This document shows positions 1 to 64,000 of a DNA stretch of 64,000 bases, in pieces. The DNA is from Antedon mediterranea. Lineage: Eukaryota > Animalia > Echinodermata. Location of the stretch: positions 17,501,365 to 17,565,364 of the forward strand of contig NC_092678.1 of NCBI RefSeq assembly GCF_964355755.1, written 5' to 3'. A program made the position numbers and the translations under genes. Every line of letters begins with the position of its first letter. Within the stretch, counting starts at the first letter, position 1. A model generated the notes under the pieces. The model did no database searches and had not been told where the DNA came from. It worked only from the letters and a program-made list of their open reading frames with translations.

Positions 1-526
1 ACAATCTCGTCAATGAAAACACGAAAATGTATATGCACTTACTTATGAAAACGTATACAGTATTATACTCAGTTATTGAAACAGTAGGTTTAAAAGTTTC
101 GTTTGTCTGTAAAATGATGTAATCAAGCTGTTTACATGAGTCTTAATTTATAAGCACATCAATAATAAAATAGTTTATCTATCCTGTAATTGGCGAGATT
201 TTGGTCGCTGTTGAATGAAATAAAGCCAATCGGTATCATATTTGTACAGAAACGTTTTCGCGGCCGAAGGGTGTAACCTAAATTCGTTGTATTATCGTCA
301 AGAACTAACTGTAACTAAACTTACATAGGAAGTAGGGTATCATAAATTTGGCCTTAGCTCTCGGGGGAGTGGCTAAGATGAAGTCCGTGGGACTACTAAA
401 TATACATTGTAATGAACCTCGAGGGACATAAATAGGAATATTTCATGTTTCATTATCAATGTATAATAAATGGAAACTGTTTACCGATTCAAATAATAGA
501 AATTGGTTTTTAACATTTTCCGAACC

Positions 527-2469
527 TATTGCAAGTTTATTCTCAAAGGGCCCATATATTTACCTACCGTATGTGTTAAACCAAGGGCTCATAAATTTAC
601 CTACAGTACTTGTGTTAAACCAAACTCTGGCAGACTGAGAGATTGGGATGTTCCATTCATCGCAAATCAATACATTTGTATAATCGTATATTAAATCTAT
701 CAAAATAGTATTTTTTAAAGAAAATCGGCCAGTCTTCAACATTATGATGGTGTACTCTAGCAATCTATCAAAATAGTATTTTTTAAAGAAAATCGGCCTG
801 TCTTCAACATTATGATGGTGTACTCTAGCTGTTCAACCGGTTTTCAGCTATTAAAAACAATTATCGTAGGAGGAGATAGGAAAATGCGAAGCCTCCTCGC
901 TATGTAACATTAGGGTTGAGGGATGGGAAAGCGGATAGGTACAAAGAGGAACAATTTTCACGCTGCTGCTCTAGCCCGGTACGTCCCATTAGGACTACTC
1001 AATCAGAAGCTAAAGCAAGCAGCAGTTATAGTTCTAAGGACAGACAGTTTTGTGAAAATGGAAACTCCACTATGATTTATTGATTCACAGTAGACCCAAA
1101 AAACGTCTGGGAAAGAGTCTATTAGGACATGTCATGCTAAAATTACAAATCCCTAAGCATTTCTGGTATATTCACTGTCAGATATTCATTGAATTATTAT
1201 CGAAACAGTCCATTAAAGTTTGTGTTTGTAATAGGATACTTCACAATTGAAATATCTAGTGTGATGAAGTGACCCCAGATTTGACCTTAGCAATAAAATT
1301 AACTAAAGTGACAGAAATTGAGTATTCACTTCTGTAACAAAAATATAATATTTATTCACATATAAAAAGAGAAAAGAAACCCAAAAACCATTGTCTGACA
1401 GACAATTTAAGTATTTGTTGCTTTAAATTACATTTTTTTTCAGGTAAAATAACTATTATGTGACAATAAAATGAACACATTAAAAAACATTTGAAATAAA
1501 AAATATTTTTCAATAAGCGAGCAGCGTTTTTTGTAAGAAATATTTCTTGTTAAATATATTCTTTATCCACTGAGTAACGAAATATTTTGTTCATGTTTTA
1601 TAGGCCTATAAATAATATACCTCTAAATACAGTAGGCCTAAAACATTTGCGATTTAATACTTTGTTAAAACTGTCACTGTCATAATCGATTGAAATATTA
1701 AAGTACATGTCACGATACACCACTACGACGTTTATATTTTTGGTAATTATTAATTAATACAAACGTTGAGAAGGAACTGTCAGTATAAATTTTATTTGTA
1801 TATCTAACAGTAGAGCCTATCCACAGTCTCAGTAATAAAGTTTATTTGTATATATTTTTATATTACATCTAACAGTACGAACATTCACAGTAAGAAATGT
1901 TCGATTCAAATGAAAAATAGTTAATAGGTATTTACAGTATTGTCAAAGTATTGCAAGTTTATTCTCAAAGGGCCCATATATTTACCTACCGTATGTGTTC
2001 AAGGGCCCATAAATTTACCTACAGTACTTGTGTTAAACCAAACTCTGGCAGACTGAGAGATTGGGATGTTCCATTCATCGCAAATCAATACATTTGTATA
2101 ATCGTATATTAAATCTATCAAAATAGTATTTTTTAAAGAAAATCGGCCTGTCTTCAACATTATGATGGTGTACTCTAGCTGTTCAACCGGTTTTCAGCTA
2201 TTAAAAACAATTATCGTAGGAGGAGATAGAAAAATGCGAAGCCTCCTCGCATTTTTGTGGCGGGTATTTTTCAAGATGGACATCCATTAGACAGTGTATA
2301 CCACGATCGGAAAACACCCCTATTTGGGGCAAATCATTTAACCTAAATTCGTTTTAATCGTCAATAACTAATTATTTAACTCAATTTAATTAGTAAACAG
2401 GGTTACATCAGGCGGTTAAAATCAGTACCGAAAGTACGAACCAACTTTACATACCATCGAGTGAAAATA
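527..2469 (-). repeat. Rearranged fragments of the repeat family found inside the Helitron at 36219-37911, with a local direct duplication
   Basis: 527-900 is near-identical to 1949-2250. About 1550-2469 and 900-955 are reverse complements of about 36280-37640. There is a small hairpin AAAAATGCGA-N7-TCGCATTTTT at 2230-2256. Confidence 0.75.
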
Positions 2470-3151
2470 AAAACAAATTGTATCAAGAATAAAATTCGGA
2501 ACTACTGTATTTAAGGCCATTGGTTTGTAATACGCTATTCCTTCACTTCAATATATGTAGGCTAAACATTTAAGCAATAGTACAGTGGATATGGAACTTT
2601 GACTTTACTTTTGACTGTAAAATAAAAAACGCTTATAAAAAATTGTGCTGTGTAAATTATTTTGGGTGTTTTTCGTGGTGTATTAATTATTTGATACGTA
2701 GAGATAAAAAAAGTGGATAAAAATCGAATGAAAAACACATTGCTGCGGAAACACGAATTAAGTTTATTTATTTATATTTTATTTTTATTTCACTGGTTTT
2801 GATATTTTGCAATTTTTTTGTAAGGGAGATTTGTTACGTACTTGCTACTTTTGTAATTAAAGTGTGGTCTACCAGAAACCAGTGCTCCTCACGGTTTGTC
2901 TACCTTAATAATTATTCGCATGGCATGATTATTAAGTATAATAAAAGCGTACTTTTCCCGGCCACAATATTTCTTTTTATACATAAGTTGGGGGACCCCT
3001 CAAAAAATAAACATGGATATTCATTAATAATGTTCATAAGCTACGTTAGAAATGAGCTAACAATTCGCTAAATACAAAGGTTTTCTGTCGAGCCGTCTGT
3101 ATAGTCGAGTGGATTAGGCTATGGACTTTACATGTCGATGTAGGCCTATTA

Positions 3152-6100
3152 CTCTAGTAGCTAGATCAACTTATTTCGTATGCACTTTGAGGTCCAGAGA
3201 ATTTTACTTCAGAAATTGGTTTAGGGTGGTCAAACAATCATTTTTGGCTTGGTTACATATTTTGAAAATGTGGCGAAAGGTCAAAAGGTCAGGTCAAAGG
3301 TTATAAGATCAAACACCATTATGTCCTTAAATCGCGACAACCACTGGTCACAGCGAAGTAATTTTGGTCTCAAATTGATCAGAAGGTAGACATTCATATT
3401 CAGTCTAATGAAACATTTTAGTCGAAAATGACCGAAAATGCCATTTTTGAACTTTGACCCATAAACCAGGGCATGTCTGTATCTCCGTAACTATTGGCCG
3501 TAGAGACTTGAATTTTGGCTCAAATTGTTCGAAATATACATTTAGTTATTTGTTACACATTTTGAACAATGTTACAAAAGGTCAAAAGGTAAAGGCCAGG
3601 GGTTATATGAATAAACACAAATAGGTATTTGTATCTCGGCAACCACTGGTCACAGCGAGTAAATTTTGGTCTCAAAATGTTCAGAAGCTATACATTAATA
3701 TTCAGTCTAATGAAACATTTTAGTAAAAAATGACCGGAAATGACATTTCTGACCTTTGACGTACATACCAGGGCATCTTCTTATCTCTGTAAGTACAGGT
3801 CGTAGAAACTCAAATTTAGTATCAAATTGTTAGAAATACACATATTTACATTCATTCTAACAGAAAATTTGGATAAATTAAAAGATGATCATAAATACTA
3901 TTAATTACTAATCTTTTAAATGAAAAACATATCTACCCAACTTATCATTAGACAGTAATGTTATGCAATAATTGATGCCTAATGATTTCATTATACTGTA
4001 GGAATTAAAACAAATCCTTTGCTGTTTGTAATAATTGTAGGCCTACTTTTGCTTATAATAATGCTAGAAATTATTGTTTACCCCCGAACATTTTGAGAAT
4101 GCTAGAAGTAATTTACTGTAGTTACCCGTATAAAAGCCTCGGGCATTTATTTATTCAGGGAAGGCGTTTATTTTGTTGGGTGTAATAATGGTAACATGTA
4201 TAATCAAATAAATACACCCCAGATATATATATATATATATATATAAAATATATATTATATAATAAGAATAATAACGGGATTAAACCTCATTCTATTCTGG
4301 AGGAAGTACAATCATGTAATAAAAGGTATCGGAGACCACAATAATAGACCAAGTCATTGTCATTATTACGTAACACTGTTGCATAATAGTTTTGAATGTC
4401 AACGACAAAACTTATACATATACACGTCTGTTCCCAGTGTAGATAAAAAAACAATATATATTTCTGGAGATTTATTATCAATACCACTAGAAACTTTGAC
4501 ATGTTTTAGGTACTGAATGCATTGACAATAAAAGCATCAGAAGTTTATCATGATAAAATCATACTACAACACTGTACTACAGTACACAAGGGTGTTTTCA
4601 GGAAAGCTGGACATATTGTACAATAGTAATGAAACTATGTATTGGCATTTAAAACTATGCAAAAGATTGTTGTCAAATTGTAGTTACAAACAAATAGATG
4701 ATAGAATGAAGATCCATTATGAGTGCAATCGTGTTAGGATAATGATGTGTCATTGTTTTATATCATTATACTGCAGCTGGCACCTGGAGGTGAAGATCCA
4801 TTTAATGGAATCTATCACTTTTATTTTAAAAGACAGAAACATTTCGTTAAAAAGCATAAAGAGGAAAACGAATCATGTAAAGTACCTTTTATCAGTTGAG
4901 AAACGAAATACAATTATTAATATTAGAGTATTCCTTCAAATAAACGCCACCATTCCCTCAAATAGAACACCATGTGGAATAAACATGCCACATGCATTTA
5001 CACAATAATTGTATCACGTCAACACATTTCATTAACTACCATAATCTACAATTTACCAAGCTTTTTGACATAATTTTATCACTTTTTGATATTAATTGTG
5101 CAGTATTTTTTCCCATCTAGGTGGTATTTATTTGATTATACATGTTACCATATTATACCCCAAATAAAGATGCCTCCTTTCCCCCTAAAAACCATTTTGA
5201 ACAATAAATGCCAGGGGCGTTTAATCGGATACATATGGCAAGTTACTTCTAGCATTCTGAAAAGAACTGTTGAGCTTAACGTTTCTATCAAAATGTCCTC
5301 GGGGACAGCAATAACTAGTACTTGAAATTAAAACAATTTAAAGTATCAGTTATTGCATAACATTACTGTCTAAGGATAAGTTGTGTAGATATGTTTTTTG
5401 TTTGAGACATTAGTAAGAGTATTTCTGTTCATCTTTTAACCACATTTTCTATTACAATGAATGTAAATATGTATATTTCGAACAATTTGATACCAACTTT
5501 AAGTTTCTACGACCTGTACTTTATGAGATATGAAGATGCCCTGGTATGTGAGTCAAAGGTCAGAAATGGCATTTCTTATCATTTTTGACTAAAATGCCCC
5601 ATTAGATGGAATATAAATGCATGCCTTCTGAACATTTTGAGACCAAAATTGACTTGCTGCGACCAGTTGTTGCCGAGATAAAAGTACCTTTTTTATTTGT
5701 TCAAATAACCCTTGACCTTGATCCTTTGACCTTTTGTAACCTTTTTCAAAATGTGTAACAAATAACAAAACATATATTTCGAACAATTTAAAACCAAATT
5801 CAAGTGTCTACGACCAGTAGTTACGGAGATACATACATGCCCTGGGTTGTGGGTCAAAGGTCATAAATGGCATTTCCGGTAATTTTTTACTATAATGTCC
5901 CATTAGACTGAATATAAATGTATACCTTCTGATTAATTTAAGACCAAAATTACCTCGTTGTGACAAGTGGTTGCTGAGATTTAAGGACATATTTATGTTT
6001 GATCTTATGACCTTTCACCTTGACCTTTTGACCTTTCGCCACATTTTCAAAATGTGTAACCAAGCCAAATATGATTGTTTAACCACCCTAAACCAATTTC

Positions 6101-6157
6101 TGAAGTCAAATTCTCTGGACCTCAAAGTGCATACGAAAGTTGATCTAGCTACTAGAG
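3152..6157. mobile_element. Non-autonomous foldback-type DNA transposon with about 1-kb modular TIRs
   Basis: CTCTAGTAGCTAGATCAAC at the left end is matched by GTTGATCTAGCTACTAGAG at the right end, flanked by TA/TA. The arms (about 3152-4200 and 5150-6157) are built of about 150-bp subrepeats with TGACCTTTGA and AAATTGTTCAGAA motifs. No transposase is present and the superfamily is uncertain. Confidence 0.85.
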
Positions 6158-6954
6158 TATATGGGGTTCTTTTTACTTTATAGTGAGAGAGTGATTGTTT
6201 AGAGGGTTAGGTTTAGTTAAATTTAGGAACTTAAGTAGTTCGGCTATCTTTCACATAAGGGGCCCCAACCTTTGTACGAAATAAAAATTTGCTTCCCGGC
6301 ACCTGACAAAATGTTTTTTTTTTTAAACGAACAAATTGTAAACAATTCAATTCGGAACTACTTAAGATTTTTTTATACACGGAGTATTACTATTAATACT
6401 TTGAAATATCTGTAAGCTACAAAATGAAAGCAATACTGGATTTGGGATGCGCTTCAGAAAATGACAACGTGCATTAGCGAGCAGAGATTAAAACTTTTTA
6501 ATGATAAAATATGAATTGGTAAGTTATCGAATTAAGATGTGAAGTATTGGAATAATAACAGTGATTACGGACTCAACACAAAAAGTAGTCGAAATTAGAT
6601 GATGCGCTCGGACACAAACATTTTGGGTGTATTTTTGTTGATATTTGATATTTAGCGGACTGGATTCCTTTTATTTGTGTGTGTGTGTTTTTATTTACAT
6701 TTTTGAAACAATTACACAAAACTATACACCCAACGCTATTTATTTGTTTTGTGGAAAGACGACACCTAGGTTATTTGGATTCGTTTTATTTGTGTGGTTT
6801 TTTTTTTTTTTGTTCATTTACATTTTTTTCCATGTGTTTTTTTTTCTATTTTGTTGTGTGCATTTGTTCGTATCTTTTTTGCTAGTTTTATAATTACATT
6901 GTGGTTTAGTTTTGATTTTTAGCTTTAAACGGTGATACTTAATTAGTACACATG

Positions 6955-7025
6955 TCGCGGATTGAACTCGAACCTACTAAGCATTGATATCAATGGTCAC
7001 GGCGATTTCCTCACTGAGCCAAACC
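6955..7025 (-). mobile_element. Degenerate tRNA-derived SINE head
   Basis: The minus strand has an A-box-like TGGCTCAGTGAGG and a B-box-like GGTTCGAGTTC at tRNA-like spacing, but no intact cloverleaf. Confidence 0.4.
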
Positions 7026-8179
7026 GTGATTTACAAAATACATTCTGCTCCAAGGATAATTCATTAAAATTTCAACGGCGCGATCATTCGATATCGGTTG
7101 ACGAAAGACTGTTTATTTAACGGCCCGGAATGGTATTTGTAGATCCGGCCATGGCGGTACACAACATAGGAGGTTGCGTAGTTTATACAGTGACGTAACA
7201 TGGTTGCTGAGACGTCAAATTACTGTTATTTTTTGCCTTTTTTTAGTGTTTATCCATAAAATTCAGGAAAGTGACATAGCCTGTCGTGTGTGGCCCCTCA
7301 ATAAACATCAGTGTGCCAAATGTGATCACGTACCCTTCAGTGGTTTTTTGAGGAGATTAAAAAAAAATTATTAGCATTATTAATAGATAAGATAGAGATA
7401 TTTCCAAAGGCTCGGACATGTAAGAAGGGCCTTAAAAACTGAATTGCTATATGTTAGACCACATTTCCATAACTTTTCAAAACTCATCGAACCCTGCTAG
7501 TAGGCCTAATTAATAGGAACGTATCGCCTAATCATTATAAAAAAAATATAGCAAGATGTAATTAATCAAACAACGGCCAAAGAATACCAATGATTTTAAT
7601 TTAGTTAATTTAATTACTACGGTGGTGGACTATGCTTAGTTTGAAACTATAGTGACCATTTATTTTAGAAAGAAAGATAGAAAAAGTTGTTTTCATCTCC
7701 ATGTTAATACCAAGGCACAAAGTGTCAATCATTTGACCAGTGAACGATAGTCTTTGAATCCATCCGTAAAACACATTAATCACGCACATCAGTCATTCCG
7801 CTAATGGTTGCGTCTAATCATGCATTCTATTCTATTCAGTTACAATTAGAAAGTTGATCCCTTGACCTATATTATTCAATATCTCTGCCATATTCTGTAA
7901 CCGGCTGTCTGTACCGTCGTACATCTCACCGCACGCAGTTTAGTATGTCTTCCCGAAAAGGGCATCAATATTATGTGTAGGCCTATTGGTCATTTGCCAA
8001 TAATTAAATACGAAATATTATAATATAATATAATATTATTTACATCTGACCACAGAGCCTCGATAGCCAAACCAAACAATATTATAGGACTAAAAGTACA
8101 ACAAAAAAACGTTAACGATTATATTTTCACAGCAATGATTTATTTAAATCAAATATTAATAAATGTTCACACAAAGTAA

Positions 8180-8515
8180 AGCTTGTGGTTCCCACAAGAG
8201 ACGCAATGCAAGGAGGATAGGCCTATAGGTAGAAGCAAAGCAAGTGAGTTGACCAATCACACAAGTGACAGTAGAGTTCAAATAACCCATCGCTTGTAGG
8301 CTAATATTGGTTACATTGTTAACTTTTAATACTGATTTTATGTAAATGCAATACTTTCAGCTTCTGCTGCTTTTTGTATATGTGTTTTTTATACCGAAAA
8401 AAATAAAAGTACATAGGGTGGATGCAAGTAAGTTGACCAATCACAAAATACATCACTTGTGATTGGTCACTAACGTTGCGCTGTGTGCATTGCGTCTCTG
8501 TAGTGGAACCAAGCA
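8180..8515. mobile_element. PIF/Harbinger-type MITE
   Basis: Imperfect TIRs AGCTTGTGGTTCCCACAAGAGACGCAATGCA / TGCATTGCGTCTCTGTAGTGGAACCAAGCA are flanked by TAA on both sides (8177-8179 and 8516-8518). A related partial copy lies at about 27410-27555. Confidence 0.6.
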
Positions 8516-9914
8516 TAATGTACCAAAGCATGCAGTAATACTTTTTTTCACAGAATCTTCACCAGCCTATACATTGATACGGTTATAACAATTAATCACA
8601 ACATGATAAAGCAAACAAAGTTACAGATCGGGGTTGATGAAATATGTCATTATACCGGTACGCGTTTAATTTGTCCATTATAATGTTGTTGTTGTGGACA
8701 GTAAAACACCAATATTTATTTACTTTTATTCAAAAAATTCCAACAGGAACGATGTTCCCACTTACAGGTGATGTTATATAAAAAATAAAATATAAAATAA
8801 TATGTATATACTCAAAAGGCCATTACTCCCATGACGGTATAATAATAATGGACAGGTACGTTCACCAACCCTATGGAAATTACATCATTACATTAAATCA
8901 AAAAATCTTGTATGGTATAATAATTGTAACAATAAAATTCACAACAATTACATTGATATTTTTTAAAAGGCCAAATAAAATAAGTATTTAAGTTTTTTTC
9001 TTTTTTTTTTCTAAGGAAATAATTAGATGAGAATAAAGGCGGCTTCTCTCATATAGTGGACCGACCACAGTGTACACGGCAAGTAAGTAGCCTATACTAC
9101 CGTAATGTTTGTCTATTCGTCAGTATTGGTCATATCCGATATATTTTGGTACCAAAAACGTTAAATGAACGATAGAGGTCATAGGTCAATTATCACTAAA
9201 TTACTGAATTTCCACTATAATAATATATATCTCGTCAGCCAAACAAATCTTGAAGCAGATTCATGTTTATGTTCATGTTAACACATTCGTTATATGCATA
9301 CAGTATTATCAACTAAGGTATTAACATTAACACTTATTTAGCGATATACAATAGATGATAAGCACATAATCAGCGACGCTTCACAAACTGTAATAATATT
9401 ATTTGAAATAAAAAGGTTTTAATTGATTTTTAAATTGTTAATTTATATAGATTATAGTAATCCACATTGTTAATGTTACTTGGCAAATTGCAACGGAAAA
9501 CGAGCGGTCAGCAAATATTTTCGCATAACATCCGTTGCACTGCCAAACCGACCCTCTAGAAAAAGAAGCCTACACTATTTTAAAAATAAGCCAGATAATC
9601 ACAGGGGGCTTTAAATCCATGGTGCCGGGCCTCTTTTCAAGATTACCTTTTCAAAATAAAGAGTGGCTTCTTTTTGATTTGTTATTTTTTGGAGGTGGGC
9701 TTCAATCTTTACGAGGTCGGCTAGCCCACATCAGCTCTTGAAATTTGTTTTTCTTTAAAAAGGAATTTCATCAGTGGGGATCGAGATACAAACAAATAGT
9801 ATTTGTTTTATATGGCCTATGAAATATTCATAATAATAACTTACATTTTAATGCAAAGCGAGTATTAATTATAATAATATAGTATACTTTATCTATCAAA
9901 TATTACTTATAACT

Positions 9915-10790
9915 AATACAATATAACAACACTACAATTCACCAAACAACATCCATGTATAGGTATAATGAAATAAGCCAACATCAATTGAAATATAACA
10001 CATCGTATCTGCCAAATGTTACATAAAACTAATACAATCCACCAAACTACATCAATAAATGTATAGATTATAAAATTAATGAAATAAGCCAACATCAATT
10101 GGAATAAATACTACATTTTATCTACCAAATCTTACAAAAAAAATACAATCCACCAAACTACATCGATACATGTAAAAATGTTATATTAATGAAAAAGCCA
10201 ACATCAATTGAAATAAAACACAACCTTATCTACCAAATCTTACATAAAACTAATACAATCCACCAAACAACATCGATAAATGTATAGGTTATATTAATGA
10301 AATAAGCCAACATCAATTGAAATAAATACTACATTTTATCTACTAAATCTTACATAAAACTAATACAATCCACCAAACTACATCGATAAATGTATAGGTA
10401 TATTAATGAAATAAGCCAACATCAATTCTTACATAAAACTAATACAATTCACCAAACTACATCGATAAATGTATATGTTATATTAATGAAATAAGCCAAC
10501 ATCAATTGAAATATAACTACATTCTATCTACCAAATCTTACAAAACTAATACAATCCACCAAACTACATCCATAAATGTATAGGTATATTAATGAAATAA
10601 GCCAACATCATTTGAAATAAATACTACATTTTATCTACCAAATCTTACATAAAACTAATCCACCAAAGTACTGTAAATCGATAAATGTAAATGTTTAATA
10701 TTAATGAAAAAGCCAACATTATATACACTGAAATAAAACAACAACTTATCTACCAAATCCACCAAACTACAATGTACATCAATAAGTTTA
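9915..10790. repeat. Tandem repeat, about 110-bp unit, about 8 copies
   Basis: ATAAGCCAACATCAATT recurs near 9972, 10083, 10193, 10301, 10410, 10490, 10596 and 10708; one unit is shortened. Confidence 0.9.
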
Positions 10791-13084
10791 ACCGTAAAAC
10801 TTTAAAAAGAAGCTCATGGGCTTCTTCTTTATTAGGGCTCTTGGCTGGGCTTCTTTTCGAGATTACTTTTACAAATGAGAGGGACTTCGAAATGAATTAG
10901 CATGCTGTAATTGTTGTCAATTGCCACTACTGTACAACAATACGTATTTTTTTACATTTTAAATATTTGCAGACAAGAAGAAGATACAATGAAAGTGTCA
11001 ATCCTATCTTTATTGTGTGTTGTGCCTGTGTTTGTATATACTTAACTAACCGTCACACTTCAGTGATTCTATTGTGATGGGTATCAACACAAGCACAGCA
11101 CAACCATATGGTTTATGCAAATTAGACCTAAATATTATGTATACTTGTGCAGTGTTCTTTTGTAATATGTACTTGTTGAGTAGATACAATTACAGCTTAG
11201 CCTGAAGTGGACTGAGGTTTAGAGGCTTAAAGAAGCCTAGAGTTAGAGTGAGGGCTGGATTAAAGGGTTTATTTAGAAGCATGAAGATGCTGAATGACCT
11301 ACAGTAGTAGTATAAGTCTTATGTAGCCCACAGCTCAGCTAGAAAAAGCACGTGTTTGTATTATACTCACTTTATAGGCATATCATTATATCGTTGTAAT
11401 TATGGTATAACCAATGGTTAAGTATTTCTCAAAATAAAGTTTGTTATTTATTTGTAGTAAATCGGATCGATGTATGGATTTACGGATAGAAACAGAAATA
11501 TGGAATTAAAGTCTGCAGTATTGAATATTGTTTTGTGCAGAATTACATGAAGTACGGTAGCATTTGGAAAAAACAATCATTGTACAATAAATATATGATG
11601 CTTGATTGTTGTGATAACGAAGTGTTGTAAGGTCATTAATGCAAAATCGAAAATGCAATAACAAAAACATTTAGAAATCAATAAACTGTAAAAATGATTG
11701 ATATAAACACGATTAAATTATTAGTCTTCGTCTGGAAATTTCAGAGGAAACCTTGTTTTTAAGTTTTACGAGTTGTACACAAAGCGTTATCGACAAACAG
11801 TTTATTTCCGCAACACTTACTTTGGAATTAACGGAATATGCTTTATCGCATTCTCAGTTCAGAAATCAGGAGCCATCGTCTGCAGAAGAAAAAAAACCGT
11901 AAAAACAATTATTAAAAATGGAAAGAAAATGAGTTGTTGTTTCCGATAATCATAATGCGTTTCTTTTCAAACGGGGTAGTGGGATATTCCTGAGGAAATG
12001 ATCGGCCTCGTTTGGGATTGTTACAATTGCCTACATGTTCACATGCAAACTAGGTAGGCCTTAGTGCCAAGCCGGTTTACACTGAGCATTTACACGTCAC
12101 GCGAAAAGATTCGCCAGAAGGTAGACAAAGTTCTATCGATTTTGCGAGTTGCAAATTCACCACTTTAAATTAAAATCCACTGGCGTTCAACACAGGCATG
12201 GGAACGGTGAGACGGAGGGCAATTGACCTCCCAAAACTTAAATCATGGGATGGCAAATAAAAATAGCATTTTAAAGAGATTTCTTTTCAACAACATATTC
12301 TTATAACTCCTTTCGCTCAGCAATACAAACATGATAATATAATAATAACAGCCAGACCGAAACAATGCGCTTGTCGCGAGAAAGAGATTTCTGTAAAATG
12401 CTTCTGAATTTGTAAAACTTAATGGAATTGGTATGAATGTTTTTTTACCGGTCACATTATTGTAACTGCTTAAATATAAAAACTGAAAAAAAACAAACAA
12501 TGTTTGTCTATAATATACAGAGAATATATAGAGAGAGTAGTAGATGTAGGACTTCAGGCCGTAATGTACCCCCAGGGCATATTTCATATTTCTATTGTTT
12601 AATTTCTAGGTATTGTAATGATAATTAGTGAAAGGTCATTCTTTGTACCAGACCGGAAAGGAATGTCATATCCCCAGGGTATATATTATATTTTCTATTG
12701 TTTAATTTCCTGTTATTGTAATATTAATTAGCGAAAGGTCATTCTTTGTTAGAGAAGGGGGTTTGTTATTTTGGCGGGGTTTTCGTTTTGGCCTGGGGTT
12801 ATAATTGTAGTTGGTGATGAATTTGTATTTTAAATATATTAGTGAAGGTAGTTCTTTGTTTGAGGATTGCTATTGTTATTTTTAGGCGGTTTTACCATTG
12901 CATAGGTTGCCTTTGTTTAGTATATCCTAATTTCTTTTGTTCATTGTTCTTTTTGTTTGGTACAATAGTTTTGTTTTTGATATTTTAGAGCCGTTTCTTT
13001 TTAGACATTGTAAGAAGAGGGACTGTTTTTTGTGACCTTTCCAGTTGTTTCGTCTATTTTTACGTGGAGTTACAGTATTTCGCT

Positions 13085-13636
13085 ATGTCTGGAAGTATAG
13101 ATTTTTCGTTAGGTAGCTGTGTAGATACAGTTATAATTATTAGCGATGATGAGGAGACTGTTGTTACAGGTAACGATATCGGTGATCGGTACATGCGGAC
13201 CAATGAGGGTGTACCCGCCGGTGTTGATGAAGGAGTTGAGAGGGGTAGCCGGGCTGCAAGTTGTATATTTACGTACGTAGATGAGGTGGAGAGAGAATTT
13301 TTATTGAAATTGGAATATTTAGCCAGAGAAGTGTTTGTTTCTCAAGTGTTAAACATGTGTTGGATGTTAAGTAAAGCGGCTTGTTATGGTTGCGAATTTG
13401 ATAGGCCTGGTCAAAAAGATCATGACTTCTGCTGTATAAAATCTCCAGAAGAACAGATTGATTATTTTTATCGGGAGGTTCTGGATAAAGAGTATGTTAC
13501 AGACGATACCGTGTATAGTGAGTTGAATAAGTACGAGGAATATTCATTACCACGGTATAGACATTTTGTTTACTTTCTCGTAAATACCTTGACTAATTCA
13601 GAGAACCTGTATAAGTTATTGTGTGAGGATATCTAA
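13085..13636 (+). CDS. Uncharacterised 183-aa element protein with an acidic SIM-like motif and a CxxC-x9-H-x2-C putative Zn site
   Basis: Single uninterrupted ORF; the first ATG is at 13085 (the track starts at GTG 13064). It contains VIIISDDEE and CYGCEFDRPGQKDHDFCC, and the same protein is encoded on the other arm. Confidence 0.75.
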   Translation: MSGSIDFSLGSCVDTVIIISDDEETVVTGNDIGDRYMRTNEGVPAGVDEGVERGSRAASCIFTYVDEVEREFLLKLEYLAREVFVSQVLNMCWMLSKAACYGCEFDRPGQKDHDFCCIKSPEEQIDYFYREVLDKEYVTDDTVYSELNKYEEYSLPRYRHFVYFLVNTLTNSENLYKLLCEDI

Positions 13637-13842
13637 AACGTGTTTCGTACGTGCCACGGAAAAACGATTGACCGGAAAACAAACAATTAACAATGCTTTA
13701 ATCCGCACGCGTTGTAGGGAGACAATTGACAGGAAAAACAATTAATATCGCTTTAGGCTAATTACTGTTAAAAAGCTACTTCCGTACTGAGATGTTACAT
13801 ATATATCGGACCTGGTTCAATCGCAGTTTTAAAGTACCAACG

Positions 13843-14193
13843 ATGACTACCTCCTCGAAGTTATTGGATCCTAGAAAATTTTTCAACGGTCAAACAAACG
13901 ATTTGAGTAAAGCAGCGAAGCCGTCAACAAGTAAAAAATCATTTCACTCTGCCTCAGGAATTAGCGCCATGGATTATGCAGAAATGACCGGTGGTGAACC
14001 AAAGATTCCAATAACTTCAACGAATCGGATTTTTCTGTCTGAAAAACGCCATGTAGTGGCCCAGCGCTGGGGTGAAGTTGTTTATGTATGCCTTAGAGAA
14101 TTTTATCAAAGGGAAGAAAATGGTGCCTTCAAACCTGGACCTCTAGGTATTAATTTCTGCTGTGGCAAAAACTTTTTACCAATATTGATTTAA
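13843..14193 (+). CDS. PC4/Sub1-like ssDNA-binding domain 1; N-terminal part of a frameshifted PC4-PC4-ALKBH2 fusion
   Basis: RIFLSEKRHVVAQRWGEVVYVCLREFYQREENGAFKPGPLGINF matches the PC4 pattern (IREY...KPG.KGI.L). The domain's final helix WQKLFTNID continues in the -1 frame from 14163. The start is probably ATG 13843 (TATA-like at 13800, CAGT at 13824); an upstream ATG exists at 13792. Confidence 0.8.
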   Translation: MTTSSKLLDPRKFFNGQTNDLSKAAKPSTSKKSFHSASGISAMDYAEMTGGEPKIPITSTNRIFLSEKRHVVAQRWGEVVYVCLREFYQREENGAFKPGPLGINFCCGKNFLPILI

Positions 14194-15538
14194 TTCTTCA
14201 AGCCCTAGCCGACTTGCAAAGAGACATTAACTTGGTGGAGGCAGTAAGAATCCCACTTTCGGACATACTACATGTGGTAGTTAGTAGCTGGAAAGAAGAG
14301 CAGTTTGTATGTATTCGCCATTGTTACCAGGCCGAAGAAGGAGGCGAGTTTAAACCCGGCAAAAAAGGTATAAACCTTCCAAAGAGACAGTGGTACAAGT
14401 TAATTGAACAACACGGTGAAATTCAAAAGATGATTGAAGAGGTTGATAATGATAATGCGGTTACCGTCGATGGTGGTGGTGACGAAAACGATAACGGAGG
14501 ACGTTTATTCAATTCAGAGCAACAATTGCTATCCCCTGATGGGTTATCTGTGCAAAAGATAACAGGGGAAAATTTAGATTGTGATTACCTTCAACTTCTT
14601 GATAAAGGAACAGCCGATACATTGTTTAAAAAATGTGAGGAAGAGATTGACTATTTTACCGGTGATCTTGCAAAGGTGAAAGTGTACGGAAAGTGGTTTA
14701 ATATTCCTAGAAAACAGGTTAGTTCCATTATTATTTTATCCGTGGTTTTGTATTAATGACTTGTTAATTACTTGTAGGCCTATATCGTTTCCTTTGTTTT
14801 TCTTTATTTACCGCTGGGTAGCTATATGTTTAATTTACTCTTTTACTGTAAATGATTTTATTTGGGCGTGTTCATTTACATCTTGCCAAATAAGATTCTT
14901 AAATTACTATGTAATGTATGGTTTTCCCCTCTGTAGGTTTCGTTTGGCGATTCGGGCTTAACTTACAAATATTCAGGCATTACAGTACCAGCTTTACCGT
15001 GGCCACCATTCCTGAAAGATCTCCGCGATCTTTTAAAAATGGTTACTGGACATTACTTCAATTTTGTCTTGGTCAATCGGTAAATATTCTTGTTTATTAT
15101 TTTGTTTGTTTTAATTCTATTATGCAAGTGTTATTTTACTTACATACATCCTCCCTCCCCCAATGGATAATTGGGTGGGTTTTTTTTAATCTCATGTTAA
15201 AATACTTTATTTTCTATTGTATTTTGTCGTTACTCTATAGATATGCTACTGGCAGTGATTACATTGGCGAACACAAAGATGATGAAAAAGACATGAATCA
15301 CTTTAGTCCAATCGCCTCTGTATCATTGGGGCAAACACGTATGTTTAGATTTCGACATGGTGATGCGCGAGGTAAGAGTTCCAAAAGAATAATTGAACCA
15401 GTAACTGTTGATCTTAAACACGGTACATTATTAATGATGAATTATCCCACTAATGAGTACTGGTACCATTCACTGCCTAAAAATCAATCCATCAAGCTAC
15501 CAAGAATAAATCTTACGTTTAGAGATATTAAAAGATGA
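14154..15538 (+). CDS. ALKBH2: PC4 domain 2 fused to an ALKBH2-type Fe(II)/2OG DNA dealkylase; spliced 14154-14717, 14937-15079, 15241-15538
   Basis: PC4 motif CIRHCYQ...FKPGKKGINLPKRQWYKL is followed by ENLDCDY...YFTGDLAKVKVYGKWFNIPRKQ | VSFGDSGLTYKYSG...FNFVLVNR | YATGSDYIGEHKDDE...WYHSLP...PRINLTFR. GT-AG introns 14718-14936 (phase 0) and 15080-15240 (phase 2) restore the frame. The HxD...H and RxxxxxR motifs are intact. Confidence 0.92.
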
Positions 15539-18500
15539 GAGAAATTTTACGCAAACATTAGGCCTAACAGTCTTTAATAGTGATTGCAGATCTCAAGAAC
15601 ATCAACTGTTCATGATCTGTTCTCATATAGTGTAGTAGTACCAGTTAAATTACTTTTGTGATGATATTTCTACAAATGGTTGTATTATTGTATTGAAGTT
15701 AATTCACTTAGATATAGGGCTAATTCCATTGATCGTTAATAATAATATGATTGTTTGTCATTGTGTGGATAATTATTAACTTTACGAAACAAATAGCTGT
15801 ATTATTGTATTGAAATTCACTTAGATCTATACCTAATTCCATTGATCGTTAATATTCATGTGATTGTTTCCCATTGTGTGGATAAAAATTAAATAATCTC
15901 TTAAAAGTAAATTGTATTGTATTTCTAATTGTTATAAATACATGTAACAGTTTCTTATGTTTTTAACAAGTGTGCAAGTTTTTCTTTAAAGCGTTTTAAC
16001 CGTTTAGTTAGTAATTTCAAGAGAAACAGGTACTTGAAACGGATAAATGATGTCGTAACGTAGGAAACGGACTGGTAGATTAAAAGAAACGTTATAGGCC
16101 TAATAACACTAATAATAACAAACATATATTTCGTACATGTATCGATAAGTTATCTAAATATGTGTGATTAATATTATTACAATAAAGACCATGTAGATCT
16201 ACAGTAGTTTTACTGTAAGTGGTATTGTAAATAAATTTTGAATTCAATGGTGAAAAATAACAGATGTCTGCGTATTATTTAATATTACTTTTATCATAAT
16301 TGCAAACACAGGTCGATCATAATTTGAAGGCAGAAAGACGTTTTGGTTGCCAATTGTATTTTTTTTACACTTAACACATTTTAACAGAAAAACAGAAAAG
16401 CTAGACATTCAACCGGACCCCAAACATTGAAATTTGTTTACAAACAGGTTATTTCCATTAGTTATTCTAAGGCCTACTTTTTTTTCTACATGTTTATCTT
16501 TCGACTATTTTTTAAAAACTTTTTTTATGAATCTTCCGCTGTTTCGTTAGCAATTTTACAGGCCTGTGTCTTCGCTCTGTAGCCTTTTAACGGTTCTTTG
16601 TAAATGTTCTCTTATTGATGGTTACCTATAGCTCTCTCACATCCCTTAATCTAGCACCATTTTATGAAAGATTCCTCAGTAAGGGGTTTATTACTGACGC
16701 TAGGTATCATCGACAGGGAATATTAGACAAAACATGATGTCACTATTTTTAAAAGGTTTTCTCATTCAAGAACAGCTGACGTCAATGAAGAATACGTTAC
16801 AACACGATAACTATCGGACAGCAGCAACAAACATCAACCAATCACAAATCTGAGCTACTAGTTAAATAATAAATAAACGAAACAAAGACATCATTTTCGT
16901 CTCGAAGTTATATTAACGTAAATTTTTCCTTCACAAAATCACAGGAGACGCGTTTAACGTTTCCAATTGTAAAGCAGTTTCAAATTACGTCGCATCATAC
17001 TGCTAGTACCTTACTGTAAAATATCTACCGATATATATATTTTGCTAGTCACTCATCATTTTATTACATCACATTATTCAACTCATCAGGTGTAATATCT
17101 TTACACAAATCCTTTATATCTTTACTTTTTTTTCTTACCAGCTCATAACAAACACGAATATTACTCTAAAGGATTTATACTCAATGTACCATAAACCCCC
17201 CCCCCCCCCTTTTTTTTTAAAGTCTGCATAGCGGCACGAGAAAACAATTAATAATGGGGATAAAAAGTTTGTCTTACATTGTTATACAGTAACCTGTGTT
17301 TTTCTCGGTTTACACCAACTCATTGTTTATAATTATGTATGTTAATGTCAATATAGTGTTTCTCTAGTACAGTGTATTACCTGTTTATACCCGTAAAGTT
17401 TGCAGGCCTCCATGTAGTTGGTATATTTTGTAAAAATTGTATTTATGTTTACTTTTTAAAAATCGTTTTATTTGCATTTTATCTCCTCCTGGTTAAAATG
17501 AGTGTGATGTTGCTTAAAAAGTTAACAAGTATAACCACTAAAACGGTTCATTACCTGTAGGAAATCATCAATATTGTAACATGCGGTAAACAATACAAAT
17601 TAGTTTCACAAATCATTTAAACAATAACACTAACAAATTATTGGAATTTAAGAAAATAAAGGTGTACAGATTTTATTTCGATAAAAAAAGTGTACAAAAA
17701 TAACTTTACAAAAAATTTACAGAATAAATTAACAAAAAAAAAATAATTAATTCTTATAAAGGTGTACAGTGTACATTGGCCAGACATTCTTAAAACGAGG
17801 TGTACAGCTTTTATTTAAAAAAAAGTATACAGAAATAATTTTACAAAAAGTGTATAGAATAAATTTACAAAAAAAAGTTCACACATTAAACTCATGCTTA
17901 TAAAAGTGTACATGTCGATGTGTACATGTGACGTGGCATTACCATTAAGAAACAAATACAAACCAAACACTTAACAACTAAAACAGCATAGCGATCGTTT
18001 TCGTACGAAAAACAATACCTCCAGCAGGTATATCAACTTTAGTATTTTAAGTATAGGGCCTACACGTTACAAACACACACACCCTCTTGAATTGTAGGTA
18101 CAGGCCTTTTGCCGTTCGTAATTCAAACTGTTCGGAAAATTGAAGTTAATATTCTGAGATTTATGTCTATGATTGCATTCTGCCTTCCCTCTCAGGAGCT
18201 TAGACTTGTCAACGGTCTAAAAGAGCTGTAATGCAGGATGCGAAACATAAAAGTTTATTAATAAACCGTATATTATAACGATAAAGAAACGAATGTACGA
18301 TACACCAATATAACAGTACAATAACTGATTAACTGAAGACTTGAAGTCTACTGTATTCCTACAATCATTCAAGTAGACATTGTTTGCTGAGTGTATGATA
18401 CTTTCTCCAAAGAGAATTCGAACGATGTGTTTTTTTTTTCCGGACGTGTTTCTACGGTTATCAGAACGGGTCAATAATAATTTAAACAAAAAAAAAAAAA

Positions 18501-18847
18501 AAAAAACAAAAAAAAAAAAAACAAAAAAAAAAAAAAAAAAAAAACGAACAGCCTACTAACTTCCAAACAATCAATACCTAAATAAGCTGAACCTAACCCA
18601 CTAATTAATAATCTCTTCCATACATCAAAATCGGCCGAAAATGATCTGAACATTGAAAAGTGGACACGGTCGTCTGTTCTTCTTATCTGTTGCCACGGCT
18701 TGTGACATCCTCGTTGGTGATAAAGCCATGCGGTCTACACATTTATGATGACCACATCGCATAAAATGTTCAGGGAACTTATTTTTCAACTCTCTGATAC
18801 AATGTTTAAATACAAGTGGACTGGAAACCATTTAGGAATAGGGTTTT

Positions 18848-19477
18848 CTAATAATAAAAGTTGTGTAAAACTTTAGTTATGGCCAAGGGGAATTGGTCAA
18901 GACTTGGAGTAAATGGTCAAAACCGGTGGCAAATGGTCAAGACCGAGAGAAAAATTAATGTACACCATTTTATAAGTTTATCGTCAATTATTGTGTTAAC
19001 ATTCATTTATGAATAAACCTGTATACGTATTCAATAATAAAAAAAAAGAATAACTTTCTTATGCTTAATATCATGAATAACATATCTTTAGTGGTTAAGG
19101 TAATATATTATTTCTCTGTATACTGACGTCACACATATAGATAAAGAGAGACTGTCTATTAATAAAAGTTGTGTAAAACTTTAGTTATGGTCAAGGGGAT
19201 TGGTCAAGACTTGAAGTAAATTGTCGAGACTTGGAGTAAATGGTCGAGACCGGGGGAAAGTGGTCAAGACAGGGAGAAAAATTAATGTACACAATTTTAT
19301 AAGTTTATAGTCACTTATTGTGTTAAATTTCATTTATGATTAAACCTGTATACGTATTCAATAATAAAAAATTAATATTCCTTCACTTAATATCATGAAT
19401 AACATATCTTTAGTGGTTAAGGTATTATATTATTTCTCTGTATACTGACCTCACAAATATAGATAAAGAGAGACTGT
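18848..19477. repeat. Two-copy tandem repeat (about 308 and 322 bp) in the asymmetric part of the palindrome
   Basis: Units start CTA(A/T)TAATAAAAGTTGTGTAAAACTTTAG at 18848 and 19156 and contain about 20-bp AAATGGTCAAGAC subrepeats. Confidence 0.9.
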
Positions 19478-19656
19478 AACTAAATGTTTATTAATTATTA
19501 GGGTTACAGTGAGAGTTCTATGCAAACATTAAAAGGCCAATTAACGAGCCACCCAACTTAATTAAGTACCGGTACCTAACTAACAAATGCGCTCAAACTC
19601 TATACAGGTTACAACTCTACAAAAGAGGACATTTTATTTTTAAACTAGGGTTAAAC

Positions 19657-19965
19657 ATGAAAAAGGTCAATTACTTGAACTCTGAACATTGGAAAAAGGG
19701 GTTGTGTCAATGGACACTTGAACTTTACCTCTATACAAGGACGAATGGACAGTGACAATTTACCATTAAACTCTGGTCAACCGTTTTATTGGGGGGCTCT
19801 CAAATTTCGACGAAGTCGAAAATTGAAACTCTCATGTTTTTGTGACCAGAGTTTAATGGTAAATTGTCACTGTCCATTCGTCCTTGTATAGAGGTAAAGT
19901 TCTAGTGTCCATTGACACAACCCCTTTTTCCAATGTTCAGAGTTCAAGTAATTGACCTTTTTCAT
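19657..19965. repeat. Innermost inverted repeat (123-bp arms, 63-bp loop) marking the true fold-back centre
   Basis: 19657-19779 and 19843-19965 are reverse complements with one mismatch. The loop contains TCAAATTTCGAC-GAA-GTCGAAAATTGA (19800-19826). Confidence 0.92.
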
Positions 19966-22900
19966 TGTATCAGAGAGTTGAAAAATAAGTTCCCTGAACA
20001 TTTTATGCGATGTGGTCATCATAAATGTGTAGACCGCATGGCTTTATCACCAACGAGGATGTCACAAGCCGTGGCAACAGATAAGAAGAACAGACGACCG
20101 TGTCCACTTTTCAATGTTCAGATCATTTTCGGCCGATTTTGATGTATGGAAGAGATTATTAATTAGTGGGTTAGGTTCAGCTTATTTAGGTATTGATTGT
20201 TTGGAAGTTAGTAGGCTGTTCGTTTTTTTTTTTTTGTTTTTTTTGTTTTTTTTTTTTTTTTTTTTTTTTTTTTTGGTTTTTTTTTTTAAAATTATTATTG
20301 ACCCGTTCTGATAACCGTAGAAACACGTCCGGAAAAAAAAAAACACATCGTTCGAATTCTCTTTGGAGAAAGTATCATACACTCAGCAAACAATGTCTAC
20401 TTGAATGATTGTAGGAGTACAGTAGACTTCAAGTCTTCAGTTAATCAGTTATTGTACTGTTATATTGGTGTATCGTACATTCGTTTCTTTATCGTTATAA
20501 TATACGGTTTATTAATAAACTTTTATGTTTCGCATCCTGCATTACAGCTCTTTTAGACCGTTGACAAGTCTAAGCTCCTGAGAGGGAAGGCAGAATGCAA
20601 TCATAGACATAAATCTCAGAATATTAACTTCAATTTTCCGAACAGTTTGAATTACGAACGGCAAAAGGCCTGTACCTACAATTCAAGAGGGTGTGTGTGT
20701 TTGTAACGTGTAGGCCCTATACTTAAAATACTAAAGTTGATATACCTGCTGGAGGTATTGTTTTTCGTACGAAAACGATCGCTATGCTGTTTTAGTTGTT
20801 AAGTGTTTGGTTTGTATTTGTTTCTTAATGGTAATGCCACGTCACATGTACACATCGACATGTACACTTTTATAAGCATGAGTTTAATGTGTGAACTTTT
20901 TTTTGTAAATTTATTCTATACACTTTTTGTAAAATTATTTCTGTATACTTTTTTTTAAATAAAAGCTGTACACCTCGTTTTAAGAATGTCTGGCCAATGT
21001 ACACTGTACACCTTTATAAGAATTAATTATTTTTTTTTTGTTAATTTATTCTGTAAATTTTTTGTAAAGTTATTTTTGTACACTTTTTTTATCGAAATAA
21101 AATCTGTACACCTTTATTTTCTTAAATTCCAATAATTTGTTAGTGTTATTGTTTAAATGATTTGTGAAACTAATTTGTATTGTTTACCGCATGTTACAAT
21201 ATTGATGATTTCCTACAGGTAATGAACCGTTTTAGTGGTTATACTTGTTAACTTTTTAAGCAACATCACACTCATTTTAACCAGGAGGAGATAAAATGCA
21301 AATAAACGATTTTTAAAAAGTAAACATAAATACAATTTTTACAAAATATACCAACTACATGGAGGCCTGCAAACTTTACGGGTATAAACAGGTAATAAAC
21401 TGTACTAGAGAAACACTATATCGACATTAACATACATAATTATAAACAATGAGTTGGTGTAAACCGAGAAAAACACAGGTTACTGTATAACAATGTAAGA
21501 CAAACTTTTTATCCCCATTATTAATTGTTTTCTCGTGCCGCTATGCAGACTTTAAAAAAAAAAAGGGGGGGGGGGGTTTATGGTACATTGAGTATAAATT
21601 CTTTAGAGTAATATTCGTGTTTGTTATGAGCTGGTAAGAAAAAAAGTAAAGATATAAAGGATTTGTGTAAAGATATTACACCTGATGAGTTGAATAATGT
21701 GATGTAATAAAATGATGAGTGACTAGCAAAATATATATATCGGTAGATATTTTACAGTAAGGTACTAGCAGTATGATGCGACGTAATTTGAAACTGCTTT
21801 ACAATTGGAAACGTTAAACGCGTCTCCTGTGATTTTGTGAAGGAAAAATTTACGTTAATATAACTTCGAGACGAAAATGATGTCTTTGTTTCGTTTATTT
21901 ATTATTTAACTAGTAGCTCAGATTTGTGATTGGTTGATGTTTGTTGCTGCTGTCCGATAGTTATCGTGTTGTAACGTATTCTTCATTGACGTCAGCTGTT
22001 CTTGAATGAGAAAACCTTTTAAAAATAGTGACATCATGTTTTGTCTAATATTCCCTGTCGATGATACCTAGCGTCAGTAATAAACCCCTTACTGAGGAAT
22101 CTTTCATAAAATGGTGCTAGATTAAGGGATGTGAGAGAGCTATAGGTAACCATCAATAAGAGAACATTTACAAAGAACCGTTAAAAGGCTACAGAGCGAA
22201 GACACAGGCCTGTAAAATTGCTAACGAAACAGCGGAAGATTCATAAAAAAAGTTTTTAAAAAATAGTCGAAAGATAAACATGTAGAAAAAAAAGTAGGCC
22301 TTAGAATAACTAATGGAAATAACCTGTTTGTAAACAAATTTCAATGTTTGGGGTCCGGTTGAATGTCTAGCTTTTCTGTTTTTCTGTTAAAATGTGTTAA
22401 GTGTAAAAAAAATACAATTGGCAACCAAAACGTCTTTCTGCCTTCAAATTATGATCGACCTGTGTTTGCAATTATGATAAAAGTAATATTAAATAATACG
22501 CAGACATCTGTTATTTCTCACCATTGAATTCAAAATTTATTTACAATACCACTTACAGTAAAACTACTGTAGATCTACATGGTCTTTATTGTAATAATAT
22601 TAATCACACATATTTAGATAACTTATCGATACATGTACGAAATATATGTTTGTTATTATTAGTGTTATTAGGCCTATAACGTTTCTTTTAATCTACCAGT
22701 CCGTTTCCTACGTTACGACATCATTTATCCGTTTCAAGTACCTGTTTCTCTTGAAATTACTAACTAAACGGTTAAAACGCTTTAAAGAAAAACTTGCACA
22801 CTTGTTAAAAACATAAGAAACTGTTACATGTATTTATAACAATTAGAAATACAATACAATTTACTTTTAAGAGATTATTTAATTTTTATCCACACAATGG

Positions 22901-23232
22901 GAAACAATCACATGAATATTAACGATCAATGTAATTAGGTATAGATCTAAGTGAATTTCAATACAATAATACAGCTATTTGTTTCGTAAAGTTAATAATT
23001 ATCCACACAATGACAAACAATCATATTATTATTAACGATCAATGGAATTAGCCCTATATCTAAGTGAATTAACTTCAATACAATAATACAACCATTTGTA
23101 GAAATATCATCACAAAAGTAATTTAACTGGTACTACTACACTATATGAGAACAGATCATGAACAGTTGATGTTCTTGAGATCTGCAATCACTATTAAAGA
23201 CTGTTAGGCCTAATGTTTGCGTAAAATTTCTC

Positions 23233-24617
23233 TCATCTTTTAATATCTCTAAACGTAAGATTTATTCTTGGTAGCTTGATGGATTGATTTTTAGGCAGTG
23301 AATGGTACCAGTACTCATTAGTGGGATAATTCATCATTAATAATGTACCGTGTTTAAGATCAACAGTTACTGGTTCAATTATTCTTTTGGAACTCTTACC
23401 TCGCGCATCACCATGTCGAAATCTAAACATACGTGTTTGCCCCAATGATACAGAGGCGATTGGACTAAAGTGATTCATGTCTTTTTCATCATCTTTGTGT
23501 TCGCCAATGTAATCACTGCCAGTAGCATATCTATAGAGTAACGACAAAATACAATAGAAAATAAAGTATTTTAACATGAGATTAAAAAAAACCCACCCAA
23601 TTATCCATTGGGGGAGGGAGGATGTATGTAAGTAAAATAACACTTGCATAATAGAATTAAAACAAACAAAATAATAAACAAGAATATTTACCGATTGACC
23701 AAGACAAAATTGAAGTAATGTCCTGTAACCGTTTTTAAAAGATCGCGGAGATCTTTCAGGAATGGTGGCCACGGTAAAGCTGGTACTGTATTGCCTGAAT
23801 ATTTGTAAGTTAAGCCCGAATCGCCAAACGAAACCTACAGAGGGGAAAACCATACATTACATAGTAATTTAAGAATCTTATTTGGCAAGATGTAAATGAA
23901 CACGCCCAAATAAAATCATTTACAGTAAAAGAGTAAATTAAACATATAGCTACCCAGCGGTAAATAAAGAAAAACAAAGGAAACGATATAGGCCTACAAG
24001 TAATTAACAAGTCATTAATACAAAACCACGGATAAAATAATAATGGAACTAACCTGTTTTCTAGGAATATTAAACCACTTTCCGTACACTTTCACCTTTG
24101 CAAGATCACCGGTAAAATAGTCAATCTCTTCCTCACATTTTTTAAACAATGTATCGGCTGTTCCTTTATCAAGAAGTTGAAGGTAATCACAATCTAAATT
24201 TTCCCCTGTTATCTTTTGCACAGATAACCCATCAGGGGATAGCAATTGTTGCTCTAAATTGAATAAACGTCCTCCGTTATCGTTTTCGTCACCACCACCA
24301 TCGACGGTAACCGCATTATCATTATCAACCTCTTCAATCATCTTTTGAATTTCACCGTGTTGTTCAATTAACTTGTACCACTGTCTCTTTGGAAGGTTTA
24401 TACCTTTTTTGCCGGGTTTAAACTCGCCTCCTTCTTCGGCCTGGTAACAATGGCGAATACATACAAACTGCTCTTCTTTCCAGCTACTAACTACCACATG
24501 TAGTATGTCCGAAAGTGGGATTCTTACTGCCTCCACCAAGTTAATGTCTCTTTGCAAGTCGGCTAGGGCTTGAAGAATTAAATCAATATTGGTAAAAAGT
24601 TTTTGCCACAGCAGAAA
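23233..24617 (-). CDS. ALKBH2: Mirror copy of PC4 domain 2 plus ALKBH2; exons 24617-24054, 23834-23692, 23530-23233
   Basis: Reverse complement of 14154-15538 with the same splice sites and catalytic motifs. It differs by S>L, I>N, M>T and one silent change. Confidence 0.92.
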
Positions 24618-24928
24618 TTAATACCTAGAGGTCCAGGTTTGAAGGCACCATTTTCTTCCGTTTGATAAAATTCTCTAAGGCATACATAAACAACTTCACC
24701 CCAGCGCTGGGCCACTACATGGCGTTTTTCAGACAGAAAAATCCGATTCGTTGAAGTTATTGGAATCTTTGGTTCACCACCGGTCATTTCTGCATAATCC
24801 ATGGCGCTAATTCCTGAGGCAGAGTGAAATGATTTTTTACTTGTTGACGGCTTCGCTGCTTTACTCAAATCGTTTGTTTGACCGTTGAAAAATTTTCTAG
24901 GATCCAATAACTTCGAGGAGGTAGTCAT
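24578..24928 (-). CDS. Mirror copy of PC4 domain 1 (same frameshift)
   Basis: Reverse complement of 13843-14193 with one R>T change. Confidence 0.8.
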   Translation of the reverse strand: MTTSSKLLDPRKFFNGQTNDLSKAAKPSTSKKSFHSASGISAMDYAEMTGGEPKIPITSTNRIFLSEKRHVVAQRWGEVVYVCLREFYQTEENGAFKPGPLGINFCCGKNFLPILI

Positions 24929-25134
24929 CGTTGGTACTTTAAAACTGCGATTGAACCAGGTCCGATATATATGTAACATCTCAGTACGGAAGTAGCTTTT
25001 TAACAGTAATTAGCCTAAAGCGATATTAATTGTTTTTCCTGTCAATTGTCTCCCTACAACGCGTGCGGATTAAAGCATTGTTAATTGTTTGTTTTCCGGT
25101 CAATCGTTTTTCCGTGGCACGTACGAAACACGTT

Positions 25135-25686
25135 TTAGATATCCTCACACAATAACTTATACAGGTTCTCTGAATTAGTCAAGGTATTTACGAGAAAGTA
25201 AACAAAATGTCTATACCGTGGTAATGAATATTCCTCGTACTTATTCAACTCACTATACACGGTATCGTCTGTAACATACTCTTTATCCAGAACCTCCCGA
25301 TAAAAATAATCAATCTGTTCTTCTGGAGATTTTATACAGCAGAAGTCATGATCTTTTTGACCAGGCCTATCAAATTCGCAACCATAACAAGCCGCTTTAC
25401 TTAACATCCAACACATGTTTAACACTTGAGAAACAAACACTTCTCTGGCTAAATATTCCAATTTCAATAAAAATTCTCTCTCCACCTCATCTACGTACGT
25501 AAATATACAACTTGCAGCCCGGCTACCCCTCTCAACTCCTTCATCAACACCGGCGGGTACACCCTCATTGGTCCGCATGTACCGATCACCGATATCGTTA
25601 CCTGTAACAACAGTCTCCTCATCATCGCTAATAATTATAACTGTATCTACACAGCTACCTAACGAAAAATCTATACTTCCAGACAT
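25135..25686 (-). CDS. Mirror copy of the 183-aa SIM/Cys-His protein
   Basis: The translation is identical to 13085-13636. Confidence 0.75.
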   Translation of the reverse strand: MSGSIDFSLGSCVDTVIIISDDEETVVTGNDIGDRYMRTNEGVPAGVDEGVERGSRAASCIFTYVDEVEREFLLKLEYLAREVFVSQVLNMCWMLSKAACYGCEFDRPGQKDHDFCCIKSPEEQIDYFYREVLDKEYVTDDTVYSELNKYEEYSLPRYRHFVYFLVNTLTNSENLYKLLCEDI

Positions 25687-26372
25687 AGCGAAATACTGTA
25701 ACTCCACGTAAAAATAGACGAAACAACTGGAAAGGTCACAAAAAACAGTCCCTCTTCTTACAATGTCTAAAAAGAAACGGCTCTAAAATATCAAAAACAA
25801 AACTATTGTACCAAACAAAAAGAACAATGAACAAAAGAAATTAGGATATACTAAACAAAGGCAACCTATGCAATGGTAAAACCGCCTAAAAATAACAATA
25901 GCAATCCTCAAACAAAGAACTACCTTCACTAATATATTTAAAATACAAATTCATCACCAACTACAATTATAACCCCAGGCCAAAACGAAAACCCCGCCAA
26001 AATAACAAACCCCCTTCTCTAACAAAGAATGACCTTTCGCTAATTAATATTACAATAACAGGAAATTAAACAATAGAAAATATAATATATACCCTGGGGA
26101 TATGACATTCCTTTCCGGTCTGGTACAAAGAATGACCTTTCACTAATTATTATTACAATACCTAGAAATTAAACAATAGAAATATGAAATATGCCCTGGG
26201 GGTACATTACGGCCTGAAGTCCTACATCTACTACTAGAGAGAGATGTAAAGTGTACAGCAGAATAAAATAAAAGACCAATAAAAAAGAATAAAATGTTAC
26301 TTAGTTTTGTGGATTGTCAGTGTTAAGGTAAGATAACACAGTGCTGTGTATTCATATACTACTGTATATTAC

Positions 26373-26526
26373 CGTAAAATCTTCAGTGCTTCTTGTCGAA
26401 TCCATCGGACACATCAACTCTCGGAATTTTCCCTTTAATATTTCTTTACATGCTGCAAGGGTAACTCTCGGCTCGCAGACTTCAATTTTATAAACAAGGC
26501 AGCAAATGCGACGATGATCCGATTTC
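26373..26526 (-). pseudogene. Diverged hinge-region exon of a GRL101/RXFP-type LRR-GPCR
   Basis: After an AG acceptor the phase-2 frame reads KSDHRRICCLVYKIEVCEPRVTLAACKEILKGKFRELM, which resembles the type-C LGR hinge xDxxxCCxxxxVxxCxPxxxxxSSCxDLL. The following TM1 is not convincingly preserved. Confidence 0.55.
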
Positions 26527-26793
26527 CTATTTTTGGTGATGTATAAATAAAAACATGATATAGTTATTCACTTAGACCATGTATCAAGAAAAAATAATAA
26601 ATTTCCTGAAAAAACTGTAATTTATAGCCAAAAATTCAGATTGGCGTTTATGTTTTATAACTGAAAACATTTGTTTTTTTTCTTTATATTTTTAGTAGTA
26701 AACTTTATTCAAACTACAAATGACCTATTCATTTTTTATGTTTTTTTGTACAATACACATGTTATCGAAATATCTTGCTATATATCGACATAG

Positions 26794-26868
26794 TAATTCG
26801 ATAACGATGTCTTACCTGAATATACGTTCGTACTTTTAAGTCGATTAATTTGATTAGATTTAAGTTAT
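26794..26868 (-). pseudogene. Decayed LRR exon
   Basis: Reads *LKSNQINRLKSTNVYSGKTSLSN with an in-frame stop. The expected donor is CTATGT rather than GTATGT. Confidence 0.45.
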
Positions 26869-26921
26869 CTTATATCTTATGCGAAATTCATGTTACGAAT
26901 GAGAGTACGTTTATTGTAATA

Positions 26922-27054
26922 CATAATATAAAAATAACGCTTGAAAGAGAACGACGTTTCGACTCCATCATGGGGTCATTATCAAGTCCATTGATAATGA
27001 CCCCATGATGGAGTCGAAACGTCGTTCTCTTTTAAGCGTTATTTTTATATTATG
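26922..27054. repeat. 133-bp near-perfect palindrome, probably an inverted pLTR remnant of a Penelope-like element
   Basis: 64-bp arms with one mismatch and a 5-nt loop GTCCA. It contains GACGTTTCGAC...TTGATAATGACCCCATGATGGAGTCGAAACGTC. Confidence 0.65.
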
Positions 27055-27232
27055 AAATTCATGTTTTTAAGTTAATTTGATTAAAGTATGTGACCATCGG
27101 ATCAATAATCAATATCAATGTAAACTTTACACCGACTTGTAGGTTCATGTTTTTTTATAATAATTGTATATATTAATAAATTGCACACTTTTGACGATGA
27201 TCTTAGCTTTAAAAAACCAGGTGAATACTTAC

Positions 27233-27304
27233 AATTCGTTTATGTTGATCAAGTTTTCAAATGTACTATCTTTGTAATTTTTTAATTCGTTGCCTTGTAT
27301 CCAA
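27233..27304 (-). CDS. 72-bp phase 2-2 LRR exon (divergent type)
   Basis: TTTTTTTTGCAG | T TGG ATA CAA GGC AAC...GAA TT | GTAAGT, translating as WIQGNELKNYKDSTFENLININE(L). Confidence 0.65.
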
Positions 27305-29284
27305 CTGCAAAAAAAAATATTTTGAAATAAAAATGAGTAAAATATTCAGTGGTATTAGGTCATGAAGACATTTCTCATTTGTATGTCTTTAGTGGTTTAC
27401 CCTGTACGTTACTAACTTGGACGTAACGCATGGACGCTGTAAGTAAATTGACAAATTACGACAAAAAAATAGGTCATCCGAACTGTTTCTTGTGATTGGT
27501 CAACTCATTTGCGTTTTGCCTACGTCATTGCGTTGCGTCCAAGTGGAAACCTAGATCTGAAGTAGGCCCTACAGTAGTACATTTTATCCAGCAATTGAGT
27601 GTTTGCTACTCGGCAAGGTAAGGCATACTTCTTGTTTTCATTTTTTTCGTCTGTTCATTTTAGATATTATATCTAAGCCTATATATATTACTATTATAAT
27701 TTAAGCTAATTTCATTACAAAACAGACATATTTAACTAAACGTTATGACGTCATACTGTTATTTAAATATGCAAATAATTATACTTATAACATTTATATC
27801 TATCCGTGCTATCACTTAGAATATATTATGAGGCTTCAAGTGGTAAATGGCGGTCATTTTGAATGTATGTTAATTAACCCAATTTCTTTTTGGTAAACTT
27901 TAGATATGATGTTCATTTGGACCATATAAAGCAAACAAAACCAAACACCATTGTTGTTGCAATTTGTTCTAATATTGACTTATTAGTCTAGTAGGAAGGA
28001 GGGGTTACCGTGCACCCGCATGATGTATTTTTTTAATGTACATTTTTGTAATCCTGAATATATGTAATTAACATTTTTTGATGTTCCCAAGACGAAATAC
28101 TGTCCCATGGGGTTTTTTGGGGGCCATTTTGGTGGCCATCTTGGATTTATCAAAATCATAAATATAGACGGTACTTGACAAAGACTGATCATAGAGGTCT
28201 GATTTTGGTCTTAAATTGTTCAGAATATGCACATTTATATGTACTATAATGAAAAGTTTTTGTTCAAAATGACAGTAAATGCCACTTTTGACCTTTGGCC
28301 TTGTTTTTACATAAGGGTCATATCTGGGTAACCCCTGGTCATAAAGATTTTATTTTTGTCTTAAATTGTTCAGAATATCCATATTTATATTCGCTTTAAT
28401 GGAACATATTTTTGAAATTTGAAGGCAAATATCATTTTTGACCTTTGACATTATTGCATAACGATTTTCGCAATAATTTAGGTTATTTTTGTATTCGACC
28501 TATATCTTGACAACGAGTGATCATAGAGGTTTGATTTTGGTCTTATATTGTTCAGAATATGCACTTTCCTATGTACTATAATGAAACATTTTCATACAAA
28601 ATGACCGGAAATACAACTTTTGACCTTTGACCTCGTTTTTACATAAGGGTCATATCTCGTAAACCAATGGTCATAACGATTTTATTTTTGTTTTAAATTG
28701 TTCGGATTATCCATATTTATATAAGATTTAATGAAACATATTTTTGAAAGTTGGCAGGAAATACAACTTTTGACCTTTTACCTTGTTTCCACCTGAGGGT
28801 CATATCTCGGTAACCCCTGGTCATAAAGACTTTATTTTTGTCATAAATTGTTCAGAATATCCAGAAGTGAGGACCTCAATTTTTACAGAATTCTTATATA
28901 GTAAGAATGTTTCTGTTTTCAAAATAAAACTATGTATATGTAGGTCTACTTAACTACTCATTCAAAACCCATTTATCAAGTTACTGCAATAGATGTTCAG
29001 TCATCGTCCACCTCAAATTCAATTTCTTGTTCATCATCTTCATACTCTTTCAACTGGTCGTTTTCTCAACTAGATCAATAAGATGGGCTGAAAGAATAGG
29101 ACTGCATGACCAGACTGTCCTGTCACCATGCCCTTGTAGTTCATTCATACTAGTGTGATATCTTGTTTTAATGATTAAATGACAGTTTGGCAAGCCCTAC
29201 ATCAGGAAATTTCCAAATAAGAGGAAGTGCCTTCATCTAACCCTCTAAGGTCAAATGAATAGAGGACATATTCCTGGTCAACTT

Positions 29285-29790
29285 CATGATATACAAATTT
29301 ATGTTTCTGTCAAGCCCCGTCAGACTGAGATTCTGACCGCCGTAAAACGTTTAGAAGCATGCACTGCTGAGATTAGGACATGGATGGGCTTAAACTTCCT
29401 CAAGCTTAATGAAAAGACCGAGGCAATCGTATTTGGAGTGGATTTGCGTGTTCAATTTAAGATCCTGCTGGTGCTCCGATGCATAAATAGTTGCGCTCTC
29501 AAATACCTCTCAGAATGATCGACAATCAATAAGAGAAAGCGAGAACTAAGATCTAGTCATCAGGTGCTACTGGACATTCAGAGGCGCAAACATAGTTGGG
29601 GAGACCGGACTTTCAGTATTGCTGGACCTACAGTAGGTTCTGGAACCACCTATCTTTGAACATTAAACAAACATCATTATTGAGCACCTTTAAGTCACTA
29701 CTCAAAACTCACATTTTCTGATATTTTTGGTAGCACCATTAGCAATGACTGTTGGAATGGCGCTATATAAATCGAATGATTGATTGATTA
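29285..29790 (+). mobile_element. 5'-truncated, internally deleted L2/CR1-group LINE (RT C-terminus and 3' tail)
   Basis: DIQIYVS...RLEACTAEIRTWMGLNFLKLNEKTEAIVFG, then RVQFKILL, LRSS...WGDRTFSIAGP...WNHL...FKSLLKTHIF*. The tail is GCGCTATATAAAT followed by (GATT)n. Confidence 0.88.
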
Positions 29791-30294
29791 GTAGCATCTT
29801 CTGACCGCTTAGTATTTATTGTATTACTGTACTGAATACTCAGTAAATGGCTGTAGACAGGCAGCCCAGATACTGTACATTTGGTTAGATGAGCTAGGTA
29901 CTGTACCAATATCTGACTATTTAAGTGTGTTAATTGGAGGTCACTTGAAGTCAATGTAAATGGAAGTCTGCCGGGTACCCCCTGCTGCGTCTATACCGGG
30001 GGACACGAAAGGTGCTAACAAATCGGCACCAATTAGATGAGAGAGATACCACCTACTTTCACCACCATGGGATGCCCATTTGCATCCTATATACCAATAT
30101 CATATCACTAAACATTTTGTCCTCTGCAATAGGCCCACCAGACACATCCCCCCCCCTCCGAGGGAGGGCCTACAAATGGTGATAGCATAGCTGAGTGAGG
30201 TACCACTCAAAATTTATGCCAAATGAACAAGTTGTGTTCATACAATACTAAATGGGTAACGACAGACTAATTGTCTGCTGCATCGCAAGTGCCA

Positions 30295-30995
30295 GACACC
30301 CTAAAGTTCGACTAGAGACCCCCCTTCCCACAAATGGCCTAGATTAGATATTGTAGATACCACCAGCAGCCAATGTTATATGATTTAGCACATTGTAAGA
30401 AATACCAAATGACCTATTACAGACTATCTGTACACTGCCTTGGCCCTGGCAGACCCCTCTAAAGTTCGACTAGAGACCCCCCTTCCCACAAATGGCCTAG
30501 ATTAGATAATGTAGATACCACCAGCAGCCAATGTTATATGATTTAGCACATAGTAAGAAATACCAAATGACCTATTACAGACTATCTGTACACTGCCTTG
30601 GCCCTGGCAGACCCCTCTAAAGTTCAACTAACGACCCCCTTCTCCTAACTAGCCTAGCTTAGATATTGTAGATACCACCAGCAACCAATGTTACAGTATA
30701 TGATTTAGCACATTGTAAGGAATACCAAATTACCTCTATTACAAACTATCTGTACACTGCCTTGGCCCTGGCAGACCCCTCTAAATTTTGACTAGAGACC
30801 CTCTTCCTCCAACTAGTCTAGCTTAGATATTGTAGATACCACCAGCAACCAATGTTATATGATTTAGCACATTGTAAGGAATACCAACCTATTACAAACT
30901 ATCTGTACCCTGCCTTGGCCCTGGCAGACCCTCTAAAGTTTGACCATAAGTATACCGTGCGTAACCTTAGATATTGTAGATACCACCAGCAATCA
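30295..30995. repeat. Tandem repeat, about 158-bp unit, about 4.5 copies
   Basis: CTAAAGTTCGACTAGAGACCCC-like starts occur near 30301, 30459, 30617, 30781 and 30933. Confidence 0.9.
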
Positions 30996-31002
30996 AGGCC
31001 AA

Positions 31003-31400
31003 CATTAAAAGTCTTTCGGAGATGGCCTTGTGAGAAACACTCATCCACTAAATATAAAAATTTGGGTCCGATATTGGTCTTTACGTTCTTGCTGTACGGA
31101 GGGAGGATTGAACCAAATGATGTTTCTGTTTCGGGTTTTCTTTTGGTTGCTTGTTCAGGTGTAGCTCATGTTCATATCCACTATTTCTAAGTGCTTCTTG
31201 GTACTGAGGTATTGCTGCATTAAACGAATTTTCATCGGATGAGATGTTTGAGAGTCGTTTATTTATTGCTAGTGGTATATTGCGTAATTGGTGGCCGATG
31301 ATTACTTTCACGATGTACATATAATGGCGTATTGTTTCGTTTGGTGTATATGGGTGAAAGGTATCTGTCCTCAGATCGAGTGTTATGTCAAGAATACCAT
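31003..31400 (-). mobile_element. Penelope-like retroelement fragment (RT thumb/linker)
   Basis: LDITLDLRTDTFHPY...NIPLAINKRLSNISSDENSFNAAIPQYQEALRNSGY, then a frameshifted [29 protein letters not shown]. These are characteristic PLE motifs. Confidence 0.88.
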
Positions 31401-34400
31401 CCACGTGTAAAATACAATTATCCCCTTTTCTTTCCCTAAATTTTCCATTATTTAATGAAGAATAGAATTTGATTAGAATGTATTTTTGTAGCCGTCTATC
31501 AGTACTGTTTCCAAAATAAATTAAGATTATGAAGATGTTGACATTAATTTTGTTATTGTTTCTTCCAATTGGACAATAAACACATTCTATTGGATAAAAG
31601 TTGTTTGCAGACCTAAAAGTAGCCACCTTTAATTATGAATAATTATGTAATGAAACGTGTTATCAGACACTTTTTTTTATTATTATTTATCAGATACTTT
31701 TTTCTAATTTGAGAATTGTTAAGAATTCTCGCATTATATGTAAATTATATTTAAATAGGGGTCAAAGGTAAAAAATGACATTTATTGTCAGTTTTTGAGG
31801 ATAAATCATCATTAGAGTGGATAGCATGTATATTCAAAAGTTTTTTATAAAGTCTGTAATTTTCCCTTTTTCTCAGCATGTTGTTATTTTATTTACATCT
31901 TTTAAATTTATTTTTACTTTAAAACAGAAAAAATTCTTACTGTATGTGAATTCTGTGGAAGGTGTTAAATGTGACAATTGATAGTAACACTTATGATCAT
32001 TGTTTTAAATAAATATTCATTAGAGTGGATAGAAATATGTATGTTTTGAACAATCTTAGACAAAAAAAATTTGTTACCGAGATATGGCCCTCAAGTGAAA
32101 ATAAGGTCAAAAGTTGTATTTCATTAAATGTTATATAAATATGGATATTCTGAACAATTTATGACAAAAATAAAGTCTTTATGACCAGGGGTTACCGAGA
32201 TATGACCCTCTGGTGGAAATAATGTCAAAGGTCAAAAGTGATATTTTCCATCAAATTTCAAAAATATGTTTCATTAAAGCTAATATAAATATGGATACTC
32301 CAAACAATTTAAAACAAAAATAAAATCTTTATGACCAGGGGTTACCAAGATATGACCCTTATGTAAAAATAAGGTCAAAAGTGGCATTTACGGTCATTTT
32401 GAACAAAAACTTTTCATTATAGTACATAGAAAAGTGCATATTCTGAACAATTTAAGACCAAAATCAGACCTCTATGATCAGTCTTTGTCAAGTACCGTCT
32501 ATATTTATGATTTTGATAAATCCAAGATGGCCACCAAAATGGCCCCCAAAAACCCCCATGGGACAATATTTCGTCTTGGGAACATCAAAAAATGTTAATT
32601 ACATATATTCAGGATTACAAAAATGTACATTAAAAAAATACATCATGGGGGTGCACGGTAACCCCTCCTTCCTACCCTACTAGATACAATGACCTCATGG
32701 CAATGTTTTAAAGACGCCGTTGTGTGCTCATATGCGGGTTCATGCCTATGACCAGGGTGACACTGTGTTAAATATGGCAAACATCATATTTGAAAAAGAA
32801 AGCAATGAAATGTTTAGTGAGAGAAAGGAAACTGCATGTGTTGTGTATTGCTTTTAGACATAAACAGGTACCTCCGTACGAGAATCGGGTGTCCAACGGA
32901 CGAGTACCATGTATGTATATCGAAAACAAAGCTATTATAAAATGTATTTTGCAGACTATGTCTACGACACATAATCTGTTGTATGGCAAAGTTACTAAAA
33001 GAATTAATGAATATGATTCCGATAATTGTACAGAGCATCAAACAACTACATGTGGATTATTAAAAATGTTGACAAACATGGCGTTTCATACGTATTATGG
33101 TACGTGTACACACTGTATAGAAAACATCGAAACGCGACAACAGAAAAAAGACAATAACAGAGACTTGGGACAAGTCTATACAGTATTAACTTACAGTTTT
33201 GAAAGTGATGAAGCAAAAGCAGAAAATGCACCTTGATCTATGGTAGTTATATCGTTATCATATAAATACCTGCAAATATTGAAAAAAAAAGACACACATT
33301 TCAAACGGATTGATTTAAAACAATATTAATAATAATACTGTACAACAATACAATAAATAGATAACCACTACATTTGTCTGCTATATTTCACAGTACAGTT
33401 ATTTGTATTCAGCATTTCAGTGGGCAATTTAGACTTCGTTTGGCACTCGAAACAATGTCAAATGAAAGGCAAGCTAATATTGCCATGAGGAGGTGCAAAT
33501 CTGAGGGAGAGGGGAAAATGTAATGTGTAAAAACAGATATCACCTCACCTTTATTTATAAAATTTGAAAATCAGAAAAAAGGGGAGAATGTAGTGTATTA
33601 TTTGTTGTTGTTGACAGATGCCTAAACTCTAGAAAATGATAAATTAAGTTTATCTTACGGACGGATAACGCTAATAATAACAATTATTAATTCATAGTTA
33701 TGCTTTATAGCTTTTTGGTTTTTTTTTTTGTGCACTTAGAAGAACTTATTTAAAGTGCATTTTAAGTATTGTTTTTCTTCTAGATTATTTCAGTCATCAC
33801 AATAGTTAATGTTTGTTTTATTTGGAGGTTCAGACATAAACACAAAGTACAAATGTATATAGTGCACTATGCTGTGTGGAATAAAACTGAAACTGAATGT
33901 ACGTACCACCACATTAGGTAACCGATGCGCCCTCATTATGACGTTTGTTATAAGAGAAAGATACAAACCATGTGTTGCGCGTGCGAATAAAGAACAAGTG
34001 CAGCTATTCCACCGTACGGAGGGAAAGATAACCAATGCCTCTCATAACAACATTATTTTTCATTTAATAATATGTACTAATAATGTTAATAACAACTAGA
34101 TTTGAACTCGTAACTATGGACGAGTTAGGTTATCCGCAGCGAAAATGCCACGTGTACGTCATACTTTAGAATATTGCACACAGAAAAACGATTACGCTAT
34201 TGAAAAAATGTTAGTGTGCTCTCTATTATATGTTACGGCTAAGTATATAGAGTATACACTATATATCTGTATACGTACTACAACCAGTGCAGAATAGGTG
34301 AAAATACCGGGACCCGCTTTGTCATCCAATTTTTACCATGATGATGTCATCAAAATGAAACACGTAGATAGCAATTTTGGAAGGAAATTATCTGAGCAAC

Positions 34401-34748
34401 AACATATCGTGTTGAATAAATTTGGATACGTAGAATACGGAAGCGCGCTCTTTTAAATGTCATGAACAATGACGCAAAATATGAAATTACGACTTTTATA
34501 ATTGAACTGGCCATATGTTGAAGTCACAACATCCGATTCGCATAATTTGTACATGATTTCCAGCTTCCAGAAAACGTTTTAATCATGTGTATCACTTTTT
34601 ATTCTGAGGAGCTATAATAAATTTAAATTTATTGGAATGATGAAAAAAAGTGATCAAAGTTATTCACGCTTTTGAACATGATGAAGTCATCACAATTTTA
34701 AAAATTGTAAATCATGCGAAAGATAATTGATTTACCTACACAATATAA

Positions 34749-35466
34749 AACAAGGCCAACAGCCATTAAGTCGCGTGCTACAATGCATGGTGATACCGGA
34801 CCGACAGACAAACAGACCGACATACAGACAGACCGACAGACAGACGGACCGACCGACATAGTGAACTATACTGACCGAAATTACTGAACATGTTTAAAAA
34901 TGTTGAAATGTTTAAAAACATTTATATTTTTTTTAATTTACACGTGCGTAGCCTGTCACTTTTGACGTGCTCGTATAACGTAATTTCGAGTTGAAAAGTA
35001 AGTCAAGAAAACAGAAATCGGGCAAAAAAAGTGCGCAATAACATTTAACTTATTTCATCGAAAATAAATTTTGAAAATTTTAAGCGCGCGTACGCATGCG
35101 TTACATGCGCTACGCACGTTATTGTATTGCCATATGATGATTTATGCCCTGAAATTTATGAGTACCAAATTTTATTTAATTGTGATTCATGGTTGTTAAG
35201 ATATGATTACAAACGTGATTTCGTTAAATCGTGCGTAGACCGCGTAATTTTTTATTGCGCACCGTGAAAACATAACCACATCGATTCCTGGCCATAAGGA
35301 ATATTCTGTGAAAAATTGACTTAGCTAGATTAAACTGATATCAAGATAAGGTCATAAAGCGATAAAACGCATAGTGATACCGGACCGACAGACAGACAGA
35401 CAGACCGACAGACAGACCGACCGACCAACATAGTGAACTATAGAGTCGCTTCCACGCGACTAAAAA
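34749..35466 (-). mobile_element. Helentron-associated non-autonomous element (HINE/DINE-1-like)
   Basis: The minus strand starts TTTTTAGTCGCGTGGAAGCGACT, carries (GTCY/GTCG)n microsatellites and ends CACGCGACTTAATGGCTGTTGGCCTTGTT. It is absent from the paralogous A-run at 58131-58148. Confidence 0.8.
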
Positions 35467-35994
35467 TGGTGAGAAATGGAATATGGATAAGTGGAAATGC
35501 GTTCTATTAAATGTGAGGAGCTATGACAAAAGAGACAAAAATCCTATATTTTATATTCGAGTGGCCATACGATGACGTCACAATGTCTAGTTAGCCATAT
35601 TGATACATGATCCGATATCAACAACTCATCTACTTCCAGAATATGTAAAAAAATAAACTTCACCATGTAGTTTAAAAACTATGACTGTTTAAAAAAAGGC
35701 ATAATTATGACGATTTATTTTACTTTTTCAGCAAAAACGAGCGCAAATTGTCCAATTCGACGTGCTCGTATGACGTGATTTTAAGTCGAAATTGTTTGAA
35801 AGCTGGTAAAATTACTAGAAAATGCTGGAAAAACATAAATCACGCGAAAAAAATTACATTTACTAATAATGATAATAATAATTATACGAATAGAGCAAAG
35901 GGTAAAAAATAAAATAATATGACAATAAGTGTGGTTATCTTACAACGAAAATATACTATTTTCAAAAGTATGATAAACAAGAGAAAGCACTAAC

Positions 35995-36066
35995 AGTGTT
36001 GTCAATGATTTCAAACCATCAAAGACGTTTTCTGGTAATGTAGTTATTTGGTTATCGCCCAAATCC
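35995..36066 (-). CDS. 72-bp phase 2-2 LRR exon
   Basis: TTTTTCAG | ... | GTTAGT, translating as DLGDNQITTLPENVFDGLKSLTT(L). Confidence 0.85.
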
Positions 36067-36218
36067 CTGAAAAACGTGAAAAAATTCTGTAATTAAGTAT
36101 ATATACAGTACCAAAGGATAGTTCGATAAAAACAAATTATTATTTAAATTTCGAAATACAAACAAAATATAAAAACACATCCCTATCTATATTGTGCCAA
36201 CAGAGGCCATAAACAGCT

Positions 36219-37911
36219 TCTATATATAAATTTACGTAAGGGCAAAATTCGGTAAATCGCGCCTTACTTCTAGAATTTTTACTCGATGGTATATAAAGTT
36301 GGTTCGTACTTTCGGTACTGATTTTAACCACCTGATGTAACCCTGTTTACTAATTAAATTAAGTTAGATAATTAGTTATTGACGATTATTCGGTAAATCG
36401 CGCCTTACTTCTAGAATTTTTACTCGATGGTATATAAAGTTGGTTCGTACTTTCGGTACTGATTTTAACCACCTGATGTAACCCTGTTTACTAATTAAAT
36501 TAAGTTAGATAATTAGTTATTGACGATTAAAACGAATTTAGGTTCAACGATTTGCCCCAAATAGGGGTGTTTTCCGATCGTGGTATACACTGTCTAATGG
36601 ATGTCCATCTTGAAAAATACCCGCCACAAAAATGCGAGGAGGCTTCGCATTTTCCTATCTCCTCCTACGATAATTGTTTTTAATAGCTGAAAACCGGTTG
36701 AACAGTTCGAGTACAGCATCATAATGTTGAAGATTTTCTTTAAAAAATACTATTTTGATACATTTAATATACGTTTTTACAAATGTATTGATTTGTGATG
36801 AATGGAACATTCCAAATTATTTGGTTTAACAATACAGGTATATATTTAGATTTATGGGCCCCCTTGGAGAATAAACATAAATAGTATTGCAATGCTGTAC
36901 AATACTGTGTTAAGGTATTAACCACTTTTGATCGCAATTTGAATGGCAAATTTCTTACTGTGAGGGTTGGTACTGTTAGATGTAATATAAAAATATATAC
37001 AAATAAACTTTATTACTGTGAATGTGGGTAGGCCCTACTGTTAGATTATAAACATATAATATACAAATAAACATTCCAAATTATTTGGTTTAACCATAGA
37101 GGTATAGATTTAGATTTATGGGCCCCCTTGGAGAATAAACATAAATAGTATTGCAATGCTGTACAATACTGTTAAGGTATTAACCACTTTTGATCCCAAT
37201 TTGAATCGCAAATTTCTTACTGTGAGTGTTGGTACTGTTAGATGTAATATAAAAATATATACAAATAAATTTTATTACTGTGAGTGTGGGTAGGCCCTAC
37301 TGTTAGATTATAAACATATAATATACAAATAAATAAACGTTATTACTGACAGTTGCTTCTCAACGTTTGTATTAATTAATAATTTAAAATTATATAAACG
37401 TCGTAGTGGTGTATCGTTACATGTACTTTACTATTTCAATCGACTATGACAGTGAGAGTTTTAACAAAGTACCGTATTAAATCGTAAATGTTTTACTGTA
37501 TTTAGTGGTATATTATTTATAGGCCTATAAAACATTAAAAACAATATTTCGTTACTGAGTGGATAAGAATATATTTTAAAATGTTTCCTCTTTGTACCTA
37601 TCTTCTTCCCCCATCCCTCAACCCTTAATGTTACATACAAAACACAAATTGGGTTTGTTTAAATGAGTCCAAATAAAAAAATTTGACTCATTTTGTTTCT
37701 CTCTCGGAAGTAATTCCCAGGGTGCTAATTTTGGTTGACTACATAAATCATTGTGTATATTTATTCGTTTCTGTAAACGACAATGTATTATAGTCCTGCG
37801 GTACGTACATTTGAAATCTCCATTTTTTTATCGCTGGAAATACTGTGTATTCGAGAACCATCTGTGGGCACGACCTAGATGGTACGCGAGCGAAGCGAGC
37901 GTGCCATCTAG
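36219..37911 (+). mobile_element. Non-autonomous Helitron
   Basis: Starts TCTATATATAAA and ends CATCTAG, with a terminal hairpin CTAGATGGTACG...CGTGCCATCTAG enclosing GCGAAGC and no TSD. The paralogous empty site AAACGGCT|TATATCTAA is at about 58628-58644. It has internal tandem duplications. Confidence 0.8.
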
Positions 37912-38149
37912 TATATCTAATTAGGCGTGTCACTCCAGCAGTGAAGCCAGTACAGGGTATATACAAGGACATAATAATATTTGTTTAATGTTACTTTTGC
38001 TCGTATTATCATTAGTTGAATGTTTTAGCTGTTTTTCTTTAACTGCTTTTACATGATATAACTATGTTTTATCTGGATTTACTGTAATCATGTTGTAATT
38101 TCTTTAATATCTACGATACAATACAACAGTTAAAAGTATTATAAACAAG

Positions 38150-38205
38150 TGAAACATTCGAACACATTTGCTGGTAATGTTGTTATTTGGTTATTGGCCA
38201 ACCAC
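38150..38205 (-). pseudogene. Truncated LRR exon (donor deleted)
   Basis: TTTTCAG | WLANNQITTLPANVFE, then the sequence jumps into intron sequence with no GTGAGT. Confidence 0.7.
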
Positions 38206-41200
38206 CTGAAAATTGTGAAAAATGTAATAAATAATAAACAGTACCAAGGGATATGATGATAAAACATTATCTATTTTATATATAATTTAGAAAAACAAAC
38301 AAAACATAACAATAAATATCTTATTGTGCCAGCAGAGGTCAAGTCCAATTAGGCGTGTCACTCCAGAAGTGAAACCATTACAAGGTATATACAAGGACAT
38401 ACTAATACTTGTTTAATGTTACTTTAGCTCGTATTATCATTATTTGCATGTTTTAGCTGTTTTTCATTAACTTCTTCTACATGATATAATTATGTTTTAT
38501 CTATATTTTACTGTAATCATGTTGTACTTTCCATATCATATGATGACATAGATCAATATCTACGATACAATACAACCGTTAAATGACGATGATCTATGTG
38601 TTCTGCTATATTTTTACGTTTTGTTATGGCCGCCTATGGTGATACAGTAACTGAATTAAATAGTCTTGAGTTCGCATAAACAATGCCAAAATAGAAAAAC
38701 TCAAAAAGAGCAAAAAGAAAGATATTAAATTTGAACGTATTACGCATGAAACAGACATATTTCATTGAAGTATTAATTCCTAAAATAAAATAATTGTTTT
38801 TATGAGGAAAAGAGTTAAACTGACGTTTTCATGAGAGGAAGATATATAATATTTGTTCCTCATGCAAAATAAGCTTATTACAACACTATTACACTAAAGC
38901 ATAAAGTTACACTTAACTGTGCTTTAAAATAAATATAATTTAAAGCATTACACAGTATAGGCCAATAGTTCACCCGATAACAATTTCTGATTTGTCCAAA
39001 TTTTTTTTTTTTAAATCTGACAAATATAAACATGAAGAAATAAAAAACAATGTCGTTAATATACATCAGACTTAAGAATAATGACATCAATTTTCGATAA
39101 TCATAAGGACGAGTTCTCTCATTTGTGCCCATGGAATTGATATTTCCTAAGTTCACCTAACTACGGAGGAATAACGCATTTATATTTATATAATGACTAC
39201 ATTAATCATAATATTTAATGATGCTGTGTTATCGAATTTTCTATGTTACTGGAGAAATCGGGATACAGTACCGATAATCAGGTGTGTTAGACCAGAATAC
39301 GTTACTCCGGCTTAAAATGGAGGTATTTGCTTTAACCACGTTCTGAAATGTGTCTGTAAGATTATGTTAGGCAAAAACAACACCTTGTATGCCTGAGCAG
39401 CCTGGTCTAGAGACCTATGTATTGCCTTCGCTAAATCCTTTCTTAAACTTGTTCCCACTTATACCTTCTGGAGGAATGTTATCCATAGTAACCCTAATAT
39501 ACTGCTGATTGGATTCGTCATTTTATAATTGTAACACAATGTGTCATAAGAACTGTTCGTTATACCTTGGTAGTATGTGGTGCAATTAATTAAAGAATTG
39601 TAAATATTTTAAACAAAGTGCAACACAGTGTGACGTATTGTCTGCTACAATATCTAATGATTACACATTTTTAATAATTACGTAATTTCTCATTTAATAA
39701 AACACTTATAATAACAAATTACCGTATTAAACGTACAAATCAAAGTATAAAAACAATAAGTATATACAGTACCAACGGAAATTACGATAAAAAAAATATA
39801 TATTTTATTAATTTCGAAATACAAAGAAAAAATAACAAAATGTCTATATTGTGCCAACATAGGCCAAAAAGACTTATGTCCAATTAGGCGTGTCACTCTG
39901 ACAGTGAAACAATTACAAGGTATAATTGATATAATACTAATTTAATGTTACTTTATCTCGTATTATCATTTCATGTTTTAGCTGTTTTTCACCTGTCCTT
40001 GCATGATTATAACAATGTTTTATCTAGATTGACTGTAATCATGTTGTACTTTCCATATCATATGATTTCTCGTATTATCATTATTTGCATGTTTTAGCTG
40101 TTTTTCATATGATTTCTAGATGTATTTCAATATCTACGATACAATACAACCGTTAAATGACGATGATCCATGTATTCTGTTATATTTTTATTTTTCATTA
40201 TGGCCGCCGATGGTGCTACAGTAACTGAATTAAAGAGACAAAACAATGCCAAAATAGAAAAACTCAAAAAGAGCAAAAAGAAAGATATTACATTTGAACG
40301 TATTACACATGAAACAGACATATTTCATAGAAGTATTAATTCCTAAAACAAAATAATTGTTTTTATGTTTAACTCTATGCCTCATAGAGTTAAACTGACG
40401 TTTTCATGAGAGGAAGATAATTATATACTATTTGTTCCACGTGCACAATAAGCTTATAAAACTATTGCAGATTATACGTGAATCGGACCGGTGACGAGTC
40501 GGTGACAAACCGAACGGATCATCCAGGAGTTCTGAAACGTCTGGCCAAGTGCGCTCTCTTTGCGCAGTATTATACGGAGGCGTGTCTATTTTTGTTTTCG
40601 TATCTAATTTTGGCTTTAAAAACATGTCAGCCCAAAACATTCGCTACCCCTGGATCCGCCCCGTCGGAATATTGTCGATATAAAATGATGGAGGTTCAGA
40701 CGTTCTGTGGTACATTTAAATTGTATTATTTGTATTCCCTCTTTAAACTTCATCTTAATTTCAATATAATAATATCAATTAAGTAATATTGTTTACTTAG
40801 AAGTGTGCCAGTTATTCAGCACTGAAGAAAACAAAATCAGAAAAATGTAAACACATGTTACCAGGTTTTTTAAAACATTAATAAAGCTAAGTGTGTTAAT
40901 TAATGACATGTAAAGCACATTTTAGCATGAGGAAGTGAAAATATGGAGGGAAAGAAAACATAAAGTGTAGACACAGATATCACCTCACAAGCAATCTATT
41001 GCTGACCCAGTGTGAAGCCAGAAATCAAGAGTTGTTCCTGCTCCCCAATTATTGTGGTCCCTTTATTTATAAAACTTGAAAAGCAGAAAAAAGAGGAGGA
41101 GGTGTATGTTTGTTTGTTGGCAGATGCCTATAACGCTGGTTCAGATTTTAAGTTAAGTTTATCTTACTGACGGATAACGCAAATAATGTACGTACCACAA

Positions 41201-43132
41201 CATTAGGTAACCGATACGTCACCATTATGACACGTTTGAATAAAGAACAAGTGTATTCCACTGTACGGAAGGATAGCTACCCGATGCCTCTCATAATAAT
41301 ATTATTTTTCATTCAATAACATATACTAATAATGATAATAATAATTTACTTTAAAACAAACGAAAGGTTGTAGTCAAGAGGCAGGAAACTGCAGGTGTTG
41401 TTTATTGCCTTTAGACATAAACAGGTACCACCGTACGAGAATCGGGTGTCCAACGGACGAGTACCATGTGTGTATATCGGGAACAAAGCTATTATAAAGT
41501 GTACCGATTTTACAGACTATGTCTACGACACATAATCTGTTGTATGACAAGAATTAATGAATGAGTCCGATAATTGTACAGAGCATCAAACAACTACATG
41601 TGGATTTTTAAACATTTTGACAAACATGGCGTTTCATACGTATGGTACGTGTACACACTGTATAGAAAACATCGAAACGCGACAACAGAAAAAAGACAAT
41701 AACAGAGACTTGGGACAAGTCTATACAGTATTAACATACAGTATTGAAAGTGATGAAGCAAAAGCAGAAAATGCACCTTGATCTATGGTAGTTATAGCGT
41801 TATGATATAAATACCTGCAAATATTGAAAAAAAAGACACACATTTCAAATTATTAATAATAATACTGTATAACAATACAATAAATAGATAACCACTACAT
41901 TTGTTTGCTATATTTCACAGTACAGTTATTTGTATTCAGCATTTCAGTGGGCGATTTAGACTTCGTTTGACACTCGAAACAATGTCAAATGAAAGGCAAG
42001 CTAATATTGCCATGAGGAGGTGCAAATCTGAGGGAGAGGGGAAAATGTAATGTGTACAAACAGATATCACCTCACCTTTATTTATAAAAGTTGAAAATTA
42101 GAAAAAAGGGGAGAATGTAGTGTATTATTTTTTGTTGTTGCCAGATGCCTAAACTCTAGAAAATGATAAATTAAGTTTATCTTACGGACGGATAACGTTA
42201 ATAATAACAATTATTAATTCATAATTATGCTTTATAGCTTTTTGAGGTTTTTTTTCGTGCACTTAGAAGAACTTATTTAAAGTGCATTTTAAGTATTGTT
42301 TTTCTTCTAGATTATTTCAGTCATCACAATAGTTAATGTTTGTTTTATGTGGAGGTTCAGACTTAAACACAAAGTACAAATGTATAAAGTGCACTAGCAG
42401 TGAAAACATTACAGGGTAGGCCTATATACAAGGACATAAAAATATTTGTTTAATGTTACTTTAGCTCGTATTATCATTAGTTGCATGTTTTAGCTGTTTT
42501 TCTTTAACTGCTTTTACATGATATAAAGATATTACATTTGATCGTATTACACATGAAACAGACATATTCCGTAGAAGTATTAATTCCTAAAATAAAATAA
42601 TTGTTTTTATGAGGCATAGCGTTAAACTGACGTTTTCATGAGAGGAAGATATATAATATTTGTTCCTCGTGCACAATAAGCTTATTACAACACTATTACA
42701 CTAAAGCATAAAGTTACACTTAACTGTGCCTTAACACCGTTTAATAGTTCACCCGATACAAAATTCTGATTTGTCCAAATTTCTTTAAAAAAAAATCTGA
42801 CAAATATAAACATGAAGAAATAAAAAGCAATGTCATAAGGACGAGTTCTCGAACGATTCTCTCATGCTCATTGCTATTAAACCGGACGGAGGGATAGGTA
42901 ACCGATGCCTCTCTTAATGACATTATTTTTTATTTAATAACATTTACTAGTTTAGTTGGTTTAGTGATCAATAAAAATCAAACAAAAACAGGCATATTAT
43001 ACTATTTTAGTTTTGGATGAATATTCTGTCTTTGCAAAGAGTAAAAATGAAATGATGTGACAAAATGTGTGGTTACATTACAAAGAAAATATACTATTTT
43101 CAAAAGTATGATAAACAATAGAAAGCACTCAC

Positions 43133-43204
43133 AGCCCTGTCAATGATGTCAAACCATCAAACACGTTTTCTGATATTGTAGTTATTTTGTTACTGCCCAA
43201 CCCT
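43133..43204 (-). CDS. 72-bp phase 2-2 LRR exon
   Basis: TTTTCAG | ... | GTGAGT, translating as GLGSNKITTISENVFDGLTSLTG(L). Confidence 0.85.
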
Positions 43205-46200
43205 CTGAAAATTGTGAAAAAATGCATTAAATAAGTATATATACAGTACCAAAGGATAATACGATAAAAAAAAATTATTTTTTAATTTGTAAATACAAAA
43301 AAAATATAACAACAAATATCTTATTGTGCAAACAGAGGCCAAAAAAAGCTTATGTCTATTAGGCGTGTCACTCCAGCAGTGAAAACATTACAGGGTAGGC
43401 CTATATACAAGGACATAAAAATATTTGTTTAATGTTACTTTAGCTCGTATTATCATTAGTTGCATGTTTTAGCTGTTTTTCTTTAACTGCTTTTACATGA
43501 TATAACTATGTTTTATCTAGATTTACTGTAAATATGTTGTAATTTCTTTAATATCTACGATACAATACAACCGTTAAATGACGATGATCCATGTATTCTG
43601 CTATATTTTTATTTTTCATTATGGCCGCCGATATTGCTACAGTAACTGAATTAAATAGTCTTGAGTTCGCATAAACAATATCAAAATAGAAAAAATCAAA
43701 AAGAGCAAAACGAAAGATATTACATTTGATCGTATTACACATGAAACAGACATATTCCGTAGAAATATTAATTCCTAAAATAAAATAATTGTTTTTATGA
43801 GGCATAGCGTTAAACTGACGTTTTCATGAGAGGAAGATATATAATATTTGTTCCTCGTGCACAATAAGCTTATTACAACACTATTACACTAAAGCATAAA
43901 GTTACACTTAACTGTGCCTTAACACCGTTTAATAGTTCACCCGATACAAAATTCCGATTTGTCCAAATTTCTTTTAAAAAAAATCTGACAAATATAAACA
44001 TGAAGAAATAAAAAGCAATGTCATTAATATACATCATGAGACTTATGAATAATGACATCAATTTTCGATAATCATAAGGACGAGTTCTCGAATGATTCTC
44101 TCATTTGTGCCCATGGAATTGATATTTCCTAAGTTCACCTATCTACGGAGGAATAGATGCCTCAAATAATAACGTTTTCATGAGAGGATGATATATAAAA
44201 TTTGTTCCCCGTCAACACTATTTCAAATCACATGAATCAAAACAATATGTCGAGTGTGCCTATTCCTTCTTGTTCTTATTCCTCTTGAGAGGAAGATATA
44301 TAATATTTGTTCCGCGTGGAAAATAAGCTTATAACACTATTGTAGATTATACGTGAATCGAAACAATTATGTCGAGTGTGCCTATTCCTTCTTGTTTTAC
44401 TGTGGACAACCGCATAGAGAAACTTTAACATTTAACGCCATGCGTCTGGATTGTCTGTGATTTTAAACGATTGTCAATGCTATCTCGACATATGACAATT
44501 ATTTAAATTTGGTAATACAGAATCTCAAATGTATCACATGTGGTTCTTGTATCATTAGGTTAGGAATAAACATTTATAATAATTATATAATTTCTCATTT
44601 AATAAAACATACCAGTTATACAACAAACTACGTACAGGAGCTCGAGCTTGTGTTAAATTAGTACATATTTTTTATCATTTATATTAAGAATACATTAATC
44701 ATAATGTTTAATGATGCTGTATTATCGAATTTTAATGTTACTTGAGAAATCGAGATAAAATACCGATAATCGGGTGTGTTAGACCAGAATACGTTACTCC
44801 TGCTTAAAATGGAGGTCTTTGCTTTAACCACGTTCTGAAATGTGCCTGTAAGATTATGATAGGCAAAAAAAATACCTTGTATACCTTAGCAACCTGGTGT
44901 AGAGACATATGTATTGTCTTCGCTAAATCCTTTCTTAAACTTGTTCCCACTTATACCTTCTAGAGGAATGTTATCCATAGATATAACCCTAATATACTGC
45001 TGATTGGATTCGTCATTTTATAAGTGTAACACAATGTGTCATAAGAACTGTTCGTTATACCATGGTAGTATTTGGTGCAATTAATTAAAGAATTATATGA
45101 TATGTAAATATTTTACACAAAGTGCAACACAGTGTGACGTATTGTCTGCTACAATATCTAATGATTACAGATTTTTAATAATTTTGTAATTTCTCATTTA
45201 ATAAAACATACCCCTTATAATAAAAAATTACCGTATAAAACGTACAAATCAAAGTATAAAAACAATAAGTATATACAGTACCAACGGAAATTACGATAAA
45301 AAAGTATCTATTTTATTAATTTCGAAATACAAAGAAAAAATAACAACAAAATACCTATATTGTGCCAACAGAGGCCAAAAAGGCCAGTTAGTTACTTTAT
45401 CTCGTATTATCATTATTTGCATGTTTTAGCTGTTTTTCATTAACTGTCTTTTCATGATTATAACAATGTTTTATCTAGATTGACTGTAATCATGTTGTAC
45501 TTTCCATATCATATGATTTCTAGATATAGATCAATATCTACGATACAATACAACCGTTAAATGACGATGATCCATGTATTCTGCTTTATTTTTATTTTTC
45601 ATTATGGCCGCCGATGGTGCTACAGTAACTGAATTAAAGAGTCTTGTTCGCAAACAAAACCAAAATAGAAAAACTCAAAAAGAGTAAAAGAAAGATATTA
45701 CGTTTGGACGTATCACACATGAAACAGACATATTCCGTAGAAGTATTAATTCCTAAAATAAAATAATTGTTTTTATGAGGCATAGATTTAAACTGACGTT
45801 TTCATGAGAAGAAAATATATAATATTTGTTCTACGTGCACAAGAAGCTTATTACAACACTATTGCAGATTATACGTGAATCGGTGACGAGTCGGAGACGA
45901 ACCGAACGGATCATCCAGAATTTCTGAAAAATCTGGCCAAGTGCGCACACTTTGCGCAGCATTGTACGGAGGCGTGTCTATATTTGTTTTCGTATCTAAT
46001 TTTGGCTTTCAAAAATGGTAGCGCAAGGCAATCGCTACCCTTGGATCCGCTCCGTCGGAATATTTTGATATAAAATGATGGAGGTTCAGACGTTCTGTGG
46101 TACATTTAAATTGTATTATTTGTATGTTCCCTGTAAACTTCATCTTAATTTCAAATATAATAATATCAATAAAGTAATATTGTTTACTTAGAAGTGTGCC

Positions 46201-46587
46201 AGTTATTCAGCATTGAAGAATGCAAACTTGGAAAAATGTGACACATGTGACCACGTTATTTGAACATTATTAAAGCTAAATGTGTAAATTAATGAGATGT
46301 ACAGCACATAGAAGGCCAGGAACGTGCGGTAACCAACCGGAGTCGCGAATAGTTACACTGTAAATACATCTTTTCACGGTATAGAAGACATCTTCTTAGA
46401 TAAATAACAAAATATGAGCAAAGCGTAGCCAAATGACGACCATATTATTTTCAGAGGCCAAGTTACTAAAACATTCATAACTCATTAACGGCGGACAGTC
46501 ATATGGACATACTTTTTGTATTAAAATGTTCCAGATTAGTTTATCGTAAAGGTTGTGTTTGACTTGCATGTTTGTACTGTGAGCGAA

Positions 46588-46687
46588 TATCGGTATAACA
46601 AACGTCGCTGCCCACACGTAAGTTTCCTCAGAAACTCATTAGGATTATCGGGAACCAGCAACAGAAATCGGTAAAGAAAATGATTCC
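46588..46687 (-). pseudogene. TM6-TM7 fragment of a GRL101/RXFP-type GPCR
   Basis: GIIFFTDFCCWFPIILMSF* is followed in another frame by EETYVWAATFVIPI. These match the LGR TM6 (TDFxCWxPI) and TM7 (YxWxAxFVxPINS) patterns with the loop deleted. Confidence 0.7.
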
Positions 46688-47297
46688 TAATTCCTAACAA
46701 ACAAGCTATTATTGACCCAATGTGAAGGTATAAATCGAGAGACTAGTTGTTTGACGGGATGTTCATGCTCCCCAAGGTCCATTTATTTATAAAACTTGAA
46801 AGCAGAAAAAAGAGGAGAAGGTGTATTTTGTTTGTTGTCAGATGCCTATAACGGTTCAAATTTTAACTTAAGTTTATCTTACGGACGGATAACGCTAATA
46901 ATGTACGTACCACCACATTAGGTGACCGATGCGCCCATATTATGACACGTGCGAATAAAGAACAAGTGCTATTCCACCGTACGGAGGGATAGGTAACCGA
47001 TGCCTCTCATAACAACATTATTTTTCATTCAATAACATTTAGGAATAATGATAATAATAATTTACTGTAAAACAAACGAAAACAAGTAGGCCCATCATTA
47101 CACACAATACAACTACATACAGGAGCTTGTGTTAAAAAAAAGGTTTATGGATCAGTCATAATCAAACAAAATCGGGCATATTATAATATTTTAGTTTTAG
47201 ATGAATATTCTGTATTTTCAAAGTGTAAAAAATAAAATGAAAAGAAAATGAAAATATATACTATTCAAAAGTATAGTAAACAAGAGAAAGCACTCAC

Positions 47298-47369
47298 AGT
47301 AGTGTCAATGATGTCAAACCATCAAACACATTTGCTGGTATTGTAGTTATCTGGTTATATGATAAATCC
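47298..47369 (-). CDS. 72-bp phase 2-2 LRR exon
   Basis: GTTTTCAG | ... | GTGAGT, translating as DLSYNQITTIPANVFDGLTSLTL(L). Confidence 0.85.
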
Positions 47370-47520
47370 CTGAAAACCGTTAAAAATTCAATACAAAATG
47401 TTAGTTTTGGATGAATATTCTGTCTTTGCAAAGGGTAAACAATGACATTATGTGACAATAAGTGTGGTTATATTACAACGAAAATATACTATTTTCAAAA
47501 GTATGATAAACAAGAGAAAT

Positions 47521-47560
47521 ATTTGCTGGTAATGTTGTTATTTGGTTATTGACCAACCAC
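47521..47560 (-). pseudogene. Truncated LRR exon (donor deleted)
   Basis: TTTTCAG | WLVNNQITTLPAN joined directly to intronic TTTCTCTTG. Confidence 0.7.
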
Positions 47561-50500
47561 CTGAAAATCGTGAAAAATGTAATAAATAATATACAGTACC
47601 AATGGATAGTATGATAAAACATTATCTATTTTATTAATTTCGAAAAACAAACAAAACATAATAACAAATATCTAATTGTGCCAGCAGAGGTCAAAACAAG
47701 CTTATGTCTAATTTGGCGTGTCACTCTATGAAACCATTACAAGGTATATAGCCTACAAGGACATAATAATATTTGTTTAATATTACTTTAGCTCGTATTT
47801 GTATTTGCATGTTTTAGCTGTTTTTCATTAACTGTTTTTGCATGATATAACTAGGTTTTATCTGGATTTACTGTAATAATGTCGTACTTTCGATATCATA
47901 TGATTTCTGGATGTAGTTCAATATCTACGATATACAATACAACCGTTAAATGACGATGATCCATGTGTTCTGCTATCTTTTTACTTTTCATTATGGCCAC
48001 CGATGGTGCTACAGTAACTGAATTAAATAGTCTTGTTCGCCAACAATGCCAAAAACTCAAAACAAGCAAAAAGAAAAATATTACATTTGAACGTATCACA
48101 CATGAAACAGACATATTCCGTAGAAGTATTAATTCCTAATATAAAATAATTGTTTTTATGAGGCATAGAGTTAAACTGACGTTTTCATGAGAGGAAGATA
48201 TATACGATTTGTCCCACGTGCACAATAAGCTTATAAAACTATTGCAGATTATACGTAGAGTCGGTGACAAACCGAACGGATCATCCAGGATTTCTGAAAA
48301 GTCTGGCCAAGTGCGCTCCCTTTGCGCAGTATTATACGAAGGTGTGTCTATTTTTGTTTTCGTAATCTATAATTTTGGCTTTAAAAAAATGGCACCGCAA
48401 AGTAGTCGCTACCCATGGATCCGCCCCGTCGGAATATTTTTATATAAATGATAGAGGTTCAGGCGTTCTGTGGTACATTTAATTGTATTATTTGTTTCCC
48501 TTTAAATTTCATCTTAATTTCAAATAATATTTTATTGATATTATATTATAATATCAATAAAGTAATATTGTTTTCTTAGAAGTGTGCCAGTTACTCAGCA
48601 CTGAAGAAAACAAAATCGGACAAAATTTAAACACATGTGACCACGTTTTTTTAAACATTATTAAAGCTAAGTGTGTTAATTATTGAGATGTAAAGCTGAT
48701 TTTGGCATGAGGAAGTGCAAATATGGAGGGAGGGAAAATATAAAGTGTAGACACAGATATCACCACACACGCAAGCTATTACTGAACCAGTGTGAAGGCC
48801 GAAATCAAGAGACTAGTTGTTTGACGGGATGTTCCTGCTCCCCAATTTTTGTGAGTCTTTTATTTATAGAACTTAAAAAGCAGAAAAAAGAGGAGAATGT
48901 GTATGTTTTTTGTTGCCAGATGCCTATAACGCTGGTTAAAATTTTAACTTAAGTTTATCTTACGGACGGATAACGCTAATAATGTACGTACCACCACATT
49001 AGGTAACCGATGCGCCCCCATTATGACACGTGCGAATAAAGAACAAGTGCTATTCCACTGTACGGAGGGATAGCTTCCCGATGCCTCTCACTACTCTATT
49101 ACACTAAAGCATAAAGTTACACTTAAGACCGTTTAATAGTTCACCCGATACAAAATTCTGATTTGTCCAAATTTCTTTAAAAATAAAAAAAAAATCTGAC
49201 AAATATAAACATGAAGAAATAAAAAGTAATGTCGTTAATATACATCAGATTTATGAATAATGACATCAATTTTCGATAATCATAAGGACGAGTTCTCAAA
49301 TGATTCTGTCATTGGTGCCGATGGAATTGATATTTCCTAAGTTCACCTAACTACGGAGGAATAACGATGTTCATGTACGTACCACACTACATTAGATAAC
49401 AGATGCCTCACATAATGACGTTTTCATGAGAGGAAGATATATCACATTTGTTCCGTGTGACAAATAAGCTTATTACAACACTATTGCAAATCATATATGA
49501 AATGAAACAATATGTCATAGTTCACTACTGTAGTAATGGAGGGATAACGCAAACGTATACGTACCACCACACTATATAGATAACAAATGGCTCTTATAAT
49601 GACGTTTTCTTAGAGGAAGATATATAACATTTGTTCCGCGTGCAAAATAAGCTTATAACACTATTGTAGATTATACGTGAATCGAAACAATTATGTCGAG
49701 TGTGCCTATTCCTTCTTGTTTTACTGTGGACAACCGCATAGAAAAACTTTAACATTTAACGCCATGCGTCTGGATTGTCTGTGATTTTAAACGATTGTCA
49801 ATGTTATCTCGACATATGACAATTATATCAATTTGGTAATACAGAATCTCAAATGTATCACATGTGGTTCTTGTATCATTAGGTTAAGAACTGTGCCTTA
49901 ACACCGTTTAATAGTTCACCCTATATAAAATTCTGATTTGTCCAAATTTCTTTTTTTTTAAATCTGACAAATATAAACATGAAGAAATAAAATGCAATGT
50001 CATTAATATATATCATGAGACTTAAGAATAATGACATCAATTTTCGATAATCATAAGGATGGAAGCCGATGGAATTGATATTTTCTAAGTTTACCTAACT
50101 ACGGAGGAATAGATGCCTCAAATAATAACGTTTTCATGAGAGGAAGAATATAAAATGTGTTCCCCGTCAACACTATTTCAAATCACATGAATCAAAACAA
50201 TATGTCGAGTGTGCCTATTCCTTCTTGTTCTTATTCCTCTTGAGAGTAAGATATATAACATTTGTTCCGCTAGTCAGGTGGCTTAGCGACTAAAACGTTA
50301 CACGGTGGACAAAAGCACCAAATTTTGCATGAGGCTTCTTTTAGGCGTACTAATTGATTTTTGCCTAGGAGCCACCCGATCAGCTTCCGATTTTCTAAGA
50401 TGGCGGCCAAAATCCAAAATGGCTGCCAGTAAATTGGTATATCATATATCTCTGACTGTAAAAGTTACAAATAGACAAATAATGTAATGAATCAAGAATT

Positions 50501-51572
50501 TTTTAGGTCAGTAAAACCGATTCAGGAAATATTATATAAAGTGAGTTCCAAGATGGCACCCAAAAATAAAAATGGTAGCCATTGAAATTGAAATACATAT
50601 AAAAATAATCGTATACAAAATCACAAATAGTCCATTCCTAATGTATTTTAGTCTGCAAATCAGAAGAAAAGTGCAGGCATTGCATTTTATGAATTTTTTA
50701 ACCATGCCAGTTATAAAAACCCATGTTATCAAATTTCTAAAGTTTTTCCTTGACCTTTGACCTCAATTTGAATATTTTAATTCAAAACAAAATAACCATA
50801 TCTCCGCAACGCTTACATTAAATTATATAATTTTAGTGTCAAATTATTTGGAAGATGCATATTAATATTCGTCCTAATGGAAACATTTGTCAAAAAATGG
50901 CCGGAAGTATGATTTTTGGTATTTTTGACCTTTGACCTACATGTCATATAACTTGGTAACTAACAGTTGGACAAACTTTAAATAGATCTCAAATTAATCA
51001 GAAGATTAATGTTTCTATTCAGTCTAATACAAACTTTTCCAAGAAAATGACCCAGATTCTTGTTATTGACCTTTGACCTGTACTGGTAGTACACATTTCT
51101 ATATCTCGAAAACTAGTGGTCGTAAACATTTTTTTATGAGAAATTGTTAAAATAAATATATATTTATATGTTTTATAATAAAACAGTTTCTATGAAAATG
51201 TAAAAGAATCCTATTTATGATAACTAAATTTGTAATTTGTTAACATCCAATAGTATTTGTTATGTATTAAAATGTGTTATATTTGTTGATTTTAGGCACT
51301 TAACGTAAATTTATCTGAACTATGGATATTTAATGTAAAATTTGTTTTCTTTAATATAAAGAAAATGTAATTATCTATCAAATAAGACCATTTAAAAAAT
51401 ATTCTGACAAAAACTTAGTTAGTTACAGGAAAAAAGTGTACTTTTACTTATGTGAACAGCGCCCTCAATCTTTATTTCCCAAAAATACCACCTTTTATGT
51501 GGTTTCAGAAACTGAACTGGTTATAACTTTTTTTTTATAGATTTTTTTTACAGTTACTTGTAATTTACATAC

Positions 51573-53220
51573 CACCCTACCCCCTTAGGACAACTACCCC
51601 TTTAGGACAACTACCCCCTGGACAAATACCCCCCGGACAACTACCCCCTTAGGACAACAACCCCCTTAGGACAACTACCCCCTGGACAACTACCCCCCGG
51701 ACAATTACCCCCTAGGAACAATTACCCCCCGGACAATTACCACCCGGACAATTACCCCCCGGACAATTACCACCCAGAAAACTATCCCTTTAGAACACCC
51801 TAACCACCCAGACCATTCAACAACCTGACTCTGCAACAGTGTATAATAGGAATTAATAACTATATTTTAATTCGTTACTTTGACGAATTACTATTCATTA
51901 TTGTAAACAAAAGTAAAAGATTGAACATAAATATAGCCTGGTATAAACTGAAGATCGTCACACATGATCATAGGATAGTCGAACGTATTATATAGTACTC
52001 CCTGTATTTACTGTAAAGACTGGGTTCGCTAATAATAATAATAATTTTTGCGTCAGGACAATGCTTCGATAACCACTGGTCTTAAAAGAATTAATATTTG
52101 TCTCAAATTTGTCATATATGTATTTTTGTACACTTGAAGAATAATATCACTTTTGATATTTGACCTCAATGTTCACTCACCGAATAAACGTCGATCTTTA
52201 AATAAATTCCCCTCAAATAAACGGTGACCATGTCACTCCCATGAAACATCATATGGAATAATCGGCGTCTATTTCCATTAGATTATACCCCCTCCCATTG
52301 AATAAACAACTTTCTTCCAATAAATGTCCACCTAAAAACCACCTAAACAATAAACAGCCCAGGCCGTTTTTTCAATAAATACGGTACTTTAAATCTAGCA
52401 CATCTAGGGTCTAGCGTGCTGTTAAACAGAATAATCGGTTAAAAACGGGTGTTTCGAAACTAGAGACCCGAGACCAGAGACCAGAGACCCGAGACCCAAT
52501 ACGAAAAGGGAGACCTAAATATACGAAAAGGGAGACCCACGTACGAAAAGGGAGACCCCACTATACGAAAAGGGAGACCCCACTATACGAAAAGGGAGAC
52601 CCTAATATACGAAAAGGGAGACCTAAATATACGAAAGGGGAGACCCAATTATACGAAAGGGAGACCCAAATATACAAAATGGGAGGCCCAAATATACGAA
52701 AAGGGAGACCCACTATACGAAAAGGGAGACCCACTATAAGAAAAGGGAGACCCCACTATACGAAAAGAGAGACCACACTATACGAAAAGGGAGACCCTAA
52801 TATACGAAAAAGGAGACCCAAATATAGGTCTCCCTTTTCGTATTGGGTCTCGTTTCAGGTCTCTGGTCTCGGATCTCTAGTTTCGAAACACCCGTTAAAA
52901 ACAGATGATTTCATTTTTACAGAAACCGGTCCTATATATTTGTCTACTTTTGGATGGGGGGGGGGGGGTGAGTTGACCGGGTGGTAGTTGACCGGGGGGT
53001 AGTTACCCGGGGGGTAGTTATCCTAAGGGGGTAGTTGTCCTAAGGGGGTGGTTGTCCGGGGGGTAGTTGTCCGGGGGGTTGTTATCCTAAGGGGGTAGTT
53101 GTCCTAAGGGGGTAGTTGTCCGGGGGGTAGTTGTCCGGGGGGTAGTTGTCCTAAGGGGGTAGTTGTTCGGGTGGTAAACATCCGGGGGGTAACTGTCTAG
53201 GGGGTAGGTGTCCTAGAACC
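51573..53220. mobile_element. MITE-like element with inverted C-rich/G-rich minisatellite arms
   Basis: (GGACAACTACCCCC[TTA])n at 51573-51810 and its reverse complement at 52965-53220, ending TGTCCTAGAACC. The left terminus and a TSD are not visible. Confidence 0.65.
52447..52893. mobile_element. Mutator/MULE-type MITE with an internal 22-24-bp minisatellite
   Basis: TIRs GGGTGTTTCGAAACTAGAGA / TCTCTAGTTTCGAAACACCC, an exact 9-bp TSD GTTAAAAAC (52438-52446, 52894-52902) and about 14 copies of TATACGAAAAGGGAGACCC. Confidence 0.88.
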
Positions 53221-56200
53221 TGTACCATGTCTAAAATATGTTTCAATGACCATGATTAGGCCTACTCCATGTTTTCCTACTTCGTTTGATACCTATATGC
53301 GAGTTCTGCAACCAGAATGATATTCCAGTTTAGGCTACTGGCAGCCATGTTGGATTTTGGCCACCATCTTAACAATGAATGACCTATGTCATGCAACATG
53401 TCTCAAATATGTTTCAATGACCATGAATACTTATGTTTTGATAGTTCATTTGCCTATATGTGACTTCTGCAACAAATGAAATCTGATTTTCCAATTCATT
53501 GGCGGCCATTTTGGATTTTGGCCGCCATCTTGAAAAATAAATTACGACCAGAGTGGCTCCTAGGCAAAAATCAATTGGTAGGTCCCAACAAAGCTCCATG
53601 CCAAATTTGGTGCATTTGTCCACCGTGTAACGATTTCCTCATTTTTTGTTGTTAAGCCACCTGACTACGCGTGCAAAATAAGCTTATAACATTATTGTAG
53701 ATTATACGTGAATCGAAACAATTATGTCGAGTGTGCCTATTCCTTCTTGTTTTACTGTGGACAACGGCATAGAGAAACATTTAACGCCATGCGTCTGAAT
53801 TGTCTGTGATTTTAAACGATTGTCAATGCTATCTCGACATATGACAATTATTTCAATTTGATAATACGACAGAATCTCAAATGATCACATGTGGTTCTTG
53901 TATCATTGGTTAAGAATAAACATTTATAATAATTATATAATTTCTCATTTAATAAAACATACCAGTTATACAACAAACTACGTACAGGAGCTCGAGCTTG
54001 TGTTAAATTAGTACATATTTTTTATCATTTATATTATGAATACATTAATCATAATGTTTAATGATGCTGTATTATCGAATTTGAATGTTACTGGAGAAAT
54101 CGAGATAGAATACCGATAATCAGGTGTGTTAGACCAGAATACGTTACTCCTGCTTAAAATGGAGGTCTTTGCTTTCACCACGTTCTGAAATGTGCCTGTA
54201 AGATTATGTTAGGCAAAAACAATACCGTGTATACCTAATAGCGGCCTGGTGAGACCTATGTATTGCCTTCGCTAAATCCTTTCTTAAACTTGTTCCCACT
54301 TATACCTTTTAGAGGAATGTTATCCATAGATATAACCCTAATATACTGCTGATTGGATTCCTCATTTCATAATTGTAACACAATGTGTCATAAGAACTGT
54401 TCGTTATACCTTGGTAGTATGTGGTGCAATTAATTAAAGAATTATATGATTTGGAAATATTTTAAACAAAGTGCAGCACAGTGTGACGTATTGTCTGCTA
54501 CAATATCTAATGATTACACATTTTTAATAATTATGTAATTTCTCATTTAATAAAACACACCAGTTATAATAACAAATTACCGTATTAAACGTACAAATCA
54601 AAGTATAAAAACAATAAGTATATACAGTACCAACGGAAATTACGATAAAAACGTATCTATTTTATTAATTTCGAAATACAAAGAAAAAATAACAAAATGT
54701 CTATATTGTGCCAACAGAGGCCAAAAAGGCTTATGCCCAACTAGGCGTGTCACTCTGACAGTGAAACAATTACAAGGTATAATTGATATAATACTAATTT
54801 AATGTTACTTTATCTCGTATTATCATTTCATGTTTTAGCTGTTTTTCACCTGTCCTTGCATGATTATAACAATGTTTTATCTAGATTGACTGTAATCATG
54901 CTGTACTTTCCATATCATATGATTTCTCGTATTATCATTATTTGTATGTTTTAGCTGTTTTTCATATGATTTCTAGATGTATTTTTATATCTACGATACA
55001 ATACAACCGTTAAATGACGATGATCCATGTATTCTGCTATATTTTTATTTTTCATTATGGCCGCCGATGGTGCTACAGTAACTGAATTAAAGAGACAAAA
55101 CAATGCCAAAATAGAAAAACTCAAAAAGAGCAAAAAAAAAGATATTACATTTGAACGTATTACACATGAAACAGACATATTTCATAGAAGTATTAATTCC
55201 TAAAACAAAATAATTGTTTTTATGTTTAACTCTATGCCTCATAGAGTTAAACTGACGTTTTCATGAGAGGAAGATAATTATATACTATTTGTTCCACGTG
55301 CTCAATAAGCTTATAAAACTATTGCAGATTATACGTGAATCGGACCGGTGACGAGTCGGTGACAAACCGAACGGATCATCCAGGAGTTCTGAAACGTCTG
55401 GCCAAGTGCGCTCTCTTTGCGCAGTATTATACGGAGGCGTGTCTATTTTTGTTTTCGTATCTAATTTTGGCTTTAAAAACATGTCAGCCCAAAACATTCG
55501 CTACCCCTGGATCCGCCCCGTCGGAATATTGTCGATATAAAATGATGGAGGTTCAGACGTTCTGAGGTACATTTAAATTGTATTATTTGTATTCCCTCTT
55601 TAAACTTCATCTTAATTTCAATATAATAATATCAATTAAGTAATATTGTTTACTTAGAAGTGTGCCAGTTATTCAGCACTGAAGAAAACAAAATCAGAAA
55701 AATGTAAACACATGTTACCAGGTTTTTTAAAACATTAATAAAGCTAAGTGTGTTAATTAATGACATGTAAAGCACATTTTAGCATGAGGAAGTGAAAATA
55801 TGGAGGGAAAGAAAACATAAAGTGTAGACACAGATATCACCTCACAAGCAATCTATTGCTGACCCAGTGTGAAGCCAGAAATCAAGAGTTGTTCCTGCTC
55901 CCCAATTATTGTGGTCCCTTTATTTATAAAACTTGAAAAGCAGAAAAAAGAGGAGGAGGTGTATGTTTGTTTGTTGGCAGATGCCTATAACGCTGGTTCA
56001 AATTTTAAGTTAAGTTTATCTTACTGACGGATAACGCAAATAATGTACCTACCACAACATTAGGTAACCGATACGTCACCATTATGACACGTGTGAATAA
56101 AGAACAAGTGCTATTCCGCTGTACGGAAGGATAGCTACCCGATGCCTCTCATAATAATATTATTTTTCATTCAATAACATATACTAATAATGATAATAAT

Positions 56201-58416
56201 AATTTACTTTAAAACAAACGAAAGGTTGTAGTCAAGAGGCAGGAAACTGCAGGTGTTGTTTATTGCCTTTAGACATAAACAGGTACCACCGTACGAGAAT
56301 CGGGTGTCCAACGGACGAGTACCATGTGTGTATATCGGGAACAAAGCTATTATAAAGTGTACAGATTTTACAGACTATGTCTACGACACATAATCTGTTG
56401 TATGACAAGAATTAATGAATGAGTCCGATAATTGTACAGAGCATCAAACAACTACATGTGGATTATTAAACATTTTGACAAACATGGCGTTTCATACGTA
56501 TGGTACGTGTACACACTGTATAGAAAACATCGAAACGCGACAACAGAAAAAAGACAATAACAGAGACTTGGGACAAGTCTATACAGTATTAACATACAGT
56601 ATTGAAAGTGATGAAGCAAAAGCAGAAAATGCACCTTGATCTATGGTAGTTATAGCGTTATGATATAAATACCTGCAAATATTGAAAAAAAAGACACACA
56701 TTTCAAATTATTAATAATAATACTGTATAACAATACAATAAATAGATAACCACTACATTTGTCTGCTATATTTCACAGTACAGTTATTTGTATTCAGCAT
56801 TTCAGTGGACGATTTAGACTTCGTCTGGCATTTGAAACAATGTGAAATGAAAGGCAGGCTAATGTTTGCCACGAGGAGGTGCAAATCTGAGGGAGCGGAA
56901 AATATAAAGTGTACAATTCCAAACAGATATCACCTCAACTTTATTTATAAAACTTGAAAATCAGAAAAAAAAGGGGAGAAGGTAGTGTATTATTTGTGGT
57001 TGTTGCCAGATGCCTAAACTCTAGAAAATGAAAAATTAAGTTTATCTTACGGACGGATAACGCTAATAATAACAATTATTAATTCATAGTTATGCTTTAT
57101 AGCTTTTTGAGGTTTTTTTTCGTGCACTTAGAAGAACTTATTTAAAGTGCATTTTAAGTATTGTTTTTCTTCTAGATTATTTCAGTCATCACAATAGTTA
57201 ATGTTTGTTTTATTTGGAGGTTCAGACTTAAACACAAAATACAAAAATGTATAAAGTGCACTATGCTGTGTGAAATAAAACTGAAACTGAATGTACGTAC
57301 CACCACATTAGCTAACCGATGCGCCCTCATTATGACGTTTTTTATAAGAGAAAGATACAAACCATGTGTTGCGCGTGCGAATAAAGAACAAGTGCAGCTA
57401 TTCCACCGTACGGAGGGAAAGATAACCAATGCCTCTCATAATAACATTATTTTTCATTTAATAATATTTACTAATAATGATAATAACAACTAGATTTGAA
57501 CTATGGACGAGTTAGGTTATCCGCAGCGCAAATGCCACGTGTACGTCAAACTTTAGAATATTGCGCACATAAAAACGATTATGCCATTGAAAAAATGTTA
57601 GTGTGCTCTCTATTTTGTGTCACGTCTAAGTATATAGAGTATACACTATATATCTGTATACGTACTACATACAGTGCAGAATAGGTGAAAATACCAGGAC
57701 CCGGTTTTTTCAACCAATTTTTACCATGATGATGTCATCAAAATGAAACACGTAGATAGCAATTTTGGAAGGAAATTATCTGAGCAACAACATGTCGTGT
57801 TGAATAAATTTGGAAACGTAGAATACGGAAGCGCGCTCTTTTAAATGTCATGAACTATGACGCAAAATATGAAATTACAACTTTTATAATTGAACTGGCC
57901 ATATGATGACGTCACAACATCCGATTCGCATAATTTGTACATGATTTCTAGCTTCCAGAAAACGTTTTAATCATGTGTATCACTTTTTATTCTGAGGAGT
58001 TATAATAAATTTAAATTTATTGGAAATGATGAAAACAAGTGATCAAATTTATTCACGCTTTTGAACATGATGAAGTCATCACAATTTTAAACATTTTAAA
58101 TCATGCGAAAGATAATTGATTGACCTAGACAATATAAAAAAAATGGTGGGAAAAAAAACGAGCGCAAATTGTCCAATTCGACGTGCTCGTATGACTTGAT
58201 TTTAAGTCGAAATTGTTTGAAAGCTGGTAAAATTACTAGAAACGGCTGGAAAAACATAAATCACGCGAAAAAAAATAACATTTACTAATAATGATAATAA
58301 TAATTATACGAATAGGGCAAAGGGTAAAAAATAAAATAATATGACAATAAGTGTGGTTATATTACAACGAAAATATACTATTTTCAAAAGTATGATAAAC
58401 AAGAGAAAGCACTCAC

Positions 58417-58488
58417 AGTGTTGTCAATGATTTCAAACCATCAAAGACGTTTTCTGGTAATGTAGTTATTTGGTTAAAGGCCACAATC
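58417..58488 (-). CDS. 72-bp phase 2-2 LRR exon
   Basis: TTTTTCAG | ... | GTGAGT, translating as IVAFNQITTLPENVFDGLKSLTT(L). Confidence 0.8.
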
Positions 58489-61400
58489 CTGAAAAACGTG
58501 AAAAAATTATATAATTAAGTATATATACAGTACCAAAGGATAGTACGATAAAAACAAATTATTATTTAAATTTCGAAATACAAACAAAATATAACAACAA
58601 ATATCTTATTGTGGCAACAGAGGCCATAAACGGCTTATATCTAATAAGGCGTGGCACTCCAGCAGTGAAATAATTACAAGGTATATACAAGGACATAATA
58701 ATACTTGTTTAGTGTTACTTTAGCTCGTATTATCATTATTTGCATGTTTTAGCTGTTTTTCATTAACTTCTTCTACATGATATATAAATATGTTTTATCT
58801 ATATTTTACTGTAATCATGTTGTACTATGCATATGATGACATAGATCAATATCTACGATACAATACAACCGTTAAATGACGATGATCCATGTGTTCTGCT
58901 ATATTTTTCGTTATGGCCGCCGATGGTGCTACAGTAACTGAATTAAATAGTCTTGAGTTCGCATAAACAATGCCAAAATAGAAAAACTCAAAAAGAGCAA
59001 AAAGAAAGATATTACATTTGAACGTATTACGCATGAAACAGACATATTTCATTGAAGTATTAATTCCTAAAATAAAATAATTGTTTTTATGAGGAAAAGA
59101 GTTAAACTGACGTTTTCATGAGAGGAAGATAATTATAATATTTGTTCCTCATGCAAAATAAGCTTATTACAACACTATTACACTAAAGCACAAAGTTACA
59201 CTTAACTGTGCTTTAAAATAAACATAATTAAAAGCATTACACAGTATAGGCCTAATAGTTCACCGAATAAAAATTTCTGATTTGTCCAAATATCTTTAAA
59301 AAAAATCTGACAAATATAAACATGAAGAAATAAAAAACAATGTCGTTAATATACATCAGACTTAAGAATAATGACATCAATTTTCGATAATCATAAGGAC
59401 GAGTTCTCGAATGATTCTCTCATTTGTGCCGATGGAATTGATATTTCCTAAGTTTACCTAACTACGGAGGAATAGATGCCTCAAATAATAACGTTTTCAT
59501 GAGAGGAAGATATATAGCATTTGTTCCCCGTCAACACTATTTCAAATCCCATGAATCGAAACAATATGTCGAGTGTGCCTATTCCTTCTTGTTCTTATTC
59601 CTCTTGAGAGGAAGATATATAACATTTGTTCCGCGTGCAAAATAAGCTTATAACACTATTGTAGATTATACGTGAATCGAAACAATTATGTCGAGTGTGC
59701 CGATTCCTTCTTGTTTTACTGTGGACAACCGCATAGAGAAACTTTAACATTAACGCCATGCGTCTGGATTGTCTGTGATTTTAAACGATTGTCAATGCTA
59801 TCTCGACATATGACAATTATTTCAATTTGGTAATACAGAATCTCAAATGTATCACATGTGGTTCTTGTATCATTAGGTTAAGAATAAACATTTATAATAA
59901 TTATATAATTTATCATTTAATAAAACATACCAGTTATACAACAAACTACGTACATGAGCTCGAGCTTGTGTTAAATTAGTACATATTTTTTATCATTTAT
60001 ATTAAGAATACATTAATCATAATGTTTAATGATGCTGTATTATCGAATTTTAATGTTACTGGAGAAATCGAGATAGAATACCGATAATCAGGTGTGTTAG
60101 ACCAGAATACGTTACTCCTGCTTAAAATGGAGGTCTTTGCTTTCACCACGTTCTGAAATGTGCCTGTAAGATTATGTTAGGCAAAAACAATACCGTGTAT
60201 ACCTAATAGCGGCCTGGTGAGACCTATGTATTGCCTTCGCTAAATCCTTTCTTAAACTTGTTCCCACTTATACCTTTTAGAGGAATGTTATCCATAGATA
60301 TAACCCTAATATACTGCTGATTGGATTCCTCATTTCATAATTGTAACACAATGTGTCATAAGAACTGTTCGTTATACCTTGGTAGTATGTGGTGAAATTA
60401 ATTAAAGAATTATATGATTTGTAAATATTTTAAACAAAGTGCAGCACAGTGTGACGTATTGTCTGCTACAATATCTAATGATTACACATTTTTAATAATT
60501 GTGTAATTTCTCATTTAATAAAACATACCAGGTTTAATAACAAATTACCGTATTAAACGTACAAATCAAAGTATAAAAACAATAAGTATATACAGAACCA
60601 ACGGAAATTACGATACAAACGTATCTATTTTATTAATTTCGAAATACAAAGAAAAAATAACAACAAAATATCTATATTGTGCCGGCCAACAGAGGCCAAA
60701 AAAGGCTTATGTCCAATTAGGCGTGTCACTCTGACAGTGAAACAATTACAAGGTATAATTGATATAATACTAATTTAATGTTACTTTATCTCGTAGTATC
60801 ATTATTTGCATGTTTTAGCTGTTTTTCATTAACTGTCTTTGCATGATTATAACAATGTTTTATCTAGATTGACTGTAATCATGTTGTACTTTCCATATCA
60901 TGATTTCTAGATGTAGATCAATATCTACGATACAATACAACCGTTAAATGACGATGATCCATGTATTCTGCTATATTTTTATTTTTCATTATGGCCGCCG
61001 ATGGTGCTACAGTAACTGAATTAAAGAGTCTTGTTCGCAAACAATACCAAAATAGAAAAAATTAAAAAGAGTAAAAGAAAGATATTACGTTTGGACGTAT
61101 CACACATGAAACAGACATATTCCGTAGAAGTAGTAATTCCTAAAATAAAATAATTGTTTTTATGAGGCATAGAGTTAAACTGACGTTTTCATGAGAAGAA
61201 AATATATAATATTTGTTCTACGTGCACAATAAGCTTATTACAACAATATTGCAGATTATACGTACGGTGAATCGGTGACGAGTCGGAGACGAACCGAACG
61301 GATCATCCAGGATTTCTGAAAAATCTGGCCTAGTGCGCACACTTTGCGCAGCATTGTACGAAGGCGTGTCTATATTTGTTTTCGTATCTAATTTTGGCTT

Positions 61401-62411
61401 TCAAAAATGGTAGCGCAAAGCAATCGCTAATCCCGGATCCACCCGCCGGAATATTTTGACATAAAATGATGGAGGTTCAGACGTTCTGTGGTACATTTAA
61501 TTTGTATTATTTGTATGTTCCTTCTTTAAACTTCATCGTAATTTCAAATATAATAATATCAATAAAGTAGTATTGTTTACTTAGAAGTGTGTAAGTTATC
61601 CAGCACTGAAGAAAACAAACTCAATTCAAACTTAATTATTAAAGCTAAGTGTGTTAATTAATGAGATGTAAAGCTGATGAGCTGATTTTAGCATGAGGAA
61701 GTGAAAATATGGAGGGAGGGGAAAATATAAAATGTAGAGACACAGACATCATCTAACAAGCAAGCTATTACTGACCCAATGTGAAGGCAGATATCAAGAA
61801 TTGTTTGACGGGATGTTCCTGCTCCCAAATTATTGTGGTCCCTTTATTTATAAATTTGAAAAGCAGAACAAAGAGGAGAAGGTGTATTTTTGTTTGTTGC
61901 CAGATGCCTATAACTCTAGTTCAAATTTTAAGTTAAGTTTATCTTACGGACGGATAACGCTAATAATGTACGTACCACCATATTAGGTAACCGATACGCC
62001 TCAATTATGACGTTAGTAGAGGAAGATACAAACCATTTGTTGGGCGTGCGAATAAAGAACAAGTGATATTCCACCGTACTGAAGGAAAGATGACCAATGC
62101 CTCTCATAATAACATTATTTTTCTTTTAATAGCATTTACTATTAATGATAATAATAATTTACTTTAAAACAAACGAATAACAAGTAGGCCTATAATTACA
62201 CACAATACAACTACATACAGGAGCTTTGCGTTAAAATAAAGGTTTAGGGATCAATCATAATCAAACAAAAACCGGCATGTTATATTATTTTATTTTTAGA
62301 TAAATATTCTATCTTTTCAAAGAGTAAAACATGATGTGACAATAAGTGTGGTTATATTACAACGAAAATATACTATTTTCAAAAGTATGATAAACAAGAG
62401 AAAGCACTCAC

Positions 62412-62483
62412 AGTTCTGCCAATGATGTCAAGCCATGAAACACATTTGCTGGTAATGTTGTTATTTGGTTACTGTACAAATAC
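62412..62483 (-). CDS. 72-bp phase 2-2 LRR exon
   Basis: GTTTTCAG | ... | GTGAGT, translating as YLYSNQITTLPANVFHGLTSLAE(L). Confidence 0.85.
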
Positions 62484-64000
62484 CTGAAAACCGTGAAAAA
62501 ATGGAATCAATAATTATATATACAGTACCAAAGGATAGTACGATAACAAAATATCTATTGTATTAATTTTTAAATACAAACAAAAAATAACAACATATAT
62601 CAGCTATATTGTGCCAACTGAGGCCAAATAGGTTTCTGTCCGGTGAGGCGTGTCTATTTTTGTTTTCGTATCTAATTTTGGCTTTAAAAACATGTCAGCC
62701 CAAAACAATCGCTACCCCTGGATCCGCTTCCGTCGGAATATTTTTGATATACAATGATAGAGGTTCAGACGTTCTGTGGTACATTTAAATTGTATTATTT
62801 GTATGTTCCCTTTAAATGTCATCTTAATTTCAAATATAACAAATCAATAAAGTATTATTGTTTACTTAGAAGTGTGCCATTAAATGACGTTGATCCATCA
62901 TGTAATATCCTATATTTTTATTATTTTTCATTATGGCCGCCGGTGGTGCTACATTAACTGAATTAAAGAGTCTTGTTCGCAAACATTACCAAAATAGAGA
63001 AACTCAAAAAGAGCAAAGAGAAAGATATTACATTTGAACGTATACACATGAAATATTCTGTAGAAGTATTAATTCCTAAAACAAAATCATTTTTTTTATG
63101 AGGCATAGAGTTAAACTGAGAAGAAACTATATAATATTTGTTCCACGTGCACAATAAGCTTATTACAACACTATTGCAGATTTTGTGAATCAGTGCCGAG
63201 TCGGTGACAAACCAAACGGATCATCCAGGATTTCTGGAAAAATCTGGCCAATTGCGCATCCTTTGCGCAGCATTGTACGGAGGCCTGTCTATTTTTGTTT
63301 TCGTATCTAATTTTGGCTTTAAAAACATGTCAGCCCAAAGCAATCGCTACCCCTGGATCCGCCCCGTCGGAATATTGTTGATATAAAATGATAGAGGTTC
63401 AGACGTTCTGTGGTACATTTAAATTGTATTATTTGTATGTTCCCTCTTTAAACTTCATCTTAATTTCAAATAGAATAACATCAATAAATTAATATTGTTT
63501 ACTTAGAAGTATGCCAGTTATTCAGCACTAAAGAAAACAAAATCAGAAAAAAATTAAACACATGCGACAACGTTTTTTTAACATTATTAACGCTAAATGT
63601 GTTAATTAATGAGATTAATTAGTTAATTAATGCTGATTTTAGCATGAGGAAGTGAAAATATGGAGGGAGGGGAAAATATAAAATGTAGAGACACAGATAT
63701 CAGCTAACAAGCAAGCTATTACTGACCCAATGTGAAGGCAGAAATCAAGAGTTGTTTGACGGGATGTTCCTGCTCCCAAATTATTGTGGCAAAAATAGAA
63801 AAACTAATAGAAAAGCAAAAAGGAAGATAGTACGCCTGAACGTAGTATACATGGAACAGACAGATACCGTACAAGTGTTCATTTATAAAGGGTCAAACTG
63901 TGCCTGGAAATAAACATAATTACTGAACCATGGCCGGTTGAATGACAACATTATTTCCACCATATACAATTTTTATACGGAACTAACGAATTTGACAAAA

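Follow-up and report, generated by a model that had tools for sequence, protein, structure and literature searches.

A near-palindromic element with Maverick-type ends in Antedon mediterranea, probably a snap-back satellite with a predicted PC4-PC4-ALKBH2 cargo

Organization of the element

The 64-kb stretch of A. mediterranea DNA analysed here (the window) contains an element of 13,700 bp (12536-26235), 91.5% of which lies inside two outer arms that are inverted copies of each other. Protein homology likewise marks the host as a crinoid (Antedon). In self-BLAST a single inverted pair appears (12536-18804 vs 26235-19963; 6275 columns, 99.586% identity, 18 mismatches and 4 gaps), and 12 of the differences are clear substitutions, evenly spread (6 outer, 6 inner). 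A preliminary description of this DNA had reported 13.7 kb with AGTAGT...ACTACT ends, a 6-bp target-site duplication and an inverted duplication of a 6.3-kb segment making up more than 90% of the element; these properties are confirmed, with AGAGAG on both sides, and to them are added two genes per arm and a central hairpin, which that description did not mention. The features are as follows.

12530-12535, + strand: left target-site duplication, AGAGAG
12536-18803, + strand: left outer arm, AGTAGT at its start (self-BLAST)
12567-12749, + strand: two subterminal direct repeats of ~80 bp each, 86% identical; mirrored at 26022-26204
13085-13636, + strand: ORF1, 183 aa, unnamed family with an invariant C-x-G-C...Q-x2-H-x2-C motif; mirror at 25135-25686, - strand
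13843-15538, + strand: predicted PC4-PC4-ALKBH2 fusion gene; exons to 14717, 14937-15079 and 15241-15538, with two GT-AG introns
18804-19658, + strand: segment U, 855 bp that prolong the left arm and are missing from the right arm here
19657-19965, no strand: central 305-bp hairpin; its 123-bp stem pairs 19657-19779 with 19843-19965 and has one mismatch
19780-19842: hairpin loop, 63 nt
19963-19965, no strand: hairpin/right-arm junction at an AT dinucleotide, the likely deletion point of U's mirror copy
19964-26235, - strand: right outer arm, ACTACT at its end (self-BLAST)
23233-24928, - strand: mirror PC4-PC4-ALKBH2 gene
26236-26241, + strand: right target-site duplication, AGAGAG

The element combines an end motif of the (AGT)2//(ACT)2 type, a 6-bp duplication and terminal inverted repeats (TIRs), as Mavericks do; the alternative simple-repeat motif of Mavericks is (AG)3//(CT)3. 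In PMC8097293, the (AGT)2//(ACT)2 motif is the commonest at Maverick ends, and Mavericks (Polintons) are 12.7-24.6 kb long with TIRs of 46-1,447 bp (vertebrates), as against 6.3 kb for the inverted repeats of the element (likely 7.2 kb in its family). Beyond the AGAGAG repeats the two sides are unrelated and each is single-copy within the window. Two random hexamers of the window match with a chance of 0.0006; because the insertion site is AG-rich, however, the duplication taken alone is only modest evidence. The empty allele whose search had been proposed earlier is hinted at by one contig, from run X6, that departs from the window sequence right before the element. No Rfam match was found in 12000-27000.

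The middle of the element (1.16 kb) consists of the 855-bp prolongation of the left arm, segment U, and the hairpin with its 123-bp stem. U contains a tandem duplication of ~310 bp (18847-19477), and its borders show AT and an inverted match of 6 bp. AT also flanks the hairpin on both sides, in the manner of a MITE with a 2-bp duplication, and an inner 11-bp stem with a GAA loop lies at 19800-19826. A minus-strand frame at 18628-18831 has a RING-like look that was not supported.

Gene content

The second gene of each arm encodes a predicted fusion of two PC4 single-strand-binding domains with a dealkylase of the ALKBH2 type. Compared with animal ALKBH2 and PC4/Sub1 (PDB 3rzg and 1pcf), the ALKBH2 domain matches the human protein with E=6.5e-72; it is 74% identical over 205 aa to a crinoid ALKBH2, and the HxD, H and R-x5-R motifs are kept in both arms. 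The N-terminus of animal ALKBH2 gives way in the element to two PC4 domains, and the gene, in contrast to the animal one, has been multiplied on a mobile element. It was likely captured from its host. Such a fusion would suit the repair of displaced single-stranded DNA. In the present copy, both arms have a frameshift near 14155 that severs the first PC4 domain from the rest; an intact fusion occurs naturally in, for example, P0006. We found no paper on a fusion of this type in Polintons.

ORF1 had no curated Pfam match, none among 25 candidates and no Atlas match, results from which neither novelty nor absence follows. Fold comparison of its structural model (pLDDT 75) produced no clear match, the best values being a Foldseek E of 4.6 and a Z of 5.6. 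In P0029 a PC4 domain is fused to an ORF1 relative. Among 12 metagenome loci, for which the ORFs of nine plus L001 were examined and L002, L006 and L011 were used, short-motif relatives of ORF1 adjoin A32/IVa2-type ATPases at two (L006 and L011), by short, weak matches; the loci other than these three look like giant-virus or bacterial DNA, and L001 was rejected as a spurious phage match. Viral contigs scanned with ORF1 or its alignment and with the PC4 frame gave nothing useful; the terminal 22-mer is absent from them, and that scan gave nothing from Antedon.

According to the preliminary description, no replication, integration or virion genes remain, and our searches agree. Polymerase, integrase, capsid and ATPase genes are absent from the ORF lists of the element and from a Pfam scan of seven frames; no Maverick core gene was found by Pfam in 35 stop-to-stop frames of at least 38 aa in 15539-19660; and tblastn with 111 A32-type ATPases gave 0 matches. 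The longest frame is at most 215 aa and none matches the protein-primed PolB or retroviral-like integrase families, the negatives for PolB, integrase and capsid applying within single frames. The capsid, protease and packaging ATPase of an autonomous Maverick/Polinton are likewise not seen in the element. None of the 111 A32-type ATPase matches bears the name of Antedon, which is uninformative as to a helper.

A multi-copy family with a common centre

Judged by its relatives in sequence collections, the element is not a one-off but a member of a multi-copy family: the arm gene occurs in 18 Antedon accessions on 7 contigs, with gene pairs on 5 contigs. Near-identical pairs of distinct arm proteins (at most one difference) share a contig in 3 of 3 cases, compared with 14 of the 105 pairs overall (permutation p=0.0018), but protein pairs carry neither orientation nor distance and could be mimicked by tandem copies or assembly duplicates. 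A quick tree, mostly of open forks, separates two subfamilies at 84% identity.

The centre was followed in short-read-type contigs from 4 of 11 runs, none of which spans the element. The arrangement of U, hairpin and loop recurs in contigs of other samples, including the diverged subfamily: the arm-to-U junction is bridged in X6 and X8; the U-to-hairpin junction has a clear bridge in X5 and, in X6 and X8, one at the 31-letter limit; and a contig of X6 spans the loop. In a diverged loop contig (X6, X8), the two 25-letter ends form an exact reverse-complementary pair, and both show one and the same set of 4 substitutions and 1 gap relative to either stem arm of the window. All loops observed, in two subfamilies, are 63 nt long. 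Of 27 loose contig ends, none of the 21 listed falls at the outer or inner ends of the stem, and no listed contig runs past the loop into other sequence. The hairpin/right-arm junction is not bridged by any of the contigs listed.

Read depth, which does not equal copy number, was compared after U and loop variants had been paired at our choice. X6 gives depths of 67.9 and 103.8 for the two U contigs, against 35.3 and 56.8 for the two loop contigs, so that U is about twice as deep as the loop; the ratio is about 1.3-2.0 in X2, and 1.4 for the diverged variant in X8, where the second loop variant is not visible. At the terminus, depth in X2 is far above that of the flank, and in X6 the first terminal bin does not exceed the flank. 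X6 and X8 show greater depth over the outer gene block than over the inner arm, which implies that some relatives have only part of the arm. An alternative continuation at 19070 in X2 and X5 is without explanation.

Taken together, the presence of the U-hairpin-loop centre elsewhere, the complementary diverged stem and the roughly twofold depth of U in X6 argue that the family is likely palindromic. The present copy is self-complementary round one fold-back point (91.5%, plus the 123-bp central stem), and the family form is likely a near-perfect palindrome of 14.5 kb, with arms of ~7.2 kb, from which the present copy has lost 855 bp on the right; its complete symmetry appears likely from contigs of other samples. 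Loss of U on the right is preferred to a separate insertion of U into the left arm because the arm-U and U-hairpin junctions are those seen in other samples. The preliminary description had also called for a search for further palindromic copies; same-contig gene pairs and the shared hairpin indicate that such copies likely exist, and termini and target-site duplications have been read at one site.

Two variants common to both arms of the window, at 12607 (two runs covering) and 13256 (four of four runs), are absent from all compared contigs, and the arm differences at 15040 and 17374 are changes in the left arm. The pattern is thus one of arms that are alike within each copy and of copies that differ from each other.

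Origin of the palindrome

We consider the element to be probably a stable snap-back satellite of a Maverick, and the family likely moves by borrowing the enzymes of a candidate helper Maverick. In an ancestor, strand-displacement synthesis from one terminus would have changed template where the 63-nt loop now lies and copied the strand back, yielding a molecule of ~14.5 kb with identical origins at its two ends. The displaced strand could then fold into a near-complete duplex in which one arm serves as template for the repair or re-synthesis of its partner, and likeness within a copy together with divergence between copies is what fold-back repair or re-synthesis is expected to produce. A helper integrase would have inserted the present copy, leaving the 6-bp duplication as a scar, after which 12 clear substitutions would have accumulated between the arms. 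Loss of U's mirror copy may have come before or after insertion.

The preliminary description had proposed a defective Maverick formed by copy-back in the present copy. The first part is supported by the Maverick-type ends, the 6-bp duplication, the loss of core genes and the fold-back geometry. Copy-back in the present copy is not, since the fold-back loop at 19780-19842 is also found in other genomes and in the diverged subfamily, which points instead to a long-lived lineage with cargo genes. The label of satellite fits the evidence. More tentatively, there may be a heritable satellite class in the form of a 7-kb duplex with a conserved hairpin at one end and protein priming at the other, one arm being rebuilt from the other each cycle and a packageable length being kept, and with a host-captured, intron-bearing PC4-PC4-ALKBH2 protection or repair module that aids or tunes the helper.

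Alternative explanations place the origin of the palindrome elsewhere. The parent could have been an autonomous Maverick with gene-bearing TIRs of ~7 kb, the family having arisen by internal deletion and no copy-back. Insect polintons with ~2-kb TIRs that hold duplicated genes are described in 10.1101/2025.02.07.637071, the same-contig gene pairs fit this scenario equally well, and the greater depth of the outer gene block in two runs is in its favour. We nevertheless regard it as unlikely, because only 63-nt loops are seen and none of the listed loose ends leads from 19780 or 19842 to other sequence, and because vertebrate TIRs measure 46-1,447 bp as given in PMC8097293.

Foldback-type DNA transposons of other superfamilies must also be weighed. 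Long-TIR foldback elements exist, Galileo being an example, and an element of this kind, moved by a cut-and-paste transposase, would account for the lack of a Maverick core gene and of a detected helper. Its Maverick-like ends would then be coincidental, and this is improbable given the exact (AGT)2//(ACT)2 ends with a 6-bp duplication, a size inside the Maverick range, and ORF1 relatives that adjoin packaging-type ATPases or are fused to PC4.

Still less probable is that a normal Maverick was rearranged in place, by TIR conversion or by alternative transposition of a central MITE, and that the palindrome never moved. The unbridged junction at 19963 and the AT on both sides of the hairpin would be compatible with such an event, but the same U-hairpin-loop centre exists in other samples and in the diverged subfamily, gene pairs lie on 5 contigs, and the X6 contig that leaves the window hints at an empty site. 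Moreover, a MITE would have a high copy number and many flanks, whereas the depth of the hairpin does not exceed that of U, and U is the sole flank seen in the contigs listed; the hairpin is therefore not a free MITE, and MITE-driven alternative transposition was dropped. Finally, fold-back artefacts of long-read sequencing or assembly are documented (PMC12870357), but this explanation is the least credible of all in view of the differing flanks, the direct 6-bp repeat, the asymmetric centre, the 12 clear substitutions evenly along the arms and the same hairpin in independent samples.

Relation to known systems and significance

If the element is a snap-back satellite, its close analogues include palindromes with two identical protein-primed ends, such as the yeast pGKL1 hairpin plasmids, phi29 in-vitro mini-replicons and adenovirus inverted-repeat derivatives. 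These are products of the laboratory and are not known to show integrase-type insertion or to have captured host genes. Template switching gives rise to subgenomic molecules in phi29 (PMC4974454), and a racket-like single-stranded intermediate is the prevailing model for Polintons (PMC4196379). The snap-back subgenomes of AAV (PMC8235507) resemble those of phi29, and the element on the reading proposed here, in that a linear genome has been copied back on itself at one end and a helper is needed; as those sources describe them, however, they arise afresh in infections and form no integrated families, whereas the fold-back centre of the element is inherited across diverged subfamilies and its copies are chromosomal.

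With Maverick/Polinton elements as portrayed in PMC8097293 the element has in common the end motif, the 6-bp duplication, the length range and accessory genes next to a terminus; those elements keep their core genes, and their intact core ORFs are intronless, in contrast to its intron-bearing cargo. Butterflies have polB-less polintons and polintons with ~2-kb gene-bearing TIRs (10.1101/2025.02.07.637071); mobility without a polymerase of its own and duplicated TIR genes are what the element shares with them, but they are described as having a long unique middle and most of their core genes, where the element has none of the core genes and its unique middle is likely a 63-nt loop. We found no palindromic Mavericks described in a literature search of titles and abstracts, which left Repbase and most subscription journals outside its scope.

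Such palindromic elements would escape published surveys that start from polymerase and integrase matches or that set an upper limit of 2.5 kb on TIRs. Models of Maverick replication have been built from sequence, and arms that match within a copy and differ between copies would be a fossil record of that chemistry, while the differences between arms would offer an internal clock for each insertion, as LTR pairs do. The fusion gene, in turn, suggests that host DNA repair is recruited by virus-like transposons.

Structure and coding content of the element

The window holds a single large inverted pair, with 12536-18804 matching 26235-19963 at 99.586% identity over 6275 columns, which bears out the giant inverted duplication claimed in a preliminary description of this DNA. 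Its parts are as follows:

12536-18803: left arm
13085-13636: left-arm copy of ORF1, an unnamed 183-aa gene with a Cys/His motif
18804-19658: segment U, an 855-bp continuation of the left arm
19780-19842: 63-nt loop of the central hairpin
19964-26235: right arm

The arms differ by 18 substitutions, of which 12 lie outside homopolymers (0.19%; six per arm half). The element is 13,700 bp long, begins with AGTAGT, ends with ACTACT and has an AGAGAG direct repeat on both sides, all as described previously; the two flanks share no similarity, and each is single-copy within the window. The palindromic structure is real. In vertebrate Mavericks (PMC8097293), AGTAGT/ACTACT-type ends, the same as those found here, are the commonest end motif and are paired with 6-bp duplications; TIRs there measure 46-1,447 bp and elements 12.7-24.6 kb.

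The reported loss of replication, integration and virion genes is also supported: the longest open frame in the element is at most 215 aa with no core gene among the ORFs, Pfam gave nothing relevant for 35 short frames taken from the centre and the inner part of the arm, and tblastn of 111 A32-type ATPases against the element gave 0 matches. The element does not qualify as an autonomous Maverick; it functions in the manner of a non-autonomous one, a class membership that rests on its ends.

Both arms encode ORF1 and a second gene, interrupted by two GT-AG introns, in which two PC4 domains are fused to an ALKBH2 domain. Each arm has a frameshift near 14155 that cuts the first PC4 domain off from the rest; relatives such as the proteins P0001 and P0006 have an uninterrupted frame at this position. 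Antedon mediterranea supplies the nearest proteins, at 65-97% identity, which makes the host a feather star. The ALKBH2 domain shares 74% identity with another crinoid's ALKBH2, and together with the introns this suggests that the gene may have been captured from the host as DNA. For ORF1, 24 relatives were found with E no higher than 0.001, one of them fused to PC4; the 22 that were aligned (P0020 and P0023, with low-complexity matches, were excluded) all have an invariant Cys/His motif. Short-motif relatives adjoin packaging-type ATPases in 2/12 metagenome loci, a weak link to Polinton-like viruses. In these small metagenomic contigs, short ORFs ending C-x-G-C...H (L006, 714-2796; L011, 404-1585) lie beside A32/IVa2-type ATPases.

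A multi-copy family

Four clusters of arm genes were found, comprising 18 Antedon accessions, 16 sequences and 7 contigs. The relative P0011 reproduces exactly the three left-arm exons of this copy and could be the window copy itself; it was dropped from the pair test. The remaining 15 sequences form 105 pairs. In three of these the members differ by no more than one residue, and every one of the three pairs shares a contig, against 14/105 over all pairs (permutation p=0.0018, for contig membership alone). When two further sequences, each represented by two same-contig accessions, are included, the count becomes 5/5 (p=2.5e-5, a value weakened by the possibility that one of the two represents isoforms of a single gene). 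The family has two subfamilies, approximately 16% apart. Depth in the terminal bin exceeds that of the flank bins in runs X2 (26,554 versus 1,018-4,349) and X8 (925 versus 242-734); in X6 the terminal bin has no excess over the flank. The element is a member of a family and not a one-off.

The preliminary description had looked to an empty allele with a single AGAGAG. An X6 contig tracks the left flank up to 12526 and continues with 49 non-aligning letters at flank depth, which at most hints at an empty site.

The centre

The 1.16-kb middle is made up of segment U and, after it, a hairpin that has the 63-nt loop and a 123-bp stem containing one mismatch (z=-26). This middle was compared with contigs from four of the 11 runs listed, which represent 4 samples, 3 studies and two organism labels; the comparison covers 32 out of 246 pieces and 21 out of 27 loose ends. 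The junction from arm to U is continuous in X6 and X8. X5 bridges U and stem, and X6 and X8 do so at the bridging limit. An X6 contig crosses the loop. The junction between stem and right arm at 19963 has no bridging record among those listed. A first reading of the hairpin as a MITE is contradicted by the contigs of the four runs, in which neither stem end has a loose end, or another flank, among the 21 of 27 listed.

In a diverged loop contig (X6, X8), the 25-letter ends form an exact reverse-complementary pair and show identical differences (4 substitutions and 1 gap) from both window arms. Depths in X6 are 67.9 and 103.8 for two U contigs and 35.3 and 56.8 for two loop contigs. If these are paired by divergence, the U/loop ratios are 1.9 and 1.8; the ratio is 1.4 in X8, where one loop variant is absent, and ~1.3-2.0 in X2, depth not being equivalent to copy number. 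The simplest reading is that the family is palindromic about the loop, at ~14.5 kb, and that the window copy lacks the mirror of U. Loss by slippage past a folded strand would suit, because the missing mirror falls between two AT dinucleotides and an 8-bp inverted match brackets U.

Centre variants occur in X2, without one of two 310-bp units (18851-19160), and in X5, with a 732-bp deletion reaching the loop (19043-19776); asymmetric centres therefore recur. Contigs of X2 and X5 depart from the window at 19070 with identical alternative letters (19036-19112), X2 has a depth spike there, and X6 and X8 contigs align to only 18828-18864; these departures possibly reflect another repeat or another subfamily. 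Segment U also contains a 26-bp imperfect palindrome (19558-19583), ~75 bp ahead of the stem.

Concerted arms and possible mechanisms

At 12607 both window arms have a base absent from contigs of the 2 runs covering the position, and at 13256 one absent from all 4 runs. Since the arms share these bases and the frameshift, and the differences at 15040 and 17374 are left-arm-only changes, one arm was the template by which the other was copied or corrected once this lineage had split from its siblings, with drift later. Concerted arms fit a racket-like single-stranded intermediate, as proposed for Polintons (PMC4196379, a secondary account), and are consistent with template-switch products of phi29 (PMC4974454) and snap-back genomes of AAV (PMC8235507). 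Homogenisation would need duplex mismatch repair or fresh fold-back synthesis at the central stem, because plain folded-strand copying leaves differences intact.

From the observed geometry and ends, the missing core genes, the centre shared with other copies and the concerted arms, we consider it probable that the element is a stable snap-back satellite using the polymerase and integrase of a helper Maverick. Such a satellite would have originated by template switch, would depend on its helper and would move as a unit; its gene cargo may have a role. The main rival, in which a Maverick with 7-kb TIRs underwent internal deletion, seems rather unlikely. In its favour, there are insect polintons with 2-kb gene-bearing TIRs (10.1101/2025.02.07.637071), and depth in X6 and X8 is greater over the outer gene block than over the inner arm. 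Less likely still is a foldback element outside the Mavericks, then rearrangement in place, and least likely of all a fold-back artefact of the documented kind (PMC12870357).

Other features of the window

3150-3976 and 5345-6159: an older inverted repeat whose two copies are 86.6% identical over 828 columns
26922-27054: AT-rich hairpin of 133 bp with 94.7% self-complementarity, lying 700 bp to the right of the element
31081-31632, minus strand: open frame of 183 aa that resembles the last part of a Penelope-type reverse transcriptase; Pfam gives no support
32800-64000: complex tandem or segmental repeats with a period near 15 kb (39179-42396 versus 54021-57263, 96.6%; many nested copies, 75-94%)
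51577-53213: a 15-16 bp C-rich/G-rich unit forms inverted arrays at the two ends, with a 22-bp tandem array between them, resembling a small foldback element

Relation to known elements

Our literature search covered titles and abstract openings, and among these there was no description of palindromic Mavericks or of a PC4-ALKBH2 fusion in Polintons. Repbase, a source beyond that coverage, records non-autonomous Polintons. The present element adds a fold-back hairpin common to subfamilies, together with a cargo of repair genes.

Follow-up and report, generated by a model that had tools for sequence, protein, structure and literature searches.

The window analyzed here, a 64,000-nucleotide stretch of the genome of the crinoid Antedon mediterranea, carries a gene in which two PC4 repeats and an acidic linker are joined to an ALKBH2 dealkylase domain. 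The gene and its parts, with PF02229 as the PC4 profile, lie at the following positions.

13843 to 15538, plus strand: PC4-PC4-linker-ALKBH2 gene, copy 1, with a frameshift inside PC4 repeat 1
14023 to 14190, plus strand: PC4 repeat 1 (PF02229, E 9e-6 on the piece upstream of the frameshift)
14244 to 14450, plus strand: PC4 repeat 2 (PF02229, E 1.6e-13)
14451 to 14510, plus strand: acidic linker, with the fusion junction at its end, after ...NDNGG
14511 to 14717, plus strand: start of the ALKBH2-derived coding sequence, sharing an exon with PC4 and containing the aromatic finger VYGKW
14718 to 14936, plus strand: intron 1, GT-AG, phase 0
14937 to 15079, plus strand: ALKBH2 middle exon
15080 to 15240, plus strand: intron 2, GT-AG, phase 2
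15241 to 15538, plus strand: last ALKBH2 exon, holding HxD, the distal His, and RxxxxxR
23233 to 24928, minus strand: gene copy 2, with a frameshift identical to that of copy 1

The first-pass annotation of this DNA had proposed a PC4-PC4-acidic linker-ALKBH2 protein of ≈440 aa, obtained by splicing two GT-AG introns and repairing one frameshift, and this gene model stands. Pfam matches PC4 twice and 2OG-FeII_Oxy_2 once (last exon, E 1.3e-19), and all three ALKBH2-side exon translations are contained, letter for letter, in XP_071960897.1 (P0013, 242 aa, Antedon mediterranea), a record that models the window locus starting at an internal Met. Both repeats exceed the PF02229 gathering score; repeat 1 reaches 25.6 bits against a cut-off of 25, with a match shortened by the frameshift. 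The HxD/H/RxxxxxR motifs and the VYGKW finger, described earlier as intact, are present in the last exon and in the first ALKBH2 stretch, respectively. The frame switches near 14155-14170, within PC4 repeat 1. A single open, intron-free frame (14154-14756) spans PC4 repeat 2, the linker, and the first ALKBH2 exon, and the fusion is thus not an artefact of exon choice. The natural counterpart, an uninterrupted fusion of 440 aa, is XP_071948573.1 (P0008).

The palindromic carrier

The two gene copies are carried by a palindromic element, whose end motifs are named after the accessible text of PMC8097293.

12536 to 26235: non-autonomous Maverick-type element, a near-perfect palindrome of 13,700 bp with its axis near 19811
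12530 to 12535, plus strand: left flanking direct repeat AGAGAG (6 bp), a likely target-site duplication at a simple-repeat site
26236 to 26241, plus strand: right flanking direct repeat AGAGAG (6 bp)
12536 to 12541, plus strand: left end motif AGTAGT
26230 to 26235, plus strand: right end motif ACTACT
12536 to 18804, plus strand: left arm, 6.27 kb
19963 to 26235, minus strand: right arm, repeating the left arm in inverted orientation
13085 to 13636, plus strand: ORF1, 183 aa, with an acidic N-part and the Cys/His motif CYGC...HDFCC
25135 to 25686, minus strand: mirror copy of ORF1
18805 to 19656: 852-nt stretch absent from the right half, with a 3-nt ATG microhomology at its boundaries and an internal tandem duplication
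19657 to 19965: central hairpin with 123-nt arms (1 mismatch), a 63-nt centre, and a stem with a C-GAA-G loop

The arms are 99.6% identical, with 18 substitutions and 4 indel events over 6275 columns; with the element taken as one palindrome, there are 19 substitutions, four small indels, and the one 852-nt left-only stretch between its halves. Because the gene sits in a palindrome arm, it is present in two copies, and both are broken. The frameshift, being in both arms, arose before the duplication or was copied across the arms. The copies differ by 4 nonsynonymous changes and 1 synonymous change, as expected of a dead, decaying gene. ORF1, the only other gene found in the element, is open in both arms with zero coding differences. 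It has no Pfam match above the cut-off, and the Atlas gave no usable match for it; an assignment as DFF40, at 16.8 bits, fell under the cut-off and was rejected. The central hairpin, a stretch picked for its symmetry, has a stability z of -3.5, and 0 of 200 shuffles were as stable. An Rfam search over 9000-30000 returned 0 matches. Scans of viral and metagenome contigs, which reach close relatives only, found no relatives of ORF1 or of the tandem PC4, and one 16-residue match, in L001, was taken as chance.

The inverted repeat begins exactly at AGTAGT and finishes at ACTACT, with AGAGAG immediately outside each end. The chance per site from base composition is ≈3.5e-4 for the end motif and 1.9e-4 for the flank match, the latter figure being too low for a microsatellite; since the AGAGAG flank lies within an AG microsatellite, the flank repeat is the less diagnostic. 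Ends of the form (AG)3//(CT)3 are ruled out, as the right end reads ACTACT followed by AGAGAG. The commonest ends of Mavericks/Polintons (adintoviruses), in the accessible text of PMC8097293, are (AGT)2//(ACT)2 with 6-bp duplications, and the elements described there are 12.7-24.6 kb long with inverted repeats of 46-1,447 bp. The window element resembles them in its ends, its 6-bp flanking duplication (albeit in a microsatellite), and its size. Unlike the intact vertebrate elements, it has inverted repeats that are gene-bearing and 6.27 kb long.

Unlike Mavericks, too, the element shows no pPolB, integrase, ATPase, protease, or capsid gene; no frame in the window stays free of stops for more than 215 codons, and 28 short frames of the left half gave no Pfam match above the cut-off. 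With none of the core genes of an autonomous Maverick found in the window, the carrier is a non-autonomous Maverick-type derivative and not an autonomous member. The earlier proposal that a Maverick/Polinton carries the gene therefore stands in part: the Maverick-type ends and flanking duplication are there, whereas the element is a non-autonomous palindrome with no core gene and with broken gene copies. The second gene copy on the opposite strand and the absence of a recognizable Maverick core gene are observations beyond the first-pass annotation. The CpG observed/expected ratio of the element (0.96) is not depleted relative to its flanks (0.85 and 0.95), giving no hint of heavy methylation over a long time.

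Maverick cargo capture is already known. Nematode Mavericks take up intron-bearing host genes (wasp proteases, krma kinases) near their left end (10.1101/2022.07.12.499685, accessible text), much as here. The cargo in the window is unlike that of known Mavericks in being an enzyme of DNA repair, joined in frame to what is likely a gene of the element.

Domains of the fusion protein

The uninterrupted protein P0008 matches human ABH2 with E 6.5e-72 and human ABH3 with E 4e-23. Its ALKBH2 part is ≈53% identical to human ALKBH2/ABH2 (PDB 3btx, 3h8o), with the same predicted fold and the catalytic residues kept. The 2OG-Fe(II) dioxygenase fold with the HxD...H and RxxxxxR motifs, together with its grouping with animal ALKBH2, nearer ABH2 than ABH3, places it in the ALKBH2 family. 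In an AlphaFold model built from a 46-row alignment (pLDDT 77.9, pTM 0.56), the ALKBH2 part superposes on human ABH2 with a Z of 31.6 and an rmsd of 1.1 A over 206 residues; a single-sequence model (pLDDT 32.6) was discarded. Fold searches were dominated by the ALKBH2 domain, and the PC4 pair lay outside their reach. Unlike human ALKBH2, the fusion has tandem PC4 in place of the N-terminal region, and its gene is multi-copy and mobile.

Residue positions were counted along the P0008-ABH2 alignment from anchors in the accessible text of PMC12295762. P0008 keeps H171, D173, H236, R110, Y122, S125, E175, R248, and the R198/G204/K205 loop, and the catalytic ligands are all kept in 7 of 7 full-length models of the family described below. 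The changes are F102 to Tyr, F124 to Tyr, R172 to Lys, and the replacement of the RKK loop, which binds the complementary strand, by NQS. Three unfused crinoid copies read KPS, SQS, and MRA at this loop, and R plus K/R occupies its first two positions in 96 of 111 other homologs (6 are without the anchor and 9 were not printed). Because the loss of RKK is common to the unfused crinoid copies, it is not an adaptation of the fusion, and it gives only a hint that strand preference may have shifted.

Such a shift matters for the proposal, made in the first-pass annotation, that the PC4 pair tethers the dealkylase to a displaced strand. Human ABH2 is more efficient on dsDNA, and AlkB and ABH3 prefer ssDNA (PMC12295762, accessible text); tethering to the displaced strand would thus require a change in preference. 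The same annotation raised an anti-methylation role. ALKB2 has evolved together with DNMT1/3, whose 3mC by-product it repairs (PMC9246332, in the portion available), and beyond that repair nothing supports such a role.

A virus-like element with an AlkB dealkylase recalls the AlkB proteins encoded by giant DNA viruses and by the replicases of plant and invertebrate RNA viruses. The BFVD returned many viral AlkB matches, with 13-29% identity among the 50 matches listed. Unlike these distant proteins, the fusion is 79-81% identical to host paralogues, has introns, and is joined to PC4.

The two PC4 repeats share ≈48% identity (29/60). In PC4, the residues that contact ssDNA are R70, F77, R86, W89, R100, and K101 (PMC4350104, accessible text). 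Both repeats have Trp at position 77 and Tyr at 89 and keep R86, so that the aromatics at the F77/W89 positions and R86 are retained as in PC4/Sub1 (PF02229; PDB 1pcf, 4usg, 4bhm). Unlike PC4/Sub1, the protein has two repeats in one chain, each without a different set of basic contacts: R100/K101 in repeat 1 and R70 in repeat 2.

The earlier idea of a single-chain PC4 pseudo-dimer agrees with structure prediction. Folded as separate chains, repeats 1 and 2 scored 0.75 against 0.00 for the best control, with contacts agreeing to at least 94% and a partner pLDDT of at least 85, a prediction in which the two repeats associate as in the PC4 dimer. The pairing mark is reached by 51 of 78 solved pairs and 2 of 108 mismatched pairs, and the pass may stem from likeness to solved PC4 dimers. 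In the full-length model, about six residues lie between the helix of repeat 1 and the first strand of repeat 2; a domain-swapped dimer could form as an alternative to intrachain pairing.

Family, origin, and constraint

Among longer proteins, the second gene piece matched 4 clusters, all from A. mediterranea. The family consists of 17 RefSeq proteins (16 from the clusters plus P0020) on 7 chromosome-sized sequences of 22-41 Mb, and some pairs among the 17 may be isoforms of a single locus. Seven of them (P0005, P0008, P0010, P0011, P0014, P0015, and P0017) combine a complete ALKBH2 with two unbroken PC4 repeats, and the models of the other 10 are truncated or internally deleted. Unfused ALKBH2 paralogues are still present in A. 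mediterranea as a 268-aa pair and a 338-aa gene, so that the many fusion copies are distinct from the unfused host genes and the window locus is not the only ALKBH2 of the species. Neither of the two results that the first-pass annotation named as refuting its proposal was obtained.

Both domains occurred in 14 of 283 proteins compared, namely one window piece and 13 A. mediterranea records. No PC4-ALKBH2 fusion was found in another species among these 283 proteins, a set that includes the 120 best of 493 matches from one search and the 150 best of 7,989 from another and so could miss a distant fusion. The first-pass remark that this architecture is unfamiliar from cellular genes thus agrees with the other species' proteins compared. 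Mytilus P0021 was considered and rejected as a fusion; its high score comes only from an internally duplicated ALKBH2 C-part, and it is without PC4.

In public sequencing runs, contigs from organism A (two studies) and organism B cover 30 of 30 bins of 12200-18800. An X5 contig from these runs crosses the fusion junction (14241-14640) with 0 differences, and no organism-B contig across the junction was found among the 32 pieces listed. The runs listed as containing the sequence included none of RNA, and there were 0 intron-skipping joints at the GT-AG ends among the 15 joints listed of 26; both results are uninformative on expression.

Neither a PC4-ALKBH2 fusion nor ALKBH2 in Mavericks was found in literature listings of 11-30 entries each, drawn from a collection without most subscription papers or Repbase; supplements may list such accessory genes or non-autonomous Polintons. 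The term "PC4" is absent from the accessible text of PMC8097293 and PMC10748475, and "AlkB," "SSB," and "coactivator" are absent from PMC8502044. The "pc4" in the accessible part of PMC11662393 is a cluster label, not the protein.

A midpoint-rooted tree was built from 37 ALKBH2 domains. In it, the 11 sequences of the family group together as a single clade (100/98), whose closest relative is the unfused 268-aa pair of A. mediterranea (94/84). Next to branch off is the 338-aa gene of A. mediterranea (92/92), then Anneissia japonica, and all lie inside a crinoid clade (100/100). The phylogeny against the host's own ALKBH2, a check suggested in the first-pass annotation, thus shows the family as a separate clade nested within crinoid ALKBH2, and this nesting identifies the donor as a host gene of the Antedon lineage.

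The PC4 side can be followed in Anneissia japonica, which has an unfused tandem PC4 (P0230, from a 1-kb contig). Likeness to P0230 ends at "DNDNG," the linker end, and likeness to host ALKBH2 starts there; P0020 also diverges at the linker end. The nesting of the ALKBH2 domain among crinoid host genes, together with the unfused tandem PC4 of Anneissia, marks the fusion as young and lineage-limited. The ALKBH2 part was likely captured recently from a crinoid host and is not an ancient viral module.

One X1 contig aligns on either side of intron 1 and carries 174 other letters in between, as would be expected of a paralogue whose intron sits at the same position. From this pattern and from the kept introns, capture probably took place at the DNA level. 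We infer that the tandem PC4 was originally a gene of the element. Among the Atlas entries, a viral PC4 cluster carries the label Preplasmiviricota on one record (score 0.85), which is a lead only, and tandem PC4-like models there also come from green algae, nematodes, and bacteria. Overall, the domain fusion is real, young, and limited to one lineage, and a Maverick-type element has spread it.

Two comparisons bear on whether intact copies are constrained. One of the 11 changes on the fused lineage falls within conserved columns (83 of 204 columns, at least 90% conserved), where 4.5 were expected (P 0.024). A permutation test on mean conservation gave P 0.026 for the fused stem, P 0.034 for the 338-aa host gene, and P 0.25 for the 268-aa paralogue; the stem-branch constraint may partly date from the time as a host gene, before capture. 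In the second comparison, two subfamilies differ at about half of their N-terminal sites, and their differences fall on 20-24 of 144 PC4-region sites, 4 of 21 sites in the host-derived N-arm, and 2-5 of 195 core sites (Fisher P 1e-4 or less). The diverged N-arm suggests, on small numbers, that the fusion is older than the subfamily split and that the core would then have been held by selection. Low core divergence could alternatively come from recombination, with a crossover near residue 245, or from conversion. Taken together, the alignments offer moderate evidence that the intact copies are under constraint.

Readings of the fusion and its meaning

The reading we favor, with a probability of roughly 0.45, is that the fusion is a selected, ssDNA-tethered dealkylase that serves the element family, both copies in the window being frameshifted. 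A Maverick-type element in the Antedon lineage would have captured a host ALKBH2 in frame behind its tandem-PC4 gene. In intact copies, the paired PC4 repeats would hold single-stranded DNA, and the ALKBH2 part would clear 1-methyladenine and 3-methylcytosine lesions, the most plausible substrate being the replicating DNA of the element. Mavericks/Polintons are modeled to replicate by protein-primed strand displacement, and the target strands would most plausibly be those displaced in this process. The palindrome would be a fold-back copy of a left-end fragment, integrated afterwards by enzymes that were presumably supplied in trans.

The fused enzyme may instead be passenger cargo, a piece of host ALKBH2 that landed in frame by luck, spread as the element was copied, and is useless to it. 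We regard this as a serious possibility, if a somewhat doubtful one: a sense-strand junction has a chance of ≈1 in 3 of landing in frame, both window copies are broken and share one insertion, the arms decay neutrally, 10 of the 17 RefSeq models are broken as well, and the fusion is confined to one named species among the proteins compared. The acquisition of intron-bearing genes near the left end in nematode Mavericks (10.1101/2022.07.12.499685, accessible text) fits it too. Such a passenger would not, however, be expected to diverge in its host-derived N-arm (4/21) like PC4 and not in its core (2-5/195), to gather stem changes away from conserved columns, or to keep every catalytic ligand in all seven full-length models.

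These signs of constraint would apply equally if the fusion had been selected for work on integrated or host DNA, where it would remove DNMT-made 3mC or alkyl lesions in transcription bubbles and so amplify the host repair dose. The co-evolution of ALKB2 with DNMT1/3 and its repair of 3mC (PMC9246332, available portion) and the kept R198/G204/K205 complementary-strand loop speak for such a role, which we nevertheless hold to be improbable, given an element that is not CpG-depleted relative to its flanks, copies whose scatter and frequent breakage do not resemble a domesticated gene, and unfused host paralogues that persist. It is less probable still, and indeed very improbable, that the carrier is no Maverick at all but an inverted duplication of host DNA or an inverted-repeat transposon of another kind, with the fusion as a lineage-specific cellular family. 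The lack of core genes, an ORF1 without a family, the tandem PC4 proteins of green algae, nematodes, and bacteria, and a flanking repeat that is a simple AG run are compatible with that view; an inverted repeat bounded exactly by AGTAGT/ACTACT with a 6-bp direct repeat outside, and copies on 7 chromosome-sized sequences, argue against it.

The favored reading of a selected, tethered dealkylase can be carried further, to an account that we consider unlikely as a whole. An active feather-star Maverick family would recently have built its own single-chain repair enzyme by joining a host ALKBH2 that had already lost the RKK dsDNA loop to its PC4-type ssDNA-binding protein, the displaced strand would be both coated and dealkylated in the course of protein-primed replication, and fold-back palindromes, akin to copy-back defective viral genomes, would spread the gene at double dose.

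If the fusion is functional, it would be a datable case of a virus-like transposon making a new enzyme from a host repair gene and its own DNA-binding gene. PC4 would then be indicated as the ssDNA-binding protein of animal Mavericks, and alkylation damage would be shown to limit their replication. The protein also makes it possible to ask, in a natural case, whether ALKBH2 can be redirected from duplex to single-stranded DNA by an ssDNA tether, and a gene-bearing palindrome that has kept its ends suggests that non-autonomous Mavericks can arise by fold-back. If the fusion is a passenger, it would be a clear case of host-gene amplification by a Maverick derivative, one that inflates the ALKBH2 and PC4 annotation counts in the genome.

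Architecture and ends of the palindromic element

A single palindrome makes up the entire element at 12536-26235, whose axis holds a small C-GAA-G hairpin. Together with an 852-nt stretch that is confined to the left half, the palindromy and the axial hairpin suggest that the element has a fold-back origin. Just inside each of its ends lies a subterminal repeat:

12567-12749: direct repeat of ~80 bp, 86% identity

ORF1 (13085-13636, plus strand), which precedes the gene that fuses two PC4 domains to ALKBH2, is without an assigned family; its CxGC...H..C motif is similar to that of some small proteins from invertebrate Mavericks. A probable splice site lies upstream of the fusion gene:

13812-13842: probable splice acceptor, with its CAG ending at 13826

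The longer RefSeq models of the fusion have an N-terminus that is extended by ~34 residues, and a tblastn search of the window found no exon for these extra residues.

Other repeats in the window

Repeats and a short reading frame elsewhere in the window
3150-6159 and 27991-32675: inverted-repeat elements made of ~300-bp or 150-bp subrepeats
31081-31632 (minus strand): 183-codon frame
32800-64000: multi-kb direct repeats nested into an array whose shared blocks occur 5-9 times
51577-53213: 22-bp tandem array, bordered on each side by a block of C-rich tandem repeats (15/16 bp), the two blocks being inverted relative to each other

The inverted-repeat elements possibly represent one non-autonomous TIR family. 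The 183-codon frame has no Pfam match but resembles a degenerate C-terminus from a reverse transcriptase of the Penelope type.

Paired copies and crinoid ALKBH2 evolution

For PC4 genes in other animals, one report describes five in the bay scallop, regarded there as host genes (PMC9223095).

In A. mediterranea, near-identical RefSeq models are frequently paired on one chromosome-sized sequence, several of them with adjacent accession numbers; examples are P0005/P0009, P0012/P0017, P0010/P0016, P0011/P0014, and the unfused 268-aa ALKBH2 pair P0022/P0136. Further copies, even those of the unfused protein, may also reside on two-armed elements, or the pairs may instead be isoforms.

The RKK loop, through which ALKBH2 binds the complementary strand of dsDNA, is missing from all five crinoid proteins inspected, both unfused (P0136, P0137, and P0138) and fused (P0008 and P0010); most other animals keep it. 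The crinoid stem branch of ALKBH2 is long (0.56). Among the changes particular to P0136/P0022, 5 of 12 fall in conserved columns versus 4.9 expected, which indicates no avoidance of such positions. This unfused ALKBH2 of A. mediterranea may be a relaxed duplicate.
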